Positions 1 through 64,000 of a stretch of 64,000 nucleotides of DNA are shown here, piece after piece (the first letter of the stretch is position 1; every line of letters begins with the position of its first letter). The stretch spans positions 99,496 to 163,495 of the forward strand of contig JADKJW010000009.1 of assembly GCA_016720835.1 (NCBI GenBank). Reading direction: 5' to 3'. A program made the translations under genes and the position numbers. A model generated the notes under the pieces. The model worked only from the letters and a program-made list of their open reading frames with translations, was not told the DNA's origin and made no database searches. This DNA comes from Ignavibacteria bacterium. Its GTDB lineage: Bacteria > Bacteroidota > Ignavibacteria > SZUA-365.

Positions 1-808
1 CCGTGCGCGTCGCGAACATGTTCCGCATCCGCTCCTGATACGTGCCCGGCGCGAGAAGCACAAAGGCGACCAGCAGGACGGCGAGTCCGGCGAGAATGCG
101 GCGGTAGGAGACGATGCCGACGAAGACCGCCGCGAGCAGCAGCCCGAGCCAGCTGCTCCGTGTCTGCGTGAGGATCAAGCCGTACAAAGTGACGGCGCTG
201 CACAGCGCGAGGATGCTCCGGTCCCGCGTCGTCGCGCCCTTCCAGAAGAGCAGCGGCAACACCATGAGGAGCACGAGCATCTTCATGCCCGCGGAGGTCA
301 TGTAGTGCTGAAAAAATCCGAGGCGGGAGAACGCCTCCGCGTAGTACACCGCGATGTCGATCAGGGACTGCAGCCCCGCCGCGGCGGCGGCGATGAGGAT
401 AAAGCGCAGCAACGCGCGCTCGTCGCGCAGGACGACGGGCAACACGTACAGCACGCCGATCAGCAGGACGCGCCGGGAGTTCTCGAGCGCGTCGAGCGGA
501 TACACGGCGAAGACGACCATGCCGGCAACGGCCGCGAGGTACGCAAGGAGCTGCCAGTCGATGCCGCTGCGCGTGAAGGGGTTTCCGCGTTCCGTGATCG
601 CAAGGCCCAGACAGCAGGCCGCCAACACGCCGAACGCGATCGACGAGACCGCGATGGAGAAGAACAGTCCGGCCACTTGCACGGTGACGGCGACCGCGCA
701 CGCGGTGCGCAATGCGCGGGCCTTGCGCGCCGCGCGGAGCGTCGCGGGCGACACTGTCGCCTGTTCCTGCGCCGCGAGCGGCGTCGCGTCTTGCGCGGGT
801 CCGTTCAT
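1..808 (-). CDS. O-antigen ligase / Wzy_C-family membrane protein; the 3' end runs off the window
   Basis: My own minus-strand translation from ATG 808 gives MNGPAQDATPLAAQEQ..., then continuous hydrophobic helices including ...LYGLILTQTRSSWLGLLLAAVFVG..., a loop typical of O-antigen ligase-like proteins. It is absent from the ORF track because no stop lies inside the window. ATGA start/stop overlap with the upstream ABC gene at 805-808. Confidence 0.55.
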   Translation of the reverse strand, partial: MNGPAQDATPLAAQEQATVSPATLRAARKARALRTACAVAVTVQVAGLFFSIAVSSIAFGVLAACCLGLAITERGNPFTRSGIDWQLLAYLAAVAGMVVFAVYPLDALENSRRVLLIGVLYVLPVVLRDERALLRFILIAAAAAGLQSLIDIAVYYAEAFSRLGFFQHYMTSAGMKMLVLLMVLPLLFWKGATTRDRSILALCSAVTLYGLILTQTRSSWLGLLLAAVFVGIVSYRRILAGLAVLLVAFVLLAPGTYQERMRNMFATRT

Positions 809-2631
809 AGCTTGAACTGCAGATCGTACAGCCGCTTGTACAGCCCGCTGTCGTTGCGCATGAGATCCGCATGCGAACCGCGCTCGGCGACCCGCCCTCC
901 CTCGAGGGCGTAGATGACGTCCGCGCGCTGGATGGTGGAGAGCCGGTGCGCGATGACGATGGATGTGCGGCCGTCCATGAGATGCTGAATCGCCTCCTGC
1001 ACCAGCAGTTCCGACTCGGTGTCGAGCGCGGAGGTGGCCTCGTCGAGGATGAGGATGGGCGGATTCTTGAGGATGGCGCGCGCGATGGACAGCCGCTGCC
1101 GCTGTCCTCCGGAGAGTTTCACGCCGCGATCGCCGATGACGGTGTCGTACCCGTCCGCCGTCTCCACGATGAAGTCGTGGGCGTTGGCCGCCTTCGCCGC
1201 CTCGACAATCTGCTCGAAGGAGGAGCCCGGACTTCCGTAGGCAATGTTCTCGCGGATGGGCGCGTTGAAGAGGAACGTCTCCTGCGTGACGATCCCCATG
1301 AGGCCGCGCAGCGAGGTCAGGGTCAGTTCGCGGATGTCGGTTCCGTCGATGAGGATGGCGCCGCCCGTCACGTCGTAGAAGCGCGGCACGAGATCGACGA
1401 GGGTGCTCTTGCCGACGCCGCTCGGACCGACGATGGCGGCGGCGCTGCCCGCCGCGATCTCGATCGAGACGCCCGAGAGGATTTCCTCGCCGGTATCGTA
1501 GCGGAAATGCACGTCGCGAAACTCAATCTTGTGGCGGAACGCCGCGATGTCGCGCGCGCCCGGCGCGTCGCTGATGCGGGCCGGAATGTCGAGCACGGAG
1601 AAGACGCGCTGCGCGCCGGCGACGCCCTGCGAGACGCTGCCGATCATCTGGCCGAAGAACTTCAGGGGCTGCATCATCTGCAGCATCGCGAAGATGTAGG
1701 CCACGAACACGCCGCTCGTCATGCCGCTCTTCCCCGTCAGGATCGACTCGCCCAGGAACCAGAGGATGACCACCACCACCAGGACGCTCACGACCTCGGT
1801 GATCGGCGCGGTCATCTCGCTGCGGCGCATGATGCTGACGAACGTCCTGAAGTACCGCTCGTTGTGCGTCTTGAACCGCTCCGTCTCCTGCCGCTCGGTC
1901 CGGAACGCCTTGATGATGCGCATGTTGGCGAGCCCCTCGTCCAGCGCGGCCGTGATGTCGGCCATCGCCGTCTGCAGGCGGCTGCTCTCGCGGCGCAGGC
2001 TCTGCGCCACCTTCGCGAGGAACCACCCGGTCGCGGGCAGGAGGACGAACACCAGCATCGTGAGCTGCCAGTCGATCAGGAAGAGGATCACCGTGTAAGT
2101 CAGGATCTGCGGCGGATCGCGGAAGATGCTGTTGACCACCGCGATCGCGGAATCGTTCACCACCTTCACGTCGTTGACAATGCGCGAGATGAGCGTCCCC
2201 TTCTTCTCCTCCGAAAAATAGCTCATCGACAGCGTCGTCATGTGCTCGTACAGCTGCTGCCGAAGATCGCGGATGATGCCGTGCTCCGCGGGCGCCATGA
2301 ACCAGCTCTGAAGATAGTGGAACACGTTCTTCATCACGAAGCTGAGCACGATGAGCGCGCACAGCGCCTTGAGCGACTGCGATGGCGTGGCGGACGCGAG
2401 AAGGTTGTTGATGCCCGTCAGCGCCCACTCCTTGAACGTGTCGAGCGAGAACGGCGGCGCGGGCTTGAACTCCGGTTTCTTCGGATCGAAGAGCACGTTG
2501 ATGAACGGGATGATCAGCACCACGGTGGTCATGTTGAACACGACGAAGCCGAGCATCGACGCGGAGGCATACGACAGATTGCGCCTGTAGGGCCGGAGAT
2601 ACCGGAGAATGCGCGCGATGGTTTTCAGCAT
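805..2631 (-). CDS. ABC transporter ATP-binding/permease protein, MsbA-like exporter
   Basis: N-terminal multi-TM ABC membrane region, then Walker A GPSGVGKST, signature LSGGQRQR, Walker B ILILDEATSALD and IVIAHRL. Start taken as ATG 2631 (MLKTIARILRYLRPYRR). The 169 extra codons of track ORF 805..3138 overlap the GT2 gene. Confidence 0.9.
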   Translation of the reverse strand: MLKTIARILRYLRPYRRNLSYASASMLGFVVFNMTTVVLIIPFINVLFDPKKPEFKPAPPFSLDTFKEWALTGINNLLASATPSQSLKALCALIVLSFVMKNVFHYLQSWFMAPAEHGIIRDLRQQLYEHMTTLSMSYFSEEKKGTLISRIVNDVKVVNDSAIAVVNSIFRDPPQILTYTVILFLIDWQLTMLVFVLLPATGWFLAKVAQSLRRESSRLQTAMADITAALDEGLANMRIIKAFRTERQETERFKTHNERYFRTFVSIMRRSEMTAPITEVVSVLVVVVILWFLGESILTGKSGMTSGVFVAYIFAMLQMMQPLKFFGQMIGSVSQGVAGAQRVFSVLDIPARISDAPGARDIAAFRHKIEFRDVHFRYDTGEEILSGVSIEIAAGSAAAIVGPSGVGKSTLVDLVPRFYDVTGGAILIDGTDIRELTLTSLRGLMGIVTQETFLFNAPIRENIAYGSPGSSFEQIVEAAKAANAHDFIVETADGYDTVIGDRGVKLSGGQRQRLSIARAILKNPPILILDEATSALDTESELLVQEAIQHLMDGRTSIVIAHRLSTIQRADVIYALEGGRVAERGSHADLMRNDSGLYKRLYDLQFKL

Positions 2632-3485
2632 GCGGCCTCCGCAGGAGCCGATGCGGCAGACGGGAGCAGGCCCTGCTCGCACCAGGCGCGTCCGCGGGCG
2701 CGCACGTCCTCGAAGCGTCGTTCGGAGCGCTCCGATGCCGCGGTGCGCGGATGCCAGAGATGGTACTGGATGGCGCGATGCCGGAGCGCCGCGCTCCTCA
2801 CGCCCTGCAGCGCGAGCCGGAATTGAACGTCGGAATCCTCGCCGCTGCCCGGCCCATCGTACGTTTCGTCGAAACCGTTGATCGACAGGAGGTCGCGCGT
2901 GTGCACGGAGAAGTTGCTGCCCAGAATGCCCGGCGCGCGCGCGGGTCCGCGCGACGGGCCGTGAAGCGCCGATGCCTCGCTCCGGGAGAGGCGGATACCG
3001 TCCTCGAGCCGCAGCGCTCTGCCGCGCAGTCCTTCCCAGACTTCGCGGATGCCGAGCGATTCGTAGGCGCCGCTGCGCACCATGTCCAGCGTGAGACGCG
3101 AGGTCCATGCGGGACTGGTTTCCACGCGGCGACCGCACAGGACGGTGGCGGATTGCCGGCCCTCGTAATGATCGGCGAGAAAGCGCCTGTGCGGCAGGCA
3201 GTCTCCGTCGATGAACACGAGGTACGGCGACCTCGCTCGCCGCACCGCCTCGTTCAGGATCCTGTTCTTGCGCCAGCCGCGGTCTTCCTGCCAGACATGC
3301 GTCAGGGTGAAGCGCGGGCTTGCGCGGGCCTCATCGACCGCCGCGCGCACGGCGGGACCGGACCCGTCGTCGGCGACGATCACTTCGAAGCCGCCGACCG
3401 TCTGCCGCGCGCAGGCCGCGAGGATGAAGCGGAGGGCGTCGGGACGGTTGTAGACGGCGATGATGAGAGTGAGGGGCGTATGCAT
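2625..3485 (-). CDS. Family 2 glycosyltransferase
   Basis: LTLIIAVYNRPDALRFILAACARQT..FEVIVADDGSGP and FIDGDCLP are the classic GT2 N-terminal Rossmann and DxD features. 7-nt overlap with the downstream ABC exporter start. Confidence 0.85.
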   Translation of the reverse strand: MHTPLTLIIAVYNRPDALRFILAACARQTVGGFEVIVADDGSGPAVRAAVDEARASPRFTLTHVWQEDRGWRKNRILNEAVRRARSPYLVFIDGDCLPHRRFLADHYEGRQSATVLCGRRVETSPAWTSRLTLDMVRSGAYESLGIREVWEGLRGRALRLEDGIRLSRSEASALHGPSRGPARAPGILGSNFSVHTRDLLSINGFDETYDGPGSGEDSDVQFRLALQGVRSAALRHRAIQYHLWHPRTAASERSERRFEDVRARGRAWCEQGLLPSAASAPAEAAC

Positions 3486-3596
3486 GCGTTCCGTGATGCG
3501 TCAATCGCGGTCAATCTACGAGAAAATCGCCCGTCGCGAAAGGCAGCGTCAGGAGGTCGGGAGGAAAAGATGCGGAACTCGGCGATCCCGCCGCGC

Positions 3597-4370
3597 TCAT
3601 TGATTCACGAGACCGGCGCCGCCGCCCGTCACGTCCGCGGCCGCGTTCCGCGCATCGAAGGAAGGATCGAACTGCATGTCCCCGGCGGGAGAGGCACCGG
3701 CGGGCGCGCTCGCCGCGCGCGCAACGCGCGTCAGCGTTTCCGGCGCGATCCCCGTCGCGCCCTGCGTGACGAAGGTCGCGAAGCGGCCGTCGGCGTAGAG
3801 CAGCCAGACGTCGAATCCCTCGAACAGGTCAGGCACGAGACGCTCCCCCGCGAGAAGGGCGACCGTGGAGTCCCTCGAGAGCCGGTGCGCTTGCTGAAGG
3901 TAGGCGGCACAGATGGCGTAATGATTTTCACCCCTGCGCACGCGATGCGCGTCCGGCAGACGCGCGGCAAGCGCCTCGAAGCGCTCAGCCCGCGCGCGGT
4001 ACGACTCGTCAAGCTCCTCGATTTTGTCGAGAAGGCTTTTGCATGATTCATCGGGTTCGGCGCGCATCTGCGAGAGCAGCTTGTCGTGATCGCAGACGGT
4101 CACGGCCTCTTTCACCGATCCCGCGGTCAGACGGCGCTGCGCGGGGACCGTCTGGTTGTACGCCTGGAGCATGTCCCGCGCCGCCTTCTTCAGCGAGCGC
4201 ATGTCCCGCGCGCATTGCTCCATTTCCGTTGCCGTGGCGCGGAATTCCTCCACCGTGGAGACTTTTCCCGAACATGCCGGCAACAGGAGCAGCAGAAGAA
4301 GGAAGGGGAAGATGTATGGATGGGACGACGCGACGTCACCCGATTCGGTAGCAGCAGGTTCCAACCGCAT
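3597..4370 (-). CDS. Hypothetical lipoprotein
   Basis: 257-aa ORF with a hydrophobic leader FPFLLLLLLLPAC|SGK (lipobox LPAC). No recognisable catalytic motifs. Confidence 0.6.
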   Translation of the reverse strand: MRLEPAATESGDVASSHPYIFPFLLLLLLLPACSGKVSTVEEFRATATEMEQCARDMRSLKKAARDMLQAYNQTVPAQRRLTAGSVKEAVTVCDHDKLLSQMRAEPDESCKSLLDKIEELDESYRARAERFEALAARLPDAHRVRRGENHYAICAAYLQQAHRLSRDSTVALLAGERLVPDLFEGFDVWLLYADGRFATFVTQGATGIAPETLTRVARAASAPAGASPAGDMQFDPSFDARNAAADVTGGGAGLVNQ

Positions 4371-4471
4371 TCACTGTCTGTTCCACATTGTGGTGCGCGT
4401 CAGGCGCGAACAGCAAACATCGCACACCGCGATGCAAGAACCAAATGCGCTCCGCGCGGCTGCGGCCACGA

Positions 4472-5149
4472 TCAGAGCGTGATCGTCTCGCCGTATTCCA
4501 TGACGCGGCACGCCCTGCCCCGGGCCTCGACACCCGCCTTGAAGTGCTGCGGATCGGCCGCGATCACGGGAAACGTATTGTAATGCATCGGAATCGCGAG
4601 CCCGGGTCCGACGAACTCCACCGCTTCCACCGCATCGTCGATACCCATCGTGAAGTTATCGCCGATGGGGAGCATCATCGCGTCGATGCTGTCGCGGCGC
4701 CCGATGAGCTGCATGTCGAGGAAGAGACCCGTGTCGCCGGTGTGGTAGACGGTCTTTCCGCCCATCGATATGACCACGCCGGCCGGCTCGCCCATGTAGC
4801 GCCCGTCAGGGGAGGCCGAACCATGATGCGCGATCGTGAACTTCACCCGGCCGAACGGAAACACATGCGCGCCTCCGATGTGCATGTTGTGCGCGTTGCA
4901 GCCTTTATCCGCAACGTCATTGGCGAGTTCATTGACCGCGATGATCGTGCCGTTTCCCGCTTTCGCCAGAGCGATGGCGTCACCGAGATGATCTCCGTGG
5001 GCATGTGTCAGGACGATGAAATCGGCCGTCACGTCCTTCACGCTGACCGGGCAGGTCGGATTTCCCGTGATGAACGGGTCGATGGCGATGCGATGCCTGC
5101 CATCCCACAAGAGAAACGATGAGTGGCTGAGATACGTGAGTTGGAGCAT
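4472..5149 (-). CDS. Metal-dependent hydrolase, MBL fold (UPF0173-like)
   Basis: MLQLTYLSHSSFLL..., THAHGDHLGD (HxHxDH zinc motif), YHTGDTG and IPMHYNTF match the beta-lactamase-fold UPF0173 family pattern. Confidence 0.85.
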   Translation of the reverse strand: MLQLTYLSHSSFLLWDGRHRIAIDPFITGNPTCPVSVKDVTADFIVLTHAHGDHLGDAIALAKAGNGTIIAVNELANDVADKGCNAHNMHIGGAHVFPFGRVKFTIAHHGSASPDGRYMGEPAGVVISMGGKTVYHTGDTGLFLDMQLIGRRDSIDAMMLPIGDNFTMGIDDAVEAVEFVGPGLAIPMHYNTFPVIAADPQHFKAGVEARGRACRVMEYGETITL

Positions 5150-5444
5150 GGTTCAGTCCTCTCTTGTAATGCGGCAAAATACGGCGCCACGGCAAATTTG
5201 TCCAGCGGGGTGCGAGCGTATCCTGCCCGCTTAATTCATGCGCCAAACATCAATGTTTGAAGCTGCATGGCCATTCCGTTGCATTGACGAGCTTCCCTTG
5301 AAAGGCAATGCGCGAAAAATAGCACAAATTGCCTGCATGAGGCCGCATGCCGTGAGAGTCCCGCGATATTCCTGAAACAGGCCAGAAATGATCCGAATTC
5401 ATTGATTTTTTTCGGGAAAAATTTCACGAGTCCTTCATGTTCGG

Positions 5445-5475
5445 TTTGTAAATTGGATTCGAAATCGTAATTTTG
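5445..5475 (+). promoter_or_regulatory. Candidate FCB-type promoter for gdhA (TTTG-N19-TAnnTTTG)
   Basis: TTTG at 5445-5448 and TAATTTTG at 5468-5475 lie in the only strongly AT-rich spacer of the window, about 60 nt upstream of the gdhA ATG. Motif-level match only. Confidence 0.3.
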
Positions 5476-5476
5476 A

Positions 5477-6877
<1,401 letters not shown>

Positions 6878-6899
6878 TTCGACCCGCATCACCATGCGC

Positions 6900-6939
6900 A
6901 AGGCCGCTTCCTCTCGCGAGGAAGCGGCCTTTTCATTTT
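6900..6939 (+). terminator. Rho-independent terminator after gdhA, between convergent genes
   Basis: AAGGCCGCTTCCTC-tcgc-GAGGAAGCGGCCTT perfect 14-bp stem followed by TTTCATTTTC. Confidence 0.8.
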
Positions 6940-6964
6940 CCCTGCGGCGAGGATGCGCGACGGC

Positions 6965-9349
6965 CTAGTGGAAGCGGATGCCCTTCGAATTCTGATCGCC
7001 CTTCCGCCTTTTCGCACCGCCCTGCGAATGCTTCGATATCGGCATTAACACGAAGAGTTTGTCATCCTTGAAGCGATCCTGCAATTCGTCGATGAGCGAT
7101 GTCAACCCGTTCGGACCCTCGGGCCTTTCGATGACTTCCACACCATCGTCGTCCGGCGTGTCGTCCGTCCCGGACTCCCTGCCGTCGGACGCAGGCGAGG
7201 CATACAGCGCGTAATCCGGCGCTCTGGTCTCCTCTGCACCGTTCGCTCGCACCGCGGCAGCGATCTCGCGTTTGAGCATCGAGAACAGGTCCTCTTCTAT
7301 CTCGGCGCGCAATTTCGTTTTGAGCGCGTCAAACATGCCCTGCTCGGCTTCCGGCGGGGTCGATACGGTCTTCCGCGGAGCGGAGGCTTGGAGCGCGTCC
7401 CTGACTGCCTGAGCATTCTGCCGGGAGGGTGGCTGAGGCGTCGCAGCCTGCACGTGATGCACGTCCTGCAGCAGTTTCATCTCCAGCTCCTTCTTCAGCT
7501 GCACTTCCAGCTGCCGTCGCATCAGCGTTTCCGCTTCCTCCCGTTCTTTCCGTTCTTCCTCGACGGCGTTCCGCAGTTCGGACAGCTGCCGCACTTTCTG
7601 TTCCGCCCTCTCCCGCGCCTCCAATTCCGTGTTGAGGATGGACTTCAATTCGGAAACCTCGCCTGCCTGTTTTTCCATGCGCTGGCGGAGTTGACGCTCC
7701 TCTTCAAGACGCGCGCGATCTTCGGTTTCGAGGCGCGCTTTCCGTTTGTTTTCCTCGCTGGCGCGCCGGATATCCTCCAGCGCCTTCACCCGCTCCATTT
7801 CCTGCTGCACGCGCAGGCGGACTTCCTCGGCGGCCTCGCGCCGCGCCTCGTCGATCTTGCTTTCCGCCTCTTTGCGGACCCTGCCGACCTCTTCCTTGAA
7901 GCGGAGGTGATACTCCTCCTTGAGACGCTGTTGCCGCTCCCCGTGTTCGCGCGACAGCTCCGACGACCGTTTATTCGCTTCCTCTTCCATGCGAAGCCTT
8001 GCCTGAAGCTCCTCGCGGCGCTTGGCATCCGCCTCCAATGCGACCTGCCGTTCCTTCTCCAGCAGAAGCCGCAGTTTTTGGATCTCCTCCTGCTGCTGCC
8101 GGAGCAACGAATCCACATCCTCGCCACGGGGACTGGTCTGCACCGGCGGCGCTGCGACGGCGTGCGACGCTTTGGCAGGGGCGGGCGTTTCCGTGCCCGG
8201 CGCAGGGTTCGAAACTGCGGACGCAGCGGATTCGTCTTTCAGGAGATCATCCACGAACGTCAACGTGTCGCCGGTACTCACCACATTCAGCGTCTCCGGC
8301 GAAACAGCGGCCTGACGCACCGGCGCTTTTTCCAGCTCTGGCTTTGGGAGTTCGAGAAGGGCCGCGAGAACAACCTCAGGCTGACGTTCGGGCACGACGG
8401 GAATCCGGGGTACGGCGATTTTTGCCGGATCGCTCAACGCCGTCGCGCCCGCGGGAATGACCCGTTCCCTTGCGCTCCTGGCTTGTGCCGTCACCAGGGA
8501 GGCGGAAGCGAGAAGAGTGCGAATGCGGCTCTCCAGTTCGTTCGCGGTCGGTCGATGCTGCGGTTCCCGGTCCAGGCAATCGAGCACGAGACGAAGGAAT
8601 TCATCGGAGTAGGCGCCGACAAGTGAGGCGGGGGCGATCATCTCATCGACGATCGCGCTTCCCCCCCGGCCTTCCCATGGAGGCATGCCGGAAGCAAGTT
8701 CGTAAAAAAGGACTCCGAGGGAGAATATATCGTCCGTCGGAGCGCCGGATATCCGCACGAATCGTTCCGGCGACGCATATTTTTTATGAATGATGTTGTG
8801 CGGGCCGCGCACCAGGCCGAGGACATTTCGAACGATCCTGTTGATGCCAAAATCGGATATCAGCACGCTTCCATTCTGCGCGACAAACAAATTCTCCGGC
8901 ACAATATCGAGATGAACGAAGGAACTCTTGTGCAGGAACACCACGCCCTTCACGACGCGGAGAAACAGGTCGAGAAGTTTGCCTTCATCCCTCCGGAGCT
9001 GCGTATCGCGAACGGTCATGACGGAGCGCAGCGAGTTCCCTTCAACGAGAGGCAAAACGAGGAATGTCTTTTTTCCGGCGAGCCCGAGCGAGATCGGTGT
9101 GACGAGGTTCGCATTCTGTACGGTCAACGACGAGAATTCCCGCTGAAGGAGATGGAAAATCGACGTCTCAATCTCCTTTTCCGTTTCGAAGAACTTGAGC
9201 ACGCACGGGCGCTCGGCATCACCGGTTTTGTCCGCCTTCCAGACTGCCGTAGACGGGCCGTTCCCGATGGGATCAACGAGCCGGTACCGTCCGTCGATCA
9301 GCAGGCCGGACTGTAATTGCTCTTGATGTATTTCTGAAGCGTTGCTCAT
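6965..9349 (-). CDS. Atypical Hanks-type Ser/Thr kinase-like protein with a long E/R/K-rich helical region and acidic tail (paralogue 1)
   Basis: Kinase subdomains are present: VLKF (VAIK Lys), LLQREF (alphaC Glu), HLDIVPEN (catalytic loop), SDFG, YASPE, DDIFSLGVLFYEL and HRPT. About 200 aa of E/R/K/Q-rich sequence follow. Start could be 9370 or 9349. Confidence 0.8.
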   Translation of the reverse strand: MSNASEIHQEQLQSGLLIDGRYRLVDPIGNGPSTAVWKADKTGDAERPCVLKFFETEKEIETSIFHLLQREFSSLTVQNANLVTPISLGLAGKKTFLVLPLVEGNSLRSVMTVRDTQLRRDEGKLLDLFLRVVKGVVFLHKSSFVHLDIVPENLFVAQNGSVLISDFGINRIVRNVLGLVRGPHNIIHKKYASPERFVRISGAPTDDIFSLGVLFYELASGMPPWEGRGGSAIVDEMIAPASLVGAYSDEFLRLVLDCLDREPQHRPTANELESRIRTLLASASLVTAQARSARERVIPAGATALSDPAKIAVPRIPVVPERQPEVVLAALLELPKPELEKAPVRQAAVSPETLNVVSTGDTLTFVDDLLKDESAASAVSNPAPGTETPAPAKASHAVAAPPVQTSPRGEDVDSLLRQQQEEIQKLRLLLEKERQVALEADAKRREELQARLRMEEEANKRSSELSREHGERQQRLKEEYHLRFKEEVGRVRKEAESKIDEARREAAEEVRLRVQQEMERVKALEDIRRASEENKRKARLETEDRARLEEERQLRQRMEKQAGEVSELKSILNTELEARERAEQKVRQLSELRNAVEEERKEREEAETLMRRQLEVQLKKELEMKLLQDVHHVQAATPQPPSRQNAQAVRDALQASAPRKTVSTPPEAEQGMFDALKTKLRAEIEEDLFSMLKREIAAAVRANGAEETRAPDYALYASPASDGRESGTDDTPDDDGVEVIERPEGPNGLTSLIDELQDRFKDDKLFVLMPISKHSQGGAKRRKGDQNSKGIRFH

Positions 9350-9452
9350 CACGGTCCCAATGATAGCCAATACGTTTTTTCATCAATTTTCGTACCACGT
9401 CACGAACCCTGAATTTTCGCAGGAAACGGCAAACGCCACTGCATGTCATTAC

Positions 9453-9487
9453 AGAAACTGCATAACGGTACAATTTTTGCAGTTTCT
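9453..9487. repeat. 10-bp perfect inverted repeat in the spacer between the OmpA-like gene and kinase paralogue 1
   Basis: AGAAACTGCA (9453-9462) and TGCAGTTTCT (9478-9487) are separated by a 15-nt A/T-rich loop. No flanking U-run on the minus strand. Confidence 0.5.
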
Positions 9488-9561
9488 CAAAACGCCCAAT
9501 CCTTGTGTTTTCTGTATGAATCTCGATGGACTGTCTGGACGGAATCAGTACAGACTGCGGT

Positions 9562-11961
9562 TCAGCGGACCCAGATTTCGACCCTCCTGTTTTTGTTTCT
9601 GCCTCCATCATCCTTTTCATCTGCAACCGGCATGATGGCTCCCATCCCGAGTGCGGAATGCGCCTTGATGCCGGTTTCCTTGAGCCTGGCTTTGACCATC
9701 TGCGCCAGAGTGCGGGATGCGAGTATCTCCGTTTCCCTGGCGCCCATGCGATCACATATCCCGACCACGAGGAGTTCCCTCGCGTTCGTGATGTCCGAGA
9801 ACATCTTCAGGCGGCGGATGTCATCGAACGCAAGCGCGTCGAGTTCCGATGCCCCGGGTCGCAAGCGCAGACTCGCGATGACGCGCTTCGCGCCCTTCGT
9901 CGCGGCGACGTACTCGGCAGGCGCCGTTCGATCGGCGGTGCGTCCTGAAAGCCGGAGCGAGAGATCCGCGTAGCCATGCGCGGCGGTGATGTTCTGCCCG
10001 TTCACGCCCATCGCAAAATCAATGAAGCTCCGGGGATTGACCGCCGTGGCGGGAGAAACGTAGAGGCAGAGTCGCGCGGTCAGCGGATACGACTCCAGCC
10101 TGATCGCGTCCACCGACGGGGCGACCGGATCGCCCGGGGCGTCGATCACCGGAAGCACTCGCGCATTCCCGCGATCCGCGAAGCGCACGAAGCCGAGAGC
10201 CCGTGGATCGGCCGCGACCCGGGCGAGCACCTCCGCCGTGCCGTTGCACTGCTGGGCGCGGGGGGAGATCTCGTCTCCGGGTCCGAGCAGCGCGAGCAGT
10301 GATGCGTTCGCGAGAGACGTGTCGCCGGCGAGGACGAGTCGCAGCGGTGCGCGGGCCCCGCCGAGCATGGCCCAATCCGTCGCGACGCCGGTCAGCGCCG
10401 CGATGGCGTCGCTCCGGCGGATGGCGCGAAGCGAATTTCGGGGATGCACAACGACGCAGATGCCGTCGAGCGCGAGCACATGCTGTGTCGGGAAGAACGC
10501 GGGAGTGGATCGGAGCGCGCCCGCATCCGACGCGGAGAGCGTCGAAGCGACGAAGCAGTCCGCCGCTGGATCGGTGTCCGATGCGTAGACGTCGCGCACT
10601 CGTGCAACGCGGATTTCCACCCGTTTCACGGTATCGCCGACGCTTCGTCCCGCGATGGCGAAGGCATTCCCGTCACCACGCTCGAGCCGCGCCTCGCGGA
10701 TACCCTCGGATGCCATCCACGCCGACACGATATCCTGGACAAGCGGCAGATGCTCCTCCGTCGTCTGGATGCGCATCAGCGTGAATCCTGTCGACATATC
10801 CGAGCTTCTTCCGAAGATGAACCATCCCACGGCGGCGAGCACGGCCGCAACGAGCACGACGCGTATTCCCGTCTGCCAGAATTTGCTGTCGAACACGTTC
10901 GCATTGGGAACGTCGTCGCGCAGCGATGTGATGGTTCGGAGTTCTTCGGCTTCACTGTTTTCCCTGTCGGCGGATTCCTGCACGGGCTCGCGACGGATTT
11001 TACGCTCCGCTCGCGACGCTTCCCGCTGTGCCATCTCCGCGAAGACGGCTTCGCCCTGGGCCTCGGCATGAAAGCTGTCGAGCAATGTTTGCAGGTCGAG
11101 ATCGACGCCGGCATTCAGGTGCGCGGGAGGGACGGGAGGCGTGTCGGACGGCTCGAGCACCGGCGCCTGTTCCTGCACCGGCAGCGCCGGGAGATCAACT
11201 CCGTCGAGCCCGTTCGCGACGAGCGCGCGGAGATCCTCCTCGACGAGCACCACATCGGCTCGTTCCGTCTGCTCGCGTGCGATGCGCTCGGCTTCGGCGC
11301 GAATCCGTTGTTCCGCCTCCTCGCGTTCGCGTTCCTCGCGTTCGGCGCGCAGTTTCCGTTCCGCATCTTCGCGTGCGCGCCGTTCCGCGTCATCGCGCGC
11401 TGCGCGCTCCGACAGCTCGCGCTCCAATTGCGCGATGCGATCGCGCGCGAGAAGTTCCGCCTGCTCGCGGGCGCGGCGTTCGGCCTCGATGACGGTGCGC
11501 TGTTCGGCCTCGTTCTTCACCTTCTCGAGTTCGGACCGGAAGGCGGACTCGAGCTGTGTTCTCAGCCGTGTCTCGATATCCTCGCGGAGCCGCCGTTCGT
11601 GTTCTTCGCGGGCGGCGCGTTCCGCTTCTTCGCGCGCGCGGCGTTCCGACTCCTCGCGGGAGCGGCGTTCTTCTTCCTCGTTGCGGCGGCGTTCGAGGGC
11701 CGCGTAAATACGTCGTTCCGCCTCTTCATGCGCGATGCGGTCGGCCTGCTCGCGAACGCGCCGTTCCGTCTCTTCGCGCTCTCGAAGTTCGTCGTCCTCG
11801 CGCTGTCTGCGCTCGTGTTCTTCACGGACCTGCCGTTCCGTGTTCTCGCGTTCCCTGCGCTCCCCTTCTTCGCGGAGTTCGCGCTCGGCCTTTTCGCGCG
11901 CGAGACGTTCCGTTTCTTCGCGGAGTTCGCGCTCGGCCTTTTCGCGCGCGAGACGTTCCAT
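9562..11961 (-). CDS. E/R/K-repeat + TM + PstS-like substrate-binding fold + OmpA_C peptidoglycan-binding protein; probably the C-terminal part of a larger interrupted gene
   Basis: TM helix VVLVAAVLAAVGWFIF. ALDGICVVVHPRNSL...GVATDWAMLGG...ESYPLTARLCLYV matches the PBP_like_2/PstS pattern. C-terminus ...ARLKETGI...GRNKNRRVEIWVR matches OmpA_C. The annotated Met lies inside a repeat unit. Confidence 0.8.
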   Translation of the reverse strand: MERLAREKAERELREETERLAREKAERELREEGERRERENTERQVREEHERRQREDDELREREETERRVREQADRIAHEEAERRIYAALERRRNEEEERRSREESERRAREEAERAAREEHERRLREDIETRLRTQLESAFRSELEKVKNEAEQRTVIEAERRAREQAELLARDRIAQLERELSERAARDDAERRAREDAERKLRAEREEREREEAEQRIRAEAERIAREQTERADVVLVEEDLRALVANGLDGVDLPALPVQEQAPVLEPSDTPPVPPAHLNAGVDLDLQTLLDSFHAEAQGEAVFAEMAQREASRAERKIRREPVQESADRENSEAEELRTITSLRDDVPNANVFDSKFWQTGIRVVLVAAVLAAVGWFIFGRSSDMSTGFTLMRIQTTEEHLPLVQDIVSAWMASEGIREARLERGDGNAFAIAGRSVGDTVKRVEIRVARVRDVYASDTDPAADCFVASTLSASDAGALRSTPAFFPTQHVLALDGICVVVHPRNSLRAIRRSDAIAALTGVATDWAMLGGARAPLRLVLAGDTSLANASLLALLGPGDEISPRAQQCNGTAEVLARVAADPRALGFVRFADRGNARVLPVIDAPGDPVAPSVDAIRLESYPLTARLCLYVSPATAVNPRSFIDFAMGVNGQNITAAHGYADLSLRLSGRTADRTAPAEYVAATKGAKRVIASLRLRPGASELDALAFDDIRRLKMFSDITNARELLVVGICDRMGARETEILASRTLAQMVKARLKETGIKAHSALGMGAIMPVADEKDDGGRNKNRRVEIWVR

Positions 11962-12330
11962 CTCTTCGCGGAGTTCGCGCTCGGCCTTTCGCGGGCGAGA
12001 CGTTCCGTTTCTTCGCGCAGTTCGCGCTCGGCCTTTTCGCGCGCGAGACGTTCCGTTTCTTCGCGCAGTTCGCGCTCGGCCTTTTCGCGGGCCAGACGTT
12101 CCATCTCTTCGTGGAGTTCGCGCTCGGCCTTTTCGCGGGCGAGGCGTTCCATCTCTTCGCGGAGTTCGCGTTCGGCCTTTTCGCGGGCGAGGCGTTCCAT
12201 CTCTTCGCGGAGTTCGCGTTCGGCCTTTTCGCGCGCGAGGCGTTCCATCTCTTCGCGGAGTTCGCGTTCGGCCTTTTCGCGCGCGAGGCGTTCCATCTCT
12301 TCGCGGAGTTCGCGTTCGGCCTTTTCGCGT
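11866..12330 (-). repeat. 48-bp coding tandem repeat, family A (~9.7 units, 16-aa unit REKAERELREEMERLA)
   Basis: Unit ttcgcggagttcgcgctcggccttttcgcgcgcgagacgttccgtttc repeats head-to-tail with only a few substitutions per unit. Confidence 0.95.
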
Positions 12331-12870
12331 AGAGTGCGATCGCTTGCCTCCCGGACTTCCCGCCCGGCTTTTTCGCTGGCGATGCGTTCCGCTTCCTCGC
12401 GGATCTTTTTCTCCGCCTCTTCGCGCGCACGTTTCCGCGTGTCGCGGTGGGTCCGTTTCTCGATCGGCTCACGCGACTTCGATTTCGCTTCCAGGCGTGA
12501 GAGTCTGCGCGCTTCCTCAGCAGCGAGCTGCACCGCCTCGTCGCGCGCCTTCCGATCCGCCTCCTCGCGGAGTTTCCGTTCGGCCTCCACACGAGCTTTC
12601 CGCTCCGCCTCTTCGTCTGCCTTGCGGTCAGCCTCTTGCAGGAGTTCGCGTTCGCGATCTCTCTGAGCATTTTGCTCTGCTTCTTCACGAATCCTGAGCC
12701 GCACCGCCTCACGGGCCTTGGACTCCGCTTCTTCACGAGCCTTGCGCTCCGCTTCTTCGCGAGCCTTGCGCTCCGCTTCTTCGCGAGCCTTGCGCTCCAT
12801 TTCCTCGCGAGCCTTGCGCTCCGCTTCTTCGCGAGCCTTGCGCTCCATTTCTTCACGGGCTTGGCGCTCC
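11990..12870 (-). pseudogene. Central E/R/K segment of the interrupted kinase-OmpA reading frame, with no start codon of its own
   Basis: It reads ...AERQAREEMERKAREE...EAVRLRIREEAEQNAQRDRERELLQEADRKADEE...REKAERELREEMERLA... in a third minus frame (part of track ORF 11562..13577). It is bounded by an 8-nt gap at 12861-12876 and a 1-nt homopolymer loss at 11987-11989. Confidence 0.55.
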
Positions 12871-13420
12871 GCGAGCCTTGCGCTCCATTTCCTCGCGAGC
12901 CTTGCGCTCCGCTTCTTCCCGAGCCTTGCGCTCCGCTTCTTCGCGAGCCTTGCGCTCCATTTCCTCGCGAACCTTGCGCTCCATTTCCTCGCGAGCCTTG
13001 CGCTCCATTTCCTCGCGAGCCTTGCGCTCCGCTTCTTCGCGAGCCTTGCGCTCCATTTCTTCACGGGCTTGGCGCTCCGCTTCTTCGCGAGCCTTGCGCT
13101 CCATTTCTTCACGGGCTTGGCGCTCCGCTTCTTCGCGAGCCTTGCGCTCCATTTCTTCCCGGGCTTGGCGCTCCGCTTCTTCGCGAGCCTTGCGCTCCAT
13201 TTCTTCACGGGCTTGGCGCTCCGCTTCTTCGCGAGCCTTGCGCTCCATTTCTTCACGGGCTTGGCGCTCCGCTTCTTCGCGAGCCTTGCGCTCCGCTTCT
13301 TCGCGAGCCTTGCGCTCCATTTCTTCACGGGCTTGGCGCTCCGCTTCTTCGCGAGCGTTGCGATCCGCTTCTTCGCGAGCCTTGCGCTCCGCTTCTTCGC
13401 GAGCCTTGCGCTCCTCTTCC
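12711..13420 (-). repeat. 48-bp (24+24) coding tandem repeat, family B (~15 units, EEAERQAREEMERKAR)
   Basis: Unit cttgcgctccatttcttcacgggcttggcgctccgcttcttcgcgagc repeats almost perfectly. The 24-nt half-units alternate between the EEMERKAR and EEAER(K/Q)AR versions. Confidence 0.95.
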
Positions 13421-14928
13421 TGGCGTGTTCTGAGTTCCACCTCTTCGCGTGCGCGTTGTCCGGCACGTTCATTCGCCACGCGTTCGGTTTCAAGCAGTTT
13501 CGACTCGGTTTCCTTGCGGATGCGTTCGAGTTCGCTATGCAGCCGTGTATCCAGTTCGTGCTGCAGTTTCTTCTCAAAGTCCTCGCGGAGGCGCTTTTCC
13601 GACTCCTCGCGCGCCTTTCGGTCCAATTCCTCCCGTTCCTTGCGATCGCGTTCTTCGCGACGCCTTCGCTCGGCTTCTTCCTGCTGGCGCCGCGCCGTCA
13701 TCTCCTTCGAGAGCTTGTCACGCTCGGTGCGAAGGACGCGTTCCGCTTCTTCACGGGCGTGCTGCTCCGCCTCCAGGCGCATATTCTGTTCCGCTTCTTC
13801 GCGTGCTTTCTGATCGTCCGCTTTCGCAAGGAGGGCATTGTCTTCCAATGCCTTCCTGCCGCCATCCTCCATGAGTGGAATGTAATCCGCGAGTGTTTTG
13901 GCCTGTTTCGTTCCCTTATGATGGACTTTTTTATCCATCGCCTCCTTGATCTTCGCATCTGCTGCATCGCGGGCGCGTTTCTGCGCTTCCTCGCGCACAA
14001 GGGCGGCTTCGTGAAGCTTCAGGCGATCCTCTTCCGCCTCAGCCAGCTTCCGTTTCTTCTCCGCCTTCGTGGCACGGATTTCTTCCACCGAGACAGGATG
14101 ATACGACACAGCCCATTTCTCGATATCCGCCGATGTAGGACGATGGTCGGGCGATTTCTGAAGACACCACGCAACGAGGGAAGTGAATTCTTCGGAGAAC
14201 GATTCGTCGAGTTCCGGCGTCGCCGCATTCTCGAGGAGCGCCTTCCCTCCCTGTCCGTCCCACGGGAGCTTCCCCATGGCGAGTTCGTACAGCAGGACAC
14301 CGATCGAGAAGACATCGTCGGCGGGATTGGCTGAACGGGCGGTGAAGCGTTCCGGCGACGCATACGGAATGTGAAAAATCCGGTTCGGTCCGACGTTGTG
14401 CGAAAGCGTATTGTGGAGAATGCGGCTGATGCCGAAATCGGAGAGCAGGGGAACACCACCATCACCGAGGAGCACGTTCTCCGGCGCAATATCCTGATGC
14501 ACAAAGGAATTCTTGTGCAGGAAGGACAATCCTGCCACCATCTGGCCGAGCAGTTGAACAATGCGCTGCTCGTTCAACGGCCTGCTGGTCTTCGCCGCCC
14601 TGATCACGTTCCTCAGAGAACCATGTTCGACAAACGGCCCGAGCAGATACGTCATTGTTCCCATCACGGAGAAACTCGTCGGCATCAACAGATTGGGATG
14701 CTTCACCGTCATCGAAAGGAATTCGTTCGTCAAGAGCTGGACGATGACGGGATCGAGTTCCTTCTCCGATTCAAAAAGCTTCAAGGCATGGATATGACCG
14801 CCCTTCTTGGTGTCCTCCACCCGCCACACCTGCGTGTGAATGCCGCCTTCGACGCGTTTCAACAGCTTGTAGCGGTTCGCGAAGAGGGATCCCGTCTTTA
14901 TTTCCATTGTTGCTTCTGTCATAATCAT
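12853..14928 (-). CDS. Atypical Hanks-type kinase-like protein with E/R/K repeat tail (paralogue 2); the ORF ends at a frame break inside the repeat
   Basis: HALKLF, LLTNEF, HQDIAPEN, SDFG, YASPE, DDVFSIGVLLYEL and HRPT, followed by a charged helix and family B repeats. The track ORF starts at TTG 14958. ATG 14928 (MIMTEATMEIK) is preferred by alignment with paralogue 1. Confidence 0.8.
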   Translation of the reverse strand: MIMTEATMEIKTGSLFANRYKLLKRVEGGIHTQVWRVEDTKKGGHIHALKLFESEKELDPVIVQLLTNEFLSMTVKHPNLLMPTSFSVMGTMTYLLGPFVEHGSLRNVIRAAKTSRPLNEQRIVQLLGQMVAGLSFLHKNSFVHQDIAPENVLLGDGGVPLLSDFGISRILHNTLSHNVGPNRIFHIPYASPERFTARSANPADDVFSIGVLLYELAMGKLPWDGQGGKALLENAATPELDESFSEEFTSLVAWCLQKSPDHRPTSADIEKWAVSYHPVSVEEIRATKAEKKRKLAEAEEDRLKLHEAALVREEAQKRARDAADAKIKEAMDKKVHHKGTKQAKTLADYIPLMEDGGRKALEDNALLAKADDQKAREEAEQNMRLEAEQHAREEAERVLRTERDKLSKEMTARRQQEEAERRRREERDRKEREELDRKAREESEKRLREDFEKKLQHELDTRLHSELERIRKETESKLLETERVANERAGQRAREEVELRTRQEEERKAREEAERKAREEADRNAREEAERQAREEMERKAREEAERKAREEAERQAREEMERKAREEAERQAREEMERKAREEAERQAREEMERKAREEAERQAREEMERKAREEAERQAREEMERKAREEAERKAREEMERKAREEMERKVREEMERKAREEAERKAREEAERKAREEMERKARGAPSP

Positions 14929-15258
14929 CAGTGTCTCACTGCAATTTCTCTGCCACAAGTGAGTCTAAAAAGAAACTTCGATAATTGGGGCGATTCATTT
15001 ATCCGACCATGCAATTATTGCAATTTGTTCCAAATTCTGCTCAGTTACGGGCAGGACTCGCAACCGGCGGTCGAGATCAGTTTCGGGAGCCCCACGATCA
15101 ATCGGCGTGATACTTCGAACTCGGGGGCTCCCGGATTCAGCTCCATCGCCTTGCATTTCAGGACCAACCTTTCTAGTTTGAGCGATCGAGAAGCAGTGAA
15201 TGCACTCCTCTTCTCCCTCGCATCTCCCAACATCCCGAAACGATACAGCGTAGAGTCT

Positions 15259-17310
15259 TTGAAACGCGTTCTCGTGCTATTATTCGTCGTCCTGACTTCC
15301 GCCGGGGCCCAGCAGGTATCGCCCTTGCCGGGACCGTTTCGGAAGATGCTGGACTATGACGAAAGCAAATTCACCAGCGTCGGAAGTCTCCGGGTCACCA
15401 TTTCGAACTTCGGCACGCTCGGCCATGGCTTCAACCGATGGCCGTCGCAGCTGAATTGCGAATACCCGGCGGGCTCCGGCATCGAACATATATTTGAGGG
15501 CGGATTCTGGCTTGGCGCGTATCGTGGCGGGCAAGGTCCGCACGTCTCCACGGCGGCTGTGGATGTCAGTTCCGTGCGCGACATCGCCGCGGGTTTCGAG
15601 TTCACGAATGCCATCGGCACACGGACAAGCGAGCGATCGACGCTCAGCGATTCGCGCTTTTACAGTCCCGACGCGATCAGTCACCAGGATTTCATCGCCG
15701 TGTTCACCGATTCGAACAGGATCGTCCCCGGCACATCGACCACCATCCCCGAGCATGACAATCCCCTCGGTGCGGAGGTGCGTCTCGAATCCTACGCGTG
15801 GAATTTTTCTTTCGCGGAGAACTTCGTCATCCTGCGATACATCATCACCAACCGCAGCGCGACGGTGCTCGACAGCGTGTACGCGGGCATCTGGATGGAC
15901 ATGGTTGTGCGCAATACCAACATCTCGCCTCCTCGCGGCGCGGCGTTCTTCGCGCGAGGGGGAAACGGGTATGTCGATTCCCTGCGCATGGCGTACGAGT
16001 TCGATGTGGACGGCGACCCCGGTTTCACGGACAGCTACATCGGGCTCTCCGTCCTCGGAACATCGCCGCTTCCCGCACTCGGTGCGCGCGCGAATTTCAA
16101 CACCTGGCAGTTCCGCAATACCACCGACCCCCTGTATTTCTCTCCGGCGAACGACCGGGAGCGCTACGAGAAGATGGCGCTCGGTCTTCCCGCATCCGAA
16201 TATCCCGGGCTGAAGTCGCCGTCGAATCGATCGACACTCCTGACGAGCGGACCGTTCCGTTCCCTGCAACCGGATTCTTCCATCGAGGTGATTTTCGCCC
16301 TCATCTGCGCGAAGAAAGCAGGCAGCGACGCCACCGCGGACGATACCGGACCGGCAAAGCGCAACCTCTACCGCTCGTGGGCGTTCGCGCAACAGGCCTA
16401 CGACGGCGAAGACAAAAACCGCAACGGCAGACTGGACGCGGGCGAAGATCTGAACGGCGATGGTACGCTGACACGCTACGTGCTGCCCGCCCCGCCGACG
16501 GCACCCCGCGTGCGGGTCGTTCCGGAGAATCAGAAGGTCTCCGTTTACTGGGACAAGATCGCGGAGACATCCATCGATCCCATTTCCGGTACACAGGATT
16601 TCGAAGGATACCGCATCTACCGAACAAATGCCGGCGCGGACCTCGACCCTTCCAAGGTGCTCTCGAGTTCGCTCATCCTCGTGGGTGAATTTGACCGCGC
16701 GGACGACAACCTCTTCTACAACACCGGCTTCAAAGCCGTGAAGCTGCCGAATCCCATCCGTTTCGATGGAGATGCCACGGAATACTGGTATCGTTTCGAG
16801 GCGTTGAACCTGCTCAACGGGTGGCAATACGTCTACACCGTCACGGCCTTCGACGCGGGCGATCCCGTCAACAACGTCGAGAGTCTGGAAAGCAGCACGC
16901 TGCAGAACGCCCGCCGCGTTGTGCCAGGCACCACCCCCGACGCAGCCGCGACAGGCGACCCGCGCGTATATCCGAATCCCTATTACGTCAACGCGCAGTG
17001 GGACGGCGCCGGAGAACGCAATCGAAAAATCACGTTTTACAATCTTCCCCGGCGAGCGGAGATCCGAGTGTACACGCTCGCCGGAGATCTCGTCCGACGC
17101 ATGAGTCACGATGCGGCGACGTCGAATGGCGGCGACATCCAGTGGTTCGCGCGGTACGCGGACGGCACGCAGAAGCTGTCCGGCGGCGAGCATCCCTGGG
17201 ATCTGATCACCGACAGCGACCAGGCGATCGCGACAGGGTTGTACCTGTTTACCGTGGAAAACCTCGACACGGGCGACATCAGACGCGGCAAATTCGCAAT
17301 CATCAAATAG
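15259..17310 (+). CDS. Secreted hypothetical protein with Ca-binding-like D-x-N-G-D loops and a C-terminal T9SS/FlgD-Ig-like beta-sandwich
   Basis: The track ORF 14371..17310 overlaps the kinase gene. The signal peptide (M)KRVLVLLFVVLTSAGAQQ begins at TTG 15259. DGEDKNRNGRLDAGEDLNGDGTL. C-terminus VYPNPYY...ITFYNLPRRAEIRVYTLAGDLV...GLYLFTV...GKFAIIK. Confidence 0.65.
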   Translation: MKRVLVLLFVVLTSAGAQQVSPLPGPFRKMLDYDESKFTSVGSLRVTISNFGTLGHGFNRWPSQLNCEYPAGSGIEHIFEGGFWLGAYRGGQGPHVSTAAVDVSSVRDIAAGFEFTNAIGTRTSERSTLSDSRFYSPDAISHQDFIAVFTDSNRIVPGTSTTIPEHDNPLGAEVRLESYAWNFSFAENFVILRYIITNRSATVLDSVYAGIWMDMVVRNTNISPPRGAAFFARGGNGYVDSLRMAYEFDVDGDPGFTDSYIGLSVLGTSPLPALGARANFNTWQFRNTTDPLYFSPANDRERYEKMALGLPASEYPGLKSPSNRSTLLTSGPFRSLQPDSSIEVIFALICAKKAGSDATADDTGPAKRNLYRSWAFAQQAYDGEDKNRNGRLDAGEDLNGDGTLTRYVLPAPPTAPRVRVVPENQKVSVYWDKIAETSIDPISGTQDFEGYRIYRTNAGADLDPSKVLSSSLILVGEFDRADDNLFYNTGFKAVKLPNPIRFDGDATEYWYRFEALNLLNGWQYVYTVTAFDAGDPVNNVESLESSTLQNARRVVPGTTPDAAATGDPRVYPNPYYVNAQWDGAGERNRKITFYNLPRRAEIRVYTLAGDLVRRMSHDAATSNGGDIQWFARYADGTQKLSGGEHPWDLITDSDQAIATGLYLFTVENLDTGDIRRGKFAIIK

Positions 17311-17320
17311 GAGAAGCTCC

Positions 17321-19459
17321 ATGAATCGTGTTGCATCCATTTCGATCCTGATCGTCGCCATCCTGGCATTGACGGTCCCGGGCGCGACCGCACAGATCCG
17401 TTCCGACACCCTCACCATCAGGCAGATCCAGGAAGTGCCCCTCGACTCGCTCAACGCGGGCAAGCAGAATTCCCCCGCGCTCGGTGACACCGTGACGGTG
17501 ACCGGCACCGTCATCGCCGCCCCGCGGGTGAGCCCCGGCGGTCCGATGCTCTTCGCGCTCAGCAACGCCGCGACGCTGTACATCGTGGACGAAGCGGGCG
17601 GGATCTGGAGCGGCCTCAACGTCCGCGCGACGGATACCGTTGCTTCATCGAGCACGCTCATCACCGCCGTCGACACGGGCTTCGTGGTGCGTTTCACCGG
17701 TGTCGTGACGCAGTACTTCACGACGACGCAGTTCGAAGTCGGCAAGATCGCGTCATGGAATGCGGACAAACAGGTGGAAATTCTCGACACGAAACTGCGC
17801 CGGCCGCAGCCGAACACCATCACGCTCGCGGATCTGGTGAAGGGCGATCCGAAAACCGGCATCCCTCTCGCGCAGCAGTGGGAAGGCGGCTACGTCGTCA
17901 TCAACAATCTCACGGTCGGAACCGTCACCAAGAACACGTCCACCGGCCGATACACCTGGACGGTTGCCGACGCGAACGGCAACTCCATCGGCGTGTACGA
18001 TCAGAGCAAGTATTTCCGCGGCGGCACGGACGCCATCGATCCGGCGTGGACGCCGCCGTCGCCCGGCACCGCGATACAGGCCATCCGTGGCATCATCACG
18101 AGTTCGGGCCAGGGCATCGTGATCGCGCCGATCTACCCCGGCGACATCCTCGTGGGCTCCTTCCCTCCGACGATCAGCAAGGTCGGGCGCACGCTCGGCA
18201 TCCCGAAGAGCAGCGAAAGCGTCAGCGTGAGCGCGACGATCGAAACCGGCCGTCCGGGCGGAACGATCAGTGAAGCGAAACTCGTGTACGGCATCGGCGC
18301 GGCGACCTCGGGCACGCTGGACATGGCCTACGACAGCGCCAGCAAGATCGGGACCGCCGTCATACCTCCGCTTCCGGACGGCGCCGTGGTGTGGTACTAT
18401 ATCACCGCCAGGGACAACTCGAACGAGAACGCCCAGTTCCCCGCCGACATCAGCAAGGCGCGGCCGTTCTACATCGTGCGCGACGGCAATGCGCGTATCC
18501 GCGACATCCAGTACACCCCGTACAGCGACGGCGTCCCGGGTTCGCTCGGCTTCACCGCCACCACGCGCGGCACCGTCACGGCGGCTGCGGATTCCACCTC
18601 CCTCGGCCTCGTCTTCATCCAGGACGACACGCAGCCGTGGAGCGGCATGATGGTGCGCGGCGACGCCAACGTCCGCGGCCTCAAGCTCGGCGATGACGTG
18701 ACGGTGATCGGCAAGGTTGCCGAAGGCTACAGCTCCTCGTCCAACGGCAACACGCTCCTGCTGGACGCGGCCATCGTGCAGAAGAACGGCAGCGCGGCGG
18801 TCCCGGCGCCGATCGCCCTGACGACCGGCGGATTCAAGACGGAATCCGTTACCGACGGCACGCCGTCGGCCGAGCAGTGGGAAGGCATGCTGGTGACGTT
18901 CTCGACGCTCAACGTGACCAAGAGCAACGCGGACGAGGCCACCGGCGGACGCTTCGGCGAGTTTCTCGTCAACGACGGCAGCGGCGACATGCGCGTGGAC
19001 GATTTCGGATCGTGGAAGACCGTCTACACGACGGACAGCCTCAAGACCAGCCTTCTCTACCTGAAAAAGGGCACCACCATCAGTTCGCTGACCGGCATCA
19101 TGTACTTCAACTTCGGCAACTACAAGCTCCAGCCGCGCAACGCGGGCGACTTCGGAAGCGTGACAGACGTGGCCACCACCCCGGGAACGCCCACGGGCTT
19201 CGCATTGCGGTCCGTGTACCCCAATCCGGCGACACTCGTGGGCGGCGCGGCCATCGTCTTTGACGTGCCCGAGCTTTCGCAGGTGCGCGTGGACGTGGTC
19301 GACGCGCTGGGTCGGCTCATCGCGACGCCCGCGACGGGCAGCTTCGCACCAGGATCGCATACCGCGCGCTTCGCGGCGCCGGGACGGGCGAGCGGCGTCT
19401 ACTTTGTGCGACTCCACGCGGGGAACGTCACGCTGACGCAGAAGCTGATCATTCACTGA
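17321..19459 (+). CDS. Secreted multi-module protein with T9SS C-terminal sorting domain
   Basis: GGAGA RBS 8 nt upstream. Signal peptide MNRVASISILIVAILALTVPGATAQ. C-terminus LRSVYPNPA...VFDVPELSQVRVDVVDALGRLI...GVYFVRLHAGNVTLTQKLIIH is a Por_Secre_tail pattern. Confidence 0.8.
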   Translation: MNRVASISILIVAILALTVPGATAQIRSDTLTIRQIQEVPLDSLNAGKQNSPALGDTVTVTGTVIAAPRVSPGGPMLFALSNAATLYIVDEAGGIWSGLNVRATDTVASSSTLITAVDTGFVVRFTGVVTQYFTTTQFEVGKIASWNADKQVEILDTKLRRPQPNTITLADLVKGDPKTGIPLAQQWEGGYVVINNLTVGTVTKNTSTGRYTWTVADANGNSIGVYDQSKYFRGGTDAIDPAWTPPSPGTAIQAIRGIITSSGQGIVIAPIYPGDILVGSFPPTISKVGRTLGIPKSSESVSVSATIETGRPGGTISEAKLVYGIGAATSGTLDMAYDSASKIGTAVIPPLPDGAVVWYYITARDNSNENAQFPADISKARPFYIVRDGNARIRDIQYTPYSDGVPGSLGFTATTRGTVTAAADSTSLGLVFIQDDTQPWSGMMVRGDANVRGLKLGDDVTVIGKVAEGYSSSSNGNTLLLDAAIVQKNGSAAVPAPIALTTGGFKTESVTDGTPSAEQWEGMLVTFSTLNVTKSNADEATGGRFGEFLVNDGSGDMRVDDFGSWKTVYTTDSLKTSLLYLKKGTTISSLTGIMYFNFGNYKLQPRNAGDFGSVTDVATTPGTPTGFALRSVYPNPATLVGGAAIVFDVPELSQVRVDVVDALGRLIATPATGSFAPGSHTARFAAPGRASGVYFVRLHAGNVTLTQKLIIH

Positions 19460-19473
19460 TCCCATCCTCGCGG

Positions 19474-19519
19474 GCGGGGAGCCGGGCGCACGCCCCGCTC
19501 CCCGCTTCGCGATTTTTTT
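19474..19519 (+). terminator. Rho-independent terminator
   Basis: GCGGGGAGC (19474-19482) pairs with GCTCCCCGC (19497-19505). A T7 run follows at 19513-19519. Confidence 0.65.
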
Positions 19520-19545
19520 CCCTCGACCTGACGGAGGATTCCCGC

Positions 19546-20076
19546 GTGAAGGCATTGCTGATTCTCTTCCTGATCCTTGGCACCGGCGTTGCCGGCGGCG
19601 GATGCGGCACGTGCAAGGACAGCGCCGCGAACGACGCGGGCGGAACACCCTTCATCATCGACCTTTCCAGCGGCGGGGGGTTTTCCGGCATGCACAGCGG
19701 GTTCACCATCAAATCGGATGGGAGTGTCCTGTACTGGCAGGGCATGTACGGCCGCAGGGAAGATGTGCGTCCGCTCGGATCGATGGATGCCGGCGAGATC
19801 CGTCGACTCAAGGCGCTGATCGACGAGCAGAAGCTCGCGTCGGTCCGGCACCGCGAGACCGGAAACATGACCACCTCCCTCAGCGTCGCCGAGGGAGAGC
19901 TGTTGTACACCATTTCCTGGCCGGGAATGACCGAGGATGCGTCCGACATTCCCGAGGCCGTACGGCCCGTGCACGCGGAATTGCAGCGGCTCCTGGCGTC
20001 CTTTCAGGAGAAGGCGATGAAAGAGCAGCAGAATGGCGGCCGGCGCGATCCGGTCTCTCCGCCCAAGGACAGGTAG
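19546..20076 (+). CDS. Small exported protein or lipoprotein upstream of the M4 protease; possible protease-inhibitor-like
   Basis: GTG start with GGAGGA 8 nt upstream. Leader MKALLILFLILGTGVAGGGC. No catalytic motifs. Contains an SSGGGFSG...SDGSV motif. Confidence 0.6.
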   Translation: MKALLILFLILGTGVAGGGCGTCKDSAANDAGGTPFIIDLSSGGGFSGMHSGFTIKSDGSVLYWQGMYGRREDVRPLGSMDAGEIRRLKALIDEQKLASVRHRETGNMTTSLSVAEGELLYTISWPGMTEDASDIPEAVRPVHAELQRLLASFQEKAMKEQQNGGRRDPVSPPKDR

Positions 20077-20153
20077 ATTCCCTGCACGTCCTTCGCCGCT
20101 CGCGGCGGCCGGAGCCTGACACACCCCACACGAGCATCCTTTTGGAGGCCTTC

Positions 20154-23100
20154 ATGCATACACTGATCCTGTCCCGCATCTCGAGAGTCGCGCAACGCGT
20201 GGCGTATCGTTCCGGAATCCTGCTGGCGCTGCTCGCCGTACTTCCGCTTGCGTCTGCCTTCGCGCAGGGCAACGGAAAAACCGCGTTCAAACAGCACGTG
20301 ATCGAAAGGCATCGCGACTTCACGGGCGCCGTCTCCGCCGAGAAGATCGCCGCGGTCGGCCGGACGTTTCAACGATGGGAGCAGAGCAATGCCGTGCTCG
20401 AACGGCGGCGGGAGTTGCGCGCGCAGCCAGGACTGACCATCGATCAGATTCTCGCCTACGACGAACTCGCCTCGCGCGTCACCGGATTCCATGTCGTGTG
20501 GGACGAAACGCACACCGTCCCGATATACATCGCGGGATTGCCGCTCTGCACGGGCGGTCAGAACGCCGCCTCGTCCGATGAAGCGGCAACGCTTCAACGA
20601 TTTTTCGCGTTGTACGGTCCCCTCCTCCGCATCGCGGACGGGACGCGCGAATTTCGCGTCACCGAACGCATCGTTTCGGAGGATGGCTCGTCGCATCTGC
20701 GTCTCGCGCAATACCGCGACGACATTCCCGTGTGGGAATCGCAGATCGTCCTGCAGGCCGACGCGCGCGGAAACGTGAGGCTCTTCATGGGCCGGTATAT
20801 TCCGACACCGGCATCTGATATCAACGCGTTCCCCGCCACGGGCGACCGTGAGGCGCTTGCGCTGTTCGCGAAATCCATCGGTCGACCGTTACCCCCATCC
20901 GGTGCATCGTCCGACCCGCTGTTCGAGGCTCCGGCGCCGTTCGCCGGGCGCGTGTGGTACGCGCCGTCGCCCCGCGTGCCGGCGCGCGCGGCCTACGCCG
21001 TCGAAATGCATCCGTCGCTCACGGAGCGCTGGCGCGGCGTGGTGGATGCGGCTTCGGGCGCGGTGCTGCGCTCGTACAACGCCGTCTGCAGCGACGGGCC
21101 GGAGAAGGCGTCCGCGAAGGATCTGAACAACGTGACGCGCAGCATCGACACCTATCTCAGCGGAGGCCGCTACTACATGATCGACGCGTCGCGGCCGATG
21201 TTCGATCCGGCGCGATCGACCATGCCCAGGGATCCCGCGGGCGGCATCGTCACCCTGGACGCGCGCAACACGGATCTGTCCAGCGTCGTGTACGTCACGT
21301 CCGCCGACAACACCTGGACCATCCCCGCCACCGTCTCCGCGCATTACAACGCCGCGGTGACCTACGAGTACTTCCGCGCGACGCACGGGCGCAGCGGCAT
21401 CGACGGCAACGGCGCGACCATCCTCTCCATCGTGAACGCCACGGAATCCGGCCAGGCGATGGAGAACGCGTACTGGAACGGGCGTTTCATGGTGTACGGC
21501 AACGGCGGCTCGCTGTTCAAGCCGTTCGCCGGTTCGCTCGACGTCGGCGCGCACGAGATGACGCACGGCGTGACGGAGCATTCCGCGGGCCTCCTCTACC
21601 TCAATCAGTCCGGCGCGCTGAACGAGGCGTTCTCCGACATCTTCGGCGCGATGGTGGACCGCGACGACTGGAAGCTGGGCGAGGACATCGTCATCGGCAC
21701 CGCGACCTTCCCCACCGGCGCGATGCGCGACCTGTCGGACCCGCACAACGGCACGAGCGCGGGCAGTCCGGCCTGGCAACCCAACCACATGCGCGAGTTC
21801 CAGGCGCTCCCGGAGAGTCAGGACAACGGCGGCGTGCACATCAACAGCGGCATTCCGAATCACGCCGCCTACCTGCTGTCGACCGCGATCACGCGGGAGA
21901 AGGCCGAGAGAATCCTCTACCGCGCGCTGACGACGAAGCTCACCACGCAATCGCAGTTCATCGATTTCCGCCTCGCGCTCGTGCGCAGCGCCGAAGAGCT
22001 GTACGGCGCGGGCGGCGCCGAGGTCGCGGCCTGCAAGAGCGCCTGCGACCAGGTCGGCATCACCGACGGCAACGGCACCAAGGATCCGCCGGATCTGCCG
22101 CCGGTCAACGCCGCGGATCGACTGCTCTTCGTCAGCACCGACGTGACCGATCCCTTTTTCCTGTGGACCGTGAATCCGCCCGCCGGACCGAGCGATTTCG
22201 CGGCGCTCTCGAAAACCGTGATCTTCGGCCGTCCCAGCGTGTCCGACGACGGCAGCATCGCGGTGTTCATCGACGGCGCGGGCGCCCTGCGCAGCATCGC
22301 GTTGAATCCCTCCGCGCCGAACGAGCAGGTGCTCGACACCAGCGCCGTCTGGGGTTCGGTCGCCCTCAGCCGCGACAAGCGCCTGATCGCGTTGACCACC
22401 TTTGCCGCGGAACCCGCCATCTACCTCTTCGATCTGGGCGGCCCCGTCGTCCTCGGAAAGCAGTTCGAGATCTACGCGCCCACGTACTCGGGCGGCAAGA
22501 TGTCCGACGTGGCGCAATTCGCCGACGCGATGGATTTCAGTGCGGACGGCGAGCGGCTGCTCTTCGACACCTACAATGAAGTGGACATCGCCGGCGAGAA
22601 AATCGGCTATTGGGAAATCAACCTCCTGGAGGCTTGGGACAAGGGGGGCAACACGTTCGGCTCCGGCGCGATCTACCGCATCTTCCCGCAGGAGACCGGA
22701 TACGATCTCGGAAATCCGAGCTTCGCGCGCACGAAACAGACCGTCTTCGCCTTCGACGTCTCCGATTCATACAGCTTGAGCGGATACGTGCTCGCGAGCG
22801 ACCTGTTGAAGGACGGCGCATCGCTGATCGCGGAGCTGCCGTACAATTCGCCCGGGTACCCGAACTACCGCGGGGACGACCGCGTCATCTCCTTCGCGGC
22901 GACGCCGCTGCACGGCGGCAACGGGGTGGACTCGGTGTACAACGTGCCGCTTGCCGCAGACGCCCTGACGCCCGCCGGTCCGCCCGCCGGGTTCATCCCC
23001 TCCGCGATGTTTCCCATCTGGTACCGCAACGGCGTACGGCCAACCGGTATCGCGCAACCATCCACCGTCCCGGCATCGTTGCAGCTGGCGCAGAATTACC

Positions 23101-23360
23101 CGAACCCCTTCGGCGCCGGCGCCGCATCCACCACCATCGCGTACGCATTGCCCGACACCCGCGACGTGCTGCTGACCGTGCATGACGCGATGGGGCGCAC
23201 CGTCAAGGTGCTTGCGCGTGGGCACGGCAACGCCGGGACGCACGCAGCCGTCTGGAACGGCACCGACGAACGCGGTCGCTCCTGCCCTGCCGGCGTGTAT
23301 CTGTGCAGGCTCGTCGCAGGCAGCCACACGGCCACCAGGACCATGCTGCTCGTCAAATGA
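20154..23360 (+). CDS. M4 (thermolysin-like) zinc metalloprotease fused to a beta-propeller-like region and a T9SS sorting domain
   Basis: GGAGG RBS. Signal peptide ...LLALLAVLPLASAFAQ. Propeptide-like region, then VGAHEMTHGV (HExxH) plus GALNEAFSDIFG (third zinc ligand Glu) and GGVHINSGIPNHA. About 400 aa follow with TolB/PD40-like strands. C-terminus NYPNPFG...LLTVHDAMGRTV...GVYLCRLVAGSHTATRTMLLVK. Confidence 0.9.
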   Translation: MHTLILSRISRVAQRVAYRSGILLALLAVLPLASAFAQGNGKTAFKQHVIERHRDFTGAVSAEKIAAVGRTFQRWEQSNAVLERRRELRAQPGLTIDQILAYDELASRVTGFHVVWDETHTVPIYIAGLPLCTGGQNAASSDEAATLQRFFALYGPLLRIADGTREFRVTERIVSEDGSSHLRLAQYRDDIPVWESQIVLQADARGNVRLFMGRYIPTPASDINAFPATGDREALALFAKSIGRPLPPSGASSDPLFEAPAPFAGRVWYAPSPRVPARAAYAVEMHPSLTERWRGVVDAASGAVLRSYNAVCSDGPEKASAKDLNNVTRSIDTYLSGGRYYMIDASRPMFDPARSTMPRDPAGGIVTLDARNTDLSSVVYVTSADNTWTIPATVSAHYNAAVTYEYFRATHGRSGIDGNGATILSIVNATESGQAMENAYWNGRFMVYGNGGSLFKPFAGSLDVGAHEMTHGVTEHSAGLLYLNQSGALNEAFSDIFGAMVDRDDWKLGEDIVIGTATFPTGAMRDLSDPHNGTSAGSPAWQPNHMREFQALPESQDNGGVHINSGIPNHAAYLLSTAITREKAERILYRALTTKLTTQSQFIDFRLALVRSAEELYGAGGAEVAACKSACDQVGITDGNGTKDPPDLPPVNAADRLLFVSTDVTDPFFLWTVNPPAGPSDFAALSKTVIFGRPSVSDDGSIAVFIDGAGALRSIALNPSAPNEQVLDTSAVWGSVALSRDKRLIALTTFAAEPAIYLFDLGGPVVLGKQFEIYAPTYSGGKMSDVAQFADAMDFSADGERLLFDTYNEVDIAGEKIGYWEINLLEAWDKGGNTFGSGAIYRIFPQETGYDLGNPSFARTKQTVFAFDVSDSYSLSGYVLASDLLKDGASLIAELPYNSPGYPNYRGDDRVISFAATPLHGGNGVDSVYNVPLAADALTPAGPPAGFIPSAMFPIWYRNGVRPTGIAQPSTVPASLQLAQNYPNPFGAGAASTTIAYALPDTRDVLLTVHDAMGRTVKVLARGHGNAGTHAAVWNGTDERGRSCPAGVYLCRLVAGSHTATRTMLLVK

Positions 23361-24895
23361 CGACGCGCATCCGCATACCGCATCCGGAATTTCGCGGCAG
23401 ACGCGCATTCCTGTGGCGCCTCCCGCTCCTTGCCGTGCTGGCGTTCGCCGCCTGCTGTGCGGGCGCCTGTTCCGACGCGCCCAGCGGCGCCGGGCACGGG
23501 AATCTCGCGCCGGAGACGCATCTCGCGCTGCTGCCCGACTCCGCCCTCCGCACCACGACAAGCAGGCAGCACATGCACTGGTGGGGCGATGATCCCGACG
23601 GCTTCGTCGCGGGGTACTTCTTCAGCTTTGACGGCGTGACGTGGACCTTCACCACGAAAACCGACAGCATCTTTTCGCTCACCCTCCGGGGCACGGACAC
23701 CACCTACCACTTTGCCGTACGCGCCGTCGATACGCAGGGCAACGGCGTGCACGACGCGAACGGACCGTACGGCGCGGAACCGTTCACCGACGCCAACGGC
23801 AACGGCCGTCACGATGCGGGCGAGGCATTCACCGACTTCGGTCTGTGGGATCCCACACCCGCGACGCTGGGCTATCCCATCACCAACACCCCTCCGGTGG
23901 TCGCGTTCGTCAAGGGATCCGATGTCCCGGAAAGCACGTTCACGGTCGCCTCCTTCACCTGGGTCGGCACCGACCTGGACGGCGATGAAAGCATCGCCGA
24001 ATACCGGTACGCGCTGAACGACACCGCCAGCGCCACGGCATGGAAGCGCCTGCCCCGCGCGCAGACCTTCCTCACGCTCACCGCGAAGGACGGGATCATT
24101 TCGGGCAACAACGTCTTTTATCTGAGAGCCGTCGATATCGCGGGGGCGGAAAGCAGAACCATCCGCATGCCCGCGGAAGGCGGCACCTGGCACGTCCGCA
24201 TCCCGAAAACGGACCTCCTCATCGTGGACGATTACGGTCCGACGGACGACACGCCCGCCTTCTATCGTGGCATCGTCGACACGCTGCTCGGCGGGCGCTT
24301 CCGCGGCGCGGATGTCTTCGACATCAAGGCGGGCGCCTCGTCCACCTCGAAAGGCCGCTTCGTCCCGCCCTTCGTCAATCCGACCTTCACCGAAACGCTC
24401 AAGCTGTTCACGCACGTGCTCTGGTACTGCGACAACAATCCGACCATCGACGTGGCGCAGATCTCGCTCGCGCCCTATCAGCAGAGCGGCGGCCATGTGC
24501 TGTACACCGCGTCCTTCCCCGAAAGCGCGCTCGATCCGCGCGGAGGCATCACCGATTACGCTCCGGTGGACAGCCTCACGCCGCAGTCGATCACGTTTGT
24601 CCCCGCGAACACCCGCCTCGAAGCGCACGCGGAATCGCCGGGCTATCCCGTGCTCACGCGCGACACGAAGGGCACGCCCGTCGCCTTCATCCGCGGATTA
24701 TACCGCAAGATCAACGCCGCGAACATGTACGTGCTCGGCGCCGATCCGCGCTGGAGCGGCAATCCCGTCGTCGCCGTGCGCAGCGGCGACCGCCGCTTCG
24801 TCATGTTCGCCATTCCGCTGCACCGTTTCGACGGCGCGGGCAACGCGGGCGCGGTGATCCGGCAGGTGTTCGAACAGGAATTCGGAGTGCGATGA
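23357..24895 (+). CDS. Hypothetical lipoprotein, first gene of the coupled outer-membrane block
   Basis: ATG 23357 overlaps the protease TGA (ATGA). Leader RLPLLAVLAFAACCAGAC|S. DANGNGRHDAGE Ca-loop-like motif. No known catalytic motif. Confidence 0.65.
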   Translation: MTTRIRIPHPEFRGRRAFLWRLPLLAVLAFAACCAGACSDAPSGAGHGNLAPETHLALLPDSALRTTTSRQHMHWWGDDPDGFVAGYFFSFDGVTWTFTTKTDSIFSLTLRGTDTTYHFAVRAVDTQGNGVHDANGPYGAEPFTDANGNGRHDAGEAFTDFGLWDPTPATLGYPITNTPPVVAFVKGSDVPESTFTVASFTWVGTDLDGDESIAEYRYALNDTASATAWKRLPRAQTFLTLTAKDGIISGNNVFYLRAVDIAGAESRTIRMPAEGGTWHVRIPKTDLLIVDDYGPTDDTPAFYRGIVDTLLGGRFRGADVFDIKAGASSTSKGRFVPPFVNPTFTETLKLFTHVLWYCDNNPTIDVAQISLAPYQQSGGHVLYTASFPESALDPRGGITDYAPVDSLTPQSITFVPANTRLEAHAESPGYPVLTRDTKGTPVAFIRGLYRKINAANMYVLGADPRWSGNPVVAVRSGDRRFVMFAIPLHRFDGAGNAGAVIRQVFEQEFGVR

Positions 24896-27780
24896 TGCCC
24901 TGCCACCCGCGCGCGCGCAACGCGTCCTTCCCTCCCGTGCCGTTCGTCTGCGCGATGCTGCTGCTGCTTGCCTTCGCGCTTCCCGCGTCCGCCCAGAAGG
25001 GGTCGATCAGCGGCGTGGTGAAGGACAAGAAGAGCGGCGAGACGCTGATCGGCGTCAACCTCCTCGTGAAGGGCACCTACTATGGCGCGGCCAGCAACGT
25101 GGACGGCAGGTACACGATCCGCGACATGAATCCCGGCCAGTACACGCTGGAAATCTCGCTGCTCGGCTACAAGAAAGTGCAGCAGACCGGCGTCACGGTG
25201 ACCGCGGGCAAGGCGACCGTGCTCAATTTCGATCTGGAAGAAACCATGCTCTCGCTGAGCGAGGAGGTCGTCATCATCGGCGAGCGGCCTCTGCTCGACA
25301 TCGAGCAGACCTCGAGTTCGCGCACCGTGACCGCGGACGACATCGCCGTCGCGGTGATCGAGAACGTGCGCGACGTCGTGGCGCAGCAGACCGGCGTCGT
25401 GCAGGCGGACAACGAAATCCACATCCGCGGCGGGCGTTCGCACGAGAACGCGTTTCTCGTCGACGGTGTCTCGGTGCAGGATCCCCTCGCGGGGACCGGT
25501 TTCGGCCTGCAGCTCAGCGCCGCGTCCATCGAGGAAGTGGAAGTGATGACGGGCGGTTTCAACGCGGAGTTCGGACAGGCCACGTCGGGCGTGGTGAACG
25601 TCACGACCAAGGAGGCCGGCGACCGCTACACCCTGCATCTCGGATACAAACGCGACGATTTCGGATTCAACTCCGACGCGCGATCGAACTGGAACACCGA
25701 TATCCGCGAGGCATCGGTCAGCGGTCCGGAGCCCGTCACCGCGTCGCTGCTGCCCGCGCTCGGCGTGCGCATTCCGGGAAGGATTTCGCTGTTCGGCAAC
25801 TTCTACTCGAGCATCAGCGACGCCTTCACGCGCCTCACCCCGGTGGTGATCGGCGGGCGCGAGACCGGCGAGTACCGGGAAGTCAGCGCGACGCAACTGT
25901 ACTCGTCCACCTTCGGCGGCACGCGCTTCGCGCCGCGGCAGGACAACAACTGGTTCTGGCTCGGCAAGATCACCTGGGCGCTCACGCCCACGATGAAGCT
26001 GCGCTATTCGTTCAACCAGTCGGTGTCGATCAATCAGAATTCGCAGTCGCTGCAGACCAATCTCGAGTACGTGGAGCCGAGTCCGGGGTACCAGTACGAG
26101 TTCCAGAACATCCTCGACGGCGCAAACACGTACACGCACAACAACCTCTTTCACACGCTGAGCTGGACGCATTCGGTCAACACCACGTCGTTCTACGAAC
26201 TCAAGCTGAGCCGCTTCTTCACGAACCTGCGCGCCGACGCCAACGGCAGGGACTGGCGCGACTACACTGAACCGAAGGATCTGGTGCGTTTCCCCGTGGA
26301 GTACTACAACACGGGCCGCGACACGATCGGCGTCATTCCGGGCGACGGTTTCTGGGACACCGGCAACGGCTTCACCTGGCACGATCACTATGTGCTCGAG
26401 TACACGCTGAAGGGCGACTTCACGAGCAACCTGTCGGAAAAGAGCACCTTCAAGACCGGCTTCGACGCGACGTTCGGCGAGATGCAGGTGGTGGACATCT
26501 ACAAGCCGTGGATCGGCGATCTCGGGCTGAACAACGACATCTACAAGGTGCACCCGGCCTACGGCGCCTTCTACGCGCAGGACAACATCAACTTCAGCGG
26601 GATGATCCTCAATCTGGGCGCGCGCATCGACTGGTGGATGCCCGGAAAATACGTGGACGACGCCGTCGCCAACCCCGAGGTCGTGACCATTCCCCAGGAG
26701 GTCCGCGACGCGTACATGGACGACACCTTCGGTTTGTTTGGAAGGCGGTTCAAGGCGCGGATCAGTCCGCGTCTCGGCATCTCGCACCCGGTATCGGACA
26801 ATCAGACCCTTTTCTTCAGTTACGGGCATTTCACGAAGCGGCCGCGGCCGCAGTTCGTGTACGCGAAGCTGAATCCCGTCAGCGCGAAGTCCACCTTCCA
26901 GAAATTCGGCAACCCCAACCTGAATCCCGAGACCACGGTGGCCTACGAACTCGGGCTGCGCAACCAGTTCACCGAGAACGATGTATTCACGCTGACCGCG
27001 TACTACAAGGATATTTTCGACTACGTGAGCACGCGTTCGGCGAAGATCACGAGTTCGCGCTTTTCGGGCGGCAGCTTCGTCACCTACGTGAACCAGGACT
27101 ACGCGCGCACGCGCGGCATCGAGGCCGAGTACAAGAAGCGCATCGGGCGCTTCTTCAACGGCGGCACCTCCTTCTCGTACGCGCTCGCGACGGGCAAGAG
27201 TTCCTCGGCCGACGCCGGGGCGCTGGTGCAGCGTGGCGATCTCGAGGAATCGATCAAGGAGGACGCGCTCGTGTGGGACCGGCCGATGCAGGCGTCCGCC
27301 TGGGCGAGTTTCGCCGTGCCGCGCGACGGCGGGGTGTTCGGCTTCGGCGCGGGCGTGCTCGACGATTTCAATTTCTACGTGCGGGCCTTCTTTCAGTCCG
27401 GCAAGCGCTACACGCCGCAGCTGCTGATCGGCAGCGATCCCGCGACCGGCCGGCCCCTGTACGCGCTGGACCGTTCGCGCCTGAACGGCGCCATCGGCGA
27501 GAACTGGTTCTGGATCGATCTGAATTTCGAGAAGCATGTGCGCGTCGCAGGCGCCGATTGTGCCATCACGATCGAAGTGACCAACCTGCTCGACGGACGG
27601 AATTCCACCATCATCAATCCCGTCACGGGAAAGGCCTACGAGTATGGCGATCCCACGCCGTCGGGTTACAACGATCCGCTCTATCCCGACCTGCAGGCGC
27701 CGATCTCGCCGTATCCCTACAATCCCGCGCGTTTCCTCGCGCCCCGGAACATCCGGGCCGGACTGGCGGTGACGCTATGA
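24892..27780 (+). CDS. TonB-dependent receptor with N-terminal CarboxypepD_reg domain
   Basis: ATGA overlap with the upstream stop. Signal ...LLLLAFALPASAQ. GSISGVVKDKKSGETLIGVNLLVKG...NVDGRYTIRDMNPGQYTLEISLLGYK (CarboxypepD_reg). Plug region ...EVEVMTGGFNAEFGQATSGVVNVTTK. About 700 aa of beta-barrel follow. Confidence 0.85.
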   Translation: MMPCHPRARNASFPPVPFVCAMLLLLAFALPASAQKGSISGVVKDKKSGETLIGVNLLVKGTYYGAASNVDGRYTIRDMNPGQYTLEISLLGYKKVQQTGVTVTAGKATVLNFDLEETMLSLSEEVVIIGERPLLDIEQTSSSRTVTADDIAVAVIENVRDVVAQQTGVVQADNEIHIRGGRSHENAFLVDGVSVQDPLAGTGFGLQLSAASIEEVEVMTGGFNAEFGQATSGVVNVTTKEAGDRYTLHLGYKRDDFGFNSDARSNWNTDIREASVSGPEPVTASLLPALGVRIPGRISLFGNFYSSISDAFTRLTPVVIGGRETGEYREVSATQLYSSTFGGTRFAPRQDNNWFWLGKITWALTPTMKLRYSFNQSVSINQNSQSLQTNLEYVEPSPGYQYEFQNILDGANTYTHNNLFHTLSWTHSVNTTSFYELKLSRFFTNLRADANGRDWRDYTEPKDLVRFPVEYYNTGRDTIGVIPGDGFWDTGNGFTWHDHYVLEYTLKGDFTSNLSEKSTFKTGFDATFGEMQVVDIYKPWIGDLGLNNDIYKVHPAYGAFYAQDNINFSGMILNLGARIDWWMPGKYVDDAVANPEVVTIPQEVRDAYMDDTFGLFGRRFKARISPRLGISHPVSDNQTLFFSYGHFTKRPRPQFVYAKLNPVSAKSTFQKFGNPNLNPETTVAYELGLRNQFTENDVFTLTAYYKDIFDYVSTRSAKITSSRFSGGSFVTYVNQDYARTRGIEAEYKKRIGRFFNGGTSFSYALATGKSSSADAGALVQRGDLEESIKEDALVWDRPMQASAWASFAVPRDGGVFGFGAGVLDDFNFYVRAFFQSGKRYTPQLLIGSDPATGRPLYALDRSRLNGAIGENWFWIDLNFEKHVRVAGADCAITIEVTNLLDGRNSTIINPVTGKAYEYGDPTPSGYNDPLYPDLQAPISPYPYNPARFLAPRNIRAGLAVTL

Positions 27781-28925
27781 TCGGGGCGCGCATCATCCCA
27801 GTCGCCGGCGCCGCCACACCCCGCGGCGTACGGAAATGCGGCGCACAGCCGTGCCGCGACGGCGCACAGCCGTGCCGCGACGGCGGACAGAGTAGTGGCC
27901 ATAGCGGCGCACGGCCGTGCGCCGTTACGACGGATCGTATACGGGCGGCGGTCATCGGATGGTGCGTCGTGATGCTGTTCGGTACGTGGATGCCGGCGCA
28001 GGCGCAGTTGTTTCCGCTGCTGGGCGGGCAGCGCGCGGGCATCTCGTCGCTGCAGTTCCTGAAGATCGGCGCGGGCGCGCGCGCCTCCGGCATGGCCGAC
28101 GCCTTCGTGGCCGTGGCCGACGACGCCACCGCGCTCATGCACAATCCGGCGGGGCTCATGCAGTTTCAGGAGAATCAGGTCCATTTTTCGCATACCACCT
28201 GGCTGGTCGATCTCCAGCACGAGTTCGCGGGCGCGGTGTATCGCTTCTCGCGCGCGGATGCCGTCGGCGTGTCCTTCACCGCCCTGCACACCGCCGACAT
28301 GGAGGTGACCACCGAGACGCAGCCCTTCGGCACCGGACGGTACTTCTCCTACGGCGACCTGGCGCTCGGTCTCACGTACGCGCGCGCGCTGACCGCGCAG
28401 TTCTCCTTCGGCGCGACGGTGCGCTACGTGGAGGAAACCATCGACGTGCTGAAAACCCGCGCCGTGCTGCTCGACCTCGGCACCTTCTACCGCACGGGGC
28501 TCGGCTCGACGCGCTTCTCGGTGACCGTGACGAACTTCGGCGGCAACGTGCGGCCCGAGGGCACGGCGACCCGCGCGGGACAGGCCCCCGTGTCGAGCTT
28601 CCAGGAGTTCTCGCCGCCGACGCTGTTCAAGATCGGCTTCGCCTTTGAGCCGTATCAGGACGACCAGCACCGCGTCACGACGGCCGTACAGCTCAACCAC
28701 CCCAACGACAACAGCGAGAACCTCGCGCTCGGGGCCGAGTACGCGTGGAACGGCATCTTCTCCGTGCGCGCGGGGTACAAGTTCAACGTCGACGAGGAAG
28801 GCCTCACCGTCGGCGCGGGCCTCGAGGCGCCCGTCGGCATCGGCAGGGCGCGCTTCGACTACGCGTATGCCGCCTTCGAGCATCTCAACGCCGTGCACCG
28901 TATTTCGATCACTCTCGGATTCTGA
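27777..28925 (+). CDS. PorV/PorQ-like (UPF0164-type) outer-membrane beta-barrel protein; start uncertain
   Basis: LQFLKIGAGARASGMADAFVAVADDATALMHNPAGL is the hallmark N-terminal strand of the PorV/PorQ family. The signal peptide RIRAAVIGWCVVMLFGTWMPAQAQ begins about 58 codons after the only canonical in-frame start (27777). Confidence 0.65.
   Translation: MIGARIIPVAGAATPRGVRKCGAQPCRDGAQPCRDGGQSSGHSGARPCAVTTDRIRAAVIGWCVVMLFGTWMPAQAQLFPLLGGQRAGISSLQFLKIGAGARASGMADAFVAVADDATALMHNPAGLMQFQENQVHFSHTTWLVDLQHEFAGAVYRFSRADAVGVSFTALHTADMEVTTETQPFGTGRYFSYGDLALGLTYARALTAQFSFGATVRYVEETIDVLKTRAVLLDLGTFYRTGLGSTRFSVTVTNFGGNVRPEGTATRAGQAPVSSFQEFSPPTLFKIGFAFEPYQDDQHRVTTAVQLNHPNDNSENLALGAEYAWNGIFSVRAGYKFNVDEEGLTVGAGLEAPVGIGRARFDYAYAAFEHLNAVHRISITLGF
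27841..27882 (+). repeat. Perfect 21-bp tandem duplication
   Basis: gcgcacagccgtgccgcgacg occurs twice head-to-tail (27841-27861 and 27862-27882). A degenerate third copy lies around 27906. Confidence 0.95.
27906..27923. repeat. Perfect 18-bp palindrome
   Basis: GGCGCACGGCCGTGCGCC equals its own reverse complement. Confidence 0.9.
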
Positions 28926-28927
28926 CC

Positions 28928-30001
28928 ATGCGCATGAGACGATACAGCGTTCTCCTCGTCGTCGCGTCGATGCTCGCGCTCGCGCAGGGCTGCGGCGACA
29001 AGTTCGACACATCGGCCCTCGGCGCGCCGGACAAGAGCGGCGGCTTCGGCGACACCGTCTACGTGCTGCAGCAGCCGATCTGGAACGGATTCTCGCATCC
29101 CACGGACATCCACATCGGCTACGAGCCGTTCGTGTACGTGGCCGAGGCGACCGCGAACCGCATCGCCATGCTCGATCTCGCGGGCGGGCTGGTCGGATAC
29201 TCCCGCGCGATCAGGAATCCCGTCGCCATCGCGCAGGACCACCGCCTGAACCTGATCGTCTGCGGCGAGTTCGACACCACCATTTCCGGCACGGCGGCGA
29301 CGTTCGGCGCCGTCTTCAAGATCGATCTCGTCGGCGCGGGACACAGCATCGCGCAGGCCCGCGTGACGCGCGTGTACTTCGATCCGCTCAACGCGTCGCG
29401 GCGCTACACCGGCGCGGCCGTGCTCGCGGACAACAGCTACTACGTCACGCGCACCGGGCCGAACAACAGCAGCATCCTCGATCCCGACGACGCGGTGCTG
29501 CTCTTCGACAAGAGCGACCAGCTCAGACCTCGGGTCGAATGGCCGTCGCTGAGCGTGGACGGCACCGGCCTGACGACCATGACGGAGCCCTCCTCCATCG
29601 CCACCTTCCTCAAGCCCTCCACCGATTTCCTCTTCACGCAGCGGGGCGCCAAGTCGCTCTTCCGCGCGCAGTGGATCACGCAGCGCACCACGGGCGACGT
29701 GACGCAGTGGGAGTCGTACTACACGCCCGCGCGCGACGGCGCCATCAGCTTCCTGCGCGTCGGCCTCTTCAAGCGGCCCGAGGACGTCACCGTCGACAAC
29801 GCCGGCAACATCTTCGTCATCGACGCCGAAACCGACAGCCTCTACAAGTTCAACTCCTCCGGCTTCATCGCGCAGGCCTTCGGCGGCCCGGGCGTCATGC
29901 TCCACCCCGAAGGCGTCGCCTTCTTCGACAAAACCCTCTACATTGCCGACACGGGAAACAACCGCATCTTGCGCTACGTGCTTTCGACAGACATCAAGTA
30001 G
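28928..30001 (+). CDS. NHL-repeat beta-propeller lipoprotein
   Basis: Leader MRMRRYSVLLVVASMLALAQGC|GD (lipobox). Repeated ...VYVAEATANRIAMLD..., ...NIFVIDAETDSLYKFNSSG... and PEGVAFFDKTLYIADTGNNRILRY are NHL-type blades. The start lies 2 nt after the upstream stop. Confidence 0.7.
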   Translation: MRMRRYSVLLVVASMLALAQGCGDKFDTSALGAPDKSGGFGDTVYVLQQPIWNGFSHPTDIHIGYEPFVYVAEATANRIAMLDLAGGLVGYSRAIRNPVAIAQDHRLNLIVCGEFDTTISGTAATFGAVFKIDLVGAGHSIAQARVTRVYFDPLNASRRYTGAAVLADNSYYVTRTGPNNSSILDPDDAVLLFDKSDQLRPRVEWPSLSVDGTGLTTMTEPSSIATFLKPSTDFLFTQRGAKSLFRAQWITQRTTGDVTQWESYYTPARDGAISFLRVGLFKRPEDVTVDNAGNIFVIDAETDSLYKFNSSGFIAQAFGGPGVMLHPEGVAFFDKTLYIADTGNNRILRYVLSTDIK

Positions 30002-30070
30002 ATGATTTCGGATTGCGAATTTCCGATTTCGAATTGAAATCGAAACCAGGGATCATCTCCCATCTTTTTT

Positions 30071-30143
30071 CCCTGTCCCCTTCCCCCTGTCACTTCTAAT
30101 CTGAATCGTTCATACTTCATACTTCATACTTCATCCTTTCCCC
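30071..30143 (-). repeat. Micro-repeat tract T1, purine-rich on the minus strand; includes (catacttc)x3
   Basis: ccctgtccccttccccctgtcacttc, then catacttc repeated three times (30111-30134). The reverse complement resembles the GGTGACAGG / GGAAGG units of the other tracts. Confidence 0.7.
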
Positions 30144-30155
30144 AGGAACGCACCT

Positions 30156-31679
30156 ATGCCCATCATCCTTGACGGCTCCGGCCTCACCATCGAAAAACTC
30201 GTCGCCATCGCCCGCCACCACGAGCCGGTGGAACTGCATCCCGACGCCGTCGCGCGCATCGCGGCCTGCCGCGCCATGCTCGACAGGAAGATCGCGGCGC
30301 ACGAGATCATGTACGGCATCAACACGGGCATCGGGGAGTTCTCCGAGATCGTGCTCACCGACGAGCAGGTGTCGGAATTCCAGAAGTACCTGATCTACAA
30401 CCACGCCGCGGGCATCGGCGATCCCGCGCCCATCGAATACGTGCGCGGCGCCATGGCCGGACGCATCAACGTGCACGCGCACGGCAACTCCGGCTGCCGC
30501 CCCGAAATCACCCAGACGCTCGTCGCATTGCTCAATGCGGGCGTGACGCCGGTCGTCTGCCAGAAGGGCTCCGTGGGCGCCTCGGGCGACCTCGCGCCGA
30601 TGTCGCAGGTGGCGCTGCTGATGATGGGCGAAGGCGAGGCCTGGTACAAGGGCGAACGCCTCCCCTCGCGCGTCGCCATGGAGCGCGCGGGCATCCCGAT
30701 TCCGGGCCTGCAGGCGCGCGACGGTCTCGCGACCATCAACGGTTCGAACCTCCTCACCGCGATGAGCGCGATTCATCTCTACGACATGAATCGCCTTCTC
30801 AAACAGGCGGAGATCGCCTGCGCCATGTCGCTCGAGGCCCTGCTGGCGAACCTGAAGCCCTACGACACGCGCCTGCACGAGATCCGCGGCTTCTCGGGCG
30901 CGGTGCGCTCGGCAAAGGCCATCCGCACCTGCATCGAGGGCAGCGATCTGCAGACCGGCAAGATCAAGACCAAGGTGCAGGACGCGTACTCGATGCGCTC
31001 CACCCCGCAGGTGATCGGCGCGGCGCACGACGCCATCGCCTACGCGCGCGCGCAGGTCGAGATCGAGCTGAACGGCGTCGGCGACAATCCGATCTTTTTG
31101 CCCGAATCCAACCTCACGCTCACCGGCGCGAATTTCCAGGGCACGCCCGTCGCGCTGCCGATGGACATGGCCGGCGCCGCGCTCACCATGGTCTGCGTGC
31201 TCAGCGAGCGCCGCCTGAACCGCCTGCTGAATCCCGCGCTGAGCGTGGGACTCCCGGCCTTCCTCACCAAGGGCGCGGGCATGTTCTCGGGCCTCATGCT
31301 CAGCCAGTACACCGCCGACTCGCTCATCGTGGAGCAGCGCATCCTCTCGGCGCCCGCATCGATACAGTCCATCCCCGCCGCGGCGGACCAGGAGGACTTC
31401 GTCTCCATGGGCATGAACACCGCCATCAAGAACAGGCAGATCATCGAAAACGCCTGCGGCGTGCTCGGCATCGAGTTCATCGCCGCCGCGCAGGCGCTGG
31501 ACTTCCGCGATTTCACACCGGGCGCCGGTTGCCTCGCCGCGAAGAACGTGGTGCGCAAGCATGTGGAGCATCTCGACACCGACAGGCCGCTGTATCCGGA
31601 TCACACCTCGATGATGGAAGTGGTGCGATCGTGCGAGATCCTTGACGCGGTGGAGACCGCTGTGGGTTCGCTGGAATAG
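30156..31679 (+). CDS. hutH: Histidine ammonia-lyase (aromatic amino acid lyase family, MIO cofactor)
   Basis: 507 aa. GSVGASGDLAPMS contains the Ala-Ser-Gly triad that forms MIO. YGINTGIGEF and NHAAGIG also fit the family pattern. Substrate (His versus Tyr/Phe) cannot be fixed from the sequence alone. Confidence 0.75.
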   Translation: MPIILDGSGLTIEKLVAIARHHEPVELHPDAVARIAACRAMLDRKIAAHEIMYGINTGIGEFSEIVLTDEQVSEFQKYLIYNHAAGIGDPAPIEYVRGAMAGRINVHAHGNSGCRPEITQTLVALLNAGVTPVVCQKGSVGASGDLAPMSQVALLMMGEGEAWYKGERLPSRVAMERAGIPIPGLQARDGLATINGSNLLTAMSAIHLYDMNRLLKQAEIACAMSLEALLANLKPYDTRLHEIRGFSGAVRSAKAIRTCIEGSDLQTGKIKTKVQDAYSMRSTPQVIGAAHDAIAYARAQVEIELNGVGDNPIFLPESNLTLTGANFQGTPVALPMDMAGAALTMVCVLSERRLNRLLNPALSVGLPAFLTKGAGMFSGLMLSQYTADSLIVEQRILSAPASIQSIPAAADQEDFVSMGMNTAIKNRQIIENACGVLGIEFIAAAQALDFRDFTPGAGCLAAKNVVRKHVEHLDTDRPLYPDHTSMMEVVRSCEILDAVETAVGSLE

Positions 31680-31851
31680 GAAGCGGACGTTCCAGATGCT
31701 CCCTCTTGCCACGCCGCGGTGGAATACGGAGTCAACCGCAAAGGCGCGGAGGCGCAGAGGAATATGAAGCGGACGTGCTTGGCTCTCCGTCGCGTCTTGC
31801 CGCGGTGGAATACGGAGTCAACCGCAGAGGCGCGGAGGCGCAGAGGAATAT
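31680..31851 (+). repeat. 86-bp tandem direct repeat (2 full units plus the start of a third that is the true gene start)
   Basis: Units at 31680-31765 and 31766-31851. Positions 1-11 and 37-86 are nearly identical (…ccgcggtggaatacggagtcaaccgca[a/g]aggcgcggaggcgcagaggaatat). The third unit begins gaagtggatgt at 31852. Confidence 0.9.
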
Positions 31852-34800
31852 GAAGTGGATGTTCTTGGTGCTCCTGTCCGTCCTGATGCTCGGCGTCCCG
31901 GAGGCGCGTGGGCAGCGGGACGGGAAGGCGTACACCGCAGGGTACCTCGTCGCCGGTCCTGCGCTCAGCGCTGAGGATAATGCCGCGCTGGAGCTGTTTG
32001 AACGTCGCGGAGTCTGGCGACTGAAACCGATTCTGCTCGACACCATGCGCGCCGGATTGCCGAAAGCCGATGTCTACTGGTCACACGTACCGGACTCCGC
32101 GGCGCTGGCACTGTGGGAAAACAATCCACGTCATCTGGATCTGTTGCGCGAGGAATACCTCTCCGGAAAGTCCTTCCTCTTCACCGATCTCGCCGCGCTG
32201 TTCCCGCACCGCATGGGGAGGAACCGGTTACGCCGGAAGTGCAGATGCGGAGATCAAGAGTGACGGGAATTTCGATCGAAAGGGATACCAGGCCTTCCTG
32301 AGAAGGAATGACCTGTTCGAGAGCGATGACGGGGGGCAGTTCGTGTTCAATCCATCTGGCGATTGCGCGGTGCCCGTCGTCGGGTATTTTGCCGACAGAT
32401 GGCCGGAGAAGAGCAGTGTGCTCGCGGTCGAAAAATCCCATGTGACCGTGCACAGCAACAACCGTCTCCTGCTGCTCACACAAGCCTCGCCGGAGTCTCC
32501 CTTCCCGCGTCTCGTGAGCGCGGGAGCGTTCGTGAACTTCACAGGGACGAACGGCGATCAGGTGCGTCTGAAGGACATGTTGGAGCGATTGCTGAGTTTC
32601 GCTGGGCACCGATTGTACGAACACGAACCGAGTACCGGTATATGGATCCGGGACGCCACGGCGGCGCGGGAGGTGCCCTTCAGTGCGGTGCCGCTTCCAC
32701 TGCTCGATGCAATGACGCATCGTGTCGACGGGGATCCCGACCATGCATCACCCCTGCTGACCTGCGATGACTTTCAATCGGAAGTCCCGCGCTCCAGGCG
32801 AGGAATTGCGGAAGAACTGTTCTGTGGTACCTCGGGACCGCCGGAACATGGCAGCGGACTCCGGATCGAGAATCGTACCGCCTCATCTGATTTCTTCGAT
32901 CTCGCTGGAAGTCGCGTCTTGCTGATGGGCAGGGAGCGTGGTGGTATCGATGAACTCTGGTTTCATCCGATCCGGGGGATACGGAACTACCACGCCGGCA
33001 TCCTCTTGCACGGCGCCATACACTGGCTCGACGAATACCCATGCAGCATCACTGTCCGACCTGAGGGGTTCGAACGTCTCTATGACACACCGGCCGGTCT
33101 CGTGCGAGAGCGCCTGACCGTCTCACCCGAGCATCCTACAGCCTGTGCGGAGTATTCGTCTTCTTCCGCCGATTCGCTGCGCGTATTCCTCCGCTTCGAG
33201 TCTGATTTCCGACTGATGTGGCCCTTCGATGCCGGCGCATTGAGAGAGATGCAGTTCTTCCGTCATGCCCCTTCCGCGACAGTACACGTGCGCAACAGGC
33301 CCCATGCGAAATGGAAGACGGATAGATTCGTGTCGCCTCGTCCGGACTATTGGGAACCACCGATGGGAAGCGATTACGCCCTGTTGTTCAGCGCAGACCG
33401 CAGAGCGGAGCGGAGCGTGTGCGGAATGTTCGGCGCCATGTCCTGGCGGAACGACGGCATCATCACGGAACCGGATACCGCGAATGTCGTGTCCTATGGG
33501 GGCGTGTATACACTGCGCCAAGGGGGACACGACACGTTGCGTGTCACCGTCACGGCTGGTGAAACAGATATGCTTTCCGGCTGGCTTGCGCTGCCGCCCA
33601 TTTTGGAACCGTCACGCATGGTTGACGAGGCCGCGGCGCACGCGAGGCGCTTGCTCGAGACATCTCTCGTCATCGACTCCCCGGACTCCGCCTTCAATGC
33701 GCTCACCCGCTGGGCATTGGTCGGCACGGAGAGATTTCGGACAAGAACGTACGATGACGGTCCCGCACTCACCGCGGGCATTGGCACGACGGCACGCGGC
33801 TGGGACGGCGGGCACAGGGTCAGCGGGCGGCCGGGCTACGCGTGGTGGTTCGGGCGCGACGCCGCGTGGGCTTCGCTGGCGGTGAGCGGATACGGCGACT
33901 TTCCGCTCGTGCAGGCGCAGCTCAGGTTCTTCTCGAGACATCAGGATCCTTTCAGCGGAAAAATCCTGCACGAACTCTCCACCAGCGACGTCGTGCATTA
34001 CGATGCCGCCGACGCCACTCCGCTGTACATCATCCTCGCCGCGCAGTATCTGCGTGCGAGCCGCGACAGCGCCACCATCCGCGATCTGTGGCCTTCGATC
34101 GTGAGGGCGTACGAATTCATGCAGTCGACCGACACCGACGGCGACGGGTTGATCGAGAACACCGACGTCGGGCACGGCTGGGTGGAAGGAGGCGCACTTG
34201 CCGGCATGCACACCGAGTTCTATCTCGCCGGTCTGCAGGCCCGCGCCCTGCGCGACATGCAGACCATCTGCAATGCGATGCGGACAAGGCGGAATGCAGA
34301 CGCGCGCAAGGCCGAAGCGGTCCTGCAGGACGTCAACAAGGAACTCAGCCACCCGGCGATCGCGAAACTCTTCCACAGCTTCTGGAACGATTCGACGAAA
34401 TATTTCCGCCACGGTCTGCGCAAGGACGGCGGCTGGCATGACGAGCCCACGGTTCTCGCCACGGTGCCCGTGCTGTTGCTCGCCGACGATCCCCTGTTCA
34501 CCGAAACCGCGCCCGACCTTGCCGTCGCGCTTCGGCGGCTCGCGGGCAACGAATTCACCGCGGACTGGGGCGCGCGCATCATCAGCGAGAAGTCGCCGCT
34601 CTTCAATCCGAGCGGCTATCACGAAGGCAGCGTCTGGCCGCTGTTCACGGGCTGGGCCGCCGCGGCCGAGTACGCCACCGGCCGCTCGGTGCAGGCCTTC
34701 ACGCATGTCATGCAGACGGCGCTGATCAAGAATTCCTGGGCGAAGGGCTTTGTCGAGGAAGTCATGAACGGCGCCGTGTACGAGCCGTCCGGCGTCTGCG

Positions 34801-35534
34801 CGCATCAGTGCTGGTCGGAGACGGCCATCCTGCATCCGCTCATCGAAGGCATGATCGGGTGGAAACCCGACGCGATCATCGGCTCCGACGGCAGACCCCT
34901 GTCGCAGTTGCGTCCACGCTTCCCGATGGAATGGGACACTGCCACGGTGCGCAATCTGCGCGTCGGCAACACGCGAATGGAATTGACGCTCTCCCGCACC
35001 GATACCGCCACCACATACACCGTTCGCGCCACCGAGCGCGGCGGCGTGGCGATGGAATTCGCGCCCGAGATCCCCGAAGGCGCGCATGTTCTCGGGGTGG
35101 AGCTCAGCGGCTTCGCAGTGGCGGGCGATTTCATCCGCAACCACCGCGGACTGCTCGATCCCCCGCTGCGCTTCACCGGCGACGCCATGATCGTCGTGCG
35201 GCACCGCGGCGGCGCCGCCATGCTTGCGGAGCTTCCCCGCCCCGCGCCGGGCGATTCCTCGCTCGGCTACCGCATTGTGGACGACGTGCGTCCCGCCGCG
35301 GCGAAGAGCGGTTTCGCGTACGCCGTTTCCCTCGAAGGCCGCGCCGGCACGACCCACGAATTCACCCTGCGCACGTTCGGCGAACCCGTTTCCAAAATGA
35401 AGGGCGCGAAAGCCTTCACGCAGAGCGGCAACAGATGCACCTTCTCCGTGTCCTTCCCGAAGTCCCGGGAGCGATATTCGGAGGCAGTGGTCTTGTTCTC
35501 GATTGGTGCGAAACGAAATATCGGGGTACGGTGA
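31850..35534 (+). CDS. Exported GDE_C / amylo-alpha-1,6-glucosidase-like (alpha/alpha)6 glycosidase, frameshifted near 32215
   Basis: Signal peptide MKWMFLVLLSVLMLGVPEARG in the frame of track ORF 31706..32263. The rest is in ORF 32070..35534, with GRPGYAWWFGRDAAWASLA, DGDGLIEN and HEGSVWPLFTGW typical of the GDE_C/GH-like six-hairpin fold. The frames join at the G-run 32215-32218. Confidence 0.7.
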
Positions 35535-35603
35535 CAGGGGTAAGGTGACCGGGGTAAGGTGAAGGTGAAGGAGAAGGTGAAGGAGAAGGTGAAGGTGACA
35601 GGG
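35530..35603 (+). repeat. Micro-repeat tract T2 (GGTGA[A/C]-type, 6- and 14-nt periods)
   Basis: ggtgacaggggtaa ggtgaccggggtaa ggtgaa ggtgaa ggagaa ggtgaa ggagaa ggtgaa ggtgac aggg. The first TGA (35532-35534) is the stop codon of the glycosidase gene. Confidence 0.9.
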
Positions 35604-35626
35604 CTGAACGAGTGTGAAAGGCAACG

Positions 35627-35706
35627 GTCATCCTGAGCGACCCGTCCGACGAAGCCGAGCGAAGCGAGGCGTAGTCGGAAGCGAAGGATCTGAACGTTCA
35701 GGATTC
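35627..35706 (+). repeat. Dispersed element E (GTCATCCTGAGCGA...GAAGCGAAGGATCT type) with terminal inverted repeat
   Basis: gtcatcctgagcga ... gaagcgaaggatctgaacgttcaggattc. ATCCTGAGCG (35630-35639) pairs with CGTTCAGGAT (35694-35703). Contains the 12-bp palindrome CTGAACGTTCAG. A weaker copy lies at 35746-35777. Confidence 0.7.
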
Positions 35707-35921
35707 GAGTATCGTTCGGAAAATATTTCATGAGCAGCGCAGCAGCCTGCCCTGAGCGAAGCCGAAGGGAAGCATCTGCTTGCCCACCCTGCACGCGTCT
35801 CAGCGAATCAGTAGCCGATTTCGCCACGAAGGGTGTTCTTGCTTCATGATGACACTTGCTGGAATCCGCTGATTGGAATATCTTCATCCTGATCCACCAG
35901 CCCTTACACATTTACAACGGT

Positions 35922-37016
35922 ATGACGTTGCCGACCCCGCTTCCCGAGCCACCCGCGTTTGAAATCGGCCTGTATTCCTTCGCGGAACTGCTTCCCGATC
36001 CGGTGACGGGCGCGCGCATCAGTCCCGCCGAACGCCTGCGCAATCTCCTCGAGACCATCGAGCTCGCCGACCAGGTGGGACTTGACGTGTTCGCCATCGG
36101 CGAGCATCACCGGCCGGACTTCCTGGCGTCCGCTCCCGCCGTCATTCTCGCGGCGGCCGCGGCGCGCACGACGCGCATCCGTCTGAGCAGCGCCGTGACG
36201 GTACTGAGTTCCGACGATCCGGTGCGGGTGTTCCAGGAGTATGCGACGCTCGACCTCCTCTCGCGGGGCCGGGCCGAAATCATGGCGGGACGCGGCTCCT
36301 TCATCGAATCCTTCCCGCTGTTCGGCTACGACCTCAAGGACTACGACGAACTCTTCGCGGAGAAACTCGAACTGCTCCTCGCGCTGCGCAGGTCCGAGCA
36401 GGTGACCTGGTCGGGCAGGCACCGCCCCGCGATCGACGATCTCGGCGTGTATCCGCGACCGTTCCAGGCGGAACTGCCCGTGTGGATCGCCGTCGGCGGC
36501 ACGCCCGCCTCCGTGGCGCGCGCGGGAACGCTCGGTCTCCCGCTCGCCATCGCCATCATCGGCGGCCTGCCGGAACGCTTTGCTCCTCTCGCGGATTTGT
36601 ACCGGCGCTCCGCCGCGCAAGCCGGACACGATGCATCGACGCTCGCGGTGAGCATCAATTCGCACGGCTTCATTGCCGATGATGCGCGGACGGCGGCGGA
36701 CGACTACTTCCCCGCCATTTTTGCGGTGATGACGAATATCGGAAGGGAGCGCGGCTGGCCAGGAATGACACGCGAGCAGTTCGACTTCTCGCGGTCGCTG
36801 CGCGGTTCGGATTACGTCGGATCACCCGACGAGATCATCGAGAAGGCGCTCTTTCAACATGAGCTCTTCGGACACCAGCGTCTGCTGTTGCAACTGGGCG
36901 TCGGGTCGATTCCGCACGCGAAGATGCTGCGGGCGGTCGAGCTTCTGGGCACCCGCGTGGCACCGGTCCTGCGGGAGGAAATCAGCACACGGTCGGCTCG
37001 GGCTCCTCGCTCCTGA
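35922..37016 (+). CDS. LLM-class flavin-dependent oxidoreductase (luciferase-like monooxygenase family)
   Basis: [11 protein letters not shown]...[27 protein letters not shown]...[29 protein letters not shown] is the characteristic LLM TIM-barrel N-terminus. Start taken as ATG 35922 (MTLPTPLP). Confidence 0.8.
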
Positions 37017-37072
37017 CCCGATGTCTTCACGCAACGTCTCCATCACTTTGCATCCCAGCACGCGCATCCATC

Positions 37073-37447
37073 ATGTCCAGCACCATCACCTACAATCCCG
37101 CATTGAAAATCATTGAGACCGTGTACAGAATCGAGCACGGTCCCCAGGAGTTGTTCGAGGTTGCCGCGGCGACGCTCAGTCTGGCGAGAAAGAACCAATG
37201 CAGGCGGTTCTACGGCGATTGTTCGGAGTTGCTCCTGGGAAACAGCATGACGGATATCAAGAATCTGGTGACGTTCATCAAGGCCACAGGTGTGGACTAT
37301 AATGACAAGGAAGCGCTGTGCATTCCGACAGCGCCCGAAGCCGCGCAGTATTTCGTGTACTTTGAAGAACTCTGCCTCCAGCAAGGATTCCGCGTCAAGG
37401 TCTTTCCGTCCCGCGACGAAGCCGTCGCCTGGTTGCTGGAGGACTGA
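37073..37447 (+). CDS. Hypothetical small protein (possibly a STAS/SpoIIAA-like fold)
   Basis: 124-aa ORF in a lower-GC islet that ends ...FPSRDEAVAWLLED. No motif that I can assign with confidence. Confidence 0.45.
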   Translation: MSSTITYNPALKIIETVYRIEHGPQELFEVAAATLSLARKNQCRRFYGDCSELLLGNSMTDIKNLVTFIKATGVDYNDKEALCIPTAPEAAQYFVYFEELCLQQGFRVKVFPSRDEAVAWLLED

Positions 37448-37481
37448 TCCGGCTTTCCCGCGAATGGAACACCGCTCCGCG

Positions 37482-37613
37482 TCACCGCGTCAGTTCTCTT
37501 CCTTGTGCCTCTTCCCAGTACGCACGAGGGGATATGATGCGCGTGTCGTGGATACTCCCAAGGCGCAACAGTTCCTTGTCCCCCGTGACGAGGCGCAGCG
37601 CAAGCCTGGAAGG
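37482..37613 (-). pseudogene. 3'-terminal remnant of a PIN-domain (VapC-like) toxin gene
   Basis: My own translation of the minus strand gives PSRLALRLVTGDKELLRLGSIHDTRIISPRAYWEEAQGRELTR*. This reads like the last helix/strand of a PIN toxin (…PLVTGDKEL…). It has no start and is preceded by an in-frame stop. Confidence 0.5.
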
Positions 37614-37651
37614 TCATCCTGATCTGAGGAACTGATGCACTCCACGGGAAG

Positions 37652-37834
37652 TCAGGTGATGTCGCCACGGCGGCGAGGATTGTCGCGCGAGATATCGAAG
37701 CGCTGCACGCGCAATTGCCGCCGTAGCGCTTCCCTCGCAATTTCGCTGCGATTGATTCCGGATGAACGGCTGGCTTTCGAGAGCAGGTCGCTCAGGTCCT
37801 TGTCGAGCCTGATGGTCAGTGTTCTTGTCTTCAT
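37652..37834 (-). CDS. Ribbon-helix-helix (CopG/VapB-like) antitoxin-type protein
   Basis: MKTRTLTIRLDKDLSDLLSKASRSSGINRSEIAREALRRQL is an RHH beta-strand plus two helices. The upstream 62 codons of track ORF 37652..38020 run through a dispersed repeat and are rejected. Confidence 0.65.
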   Translation of the reverse strand: MKTRTLTIRLDKDLSDLLSKASRSSGINRSEIAREALRRQLRVQRFDISRDNPRRRGDIT

Positions 37835-38023
37835 GTCGTACAATGTAAGACACGATGCGAAATGAGTCAAGCGCCTAGTTTCATGCGCCGAAGCTCCTCT
37901 CCGCGTGCCGTCCCCTCCTGAACGCAGGGAATGACCGCAGAGGCGCAGAGAGAGGACGCAGAGAACAAGTTCTTTCGCCGTTCGATTGCAGAGATTGGTG
38001 AAATCCCGCAACACGTGCACTGC

Positions 38024-41000
38024 TCAGAACGTCACCTTCACTGTCACCACCTTGTGCTTCGGCACGCGTACGCGAACGCTGTTGCCGGTTCTTGCGAGCG
38101 GCGTTCCGTCGGCTTCGAGCACGGAGGACAACACCGCGGATTTCGGGGCCTTCACGAAACGGATGTCCGCCTCCGATTCCACCCCGTGCGCGTCGTAGAG
38201 CTGCAGCACGAGGGCGTCGCCGTCCTCGGCCTTCTTGACGGACGCGAGGACGATGTTGTCCGGCGACACCGTAACGAAGGGCTGTGACGCGGGCAGTTCC
38301 CCCGTGTGCGCGGTGGTGAACACGGGCAGCAGTGGTGTGTTGAATTCGTAGCCGCGGCGCACGGTGCCGGCGCTTTTCCAGTCGCCCGCATGCGGATAGA
38401 GGGCGTAGTCGATCTCGTGTTTGCCGCGGTCGGCCGTCGGATCGGGCCACACCGGCGCGCGGAGCAGCGAGAGGCGCAGCACGCCGGCGCGGGCGTCGTG
38501 CCCGTACTTCGCGGAGTTCAGGAGGCTCACGCCGTACCTGGCGTCGGACATGTCGGCCCAGCGCAGCGCGGGCACCTCCGTCTTCGCCTTCTCGAGCGGA
38601 GTCCCGGGAAGCGCCGCGCGGCGTATCGATCCGAAGGGAATCTCGAATGTCACGATCTCGCTCTTCACGGCGAGCGGAAAGGCCGCCTTGAGCATGATCT
38701 TCTCCTCCCACCAGTCCGCCGCGAGATGGAAATCCATGCGGTCGATGCCGTTGTACAAGATCACGTCCTGATCGAAGAACGAGGAAGGGAAGTACTCCGT
38801 GGGATACTCCTTCGTCGTGCCGGGACGCAGGAAATCGTGCTTCAGCCGCAGCACGGTGCGCACGGGTCCCGTCTCCACGACCTCGCAGCCGCGGTACTTC
38901 AGCGGGTAGGTGACGCCCGTCCAGCCGATGTTCCAGGCCGACCACGCCTTCGGCACGTCCTCGAGCAGCTGCAGTTCGTTGCCCGGTCCGGCCAGCACTT
39001 CCCTGTCGGCGCGAAGATCCCTGATGGACGACAGCCAGCCACTCGCGGTATCCACCCGCACGCGGAAGGCGCCGCTCTCGAGTGTTCCATTGCGAAACAG
39101 CGCCGCAGGCGTCTGCACCGCGCTCTTGCCGACAATGGCGGGCGCGAGCGCGTAGGTGGCGTAGCCGATGGACGGCACGTCGCGCGCGATGAAGAGCAGC
39201 TCGCGGCGGGAACGGTCGATGCGGACGGCCTGCGACGGCACGTCGGCACCATCGGAGTTCCGGATCTCGTACTCCGCATCGTCCCACGCGGGCAGCGGCA
39301 CGCGGACCAGATCTGTGCGCGTCCACGCCAGCGGATTGAACACGACGAGCGGCCTGCCGTTCTTCACCGATGAGGTGTTGACCCGCGAGGCGATGGCATC
39401 CAGCGACCGGTCGAGCGCGTGCCCTGCGAGCAGCGCGGCATCGCGGTACGTCTCCGCGGCGTCGATGTACACTTCGCGGATGCTCGATCCCGGAAGGATG
39501 TCGTGGAACTGGTTGAGCATCACGCCCTCCCAGGCGTCGCGCAGATCCTGCGAAGGGTACGCCGCACCGAAGAGGGATGCGACGCTCGCGAATTTCTCCG
39601 CGTTGCCGAGCAGCGTTTCGTGCCTGCGGTTGCCCTCCTTCACCTTCGCCTGCGTGGTAAATGTGCCCTGATGGTACTCGAGGTACAGTTCGTCGGTCCA
39701 GACAGGAATCTTCGAGAGATCCTGCTTCTTCACCCAGTCGAGGTACTGCTTCGTCGTGCCGTACTCGATGGAGGGATACACGTCGAGCTTCTTGAGTTTC
39801 TCGATGCGGTCGATCATCTCGAGCGAGGGCCCGCCGCCGTGATCGCCCACGCCGAAGAGCACGATGAGCTTCTCGAAACCCGTGTTGGCCTCGTACTGGC
39901 GCAGCCAGTCGACGAGCTGGAAGGGGTTGTCCACCGTGTTGACGTAGTCGAAGGGAAACACGCTGAGGATGCGCGAGCCGTCGGCCGCCTCCCACCAGAA
40001 CACGCGGTGCGGAAACACGTTGACCTCGTTCCATCCGATTTTCTGCGTGATGAAGGCGTCGATACCGGCGTCCTTGTAGAACTGCGGCATGTTGCCGTTG
40101 TAGCCGAAGGAGTCGGGGTTCCAGCCGATGCCGACGTCCACGCCGAACTTCTCGCGGAAGTAGCGCTTGCCATAGAGCAGGTGCCGCATCCACGACTCGC
40201 CCGAGGGCAGGTTGCAGTCGGGCTCCACCCACATGCCGCCCGTGATCTCCCAGCGTCCGGTCTTCACCGCGTCCTGCACGCCCGCGAACACGGCCGGGAA
40301 GCGCTGCTCCATCCACTTGTAGTAGAGCGCCGAACTCTGCGTGTACGTGAAATCCGGCCGCGCGCGCATCATGTTGAACACCGAGGAGAAGGTGTTCTTG
40401 CACACCTCCACCGTCTCCTCCTTGCGCCACAGCCACGCGGCGTCGATGTGCGCGTTGGCGATGAAGAAGAGCGAGAAACGCTTTGCGTATGCGCCGACGG
40501 GCGTGAGCAGCGCGCGCGCGGCATCGACGGAGGCCTGGAAGCGCGGCAGGTCGCGCGCGTCCATCGCAGCAAAGTCGATCGCGGCCGCGGCCTTCTCGAG
40601 CTGCGCGCGCATGGCGAGCTTCTCGTCGCGGGAGATGCGCGAGCGGTCGATGCCCGGGTCCACCTTTACGCGGGCGTTGCTCTGATACGTGTCGAAGCCC
40701 GTCAGCTTCGCGCCGATGCGCAGACTCAGCGCGACGTTGGAGAGCAGCTCGGTCAACTCCTTCGACTGATCGAAGACCAGCTGCGCGCGCAGCAGGCGCA
40801 TCGGGCCGCCCGTGTTGTGCGCGCGTATCGCGAGCGAGAAATGCTGCCCCGGCGTCGCCTGCTCCGTGAGGACGAAATCGCCGTCCCACGGAAAGCGGCC
40901 CCTGTTCGCGCCGTCCACGTACAGGAAGCCGAAGTCGTCCACCGTCAGCAGCAGGCGCACCCTGCCCGCGACCGTCCGGCCGAGCGCGCTCTGCGGCAGC

Positions 41001-41242
41001 GTCACCTCGGCACGCATCCAGCACGAGTCGATCATCATCAGCCGCTGATCGTAGGCCAGGGGTTTCCACGCTGCATCATCGAAGCCTGCTTTGGCGGGAT
41101 CGACGGAGAAGTCCGTCGAATACGTCCACCCCTGCACGGTGATGCCGCGCAGTGAATCGAGTTGCGTCGCGGTCTGATCGATGGGAGTCTGCGCGTGCAC
41201 TCCCACCGACAGGAGGACAAGAAGGACAAAGAGGTGCTTCAT
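38024..41242 (-). CDS. GH38 alpha-mannosidase, exported
   Basis: Signal MKHLFVLLVLLSVGVHAQ. FFIANAHIDAAWLWRKEET, WEITGGMWVEPDCNLPSGES and GWNPDSFGYNGNMPQ are GH38 N-terminal catalytic-domain motifs. Confidence 0.9.
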   Translation of the reverse strand: MKHLFVLLVLLSVGVHAQTPIDQTATQLDSLRGITVQGWTYSTDFSVDPAKAGFDDAAWKPLAYDQRLMMIDSCWMRAEVTLPQSALGRTVAGRVRLLLTVDDFGFLYVDGANRGRFPWDGDFVLTEQATPGQHFSLAIRAHNTGGPMRLLRAQLVFDQSKELTELLSNVALSLRIGAKLTGFDTYQSNARVKVDPGIDRSRISRDEKLAMRAQLEKAAAAIDFAAMDARDLPRFQASVDAARALLTPVGAYAKRFSLFFIANAHIDAAWLWRKEETVEVCKNTFSSVFNMMRARPDFTYTQSSALYYKWMEQRFPAVFAGVQDAVKTGRWEITGGMWVEPDCNLPSGESWMRHLLYGKRYFREKFGVDVGIGWNPDSFGYNGNMPQFYKDAGIDAFITQKIGWNEVNVFPHRVFWWEAADGSRILSVFPFDYVNTVDNPFQLVDWLRQYEANTGFEKLIVLFGVGDHGGGPSLEMIDRIEKLKKLDVYPSIEYGTTKQYLDWVKKQDLSKIPVWTDELYLEYHQGTFTTQAKVKEGNRRHETLLGNAEKFASVASLFGAAYPSQDLRDAWEGVMLNQFHDILPGSSIREVYIDAAETYRDAALLAGHALDRSLDAIASRVNTSSVKNGRPLVVFNPLAWTRTDLVRVPLPAWDDAEYEIRNSDGADVPSQAVRIDRSRRELLFIARDVPSIGYATYALAPAIVGKSAVQTPAALFRNGTLESGAFRVRVDTASGWLSSIRDLRADREVLAGPGNELQLLEDVPKAWSAWNIGWTGVTYPLKYRGCEVVETGPVRTVLRLKHDFLRPGTTKEYPTEYFPSSFFDQDVILYNGIDRMDFHLAADWWEEKIMLKAAFPLAVKSEIVTFEIPFGSIRRAALPGTPLEKAKTEVPALRWADMSDARYGVSLLNSAKYGHDARAGVLRLSLLRAPVWPDPTADRGKHEIDYALYPHAGDWKSAGTVRRGYEFNTPLLPVFTTAHTGELPASQPFVTVSPDNIVLASVKKAEDGDALVLQLYDAHGVESEADIRFVKAPKSAVLSSVLEADGTPLARTGNSVRVRVPKHKVVTVKVTF

Positions 41243-41307
41243 AATCTGCTTTCCCGGATATTTCGTGAGAACAGTTTCTGCTTGGGAATTGAAAATGATT
41301 GATGTTT

Positions 41308-41724
41308 TCACTGAGGCATATTTGCACGATACGCGGCCACGAATTGCGCCGGGGTAACGACGCGAACACCGCCGCACAAGGCCTTCGGGTAATGGCGCCG
41401 GTTCCCGGTGATCAGATATTCGGCGCCCCCGGAGAGCGCCAGTTCCAGGAAGGGCTGGTCATCGGGATCAGGAAGCGCTGCGGGGAGCGGCGCCGCCGCG
41501 ACCGTCTGCCCGACGTGCGCGATATACTCCAACAACGACGCGACCATGTCCTGATCGAACGCGAATCGAGGTCGGGCGAGCACCTCCGCGTATTCCGACA
41601 GCACTCGCGCATCCAAACAGAGCGTGAGCGCGCCCGCGGACAGCATGCGCACGATCTCTCCAGGCGGACCGAAGGGCGACAGCAGCCCGGAGACGAGTAC
41701 GTTCGTATCGAGAACGACCTTCAC
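41308..41724 (-). CDS. PIN-family toxin (type II TA)
   Basis: (GTG)KVVLDTNVLVSGLLSP...DPDDQPFLELALSGGAEYLITGNRRHY carries the PIN acidic residues in the usual order. GTGA overlap with the antitoxin stop. Confidence 0.85.
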   Translation of the reverse strand: MKVVLDTNVLVSGLLSPFGPPGEIVRMLSAGALTLCLDARVLSEYAEVLARPRFAFDQDMVASLLEYIAHVGQTVAAAPLPAALPDPDDQPFLELALSGGAEYLITGNRRHYPKALCGGVRVVTPAQFVAAYRANMPQ

Positions 41725-42008
41725 CGCGAACGCTTTTTGCGTACGGAGGCGATTTCAGAGGCGATCTCCAGCTTCGAGAGCTTGTCCGTACCTTGTGTCA
41801 CCGACTGACGCTGCATTGCGGCAACAGCCTCGATCGCCCGCACCTGTCGGAACGCGGCGAGCGCTTCCTCCAGATTCGATTCATTCACCGCGGCGAGAAT
41901 GGCGACTGGCCGGCCGTTGCTCGTGATGACCATCTCGCGCTCGACGGGCAGATCCTGCCAGATCTCTCCGGACTTCCCTCGCAGGTCGCGCACACTGATG
42001 AATTTCAT
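41721..42008 (-). CDS. Phd/YefM-type antitoxin
   Basis: MKFISVRDLRGKSGEIWQDLPVEREMVITSNGRPVAILAAV is the Phd/YefM N-terminal fold pattern. AGGAGA RBS 6 nt upstream of ATG 42008. Confidence 0.75.
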   Translation of the reverse strand: MKFISVRDLRGKSGEIWQDLPVEREMVITSNGRPVAILAAVNESNLEEALAAFRQVRAIEAVAAMQRQSVTQGTDKLSKLEIASEIASVRKKRSR

Positions 42009-42134
42009 GGCCTTCTCCTTTCGTGGACCATAATGTGCACACAACTGTCACTCAATGTCAAGCACGAATACGCTCTCCGAGTGTCATTCCTGCCCCTGTA
42101 CACCCGATACACTCGCTCGCGAGCCTTTCATTGC

Positions 42135-42160
42135 AGATCCTTCGCTTCGCTCAGGATGAC
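42135..42160 (-). repeat. Dispersed element E, compact copy in reverse orientation
   Basis: agatccttcgcttcgctcaggatgac is the reverse complement of GTCATCCTGAGCGAAGCGAAGGATCT. Confidence 0.8.
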
Positions 42161-42182
42161 GATGGTGGAACGATTATACGAC

Positions 42183-42277
42183 TCACCGTTCACGATTCAC
42201 CATTCACGACCTCACGACTCACGCCCTCACGACTCACGATTCACGATTCACGACTTCACGACCTCACGATTCACGTC
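42183..42277 (-). repeat. Micro-repeat tract T3: ~13 units of TCACGA(N1-2) on the + strand, (N)TCGTGA on the minus strand
   Basis: tcaccg ttcacgat tcaccat tcacgacc tcacgac tcacgccc tcacgac tcacgat tcacgat tcacgact tcacgacc tcacgat tcacgtc. The permease stop codon (42271-42273) is the first TGA of the tract on the minus strand. Confidence 0.9.
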
Positions 42278-43245
42278 TTCTTCGCCTGATCGATCATCGT
42301 CGCCAGCAGAATCACCAACCCGACGATCACCTGCTGCAGGTAGCTGGAGACGTTCATCAGGTTCAGGCCGTTGCGGAGCACGGCGATGAGCATGGCGCCA
42401 ATGAAGGTGCCGACCAGCGTGCCGCGTCCGCCCTGCAGGCTGGTGCCGCCGACGACGACGGCGGCGATGGCGTCGAGTTCGTACATGCCGCCGGCGTTCG
42501 GCTGCCCGGAGTTCATGCGCGAGGCCAGGAGGATGCCGCTCACGGCGGAGAGCACGCCGCTGATCGCGTACACCGCGAGCAGGATGCGCTGCGGCCGCAC
42601 GCCCGCGAGGCGGGCCGCCTCGATGTTGCCGCCCACGGCGTAGACGTAGCGCCCGAAGCGCGTGCGCGTCAACACGACGTGCGCGACCGCGTACACGGCG
42701 AGCATGACGATGGTCGGCACGGGAATGCCGCCGAGCCGTCCGCCGCCGAGCGAGGCGAACTCGGCGGGGAGTTCCCAGACCGGGCGTCCGTCCGTGACGA
42801 CGAAGGCCGCGCCGCGCCAGATGGTCATCAGCGCGAGGGTGATGATGAAGGGCGTGATGCGGAAGCGCGTGACGAAGAGTCCGCCGCCGAGGCCCGACAG
42901 CGTGCCGAACAGGAGTCCCGCCGCGATGCCCGCGCCGATGTTGAGCGGGAAGGGCAGGTCCACCTTGCAGACGGTGGTCGCGACGATGCCCGCGAGCGCG
43001 ACCACCGAGCCGACCGACAGATCGATGCCCGCGGTCAGGATGACGAAGGTCATGCCCGCGGCGATGATGGCGTTGATCGATGCCTGCAGCGAGACGTTGA
43101 GCAGGTTCTCCCCGGTCATGAAGTAGGGTGAGAGCTGCGAGAAGATCAGCACCTGCAGCAGGAAGGCGAGCAGGATGCCGTAGCGTCCGAGAAGGTCGAC
43201 GACGGCGCGGCGTGTGTCAGTTGCCATGCCGCGCTCCCGTGTCAT
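42271..43245 (-). CDS. Sugar ABC transporter permease (RbsC-like)
   Basis: 324 aa, about 10 TM helices. ...TAGIDLSVGSVVAL... and ...GGTSLQGGRGTLVGTFIGAMLIAVLRNGLNL... are typical of the ribose/monosaccharide BPD family. Confidence 0.85.
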   Translation of the reverse strand: MTRERGMATDTRRAVVDLLGRYGILLAFLLQVLIFSQLSPYFMTGENLLNVSLQASINAIIAAGMTFVILTAGIDLSVGSVVALAGIVATTVCKVDLPFPLNIGAGIAAGLLFGTLSGLGGGLFVTRFRITPFIITLALMTIWRGAAFVVTDGRPVWELPAEFASLGGGRLGGIPVPTIVMLAVYAVAHVVLTRTRFGRYVYAVGGNIEAARLAGVRPQRILLAVYAISGVLSAVSGILLASRMNSGQPNAGGMYELDAIAAVVVGGTSLQGGRGTLVGTFIGAMLIAVLRNGLNLMNVSSYLQQVIVGLVILLATMIDQAKKT

Positions 43246-44743
43246 CCGGCGTTGCGAGTTCCATGATGTTCTCCTGTGTCGCTTTCTCGCGTTCGAGGAT
43301 GCCGGTCATGCGCCCGTGGCACATCACGCCGATGCGGTCGCACATGCCGAGCAGTTCCGGAAGGTCGGAGGAGAGGAGGACCACCGCCTTCCCTTCCTTC
43401 GCGAGACGCACGATGTGCGTGTAGATCTCGAATTTCGCGCCGACGTCCACTCCGGCGGTCGGTTCGTTGAAGACGAGCACTTTCGCGCCCGTGTTGAGCC
43501 AGCGCGCGAGAATCACCTTCTGCCGGTTGCCGCCGCTGAGCGCGGCCACTGAAGTATCGGATGAAGGAGTCTTGATCTTGAGCAGCGCGGTGTATGCCTC
43601 TGCGGTGCGCTGCTCCATCGCGCGATTGACGAAGCCGCGCCTCCGGTGCGCGCCAAGACTGCTGAGCGTGATGTTCTCCGCCACGCTCATGTTCATCAGC
43701 AATCCGAGGGCATTGCGGTCCTCGGTCAGCAGCGCCACACCTTTCGCGATCGCATCCGCCGGAGAGGAGAATTCCGCGGCGGTCCCGTCGATGTACAAGG
43801 CGCCTCCGGTGCTGCGCTGCTCGCCGAACAGCGCGCGGGAGAGTTCCACCTTGCCCGAACCGATCAGCCCGGCAATGCCGAAGATTTCGCCTGCATGGAC
43901 GGCGAACGACACGTTGTGAACGTCGCGCGTGGACAGATCGCGCAGTTCCAGAAGCGGCGCGCCCCGCTCCGCGTCTTCCTTCGGATACTCCTTGTCGAGG
44001 TCGCGGCCGACCATCATGCGGATCAGCGCGGCGCGGTCCACGTCGGCCACATCGCGGGTGCCGACGGCTTCCCCGTCCCGCAGCACCGTGACGCGATCGC
44101 CGATCTCGAAGATCTCCTCGAGGCGGTGGGAGATGTAGATGATGCCCGTGCCTTTCGCCTGCACGCCGCGAATGAGCGCGAAGAGGCGGAGCTTCTCACG
44201 CTCCGTCAACGCGGCGGTCGGCTCGTCGAGCACCAGCACGCGCAGATCGCGGGCGAAGGCCTTGGCGATCTCGACGATCTGCTGCTGCGCGCTGTCGAGG
44301 TCGCGCGCGCGCGCCGTCACGGGGATGTCCTCGCCGAGATCGGACAGCACTTTTTCTGCGATGCGCCGCACGGCCGCGCGGTCGATGAGCACGCCGCCCG
44401 CGCTCCGCGGTTCGCGGCCGAGCGCGATGTTCTCCGCGACGGTCAGTTCCGGCACGAGCCGGGATTCCTGGTAGATCATGCCGATGCCGCGCCGCAGGGC
44501 GTCGATCGGCGAGGCGATGTCCGTGCTTCTCCCTTCGACGAAGATGTCCCCGGCCGTGCGTCGCACGGCGCCCGCGAGGATGCCCGTCAGCGTGGATTTG
44601 CCGGCGCCGTTCTCCCCCACGAGGCAGTGCACTTCACCCGAGCGCACATCGAAGGAAACACCGCGCAGGGCCGTGACGCCCGGGTACTCCTTCACGATAC
44701 CGCACATCTCGAGCAACGAACGGGAGTCGGGGTCGGGAATCAC
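43217..44743 (-). CDS. Sugar ABC transporter ATP-binding protein with two ABC domains (RbsA-like)
   Basis: LLEMCGIVKEYPGVTALRGVSFDVRSGEVHCLVGENGAGKSTL, then a second ABC domain ending LSGGNRQKVILARWL...LVFNEPTAGVDVGAK. GTG start. Confidence 0.9.
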   Translation of the reverse strand: MIPDPDSRSLLEMCGIVKEYPGVTALRGVSFDVRSGEVHCLVGENGAGKSTLTGILAGAVRRTAGDIFVEGRSTDIASPIDALRRGIGMIYQESRLVPELTVAENIALGREPRSAGGVLIDRAAVRRIAEKVLSDLGEDIPVTARARDLDSAQQQIVEIAKAFARDLRVLVLDEPTAALTEREKLRLFALIRGVQAKGTGIIYISHRLEEIFEIGDRVTVLRDGEAVGTRDVADVDRAALIRMMVGRDLDKEYPKEDAERGAPLLELRDLSTRDVHNVSFAVHAGEIFGIAGLIGSGKVELSRALFGEQRSTGGALYIDGTAAEFSSPADAIAKGVALLTEDRNALGLLMNMSVAENITLSSLGAHRRRGFVNRAMEQRTAEAYTALLKIKTPSSDTSVAALSGGNRQKVILARWLNTGAKVLVFNEPTAGVDVGAKFEIYTHIVRLAKEGKAVVLLSSDLPELLGMCDRIGVMCHGRMTGILEREKATQENIMELATPDDTGARHGN

Positions 44744-44754
44744 GGGGTTGGTTT

Positions 44755-44810
44755 GGGACAGGTGACAGGTGACAGGTGGAAGGGTGCAGGGGACAGGTGG
44801 AAGAGGGTAG
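44755..44810 (+). repeat. Micro-repeat tract T4 (GGTGACA/GGTGGAA heptamers)
   Basis: gggaca ggtgaca ggtgaca ggtggaa gggtgca ggggaca ggtggaa gaggg, lying between the SBP stop and the ATPase start. Confidence 0.85.
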
Positions 44811-44861
44811 ATTCCAGATGTCAGATTTCAGATGAATACGTCGCGTGGAGCACGGATGCCG

Positions 44862-45782
44862 TCAGATGGCGCTGAGTTTGGCCTGATCGACAATGCCGAC
44901 TTCCACCGGGAAGACCTTGGGGACGGGCTGGCCGGCGAAATGCGCGCGGATCATGTCGATGGTGGACGAGCCGATCTTCTTCGGGTACTGCACGACGTCG
45001 GCCTTGAGCGCCGAGCCGCGCTTGATGGCGTCCGCCGCTGGCGGTGTGGCGTCGTACCCGATGATGACGGGAGGCTTGTCGCGCTTGAACTGCTCGCAGG
45101 CGTCGAGCGTGCCGAGGGCGGAATCGTCGTTGATGCCGAAGACGCCGGCGAGATCCTGATGCGCCTGCAAAACGTCCGCAGCGGCCTGCAGCGCGCGGTC
45201 GCGCACGCCCTGCCCGTTCACATCAGCCACGATGGTGATTCCCGGGAACTTCGAGAGCGCATCGCGGAAGCCCTGCACGCGGTCGAGCACGGAGGTGACC
45301 ACGGGCTGGTTGATGATCGCGACCTTGCCCGCGCCGTTCAGGAGCTTCGCCATGTACTCGCCCGCGAGTCGGCCGCCCGCGATGTTATCGGACGCGATGT
45401 GACAGACGACGGGCGCGTTCTCCGCGGCGATGTCGGCGGTGAACACGGGGATCCCGGCCTGCGAGGCGGTCAACACGCCCGGACCGACGCCGCGCGAATC
45501 CACGGGACAGAGGATGATGGCATCCACTTTCCGCGCCACGAAGTCCTCGATCTGCGAGATCTGCTTGCCGAGATCGAAGTCCGCCGAGGTCACGATCAGC
45601 TCGTACCCCTCCTTCTTCGCCTGCTCCTGCAAGCCCTCCTCGAGGTCCTTGTAGAAGATGTGCCCGCGATTCAGAAGCGACACGCCGATGACTTTTGTCG
45701 CGGCGCGCTCCTTCTTCGCGCAGGAACCGAGTGTTGCAAGCGAAAGGAGGACGGCGGCGAGGAGAAGGGTGCGGAGGAGCAT
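44862..45782 (-). CDS. Sugar ABC transporter substrate-binding lipoprotein (RbsB-like, periplasmic binding protein type I)
   Basis: Leader MLLRTLLLAAVLLSLATLGSC|AKK. KVIGVSLLNRGHIFYKDLEEGL...VDAIILCPVDS...AGIPVFTADI fits the pattern. Confidence 0.85.
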   Translation of the reverse strand: MLLRTLLLAAVLLSLATLGSCAKKERAATKVIGVSLLNRGHIFYKDLEEGLQEQAKKEGYELIVTSADFDLGKQISQIEDFVARKVDAIILCPVDSRGVGPGVLTASQAGIPVFTADIAAENAPVVCHIASDNIAGGRLAGEYMAKLLNGAGKVAIINQPVVTSVLDRVQGFRDALSKFPGITIVADVNGQGVRDRALQAAADVLQAHQDLAGVFGINDDSALGTLDACEQFKRDKPPVIIGYDATPPAADAIKRGSALKADVVQYPKKIGSSTIDMIRAHFAGQPVPKVFPVEVGIVDQAKLSAI

Positions 45783-45784
45783 GG

Positions 45785-45900
45785 TGGCAGGGGGAAGGTT
45801 GAATGATGAAGGTTGAATGATCAAGGTTGAAGGTTGAAGGTGAAAAGATGAAAGATGCAGGTGTCAGGTGAAAGAGATGCGGGGAGGGATCAGCAGGTGA
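45785..45900 (+). repeat. Micro-repeat tract T5 (GAAGGTT heptamers and a 14-nt doublet)
   Basis: gaaggttgaatgat gaaggttgaatgat caaggtt gaaggtt gaaggtg aaaagat gaaagat ... caggtgaaagag ... caggtgaaatt, immediately upstream (antisense) of the SBP start. Confidence 0.85.
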
Positions 45901-45969
45901 AATTACTGATTCGTGCCGCGCCTTACAAAGACCACGCTGTGGCTGCACACGCGGAATGGAGCCCTGCCG

Positions 45970-47928
45970 TTACCGGTAAACGATGATGCGCCTTGCGGTG
46001 TGCGCGGAGATGAACAGATACGCGCCAGGCAGCCATGCGGAAGCATCGATGCGCTCGTGGCCGTCAACGGTGCCGCGCCATACCGCCCTGCCAAGCGCAT
46101 CGACGATCGCGGCATCCCCTGTCACTCCCGAGATAACGAGCTGATCGCGCGCTGGATTCGGATAGAGCGAGAAGGCGGCGGCCTGCGGAACGCGCTCGAC
46201 ACCGGTCAGCGCCGGAAGCACGTTCACGCTCTTCATCGCGTCAACGGCAAAGGCGCCGGGAACATCCGACACGAGGGTGACGCGCACGTTGTACAATCCC
46301 GGCTCGATGCCTGCCGTGTTCCACTGGATGAGCGGCGCATTCCGCACTTCGATGAATGCGGTATCCCCGATGAGCGTCCAACGCGTCTCTCCCGCCTTCT
46401 GATACGACACCGCGTACTTCTTGAAGTCGAACAGCACGCTCTGCGGCCCGCGGTCAATCCACGCGGATCCCGGCAGCGGGACGAAGTCCCCGACGTGCAG
46501 TGAGACGGGCGGCGCGATCTCCGCTTTCCATGCGATGGCGCCCTCCAGGGCGACCGGATCGTCGATCATGCCGGACTGCGCGCAGATGAGGATCGAATTG
46601 CCGATCGCCACGGCGCTGCCATTCGTCAATGCGGAGTACGCGAAGATCAGGATGCCGTTGCGCTCGCTGCGCACATTGCACGTCGCGGAGGAAAACCCGT
46701 ACAGAACCGTCGACGTGTCGGATGCGAACAGGTAGCCGCCCGTTCCATCCACCATCGTGTTGGCGCAGGTGACGCGTGATCTGCCGAACGCGCCGATCTC
46801 GCCGAGAATGCAGGCTTTCACATCGACGACGGACGCATGGAACGAGTACAGGCTCCAGGTCTGCACGAAGGTGTTATCGAGCACGAGGCTCCTGTCCGTC
46901 AACGGCGCGGTGAACTGCGTGTGCGCGAGGTTGTTCACCAGTCCCGACACGGCGACGCTGTCCGGCGCCGTGAACCAGAGGCCGATCGCGCGCATTCTCG
47001 AGTTCCGTATCCGTATATCCGAACCCGGTTTCGGCATGAGTCCCCAGAGCACGTTGCCGCATTGCTCGAGGTTCACGTCGAAGCGGATTCCGCTCGTTCC
47101 CGCCGTGTTCCTGTTCAGCGTGAAACGATCGACCAGGGCGCCGTCGGGAAAGGCGCCATCCAGCGCGGCGCCGGCCTCGATCACCGGCCAGAGCAGCACC
47201 GTGTGCGCATTCCGGAAATCGAGCGTCACGCTGTCCTGCAGAATGAACTCCCCCGTCTCGTTGCAGCTGTCCACCCGCAGCCGCGCCCTGCCGCTGAGTC
47301 CGCAGGTGGTGAAGCCGCGGTTGGTGACCGTGCGGTACTCCACCGCCGCGGAGTCGGTGACGGCGAGATTATGCGGGAGTCCCCCGTAATCGAGGGTCGT
47401 CTGCTCGAACAGCACGCTCGAGCCTCCCGCGGCGATCAGGCTCCGCTGATAGAAGTATTCCTGAGGGAACACCAGCGTCGAATGCCGCGCGACCAGCGCC
47501 GCGCGCCCGCCCCACACGACGATGTTCCCCGTGATCACGGCCCGGGCGCTGTCGAACACGAGACGCCCGTCCCCGAGGACGAGGATGGGGCCCGCGTGCG
47601 ACCAGGCGCCGCTGATGCGCAACGTGTCGGGGCCGGGTCCGACGACAAGCGTGTCGCCGGGCGCGGAGAGTCTGCGCGGGGAATTCGCGGGGTTCCCCGG
47701 TATTGTGAGATGACTCCGCATCAGGGCCTGCATTGCGCTGAAACCGGACGCGGAAGGCCGCTCCCGCTCCGGGACGCCGGGGTTCCGCATGACCGAAGCG
47801 TCCATGCGAAGAGTTTCCACCGCGGCGGCGATCCCGGCGGGCGTTGTCAGACGGGTGGCGGGCTGTGACTGCGCGCCTGCGACACAGACGAAAAGCAGGC
47901 AGACCACAGCCGGAAATGTCCTGATCAT
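45970..47928 (-). CDS. Secreted right-handed beta-helix-like protein with T9SS sorting domain
   Basis: Signal MIRTFPAVVCLLFVCVAGAQS. Repetitive short beta-strand segments. C-terminus FSLYPNPARDQLVISGVTGDAAIVDALGRAVW...GAYLFISAHTARRIIVYR. Confidence 0.75.
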   Translation of the reverse strand: MIRTFPAVVCLLFVCVAGAQSQPATRLTTPAGIAAAVETLRMDASVMRNPGVPERERPSASGFSAMQALMRSHLTIPGNPANSPRRLSAPGDTLVVGPGPDTLRISGAWSHAGPILVLGDGRLVFDSARAVITGNIVVWGGRAALVARHSTLVFPQEYFYQRSLIAAGGSSVLFEQTTLDYGGLPHNLAVTDSAAVEYRTVTNRGFTTCGLSGRARLRVDSCNETGEFILQDSVTLDFRNAHTVLLWPVIEAGAALDGAFPDGALVDRFTLNRNTAGTSGIRFDVNLEQCGNVLWGLMPKPGSDIRIRNSRMRAIGLWFTAPDSVAVSGLVNNLAHTQFTAPLTDRSLVLDNTFVQTWSLYSFHASVVDVKACILGEIGAFGRSRVTCANTMVDGTGGYLFASDTSTVLYGFSSATCNVRSERNGILIFAYSALTNGSAVAIGNSILICAQSGMIDDPVALEGAIAWKAEIAPPVSLHVGDFVPLPGSAWIDRGPQSVLFDFKKYAVSYQKAGETRWTLIGDTAFIEVRNAPLIQWNTAGIEPGLYNVRVTLVSDVPGAFAVDAMKSVNVLPALTGVERVPQAAAFSLYPNPARDQLVISGVTGDAAIVDALGRAVWRGTVDGHERIDASAWLPGAYLFISAHTARRIIVYR

Positions 47929-48022
47929 GATGGCCTCGAAGGGTGAATGACGTCGGGACAAATCAACAGGATTCGCCGCTGGTATCCAAGAGTCCGGACG
48001 CCGCTCCGCGCGGCGGCACGCC

Positions 48023-50005
48023 TCACCCGTCGCTGGCGACGGGTTTGGCGAGCAGGCGGTTCATGACGTCATACAGCTGATTCCTGCTCATGGGTTTCGC
48101 GATGAATTCATTGCATCCCGCCAGCATGCAGGACTCACGGTCGCTCGGGAAGGCGTGCGCGGTCAACGCGACGATCGGAATGTGCTTGAACTGCTCCGAC
48201 TTTCTCAGCTCCTTCGTCAGTTCCACGCCGTTCTTCTTGCCCTTCAGCGAAATGTCCATGATGATGATATCCGCCGTCTTGCGCTTGAGCAGACGCATGG
48301 CCTCCACGGCGGATGCGGCGGTGCGCACGTCATAGTGCGATTCGAGGATGAGTTGCAGGTACTCCACCGTCAGCAGGTCATCCTCCACGACCAGGACGCC
48401 CGGCTTGTCGTCAGACGCACACTTCCCGGTACCGCGGGCGCCGCCTGCCCTGGCATCCGCGGCCTCGGCAACGGGACGCGTGTCGGCCAGGTGGACCACG
48501 AACGACGACCCGACACCCTTCTCGCTCTGCACGGTGACGGTGGCGTTGTGGAAGTCGAGGTAACGCCGCGCGAGCGCAAGGCCCAGACCGATGCCGTCGA
48601 ACGTGCGCGAATGACCGTGTTCCTCCTGCGTGTACGGCTCGAAGAGCCGCGGCAGATACTCGGCGGATATGCCGACACCGGTGTCGCGCACCTCGACGGC
48701 CACATGCTGCTCGGCATCGTAGTGCAGCCGGACGGTGACCGATCCCTGTGTGGTGTATTTCACGGCGTTGTCAACGATGTTGTGCAGAATCTGCCCCAGA
48801 TAGTATTCGTCCGCGACCACTTCCACGTCGCCGATCTCGTTGATGTAGGTCATGGACAGGAGGCGCTGCTGCGCGCTGACCCGGAATTCCGTGACGAGCC
48901 GGTGCGTCAAGGCCGCGAGGTCGACGGGTTGGAGCAGCGGTCGAATGTCGCCCGCCTGCATCCGCGAGAAGTTGAGGATCTCGTCGACGGTGCGGACGAG
49001 GCGCTCGCTGCCGCGCTGGATGCTGTCGAAGAAGCGCTTCTCGCCGGGACGCATCCGGTCCTCGAACACTTCCTGGATGACCTGGGCGTAGCCGTTGATG
49101 GTGTTCAGCGGCGTCCGGATCTCGTGCGAAATGTTCGCGATGAAGGCGTCCTTGACCTGCTCGGATTTTTCCGCGCGTTCCTTCGCGGCAAGCAACTCCA
49201 ACTCGGCCTGTTTGTGGTCGGTGATGTCGTGAGCCACCATCACGGCGGTGCGCACGATGCCGTCCGCGTCATGGATGGGTTCAAAGCTGGCGAGGTACCA
49301 TCGGGATTCGCCCGCGAGCACCGTCTCGCTTTCATCCTTGATGCGGGAGGCGGTCTGGATGCATCGGCGAATCAGGGACGTCTGATACGAGGCGACCGCG
49401 GCGGGAAAAAGCTCGGTCATGTTGCGGCCGATGACGTCCTCCGGTTCCCTCTTCAGGTTTCGCGCGCCAATGGCGTTGATGAACTGGAACGTCCCCGTTG
49501 CGTCGATCACCGCGATCGCATCTCCCGCCGACTCCACCAGCGCCCGGTACTGTTCCTGACTGCTGCGCAGCGCTTCCTGCGTGCGTGTGCGCTCCGTGAT
49601 ATCCTGCAGGGTGACGAAGCTCAGTTCCTCCCCGCCGAAGGAAATGTAGCTCGCATGCGCCTGGAGCAGCTTCAAACTTCCGTCACGCAATCGCACATTC
49701 AGGTCCATCGACAACGCGCCCTTCACGCGGAGCTCCTGCCACAGGCTGATCCACCGCTCGGGAGAGTACTGCGTGTCGATCATGGACACATCGGACGCGA
49801 GCAGTTCGGTTCTCTCCGCGCCGTACAGCGCGCATGCCGCCTCGTTCACGTAGCGGAAGCGCCCGTTCGGTTGTATCCAGACGATCGCCGCTGCCGCGTG
49901 TTCCACGGAGAAGCGCATGAATTCCAGTTCGTCCAGGTCTCGCTGCCTCACGCCGTCCCGGGCCAGAGACACGATGTCGCTCCGTTGGAGATCGTCTGTG
50001 CTCAT
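48023..50005 (-). CDS. Cytoplasmic hybrid sensor histidine kinase (2x PAS, HisKA, HATPase_c, receiver)
   Basis: FIANISHEIRTPLNTINGY (H-box), NAVKYT (N-box), DTGVGI / GIGLGLAL (G-boxes), then VLVVEDD...IIIMDISL...ALTAHA...FIAKP (receiver). Confidence 0.9.
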   Translation of the reverse strand: MSTDDLQRSDIVSLARDGVRQRDLDELEFMRFSVEHAAAAIVWIQPNGRFRYVNEAACALYGAERTELLASDVSMIDTQYSPERWISLWQELRVKGALSMDLNVRLRDGSLKLLQAHASYISFGGEELSFVTLQDITERTRTQEALRSSQEQYRALVESAGDAIAVIDATGTFQFINAIGARNLKREPEDVIGRNMTELFPAAVASYQTSLIRRCIQTASRIKDESETVLAGESRWYLASFEPIHDADGIVRTAVMVAHDITDHKQAELELLAAKERAEKSEQVKDAFIANISHEIRTPLNTINGYAQVIQEVFEDRMRPGEKRFFDSIQRGSERLVRTVDEILNFSRMQAGDIRPLLQPVDLAALTHRLVTEFRVSAQQRLLSMTYINEIGDVEVVADEYYLGQILHNIVDNAVKYTTQGSVTVRLHYDAEQHVAVEVRDTGVGISAEYLPRLFEPYTQEEHGHSRTFDGIGLGLALARRYLDFHNATVTVQSEKGVGSSFVVHLADTRPVAEAADARAGGARGTGKCASDDKPGVLVVEDDLLTVEYLQLILESHYDVRTAASAVEAMRLLKRKTADIIIMDISLKGKKNGVELTKELRKSEQFKHIPIVALTAHAFPSDRESCMLAGCNEFIAKPMSRNQLYDVMNRLLAKPVASDG

Positions 50006-50044
50006 GCATCCCCCTGTAATATGGTCAGCGTCCGAGTGCGTTCG

Positions 50045-51798
50045 TCACTGCGCGTCCTGAAGAGGTCTCAGCGCGAGCTCCTTGAGCGTCTGGAGGAACA
50101 TTTTCGTGTTGATGGGTTTGGTGAAGTAGGCGGTGCAACCCGCCGCGAGGCAACGCTGGCGGTCCTGCTCGGACGCAAACGCGGTCACCGCGATCACCGG
50201 GATGGCGGCATGCGCGCCGCTTTCGCGGATCTGCCGGGTCAACTGGAGGCCGTCGGTATTGCCGCGCAAGGCGATATCCATCAGGACGACCGCGATCGAA
50301 TTCCGCTGCAATTCATCCCACATGTCCGCCGCGCATCGCGCGGCGACGATCCGGTACTGGGTCTTGAGCAACTGCGTCATGTAGATGATCGTCGACGGAT
50401 CGTCTTCGACCAGAAGCACGACGGGGACCCCCGCGTCCTGCTTCGCCGCGCGATCCGGGCTCCGCTCCGGGATGTCCATGGTCAGATTCCGGGTGGCTGC
50501 GCGGACCACGCTGCGCTCGAATTCCCGCTGGGAGGGAACCGCCTGCGTCGTCACCAGCACGGTCGGTTGGGAGCCGTCGCGCGCGCGGATGGGATCGATA
50601 CGGGTCCGGCACCAGACCGGCGAGCCACCGACGATGGCCTCGTGTTCGAGGATGCCGGCGCGATGCTGTCTCAGAGCAAGGGAGATTTCCCGCAGAAGCG
50701 CTCGCGAGAAGTCTTCGGAGAAGACCGTCTGGAGTTTGTGTTCGATGTGTTCCCCGCGCGGAATGGAGAACAGGAAAGCGTGGCGGCATCGTGGTGGAGA
50801 ATCGTCCCGTCGCCGTCGAGGATCAGGATTCCGCGCTCCGCCGGCTGGGAGTGTGCGCCGTCGGAAAGGACGGGCGGTGCGGAGTCCTCGTCGTTCGTGA
50901 GCATCTCCGATGGCCGCATGCGGACCACGGTGTGCGCGATGCCATCGCTCAGGAAGGAGTCCGCGGTGACTGCCGCCGAGACGACGAATCCGTCCCGCCT
51001 TTTCAGCCGCCCGGTGAAGCTGACGGATCCTCCCCGAGGCAACGCGCTCAGTCGATCCAGCCAATCTCCCGCGCCGCCGTCCGCAAGGAGCAGCGGAAGC
51101 GTCATGTTTGTGAGGGTGTCTGGTGAAAAGCCCGTATACACGCCCATCGCGCTGTTCGCGGAGCGCACCGCCATCGTCGTATCCAGCAGAAACATCGGCA
51201 TCGACGAGGCATCAAGCGCGTGCTTCAACAGTCGCAGCCCATGCAGATCGCGAAAGCGCGCGGTGGTCCCCGCGATGATCGATGCGATCAATGCGAGTTC
51301 CGCCTTCTCCTCCCCGCTGTAGGTGTTCGGAGTGTCGGAGTACACGCCGAGCACGCCGAGTGCGCGGCCTTCGATTTCGACAGGAACGGAACAGCCGCAG
51401 ATGATGTCGGCGCGCTGCAGAAGCGTCTCGTCCTTCCCTGTGCGGGAGGACGGCGGGTGTTGCATGTCCACGGGTTTCCGTTCCGCGAGCGTCAGACGCG
51501 ACAGCGAATCCAACTCGGGATCGTCCACGATGCTCCCGAGAAGTCCGTCCTTCCATCCACATCCGGCGCGCAGGACGAACCCGGGTTCCCCGACGCGCGC
51601 TTCCATGTAGGCGGAGTACGCGCTCTGCGTGAGCTCGCCTGCGGTCTTGGTGGCGAGGTGGAGAATGCGGTCGGGATCGGTGCCCGTGAGCGCCGTCTCG
51701 ATCAGGTGCATCATCCGGGTCGGGAACGATTCCCGGAATGTGGTGGCGGGCCCGTCCGGAACGGGATGCTGCGATGCGTGATGCGGTGTGTCAGACAT
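50045..51798 (-). CDS. GAF-PAS-PAS-receiver signalling protein, frameshifted near 50782
   Basis: Track ORF 50671..51798 (GAF-like ...CGCSVPVEIEGRALGVLGVY..., then PAS) and ORF 50045..51064 (…FLFSIPRGEHIEHKLQTVF… PAS remainder, then VVLLVEDD...VLMDIAL...AVTAFA...YFTKP receiver) form one protein if 1 nt is restored. Confidence 0.7.
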
Positions 51799-52417
51799 GA
51801 TGATCCTGTGGCTGTATCTGGTGACAGTCTATCCTGCTGTTCCTGACATCGAGGCCAGTCGCGCGACGAGCGCGCGAAACGGTGACGTCCTTCTTCACCG
51901 CGACAAAATGCGTGATCTGACCCGTCTTGTCAAGTACCGGGGTGATGGTCATTTCCTCGGGGAACGTCGTGCCATCCTTCCTGCGGTTTTCGATTTCACC
52001 TTCCCACACGCTGCTGCCGTCTTTTCGCAGGAATCGTTTCTCCAATTCGGCGCCCGTCCGTTCACCGCGCAGGAAATCGTGCATGGTGGCGCGGTTCTGC
52101 GCGCGGTCGTCGGGATGGGTGAACTCTTCGTAGTTTCGACCGATGAGTTCCTCCTCCCTGTAACCGAGCATGCGGCTGAATGCCTGATTCACGCGAAGAT
52201 ACTTCCCGTCGATGTTCATGATCACCAGTCCGATCGGGGAAGACTCGAAGGCGGTCCTGAAGCGGTTTTCACTGGCGCGCAGTGTTGCGGCCGATCGCTC
52301 GAGTTCGTCCATTTTCACTTCGAGCTGATGCAGGAGCAGGGCGTGCGGATCGAAGGATGTGCCGTCGCGTCCGTGCCCGGATCTCCCGAAGGGATTCTCG
52401 TTTTCTGTTTCTCTCAT
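51791..52417 (-). CDS. PAS-domain protein
   Basis: NRFRTAFESSPIGLVIMNIDGKYLRVNQAFSRMLGYREEELIGRNYEEFTHPDD... and ...ITHFVAVKKDVT. Start ATG 52417 or GTG 52477. 8-nt overlap with the next gene. Confidence 0.7.
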   Translation of the reverse strand: MRETENENPFGRSGHGRDGTSFDPHALLLHQLEVKMDELERSAATLRASENRFRTAFESSPIGLVIMNIDGKYLRVNQAFSRMLGYREEELIGRNYEEFTHPDDRAQNRATMHDFLRGERTGAELEKRFLRKDGSSVWEGEIENRRKDGTTFPEEMTITPVLDKTGQITHFVAVKKDVTVSRARRATGLDVRNSRIDCHQIQPQDHHV

Positions 52418-52681
52418 GACATGCGTCTCGGGTACCTGTCCTTCAATACCGGCATCATTCAGCACGAAAACACGCACTCAAAGCTACGATCCTCTCTGTT
52501 GCGGCACTGTCGGGTTTTCTTGACAGTTGCGCCCGGTTTTTCCACAATCGAACCGGCAGGAGTTTTCCGCCGGGATCGGATGCCTCGTACACGCCATGTG
52601 CCGCAGTCCCGCGGAAACGCCGGAAGGGCGGTGCGGAGCTTCCTCCACATCGCCCTTCCTGCGCAGGTCTTCGACTTCGGA

Positions 52682-53308
52682 TCAGGCCGCGGTCTGCGTC
52701 GCGAGTTTTTTCAGATCCATCGACTCGGCGATCTTCCGGGCCGAGCCTTCGCCGAGTCCGTCCGTTTTGACGACAACGATGAAGCGGTCGCCGACGAGGA
52801 CGGTGATCTCGTTGTTCGCGCCCGCGAGCTCCCATTTTTCAAAGGCAGGAAAATCCGCGAGTTTGACGCTTTTCTCGTATCCCTTCGTGCTTTCGCGCGA
52901 GAATTTCATGTTGAACAGGAGCTGGTACGGCGCGTAGAGAACGCCGATATGCGCGTAGTCGAACACTTCGATGCTGGCGCGCTTGCCGCCGTCGCCGGTG
53001 AATTCGATGTTCGCGCGCGAGAAGTTCCATTCGCCCATCGTCTGCGATTCTCCCTCGGGCTCGCCTGCCTTCAGACCGTCCACCGTCGCGGGAAGGAAGG
53101 TCAGCAGGACCTTGAACGATACGGGCGGGACCGGCTTTTGATCGGCGGTCTTCTCCATCTGCTGCGCCGTCTTCTCCATCGCCTTCCCCGCCTCCGTCAG
53201 CTGCTCGAGCATGCTCTGCTCCTTCTTCTCATCCTTGCCGCCGCAACCGTTCAACCCGACAACTGCAGCGAGGAGCACTGCGCAAACGAAACCTCTGAAT
53301 ACGGTCAT
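52682..53308 (-). CDS. Hypothetical lipoprotein
   Basis: AGGAGG RBS. Leader MTVFRGFVCAVLLAAVVGLNGC|GGK. The upstream 269 codons of track ORF 52682..54115 are antisense to the GH5 gene and are rejected. Confidence 0.7.
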   Translation of the reverse strand: MTVFRGFVCAVLLAAVVGLNGCGGKDEKKEQSMLEQLTEAGKAMEKTAQQMEKTADQKPVPPVSFKVLLTFLPATVDGLKAGEPEGESQTMGEWNFSRANIEFTGDGGKRASIEVFDYAHIGVLYAPYQLLFNMKFSRESTKGYEKSVKLADFPAFEKWELAGANNEITVLVGDRFIVVVKTDGLGEGSARKIAESMDLKKLATQTAA

Positions 53309-53461
53309 GGGACCCTCCTTGGAGATGGTGTGCCGAAATCGGTGACATGCTGATATATGAGCGGAAATATTAGCATCCACAGTTTCAGAAGCAACCGCCG
53401 CGTCCGCTGCAACGAAACTGCACGCTCCAGTGTTCTCATGGATAATCCCAAAGGACATCCC

Positions 53462-54790
53462 ATGAAATCCATACTGCTGGCCACCGCCTCGCTCCTGCTC
53501 GTGTTGTCCATCGCTCCCGCCCAGAAACTTCCGGGGCTCGCCGTCAATGGCAGAAACCTCTACACGCCATGCGGAGACAAGATCGTGCTGCGCGGTGTCA
53601 ACAAGATGATTGTGTGGACCGGCGACCTTGCGCTGCGAAAGCAGTCCTATGCCGAAATCCGCAAAACGAAGGCGAACTGCGTGCGCATCGTCTGGCTCGC
53701 GAATCCGGGACCCAACGAAATCGACGCCGGACCTGGCGGACTCGACCGCACGATACAGGACTGCATCGACGCCAACATGATCCCGATGGTGGAACTGCAC
53801 GACGCCACGGGCGATTTCGCGGGCTTGCAGGCCTGCGTCGATTACTGGAAACGCCCCGACGTGGTTGCCGTGGTGCAGAAGCACGAAAAATACCTGCTCG
53901 TGAACATCGCGAACGAATGCGGCAACGATCAGGTCTCCCTCGCGGAGTTCAAGACGGGGTACGAGAATGCCATCGCCACGCTGAGGGCCGCCGGCATCCG
54001 CACACCGCTGGTCATCGATGGCAGCGACTGGGGCAAGGACCTCGGCATGCTCCGCAATGCCGGCCCCTTCCTCCTCGCGCAGGACCCGGACCACAACCTC
54101 ATCTTCAGCGTCCACATGTACTGGGCCGTCAGCGACGGCGCGGATGCGGCATTCATCAGCCGTGAGCTGCAGGCGGCCGCGGATCTCGACCTGCCGATCA
54201 TCGTCGGCGAATTCGCATACAAGTTCAACCGGGACAAGGCCTGCGTGTACGAGTGCGATTACCGGACCATTCTGTCCGAATGCAACAGACTCGACATCGG
54301 CTGGCTCGCGTGGGAGTGGGGTCCGGGCAACGACATCTTCGATCCCTCCTGCGACATCATGAACATGACGATGGACAGCTTCTTCAACACGCTGAAAGAC
54401 GGCTGGGCGAAGGAGGTGGCAATCACCAGTCCGTTCGGTATCGAGGCGACGTCACTCACGCCGGAGTACATCATCAATCACGGCATCTGTCCCACCTCGG
54501 ATGCTGAAGCGTCCGCGACTGTGGCCAGCGGCATCAGCCTCGACGTGTATCCAAATCCCTCGCGCGGCGCATCGTCGGTTGTTGTCCGCATTCGCAGACC
54601 AACCGTCCTGGAAATTACCGTGGTCGATGTCGCCGGACACCTCGTCGCGAGACAATCGGCAGGCCTGATCAGAGAAGGGACGCACAGCATACCGCTCCAT
54701 GCACTGCCTGCTCTCCCTGCGGGAAGCTATTCATGCCGCGTTTCCGACGGCACCACCATCGCTTCCGCACGCTTCACCGTTGTGAAATAA
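53462..54790 (+). CDS. GH5 glycoside hydrolase (endo-beta-mannanase-like) with T9SS sorting domain
   Basis: Signal MKSILLATASLLLVLSIAPAQ. ELHDATG, LLVNIANECG (acid/base Glu) and IIVGEFA (nucleophile Glu). C-terminus LDVYPNPSRGASSVVV...LEITVVDVAGHLV...ARFTVVK. Confidence 0.8.
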   Translation: MKSILLATASLLLVLSIAPAQKLPGLAVNGRNLYTPCGDKIVLRGVNKMIVWTGDLALRKQSYAEIRKTKANCVRIVWLANPGPNEIDAGPGGLDRTIQDCIDANMIPMVELHDATGDFAGLQACVDYWKRPDVVAVVQKHEKYLLVNIANECGNDQVSLAEFKTGYENAIATLRAAGIRTPLVIDGSDWGKDLGMLRNAGPFLLAQDPDHNLIFSVHMYWAVSDGADAAFISRELQAAADLDLPIIVGEFAYKFNRDKACVYECDYRTILSECNRLDIGWLAWEWGPGNDIFDPSCDIMNMTMDSFFNTLKDGWAKEVAITSPFGIEATSLTPEYIINHGICPTSDAEASATVASGISLDVYPNPSRGASSVVVRIRRPTVLEITVVDVAGHLVARQSAGLIREGTHSIPLHALPALPAGSYSCRVSDGTTIASARFTVVK

Positions 54791-54797
54791 TCGCGAA

Positions 54798-54825
54798 CCC
54801 TTCACCCTTCAACCTTCACCCTTCA
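54798..54825 (-). repeat. Micro-repeat tract T6: four heptamers, TGAAGG(G/T) on the minus strand
   Basis: cccttca cccttca accttca cccttca. The histidine-kinase stop codon (54809-54811) and its last four codons (MKGEG) lie inside the tract. Confidence 0.85.
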
Positions 54826-57800
54826 TCCCCAACACCGTCTCGATCGTCTGAAACAGCAGGCTGATATCGACAGGCTTGGGCACGTAGGCCGTGCACCCGG
54901 CATCCAGGCAGTTGATGCGGTCCTGATCGAAGGCGTGCGCAGTCACGGCGATGATCGGGAGTCGGGCGTGCTGTTCGGATGCCCGGATCTGCCGCGCGAG
55001 GTCGAGTCCGTGCGTGCCGCCCTGCAGGGAAATATCCAGGAGCAGGAGGTGCAGCGAACGTTCCGCAAGGACGCGCCACGCCTCCGCGGCGCTGTCCGCG
55101 CACGAAACGTCAAAGCGCGGACTCAGGATATCGCGCATGAATTCCACGGTGCCGGGGTCATCCTCCACGATCAGGATCTCGCGCCGCGCCCCGCCAGGGA
55201 CCGCTGTCAGGGCGCGCAACCGCTCCCGCGGCACGGCGGGTTCGGTCTGCGCGTCCATTGGACCTGAATAACACGAGGCGAGCCGCAGCGTGAACGTGGT
55301 GCCGACCCCTTTCCGGCTGTCGACATCGATGGAGACGTTGAGCAGATCGAGGTACTTTTTGACGAGCGCGAGGCCGAGGCCGATGCCGTCATACGAGCGC
55401 GTGTACCCGATTTCCTCCTGTGAGTACGGCGTGAAGAGATGCGGAAGGTATTCTTTGTCAATGCCCACCCCCGTGTCCTGGATTTCGAGGCAGGGCGATC
55501 CTTCGCCGTCGGGGTACAGGCGGACACGGATGGAGCCGCTCGGGGTGAACTTGATCGCATTGTCGATGAGATTGCTGATTGCGTCGTTCAGGCAATGCTC
55601 GTCCGTATACAGCGTCGCGTGGCCGAATTGATTGATCCATATCAGATCGAGAGCCCGTTTTTCGGCGGCCGGACGAAGTTGCACGAGGAGATGCTCGATC
55701 AGGCCGGCGAGTTCGAAGCGCGCGGGCGTAAGATTGAACACCCCTGCCTGCATGCGCGAGATGCTCAGGATCATGTCCACCGTCCGCATCAACCGGTGAG
55801 CCCCTGATTCGATGGAGCGGAAGTAGCGATGCTGCTCGGGCGCCGAATCGCGGAGGAAGCGATCCTCAACGATTCGGCTGTAGCCGAGGATCACGTTGAG
55901 CGGCGTGCGGATCTCATGCGAGATGTTTGCGATGAAGGCATCCTTGAGCCGGTCGGATCGCTCGGCGCGCTCCTTGGCCTGGATGAGTTCGAGAAGCGCC
56001 CGCTTCCGGAAGGTCAGATCCGTGACGAACGAGTAATAGAACTCCGGGGCGCCGGCGTCATCGCGCACAAGATGGACGAGGAGTTCCACGGGAACGCGGG
56101 AGCCGTCCTTGCGGATGTACTCTTTCTCGTAGCGGACGGGCAGTCCCGTGCGATGCAGTTCCTCCAGCGCCGCCAGTTCGGGAGCGTGCCATTCATCGGG
56201 AGTCATGTCCTTGTACCAGTCGACCTGTTCGAGTTCCCGCGCAGTGTATCCGAGCAGTCCGAGGTAGGCGGCGTTGGCGATGCCGAGGCGGCCGTCCGGA
56301 TAGCCGATGCCGAAGGGTTGCGACGCATGTTCGAGCACCTCCGCGAGAAAGCGGTGCCGCTCGGAGAGTTCCGTCATCTCCTTCAGGGTCCGCTCGTGCT
56401 TCGCCCGCTCGCGCAAGGTGAAGATGCCATACGACAGATCGAGGGCCAGCTCGCGCAGCAGGCGGACTTCCTCGTCGATGAATGCATCCGGCACGGCGTC
56501 GTAGATCACGAGAATTCCGATGACGTCCTCGTCGAGCTCCAACGGGAGCGAAATGACGGAGCGGTATCCGATCTGAACTGCCGCGGCACGCCAGGGCGCG
56601 AAGAGCGGGTCCGTCTCCGTGTCATTCACGATGACGGGAGTCCGCGCGCGTATCGATCGGCCGGCGGGGCCCCGCCCATGCTCGGTGTCGGCCCAGGTGA
56701 TGGCCATCTGTTCGATGTACCCGCCTTCGAATCCCGCGTGCGCGACGGTCCGCACGCTCTTCGCGTCGTCGTGCTCGACAAAACCGATCCACGCGAGGCG
56801 GTAGCCGCCGAGTTCGATGATGAAGCGGCAGACTTCCTGGAGGAAGGACGGTTCATCCTTCGCGCGCACGAGCGTCTGGTTCGATTCGCTGAGCACCCGG
56901 AGCGCGCGATGCGCCTTCGCCAGTTCCGCGGTGTGCCTCGCCCGCTCCGCTGCCACGCGTTCGATGCTTCCGCCGATGCGTCGACCGAACATCGTCACCG
57001 TGAAAACGGTCGCGGAGATGAGCACGATGGTGATCAATGCGGAAACCAGCGCCGGATTGAGCGAGAGCAGCGATGCAAGGGAAGTCTCCGAAACACTGTG
57101 CAGCACAAGCACCACGACGGTGAGCGGAACGAAGGCTCGAAGCATGCGCGCCGTGGGCGCGGGACCCAGAAACATCCGGATATGCGGGACGTCCGCACCC
57201 GCAACAACAAGAGTGCCCGCCCCGAGAAGGAGGAAACCCATGGCCGTGTTCTGCGCGAGCGGGATGATCGTGCCTCCATAGAGCAACGGTGTGCCGTACA
57301 GATACCCCACGCTGGCAATGAACCCGAGGGTCATCACGACCAGCGCGCAGACGGCGGCGATCCCCGCGGTCCTCGAGTTTCTCCACGCGGGCAGCAGCAG
57401 GAGCAGCGCCAGACTGGCGAGGAAAAACAGCCCTCCGGTGATCGGGGACATCCGTCCGATTGGAATGAGATCGAGCACTTCCGTGACCGGAAAAAGAACC
57501 GCGGAAAACGTCAGGTCCGCCCCGACGACATGCCCGATGAGTTTCAGCAGTCCGTACATGCCGCAGAGGACGAGGATGGAGACCGCGGCAAGCATCCCGG
57601 CGCCTTGCGTTCTCAGTCGCAAGAACCCGTGGAGGACGAATCCGAGCAAGAGAAACATCCCGGCGGTATCGGGCGCAATGGGAACATGCTGCGGCTGGAA
57701 GCGCGCGAGAATCATGATCCCCGTCAGCCACCCGAGCATGCCGATGGCGCCGAGGGCGCCGACGGCCAGCGCCGAGACGCGGAGAATCCATTCCGTGCGT

Positions 57801-57835
57801 CCAATTGCACGATACCCGGGTGTTGTCACAGTCAT
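54809..57835 (-). CDS. Membrane hybrid sensor histidine kinase (multi-TM sensor, GAF, PAS, HisKA, HATPase_c, receiver)
   Basis: About 8 N-terminal TM helices. GAF-like region. FIANISHEIRTPLNVILGY, NAIKFT and DTGVGI/GIGLGLAL. ILIVEDD...LLLDISL...AVTAHA...YVPKP. Start taken as ATG 57835 (MTVTTPGY). Confidence 0.9.
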   Translation of the reverse strand: MTVTTPGYRAIGRTEWILRVSALAVGALGAIGMLGWLTGIMILARFQPQHVPIAPDTAGMFLLLGFVLHGFLRLRTQGAGMLAAVSILVLCGMYGLLKLIGHVVGADLTFSAVLFPVTEVLDLIPIGRMSPITGGLFFLASLALLLLLPAWRNSRTAGIAAVCALVVMTLGFIASVGYLYGTPLLYGGTIIPLAQNTAMGFLLLGAGTLVVAGADVPHIRMFLGPAPTARMLRAFVPLTVVVLVLHSVSETSLASLLSLNPALVSALITIVLISATVFTVTMFGRRIGGSIERVAAERARHTAELAKAHRALRVLSESNQTLVRAKDEPSFLQEVCRFIIELGGYRLAWIGFVEHDDAKSVRTVAHAGFEGGYIEQMAITWADTEHGRGPAGRSIRARTPVIVNDTETDPLFAPWRAAAVQIGYRSVISLPLELDEDVIGILVIYDAVPDAFIDEEVRLLRELALDLSYGIFTLRERAKHERTLKEMTELSERHRFLAEVLEHASQPFGIGYPDGRLGIANAAYLGLLGYTARELEQVDWYKDMTPDEWHAPELAALEELHRTGLPVRYEKEYIRKDGSRVPVELLVHLVRDDAGAPEFYYSFVTDLTFRKRALLELIQAKERAERSDRLKDAFIANISHEIRTPLNVILGYSRIVEDRFLRDSAPEQHRYFRSIESGAHRLMRTVDMILSISRMQAGVFNLTPARFELAGLIEHLLVQLRPAAEKRALDLIWINQFGHATLYTDEHCLNDAISNLIDNAIKFTPSGSIRVRLYPDGEGSPCLEIQDTGVGIDKEYLPHLFTPYSQEEIGYTRSYDGIGLGLALVKKYLDLLNVSIDVDSRKGVGTTFTLRLASCYSGPMDAQTEPAVPRERLRALTAVPGGARREILIVEDDPGTVEFMRDILSPRFDVSCADSAAEAWRVLAERSLHLLLLDISLQGGTHGLDLARQIRASEQHARLPIIAVTAHAFDQDRINCLDAGCTAYVPKPVDISLLFQTIETVLGMKGEG

Positions 57836-58045
57836 GATGCTTTGTGAAGGGTGTGCGGGGCAGCCTCGAGGCGTGTCGGTGCGGCCATTGCTGGCCTGTG
57901 CGTCAATTCTACACCTTCCAAGCGCCTGTCCATGTAAGCAATCCGTGATATCGGATGTGGGGAGTTCTCCATTCCACTCGCGGACACGATCGGGCTCCAT
58001 CGCGTGCTTGCGGGAAACGAACGGGATATCTAGCTTGTTCTGCCA

Positions 58046-58819
58046 ATGTCAGCGCAGCCTCATTCAGACCAGGCCCCCATGCACACCAAAGACCGGCCGA
58101 CGATATTCCTTCGCGTGTTCCTCTCGCATCTTCTCCTGCTGCTGGTAAGCTTCATCACCGTCGCGGCACTGTATTCCTACCTGTTCGCGCCCGGCGTGAA
58201 GCTGTTCCTCGCGAGAAGCCCGATGCTCATCCTGCCCGCCATCCTCGGACTGATCGGCATTGCGGGCATGCTGGCGCTGTGGACGTCCGCCGCGATCGCG
58301 ATCCCGCTCGATGAACTCGCGGACCGTCTTGCGCATCGGCACGACAGGAAACCGACGCACCACGGCGCGATGGATCCCGGCACGAAGGAAGTCGGACGGC
58401 TCGCGGATCTGCTGAACGCTGCGCTCCCGGCGAGCATCGAGCGTGCGCCGGAGGAATCCGCATCGGCATCCACCTCCCCGGTGGGCTCGTTGATCGTCGA
58501 TGTCGACAACGAGTTCCGTATCACCGGCATCAGCGCCTCCGTCGAACTCCTGTTCTCGATGCGCGCGCAGGAGATCGCGGGGAAACCGTTTCACGAAGTG
58601 TTTTCCGATCCCGATCACGGCACGGCGGTGCACGAGGCGCTGCATTCCATCGTCATCGAGGGACGAGAGGTGGAGGATTTCCCGACAACGATAACGCTCA
58701 CCGACGGGACGGCCTGCGCCATCTCGTGGGACGGCATGCATTCCTTCGATGCGCAAGGCGTTTTCACGGGACGGAAACTGTTCGGCGCCCTGCGCGCGAC
58801 TTCAGAATCCGAGGGGTAA
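58046..58819 (+). CDS. Membrane protein with two TM helices, a linker and a C-terminal PAS-like domain
   Basis: TM helices LLLLLVSFITVAALYSYLF and MLILPAILGLIGIAGMLALW. C-terminus ...LIVDVDNEFRITGISASVELLFSMRAQEIAGKPFHEVF... is PAS-like. Start 58046 or 58079. Confidence 0.6.
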   Translation: MSAQPHSDQAPMHTKDRPTIFLRVFLSHLLLLLVSFITVAALYSYLFAPGVKLFLARSPMLILPAILGLIGIAGMLALWTSAAIAIPLDELADRLAHRHDRKPTHHGAMDPGTKEVGRLADLLNAALPASIERAPEESASASTSPVGSLIVDVDNEFRITGISASVELLFSMRAQEIAGKPFHEVFSDPDHGTAVHEALHSIVIEGREVEDFPTTITLTDGTACAISWDGMHSFDAQGVFTGRKLFGALRATSESEG

Positions 58820-58996
58820 CGCGGGGTCTTCGCCGTCGGGGTTGCCGCCCATGGCATCGAAATGGTGTACCGCCACGTCCTGCATCCACTGCACGTACTT
58901 CACGTTGTTGACGTGTCCGTTGAGGTCCACGGCATCAGCGGATACGGTGAACGCGTAGGTATAGAGCGGATCGGGAGCGGCTGTCCTTTCAGGTTG
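58802..58996 (-). pseudogene. N-terminal fragment of a hotdog-fold acyl-CoA thioesterase gene
   Basis: My own minus-strand translation gives ...PDPLYTYAFTVSADAVDLNGHVNNVKYVQWMQDVAVHHFDAMGG..., matching the start of 4HBT-type thioesterases (D-x-N-G-H-V-N-N-x-x-Y). There is no canonical start. The frame stops after about 65 codons and overlaps the 3' end of the + strand gene. Confidence 0.45.
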
Positions 58997-59024
58997 CGGT
59001 GTCAGCTGAACCCTTTCCAGGGCG

Positions 59025-59750
59025 TCAGCGCAGCTTCGGTTCCGTCACCGCCGATCTTCCGGGTGCCGCACGAAGCACATAGTGCGCATACCGCTGGGCC
59101 TGTGCAGCGGATTGGAAGGGTCCGAGCGTCACACCGTACCCGCCTCTTCCCACGCGCATTGTCGCAGGAAGGCCGATTCCGAGCAGCGCGTTGCGCTCGC
59201 GGAGGGCAGCCGCACGCGTCGCGTAATTCCCCACATTCAGGTACACCCGATGCTGCCTCGGTATCGCACGCCGCTTCGCGATCTTCGACGCCATCGCGGC
59301 GCGAGCAGCACGCGGGTTGCCGCGACGATACTGACGCGCATCCTTCGACCTCCTTGCCGAGGTCCGATCGGTGCGGAGGCCCTGCGGCGCGTTCGCGTCC
59401 GGCGCAGGCGCGGCTTCCAAGACGATTTCCTCGGAACCCTGGATTCCCTGCGACGCGCCAGCGCCTTTGGCGTCCGTCCCGGGAGCTGCAGCATCGCGCT
59501 TCCGATGGGCGCCGGTGCCGCTTCGCATCTCTCCGGTGTGGGTGACGGAATTCGGACCACGCTCGAGATTCTTCAGCCTCACCTCGACATTCGCGTATTT
59601 TTTTGTCGCGAGATCCACGCGGTTTGCCAGCTTGTTCTGCTGCCAGATGAAGACGAGCACCGCGACCAGCAGCACGATGATGGCGAGCCACTGCACGAGT
59701 TGAAAGGGGGAAGTCCGCGAGTTTCCTGTCTTGTCTGCCTGCGTTACCAT
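59025..59750 (-). CDS. SPOR-domain protein with an N-terminal membrane anchor
   Basis: TM WLAIIVLLVAVLVFIW, a low-complexity linker, and C-terminus HRVYLNVGNYATRAAALRERNALLGIGLPATMRVGRGGYGVTLGPFQSAAQAQRY (SPOR-like beta-alpha-beta repeats). Confidence 0.7.
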   Translation of the reverse strand: MVTQADKTGNSRTSPFQLVQWLAIIVLLVAVLVFIWQQNKLANRVDLATKKYANVEVRLKNLERGPNSVTHTGEMRSGTGAHRKRDAAAPGTDAKGAGASQGIQGSEEIVLEAAPAPDANAPQGLRTDRTSARRSKDARQYRRGNPRAARAAMASKIAKRRAIPRQHRVYLNVGNYATRAAALRERNALLGIGLPATMRVGRGGYGVTLGPFQSAAQAQRYAHYVLRAAPGRSAVTEPKLR

Positions 59751-59883
59751 GGTACTCCCATGCGAATGATCGAAGGTCGGATTCGAGACCCCGCTTCAGC
59801 CTGCCGCGGGTTCTCCGCAGACCGATTCTACCGCTTTTCGGATCGAAATGGAAGAAGAAAAGGATGAACGTCGTGCAGGTTCT

Positions 59884-60111
59884 TCAACGGTCCGGCAGGA
59901 CCAACGCATACCAGGTCTCGTCCCCTTCCCTGCGCGAGACGTCGAGCTTGTGCCTGAAGCCTTCCTTCAGGTGCAGGAAAAAGCGGACGCGATCCAGGAG
60001 ATTGTCGATGGCTTCGTCTTCGGTGGCCGCCCAGGATTCGCATTCGCGGATGCTGGGGACCGAGGCTTCCACGCCGTCGTCCGTTTTCCGCGTGACGATC
60101 TGGATCTGCAT
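59884..60111 (-). CDS. Small HicB/UPF0150-like protein
   Basis: [46 protein letters not shown] fits the HicB-N pattern (...DG.y.a.vP.l.gc...G.T.eEAl.N...). Its ATG shares one base with the acyl-CoA dehydrogenase TGA (TGATG). Confidence 0.5.
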   Translation of the reverse strand: MQIQIVTRKTDDGVEASVPSIRECESWAATEDEAIDNLLDRVRFFLHLKEGFRHKLDVSRREGDETWYALVLPDR

Positions 60112-61283
60112 CAGTCCTGCAACAGACGGCGGCTGATCACCAGGCGTTGAATTTCCGACGTGCCCTCGCCGATGGTCAGCAGCTTCACGTCGCGATAGTA
60201 TTTCTCCGCCGCGTAGTCCTTCGTGAAGCCGTAGCCTCCGAGGATCTGCACCGCCTCGTTCGTCACGCGCGTCGCGACCTCGCTCGCGAAGAGTTTCGCG
60301 TACGACGCGGCGACGTTGATGTCCATGCCCTGCGTGCGCATCCATGCGGCCTTGTGCGTGAGCAGCCGGGCGGCCTCGATGTCCATTGCCATTTTCGCGA
60401 GCTTGAACTGCGTGGCCTGAAATTCGGCGAGCGGTTTGCCGAACTGTTTGCGTTCCTTCGAGTACGCGAGCGCCGTTTCGTAGGCGCCCTGTGCCGTGCC
60501 GACGGAGCAGGCGGCGATGGAGACGCGGCCGCCGTCGAGGATCTGCAGCGCCTGCTTGAAGCCGTTGCCGGTCTCTCCACCGAGCAGATTCTCCTTCGGG
60601 ACGCGCACATTCTCCATGATGATCGTCGCGGTATCGCTGGCGCGCATGCCGAGCTTGTTCTCTTTTTTCCCGGTCGAGAAGCCCGGCATGGTGCGCTCGA
60701 GCACGAAGGCGGAGATGCCCTTGCTGCCCTGCCCGGGCTCCGTCACGGCCATGACGACGGCCGTCTCGCCATACGTGGCGTGCGTGATGAAGTTCTTCGA
60801 GCCGTTGAGCACCCACGCGTCGCCATCGAGGACTGCGGTGGTGCGCATGCCGCCCGCGTCGCTGCCGGAGCCGGGTTCGGTGAGACCCCACATGCCGAGC
60901 TTGCGGCCGCTCGCGAGATCGGGCATGTACTTCTGCCGCACCACGGGCGAGGCAAACTGGTAGAGGTGATTGGAGCAGAGTCCGTTATGCGCGGCGACGC
61001 CGAGCCCGATGGACGGATCGACGCGGGAGATTTCCTCGACGATCAGCGCATACTCGATGGCGCTCATCCCCGCCCCTTCCAGTTCCTCCGGGAACATGAT
61101 TCCCAGAAAGCCCAGCTCGCCCATCTTCGTGAAGAGATCGCGCGGGAAGTGCTGCGCCTCGTCCCACTCCATCACGTGGGGACGGATCTCGCTCTCCGCA
61201 AAGTCGCGCGCGGTGTCGCGCACCAGGATCTGATGCTCGTCGAGTGCGAAGGAGTAGGCGCCGGGTTCATTCGTGTGGGACAT
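60111..61283 (-). CDS. Acyl-CoA dehydrogenase
   Basis: [28 protein letters not shown], ...[43 protein letters not shown] (catalytic Glu in IGEGTSEIQ). Start ATG 61283 or 61298. Confidence 0.92.
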
Positions 61284-61416
61284 GGGATCTCCGTGCAAAA
61301 GTCAGGTGCCGTTGTATTGAAGGGACGAATTTCCGGATACGGGCTGAATAAGCGCAACAATGTCCCAATATACACAAACCAAGCGCCATTCCTCCCTTCC
61401 ATGGAGAGGAAGCGGT

Positions 61417-62856
61417 CTATTTCCCGGTGTCGATGATCACGTCGCCGAGCGTGTTCGTCGCTCCGCCCGCCTTGCGTATGGCGTTCACCGCGGCGGTCTC
61501 GCGTTCGATGCGCGGGAATCGGTAGAGCAGCGTGCCGTCCTCGCGGAGTTCCGTCGTCCCGTGGATATCGATGAGCACCGACCCGAGGATGCGTTCCACT
61601 TCGCGCGCATCCATCGCGGCCTGGCCGCCTCGATTGACGGCGGCGACGATATCGGACAGCGTCAGAGGGTAGCCGGCAGTATCAAAGATGACGCGCATGA
61701 TGCGTCTGCGCTTGTTGCGATCCAGGCGCCGCGCTTCCTGCGTGCGGACGTCGAAAGATCGGATGAGCGGCACGAGGAAAAAGAGGAACGAGAAGAGGAA
61801 CGGAATCCACCCGAGGACGAAGTGGATGGTCGACCACATGCCCGGCGAATCGCCGATGTAGATGCTCGCGCCGGCCTCGGCGCTGGAACTGAAGAGCACT
61901 GCGCACGACATGATCAGCGTGAAGGCGTTCATACCGGCGATCATCGCGTTCTTCCCGCCCGTGTTGCCGGTCACCTGATAGGGTGCTTCGAATTCGTGCC
62001 AGAACAGCTCCACCTTTCCACCCTCGAGATTCGCGTCTCCTTTCGCGAGCACCTGCTCGAATTTCCCGATCAGCACGCCTTCCTCCGTGATGTCGGCGTT
62101 GCCTTTGAAACGCGTGAGGTAGTCCGCCATGCGTTCCTCGGATTCGGCGTAGGTCCAGCCGGCGAGCGCGACGATTTCGGTGGTGGTGAGGACGCCGTTG
62201 TTGTCGCGCAGCCAGGACAGCACTTCCTTCTCGTTCGCGAAAGGGTCGAAATCCGGACGCGGTGGTCCGAAAACGAAGTCGTACACCGACTGCACGAGGC
62301 GCTTGCTCTTCTCCGCCTTCGCGGTGTTGCGTCGCGAGACCTGCTGATAGCCGCGGTGCTGGTAGCCGTAGGAGTCGGTCATGCTCACGATGATCATGCC
62401 GCGCCCCGCGGCCGCGAAGAGATCGACGAAGAGATCGCCCACCCAGTCCAGGCTGAAGTCGCTGTCGCTCTTCGACGACGCGGCGAGCGCCAGCGCGATG
62501 GCGACGATGACGAAAAAGACGAAGTACACGAGCAGCATCACGGTGATCCAGATCTTGAACAGCACCTTGAAGCCGCGCCACAGCACATCGCCGATGTCGG
62601 CCAGGATTTCCTTCGCGGTCTTCGACCCGCGGCGGCGCAGCGAGGCCCCGAAATCGTAGAGGATCTCCCCCGATTCCGTCACCTGCAGACGGCACACGAA
62701 GCGGTTCATCATCGCCTCGAGTCCCGTGCGCACATCTTCTATTGCCAGTCCGGTGGCCGCCGCCGCATCCGCGACCGTCAGCCTGCCCTTCGCCTTCGAA
62801 ATCTTCGGTTGAATCTGCCGAACCGCATCATCGGCGTTCATGAGTTGCATGGCCAT
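61417..62856 (-). CDS. Hypothetical multi-pass membrane protein with three repeated soluble modules
   Basis: Two TM blocks (…IWITVMLLVYFVFFVIVAIALALAA… and …AMIAGMNAFTLIMSCAVLF…IHFVLGWIPFLFSFLFFLVPLI…) separate three ~45-aa modules that end EILYDF, VLIGKF and TLLYRF. Confidence 0.6.
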   Translation of the reverse strand: MAMQLMNADDAVRQIQPKISKAKGRLTVADAAAATGLAIEDVRTGLEAMMNRFVCRLQVTESGEILYDFGASLRRRGSKTAKEILADIGDVLWRGFKVLFKIWITVMLLVYFVFFVIVAIALALAASSKSDSDFSLDWVGDLFVDLFAAAGRGMIIVSMTDSYGYQHRGYQQVSRRNTAKAEKSKRLVQSVYDFVFGPPRPDFDPFANEKEVLSWLRDNNGVLTTTEIVALAGWTYAESEERMADYLTRFKGNADITEEGVLIGKFEQVLAKGDANLEGGKVELFWHEFEAPYQVTGNTGGKNAMIAGMNAFTLIMSCAVLFSSSAEAGASIYIGDSPGMWSTIHFVLGWIPFLFSFLFFLVPLIRSFDVRTQEARRLDRNKRRRIMRVIFDTAGYPLTLSDIVAAVNRGGQAAMDAREVERILGSVLIDIHGTTELREDGTLLYRFPRIERETAAVNAIRKAGGATNTLGDVIIDTGK

Positions 62857-63010
62857 ACGCGCTTCAAATGGTGGAAAATCGATGAACTGTGAAAATGGCG
62901 GATTTGCGTGTGCGACGCAAGGCCTCGTGCCCATGCTCCCCACCTGCGTCCGCCGATGGCGGACTTCGGCGGACACGCCGCGTGGGCACGCAGGGCGGGC
63001 ACTCAGTCAA

Positions 63011-64000
63011 TCACTTGCCCTTCAACACCGCCGCGCGCACTTCCATAGCGAACATCTCCTGAAGATAGAACGTCGCGCCCGATTGCAGGATTATTCCATC
63101 CCTGTCGATGAGAATGATATACGGCGCACCCGCGACGTCGAAGACATCCATCACGTCGTGATCCCATGTATTTCTGATTCGCGCGTGCTTCCACTTCATC
63201 GGGTGTCCTCGTTTCCTGTACTCTGCTGCCTGAGAAGCTGTACCTCCAATGCAGAAACTCACGATCTCCAGACCGTCCTTCCGATACTGCGCGTACATGC
63301 CTTCAAGCGAATTGATGTAGTGGTCGAGTTCCGGAGCCCAGAAATGAAGGATCGCCACCTTGCCTCGGAGCGCCGCGTCCGTGATGAACTGTGTACTGTC
63401 GTCCATGGTACGGAAGGAAAATGACGGACATCGTTTCCCAACTGCATTCTTCGAATCCAGGTTATACATCATTTTGATGGTAAACGCGGCGGGACTGTCT
63501 GCATAATCGCTCAAAAAACGCGCATAGTACTCCCGAACATGCAGCGAATCCCTGTCTTCCATGTAATTCGCGAGCAGTGAGGAAAGGAATTCCACCTTGT
63601 CGCTTGGTGGCTGTGCCGATGAGAGAAACGCATCGGTGAGAGACGTGAACTTCGTGGTCTTGCACTCCTCCGCGCACAGCTGCGCATATGCCCAGATGTC
63701 AACACACCACAACGGCGATCCTGCGGGAACCTGCTTCGCGACATGCAGCAACGAAGTGTCGGGCCGACCATAAGTCAGGCGCCAGGCAAGAGCCTTCATG
63801 CGAAAACATTCCTGCATGAAAGGATCCGTTGCACGGTCGGCGCGCGCGAGATAATCCGTGTACACACGATCGATCTCTGCCGCGAGGGAATCGTTGGTTT
63901 TCTTCGCTCCCGTGCTTCCGCGTGCCGGGCGGCGTTCCTTCGCGGCTTTCTGGAATGCCGATCTCAAATGGTCGTAGTCGCGCAGCGCGTTGTTGACGGC
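63011..64000 (-). CDS. TlpA/redoxin-like thioredoxin-fold protein lacking the CxxC motif; the 5' end probably lies beyond the window
   Basis: C-terminal half ...FITDAALRGKVAILHFWAPELDHYINSLEGMYAQYRKDGLEIVSF...APYIILIDRDGIIL follows the TlpA/AhpC-TSA layout. The frame stays open upstream of the TTG at 63967 to the window edge. Confidence 0.6.
   Translation of the reverse strand, partial: AVNNALRDYDHLRSAFQKAAKERRPARGSTGAKKTNDSLAAEIDRVYTDYLARADRATDPFMQECFRMKALAWRLTYGRPDTSLLHVAKQVPAGSPLWCVDIWAYAQLCAEECKTTKFTSLTDAFLSSAQPPSDKVEFLSSLLANYMEDRDSLHVREYYARFLSDYADSPAAFTIKMMYNLDSKNAVGKRCPSFSFRTMDDSTQFITDAALRGKVAILHFWAPELDHYINSLEGMYAQYRKDGLEIVSFCIGGTASQAAEYRKRGHPMKWKHARIRNTWDHDVMDVFDVAGAPYIILIDRDGIILQSGATFYLQEMFAMEVRAAVLKGK

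Follow-up and report, generated by a model that had tools for sequence, protein, structure and literature searches.

Three consecutive minus-strand stretches in a 64,000-nt segment of an Ignavibacteria bacterium contig (the whole stretch analysed, hereafter the window) look like parts of one very large protein, which raises the question of whether they are a single gene, what that gene would encode and why its frame is broken twice. Based on reading frames, orthologues, and domain and structure predictions, we propose with a probability of roughly 0.6 that they are one gene of a rare receptor-type Hanks kinase-like clade, that an E/R/K-rich (ER/K) helix serves in it as a tether, and that the breaks are not there by design. 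Members of this clade have so far been found in Bacteroidota-like organisms with type IX secretion (T9SS) genes. In order, the repaired protein consists of a non-RD, Lys-less kinase, an ER/K helix of ~860-900 residues in several segments, an acidic Pro-rich segment of ~130 residues, a transmembrane (TM) segment, a PstS-like domain and an OmpA-like domain.

As the original prediction held, the three stretches read in sequence as pieces of one gene for a predicted membrane-anchored kinase-like protein. ORF 12853-14958(-) (ORF1, 701 aa) and ORF 9562-11961(-) (ORF3, 799 aa) share a genomic frame that is open except for codons 701 to 829, and the stretch between them, which belongs to ORF 11562-13577(-), codes for the same EEAERKAR and EKAERELREEMERLAR units as its flanks. 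Since identical peptide repeats occupy different frames on either side of each break, the breaks are indels and not chance. Both lesions are as first described. At break 1 the plus strand has a single TTGGCGCTCCGCGAGC but six exact copies of TTGGCGCTCCGCTTCTTCGCGAGC, an 8-nt loss corresponding to GAAGAAGC on the coding strand, whose exact site is left uncertain by a 2-nt GC microhomology; at break 2 it reads CGCGAAAGGCCGA once against nine CGCGAAAAGGCCGA, which puts reading back into the ORF1 frame. Restoring these deletions, 9 nt in total, gives 1,801 open codons from a TTG at 14958, or a single gene of 1,784 codons plus stop from 14907 to 9562 if translation begins at the ATG that is the likely true start (MEIKTG...), in agreement with orthologue starts (Table 1). 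In the window as assembled, two frame breaks keep the modules from lying in one uninterrupted frame; the assembled window does not encode the full protein.

Three other accounts of the breaks were ruled out: a compensated frameshift pair, since frame 0 meets a stop 5 codons past break 1 and six more in the middle stretch; phase variation, since an A4 run and the loss of 8 nt of a repeat unit are atypical of contingency tracts; and, for the 8-nt loss, a false de Bruijn join (flanking exact match 92 nt, 2-nt microhomology).

Comparison with relatives supported the single-gene model. The alignment of the repaired product with the orthologue of a syntenic contig, L006, extends from end to end (residues 19-1800 versus 3-1782, 42.7% identity, 1229 bits), and from 7082 to 12433 this orthologue is free of frame breaks and stops both before and after a 100-N gap. 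Two more distant homologues, P0103 (1,546 aa) and P0116 (1,359 aa, present in two independent assemblies), encode kinase, ER/K linker (770-870 aa, 51-55% E/R/K), TM, PstS-like and OmpA-like domains in an uninterrupted frame, and among the 150 relatives that best match the C-terminal module, 27 also have an N-terminal kinase, with a short linker, so the architecture is not unprecedented. In assembly GCA_029907355.1, the head frame leaves one contig end within the ER/K region and the tail frame (AREEAERKAR...) is open to another contig end, followed by glutamate dehydrogenase (GDH) and lactamase_B genes as in the window. The paralogue adjacent to the window gene has no TM or periplasmic module; small paralogues also adjoin the big gene in L006 and in a further related contig, L001, but upstream.

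Table 1. Features of the locus, with positions in the window
Feature	Positions	Strand	Basis or remarks
Inferred whole gene	9562..14907	-	likely start ATG 14907 (MEIKTGSLFANRYKL)
Hanks-type protein kinase domain, N-terminal, predicted cytoplasmic	14122..14808	-	Pfam Pkinase match
Atypical catalytic loop HQDIAPEN	14476..14499	-	alignment to StkP VHRDLKPQN
ER/K charged helical region	11254..13818	-	composition; 857 residues after repair
Tandem array, 24-nt unit x 29.7 copies (EEAERKAR-type)	12715..13419	.	holds break 1
Break 1	12861..12876	-	8-nt deletion, junction 12871/12870; ORF1 then stops at 12853-12855
Middle stretch	11990..12870	-	~291-293 codons, open in second frame only, without own start
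Break 2	11987..11989	-	A3 run versus A4 in nine sister units (GAAAAGGCC to GAAAGGCC)
Tandem array, 48-nt unit x 9.7 copies (EKAERELREEMERLAR units)	11867..12329	.	95% matches; holds break 2
Acidic Pro-rich juxtamembrane segment	10867..11253	-	sequence; ~128 residues, net charge -15
Sole predicted transmembrane segment (IRVVLVAAVLAAVGWFIFG)	10810..10866	-	Kyte-Doolittle scan
Periplasmic PstS-like (PBP_like_2) two-lobed fold	9949..10785	-	Pfam, model and Foldseek
C-terminal OmpA-like domain, ending ...KNRRVEIWVR	9565..9885	-	fold and family profile
Adjacent paralogue, 801 aa	6965..9370	-	context; kinase domain (HLDIVPEN) and shorter ER/K segments

A word-based protein search with the C-terminal part returned four distant relatives, and an exhaustive HMMER search revealed the family, with 3,700 representatives homologous to the PstS-like/OmpA-like module at E<=1e-3. 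As a check on the indels, an exact-protein look-up and a scan of genome contigs with window peptides returned no near-identical copy, and scans of genome and metagenome contigs with the clade alignment yielded relatives at <=36% identity only. The literature search found no paper on this architecture or on giant bacterial ER/K helices and no characterised member of the kinase-TM-PstS-OmpA architecture, and no NCBIfam model gave the protein an equivalog-level name.

The N-terminal head is a Hanks-type kinase domain by homology, with residues 51-279 of ORF 12853-14958 matching Pfam Pkinase (PF00069) at 117.4 bits (E=9.3e-34; cut-off 31.7 bits), and the solved structures most related to it are StkP, PknA and Abl. 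When aligned with StkP, all of the core residues tested (beta3 Lys, alphaC Glu, catalytic Asp, Asn, DFG and an APE-like motif) are present as HALK, NEF, HQD, PEN, DFG and SPE. The catalytic loop retains the Asp and Asn of the canonical HRDxKxxN (HRDLKPQN in StkP), whereas its Arg and Lys are substituted, and the Gly loop is degenerate (VEGGIHTQV, not GxGxxG). Kinase activity of the head is doubtful because of HQD in place of HRD, the missing catalytic-loop Lys and this degenerate Gly loop. The form HQDI[AVCS]P[EG]N is common to P0006, P0007, L006 and P0103, the HRD Arg, catalytic-loop Lys and GxGxxG loop are absent across the ER/K clade, and P0116 is without even the catalytic Asp.

Downstream of the kinase, the ER/K region contains 31.5% E, 24% R, 14.5% A and 6.5% K, with 1 Pro and 3 Gly in 857 residues, and its Pro/Gly-free charged segments total about 904 residues. 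Opposite-charge pairs occur at 0.51 per residue at i/i+4 spacing versus 0.16-0.25 at other spacings, and AlphaFold2 modelled a 291-residue fragment as two long helices (2-128 and 141-290, pLDDT 91). The ER/K motif is known from single alpha-helices (SAHs) as a semi-rigid spacer. Charge content, i/i+4 pairing and scarcity of helix breakers are those of an ER/K SAH, and together with the model they suggest that the region behaves as a semi-flexible single alpha-helix. A coiled coil was not favoured, as hydrophobic residues make up 11% of the region with a period of 4.0 and not 3.5, leaving no heptad seam. Given that P0103 and P0116 retain the ER/K composition without strong DNA repeats, this composition is selected at the protein level.

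The topology of the protein is coherent as first predicted, N-in/C-out with one TM helix and no signal peptide. The TM segment is the only Kyte-Doolittle window scoring >=1.6, the AlphaFold2 model of the C-terminal part places a TM helix at its residues 13-36, and the sequence scan revealed no hydrophobic N-terminal signal peptide. Since the long ER/K helix comes before the sole TM segment in the chain and no signal peptide precedes it, it is predicted to be cytoplasmic, on the kinase side of the membrane; the acidic Pro-rich segment is probably disordered and cytoplasmic as well. The initial description of the region as a single alpha-helix or TolA-like thus stands for the SAH sequence features and fails for the likeness to TolA, the helix being cytoplasmic and N-terminal to the TM segment.

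Both periplasmic assignments held at the level of fold and not at that of ligand binding. The PstS-like domain scores 30.8 bits with Pfam PBP_like_2 (cut-off 27), its family profile matches PstS structures at E=7e-44, and its model (pLDDT 89) resembles 1twy_B in Foldseek (E=6.6e-16, TM-score 0.84). However, the phosphate-coordinating motifs tested (N-terminal GS-T, GSxTG and R-D-x-x-S-G-T) are not conserved, with RIQTTEE, VARVRDVY and LAGDTSLANAS replacing the canonical GSNTVG, GSATAF and ARDDKSGTYDTF, and L006, P0103, P0116 and P0068 are equally degenerate. For the OmpA-like domain, proposed as a peptidoglycan anchor, the window alone falls below the Pfam OmpA (PF00691) cut-off (21.5 versus 27.2 bits), whereas close relatives clear it (P0060, 34.8 bits; P0116, 46.3 bits), the family profile matches YiaD/OprF/PA0833 at ~1e-20, and Foldseek aligned the model with 6jfw (TM-score 0.65) and the Rv0899 C domain (0.70). 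The D...N..LS..RA residues of OmpA-like domains hold the diaminopimelate moiety of peptidoglycan. In register with 6jfw, the Asp is kept, Asn is replaced by Glu and the canonical peptidoglycan-binding Arg by Leu (GICDRMGARETEILASRTLAQMV versus VGYTDSTGSRQHNMDLSQRRAQSV), and P0103 and P0116 lack the motif Asp as well. As the clade has not conserved the residues that bind phosphate and peptidoglycan, we infer sensing and anchoring roles for this module from its fold only.

We consider the two deletions to be either recent slippage lesions or hypermutable-repeat variants, or else artefacts of assembly or sequencing; the normal state of the gene would be a single frame in either case, with the breaks undesigned. 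There is close to an even chance that the breaks are purely technical, namely consensus or assembly errors in the repeat array of an organism that produces the complete protein of 1,784 aa. Base-calling errors do not typically take the form of an 8-nt deletion, and the other window genes examined look intact, so the overall indel rate is not high; yet both breaks lie inside tandem arrays where other assemblies fail, break 2 is a change in homopolymer length, all downstream coding sequence is intact, and orthologues show the same architecture in one frame. A third frame break within the 64 kb, at ~50,790-50,800 in an unrelated non-repetitive gene, fits general indel noise, whereas the longest exact direct repeat in the window, at exactly 127 nt (13024 versus 13168, offset 144), hints at short-read de Bruijn assembly, where artefactual indels are rare. 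On the question of real lesion or artefact, these last two observations pull in opposite directions.

Real and fixed deletions, which we regard as plausible if somewhat short of even odds, would make the gene a recent pseudogene, or split it into a soluble 684-aa ER/K-tailed kinase and an untranslated or separately translated remainder. The middle 291 and downstream 799 codons show zero decay, the latter keeping all six family-invariant residues and a confident fold, so any real lesion can only have arisen very recently. Tandem repeats are highly prone to slippage and further indels would be neutral after a first lesion, the 127-nt repeat fits a k=127 de Bruijn short-read assembly with junctions that are all read-supported, and the truncated ORF1 product is laid out like the neighbouring 801-aa paralogue and natural small paralogues. 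The third frame break could likewise mean that the genome holds several pseudogenes. An in-frame TAA in the corresponding array of L001 points the same way, but it lies only 155 nt from the contig end, and related assemblies break or gap exactly in the ER/K array, the least reliable part of an assembly; moreover, an A4-to-A3 change is a classic homopolymer miscall and a metagenome contig can join minority variants.

The original prediction's view of the helix, as a periplasmic, TolA-like ruler that crosses the envelope and links the kinase to a peptidoglycan anchor, is very improbable. The region superficially resembles TolA domain II in composition and length, and the protein does run from the cytoplasm through the inner membrane to an OmpA-like domain near the wall, but the ER/K helix precedes the sole TM segment and continues directly from a kinase domain lacking a signal peptide. 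The periplasmic part, made up of the PstS-like and OmpA-like domains, numbers only ~450 residues, and linker length is not conserved among orthologues (charged segments of 533-904 residues), which argues against a precise ruler. Least credible are three separately initiated genes or programmed ribosomal frameshifting: ORF3 does open with an ATG at 11961 and ORF1 alone resembles small paralogues, but that ATG just encodes a Met that belongs to a repeat unit (EEMERLAREK), the middle piece lacks its own start, sister units reveal the breaks as deletions (one of them an 8-nt loss), the syntenic orthologue and distant homologues are without such breaks, and there is no slippery-site or structure logic.

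With a single gene and undesigned breaks as the preferred reading, we hypothesise that the C-terminal module anchors the protein to the inner membrane and cell wall and may detect a ligand in the envelope that is not phosphate. The ER/K tether would hold the kinase head up to ~130 nm (at 0.15 nm per residue) into the cytoplasm, and could thereby set where the head acts and how often membrane-proximal partners are met. Given the degeneracy of its catalytic and ligand-binding motifs, the protein may serve as a scaffold or pseudokinase. A bolder proposal, which we hold tentatively and think unlikely in full, is that a small Bacteroidota-like clade uses a wall-anchored (pseudo)kinase on a single ER/K helix of >100 nm to set signalling reach, for example to the nucleoid or to distant partners, among them perhaps the small ER/K kinase paralogue encoded next to it, with rapid repeat expansion and contraction adjusting tether length. 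Such a helix would be several times longer than any described. If it is a true single alpha-helix, it would far exceed every other natural example in length, would be the first to lie between the head of a bacterial receptor kinase and the membrane anchor, and would offer a natural test of tether length versus signalling reach, in a cell whose width is only ~ten times that length.

The ER/K-coding tandem DNA defeats assemblers and gene callers, in that contigs break and antisense ORFs are called over the array, and members of the family are therefore systematically fragmented in databases. In L006, gene calling covered only the last 811 of ~1,784 codons.

The protein is similar to the receptor-type Hanks Ser/Thr kinases PknB, StkP and PrkC in its cytoplasmic N-terminal kinase, single TM segment and extracytoplasmic wall-related C-terminal module. 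However, unlike these it has a PstS-like and OmpA-like ectodomain instead of PASTA domains, an ER/K helix of ~1,000 residues as its juxtamembrane linker where these have tens, and a catalytic loop (HQDIAPEN) without the HRD Arg or catalytic-loop Lys. The same domain order occurs in uncharacterised Pkinase-TM-PBP_like_2-OmpA proteins of 750-940 aa (for example P0063, P0070 and P0079), which share a homologous C-terminal module (E 1e-42 to 1e-45), whereas their kinase heads are only distantly related (E 1e-5 to 1e-18). Unlike the window protein, these have short (110-420 aa), uncharged linkers (10-22% E/R/K) and keep the phosphate motifs GSNT, GSxTAF and RDDKSGT, and P0063, at least, keeps the canonical OmpA D...N..LS..RA motif.

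Eukaryotic SAH domains (myosin VI/X, caldesmon and a Trichomonas Kelch-motif protein) share the E/R/K dominance, the i/i+4 pattern, the lack of a heptad seam and the predicted helix, whereas the region described here is bacterial, separates a kinase from a TM anchor and is rich in Arg instead of Lys. It is 4-5 times the total length of the longest myosin SAH, of ~200 residues or 30 nm (PMC5378345). TolA likewise combines a single TM segment, a long charged helical domain and a globular C-terminal domain, but its helix is periplasmic and C-terminal to the TM segment, homology to the window protein was not detected, and its partner logic differs. The periplasmic module is also homologous to stand-alone PstS-like/OmpA-like fusions of 450-530 aa (P0002-P0005), which have a signal peptide or anchor and canonical ligand motifs instead of a kinase or ER/K region. 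These stand-alone fusions are widespread, occurring in Pseudomonas, Acidobacteriota and others.

The three consecutive minus-strand stretches between 14958 and 9562 were originally predicted to be one gene interrupted by two small indels, and all three stretches and both indels were located as described. ORF 12853-14958 (701 aa) and ORF 9562-11961 (799 aa) share a genomic frame on the minus strand, and between them reading is open in another frame only. All three stretches encode one set of peptide repeats (EEAERKAR/EEMERKAR and EKAERELREEMERLAR). At break 1, a single unit has 16 nt compared with 24 nt in six sister units, GAAGAAGC being absent at 12871/12870, and at break 2 a single A3 run (11987-11989) compares with A4 in nine sister units. 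Putting these 9 nt back yields a single open frame of 1,784 codons counted from ATG 14907 (MEIKTG...), the likely true start, which agrees with the orthologue starts MDIKAG and MFEVKSG. Both strands of the DNA encoding the Glu/Arg/Lys-rich (ER/K) region have several open frames, examples in the window being plus-strand ORFs 10444-12666 and 12718-14334.

Repeat arrays, neighbouring genes and a further broken gene in the window
Feature	Position	Strand	Remarks
Paralogue, 801 aa	6965-9370	-	kinase domain (HLDIVPEN), about 190 residues of ER/K segments
48-nt tandem array	11867-12329		9.7 copies, 95% matches; encodes the gene's peptide repeats
24-nt tandem array	12715-13419		29.7 copies; encodes the gene's peptide repeats
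T9SS C-terminal sorting domain protein	17321-19459	+	envelope/secretion gene cluster 17321-28925
M4 thermolysin-like peptidase	19602-23360	+	C-terminal FlgD_ig domain; same cluster
TonB-dependent receptor	within 24040-27780 ORF, first domain from near 25,000	+	same cluster
PorV-like protein	ends 28925	+	same cluster
GAF-PAS-PAS-REC gene (response regulator)	51798 to 50045	-	broken near 50,790-50,800, non-repetitive

When the C-terminal 452 residues were searched exhaustively with HMMER, 3,700 representatives were recovered, and 27 of the best 150 also bear a kinase at the N-terminus of the polypeptide (confirmed by Pfam for six). Two of these 27, P0103 (1,546 aa) and P0116 (1,359 aa; identical in two independent assemblies), have heads close to that of the window protein (E 4e-68 and 5e-59) and linkers of 770-870 aa (51-55% E/R/K), followed by a TM helix, a PstS-like fold, an OmpA-like fold and the C-terminal end KNRRVE[IM]WIR, and have in one uninterrupted frame every part that the original prediction had assembled across the breaks. 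The best C-terminal match, P0060, lies at a locus (L006, GCA_964388275.1) syntenic with the window, the common neighbours being genes for a T9SS-tail protein, a 673-aa product, glutamate dehydrogenase (GDH), lactamase_B, a GT2 glycosyltransferase and an ABC transporter. This locus is open from 7082 to 12433 except for a 100-N scaffold gap within the ER/K repeats, a placeholder that is uninformative as to continuity across it; neither a frame break nor a stop occurs in the 2.4 kb before or the 2.8 kb after the gap. Alignment of the repaired window protein with L006 extends over the full length (42.7% identity, 1229 bits), which upholds the reading of the three stretches as one gene. In a Bacteroidota MAG (GCA_029907355.1), the head P0007 reaches a contig end inside the ER/K region, and the frame of the tail P0068 is open to another contig end, reading AREEAERKAR..., with GDH and lactamase_B following; the head P0006 (60% identity), on a related contig, L001, also continues into ER/K. 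These comparisons indicate that the single-gene state is the norm.

The ER/K array is the point where assemblies fail. Public gene calls at 7025-9238 and 10001-12436 of L006 are wrong, with two antisense ORFs over the ER/K repeats, and the last 811 of roughly 1,784 codons were called and the rest missed. Inside the array of L001, P0006 has an in-frame TAA (about 7473-7475) in place of the GAA of sister units; 155 nt separate it from the contig end, to which the frame then continues.

As to whether the two breaks are artefacts or real lesions, we put the odds near even. Both lie inside repeat arrays and one alters the length of a homopolymer, the 291 middle and 799 downstream codons are undecayed with all six family-invariant residues kept, and a third frame break occurs in an unrelated, non-repetitive gene of the window, all of which speaks for artefact. 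In that gene, a PAS domain is split by two overlapping ORFs in different frames, and joining these between ILHHDAA and RHAFLFSIPRGE raises the PAS_4 score from 20.2 to 33.1 bits (profile positions 7-105). Real lesions, which must then be very recent, are favoured by a systematic scan of the window that revealed no further frame switches, the other examined genes appearing intact. They are also favoured by repeat length: the longest exact direct repeat of the 64-kb window (13024-13150 and 13168-13294, offset 144 = 3 x 48) measures exactly 127 nt, as expected from a de Bruijn assembly at k=127, in which junctions are read-supported. A graph mis-join as the origin of break 1 is ruled out, since the flanking exact match is just 92 nt with a 2-nt microhomology. 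Repeat copies of the ER/K array may have been collapsed in the contig, and the actual linker could then exceed its assembled length.

In the repaired product of 1,801 codons (counted from TTG 14958), residues 381-1237 comprise 31.5% E, 24% R, 14.5% A and 6.5% K, with 1 Pro and 3 Gly. Opposite-charge pairs at i/i+4 reach 0.51 per residue compared with 0.16-0.25 at other spacings, the hydrophobic share is 11% and the period is 4.0, not 3.5. These values are typical of an ER/K single alpha-helix and not of a coiled coil, and AlphaFold2 modelled a 291-residue middle piece as two uninterrupted helices (pLDDT 91). The Pro/Gly-free charged segments sum to about 904 residues (longest 333), or about 130 nm of predicted helix in several rods (0.15 nm per residue); in myosins, the longest single alpha-helix has about 200 residues (PMC5378345). 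Young 24/48-nt arrays are present in the window and L006, and in P0103 and P0116, which lack strong DNA repeats, the ER/K composition is retained, suggesting that this composition is selected at the protein level. Linker length ranges from 533 to 904 residues among orthologues, which argues for a long tether over an exact ruler.

The C-terminal 452 residues, modelled from a 59-sequence alignment, gave a confident structure (pLDDT 89, pTM 0.85) with the TM helix at its N-terminal end. The PstS-like assignment holds at the fold level, since Pfam PBP_like_2 is over threshold (30.8 vs 27) and the model shows the two lobes of a PstS-like fold (1twy_B, E=6.6e-16, TM-score 0.84). The OmpA assignment stands by fold (6jfw, 0.65; Rv0899 C domain, 0.70) and by family profile, which matches OmpA-like structures at about 1e-20, close relatives also exceeding the Pfam threshold; it falls short in Pfam for the window sequence alone (21.5, below 27.2). 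The predicted peptidoglycan anchor is a likeness of fold only, the OmpA-like domain having, in register, Glu for the canonical Asn and Leu for the canonical Arg; it may or may not bind peptidoglycan. Phosphate binding by the PstS-like fold is unlikely because the GSNT, GSxTAF and RDxxSGT motifs, retained in canonical relatives, are gone in the window, L006, P0103, P0116 and P0068. The PstS-like/OmpA-like module itself has a wide distribution that includes Pseudomonas, Acidobacteriota and Myxococcales. The single predicted TM helix corresponds to the sole hydrophobic segment (10810-10866) and an N-terminal signal is absent; this places the kinase and charged region in the cytoplasm and leaves just the PstS-like and OmpA-like parts in the periplasm.

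The head is a clear protein kinase domain, as predicted (Pfam Pkinase 117 bits; StkP, PknA and Abl as top solved relatives). Its catalytic loop reads HQDIAPEN compared with canonical HRDxKxxN and the Gly loop has degenerated; the head retains the beta3 Lys, alphaC Glu, catalytic Asp, Asn, DFG and SPE, and could be a kinase or a pseudokinase. In P0116 (L004, 4659-8738), HLGIKPSN replaces HxD... and thereby lacks the catalytic Asp; this intact distant homologue, and hence at least one clade member, is probably a pseudokinase.

We propose that the protein would be of the receptor type (N-in/C-out), its periplasmic module holding it at the membrane and wall and its cytoplasmic ER/K tether bearing the kinase or pseudokinase head deep into the cell. 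It would represent a variant of receptor-type Hanks kinases, set apart by the giant ER/K linker. A literature search found no paper on the kinase/ER/K linker/TM/PstS-like/OmpA-like architecture, and NCBIfam has no equivalog for the window protein. The claim that this architecture has no precedent does not stand, since public databases already contain intact homologues (P0103 and P0116), entered as unnamed proteins.

Next to the big gene, the window, L006 and L001 each have a small kinase and ER/K paralogue without TM, located upstream in L006 (4701-6899) and L001 (3471-5621) and downstream in the window, where it also lacks the periplasmic module; it may be a partner of the big protein. The envelope/secretion cluster places the host among T9SS-bearing Bacteroidota/FCB bacteria.
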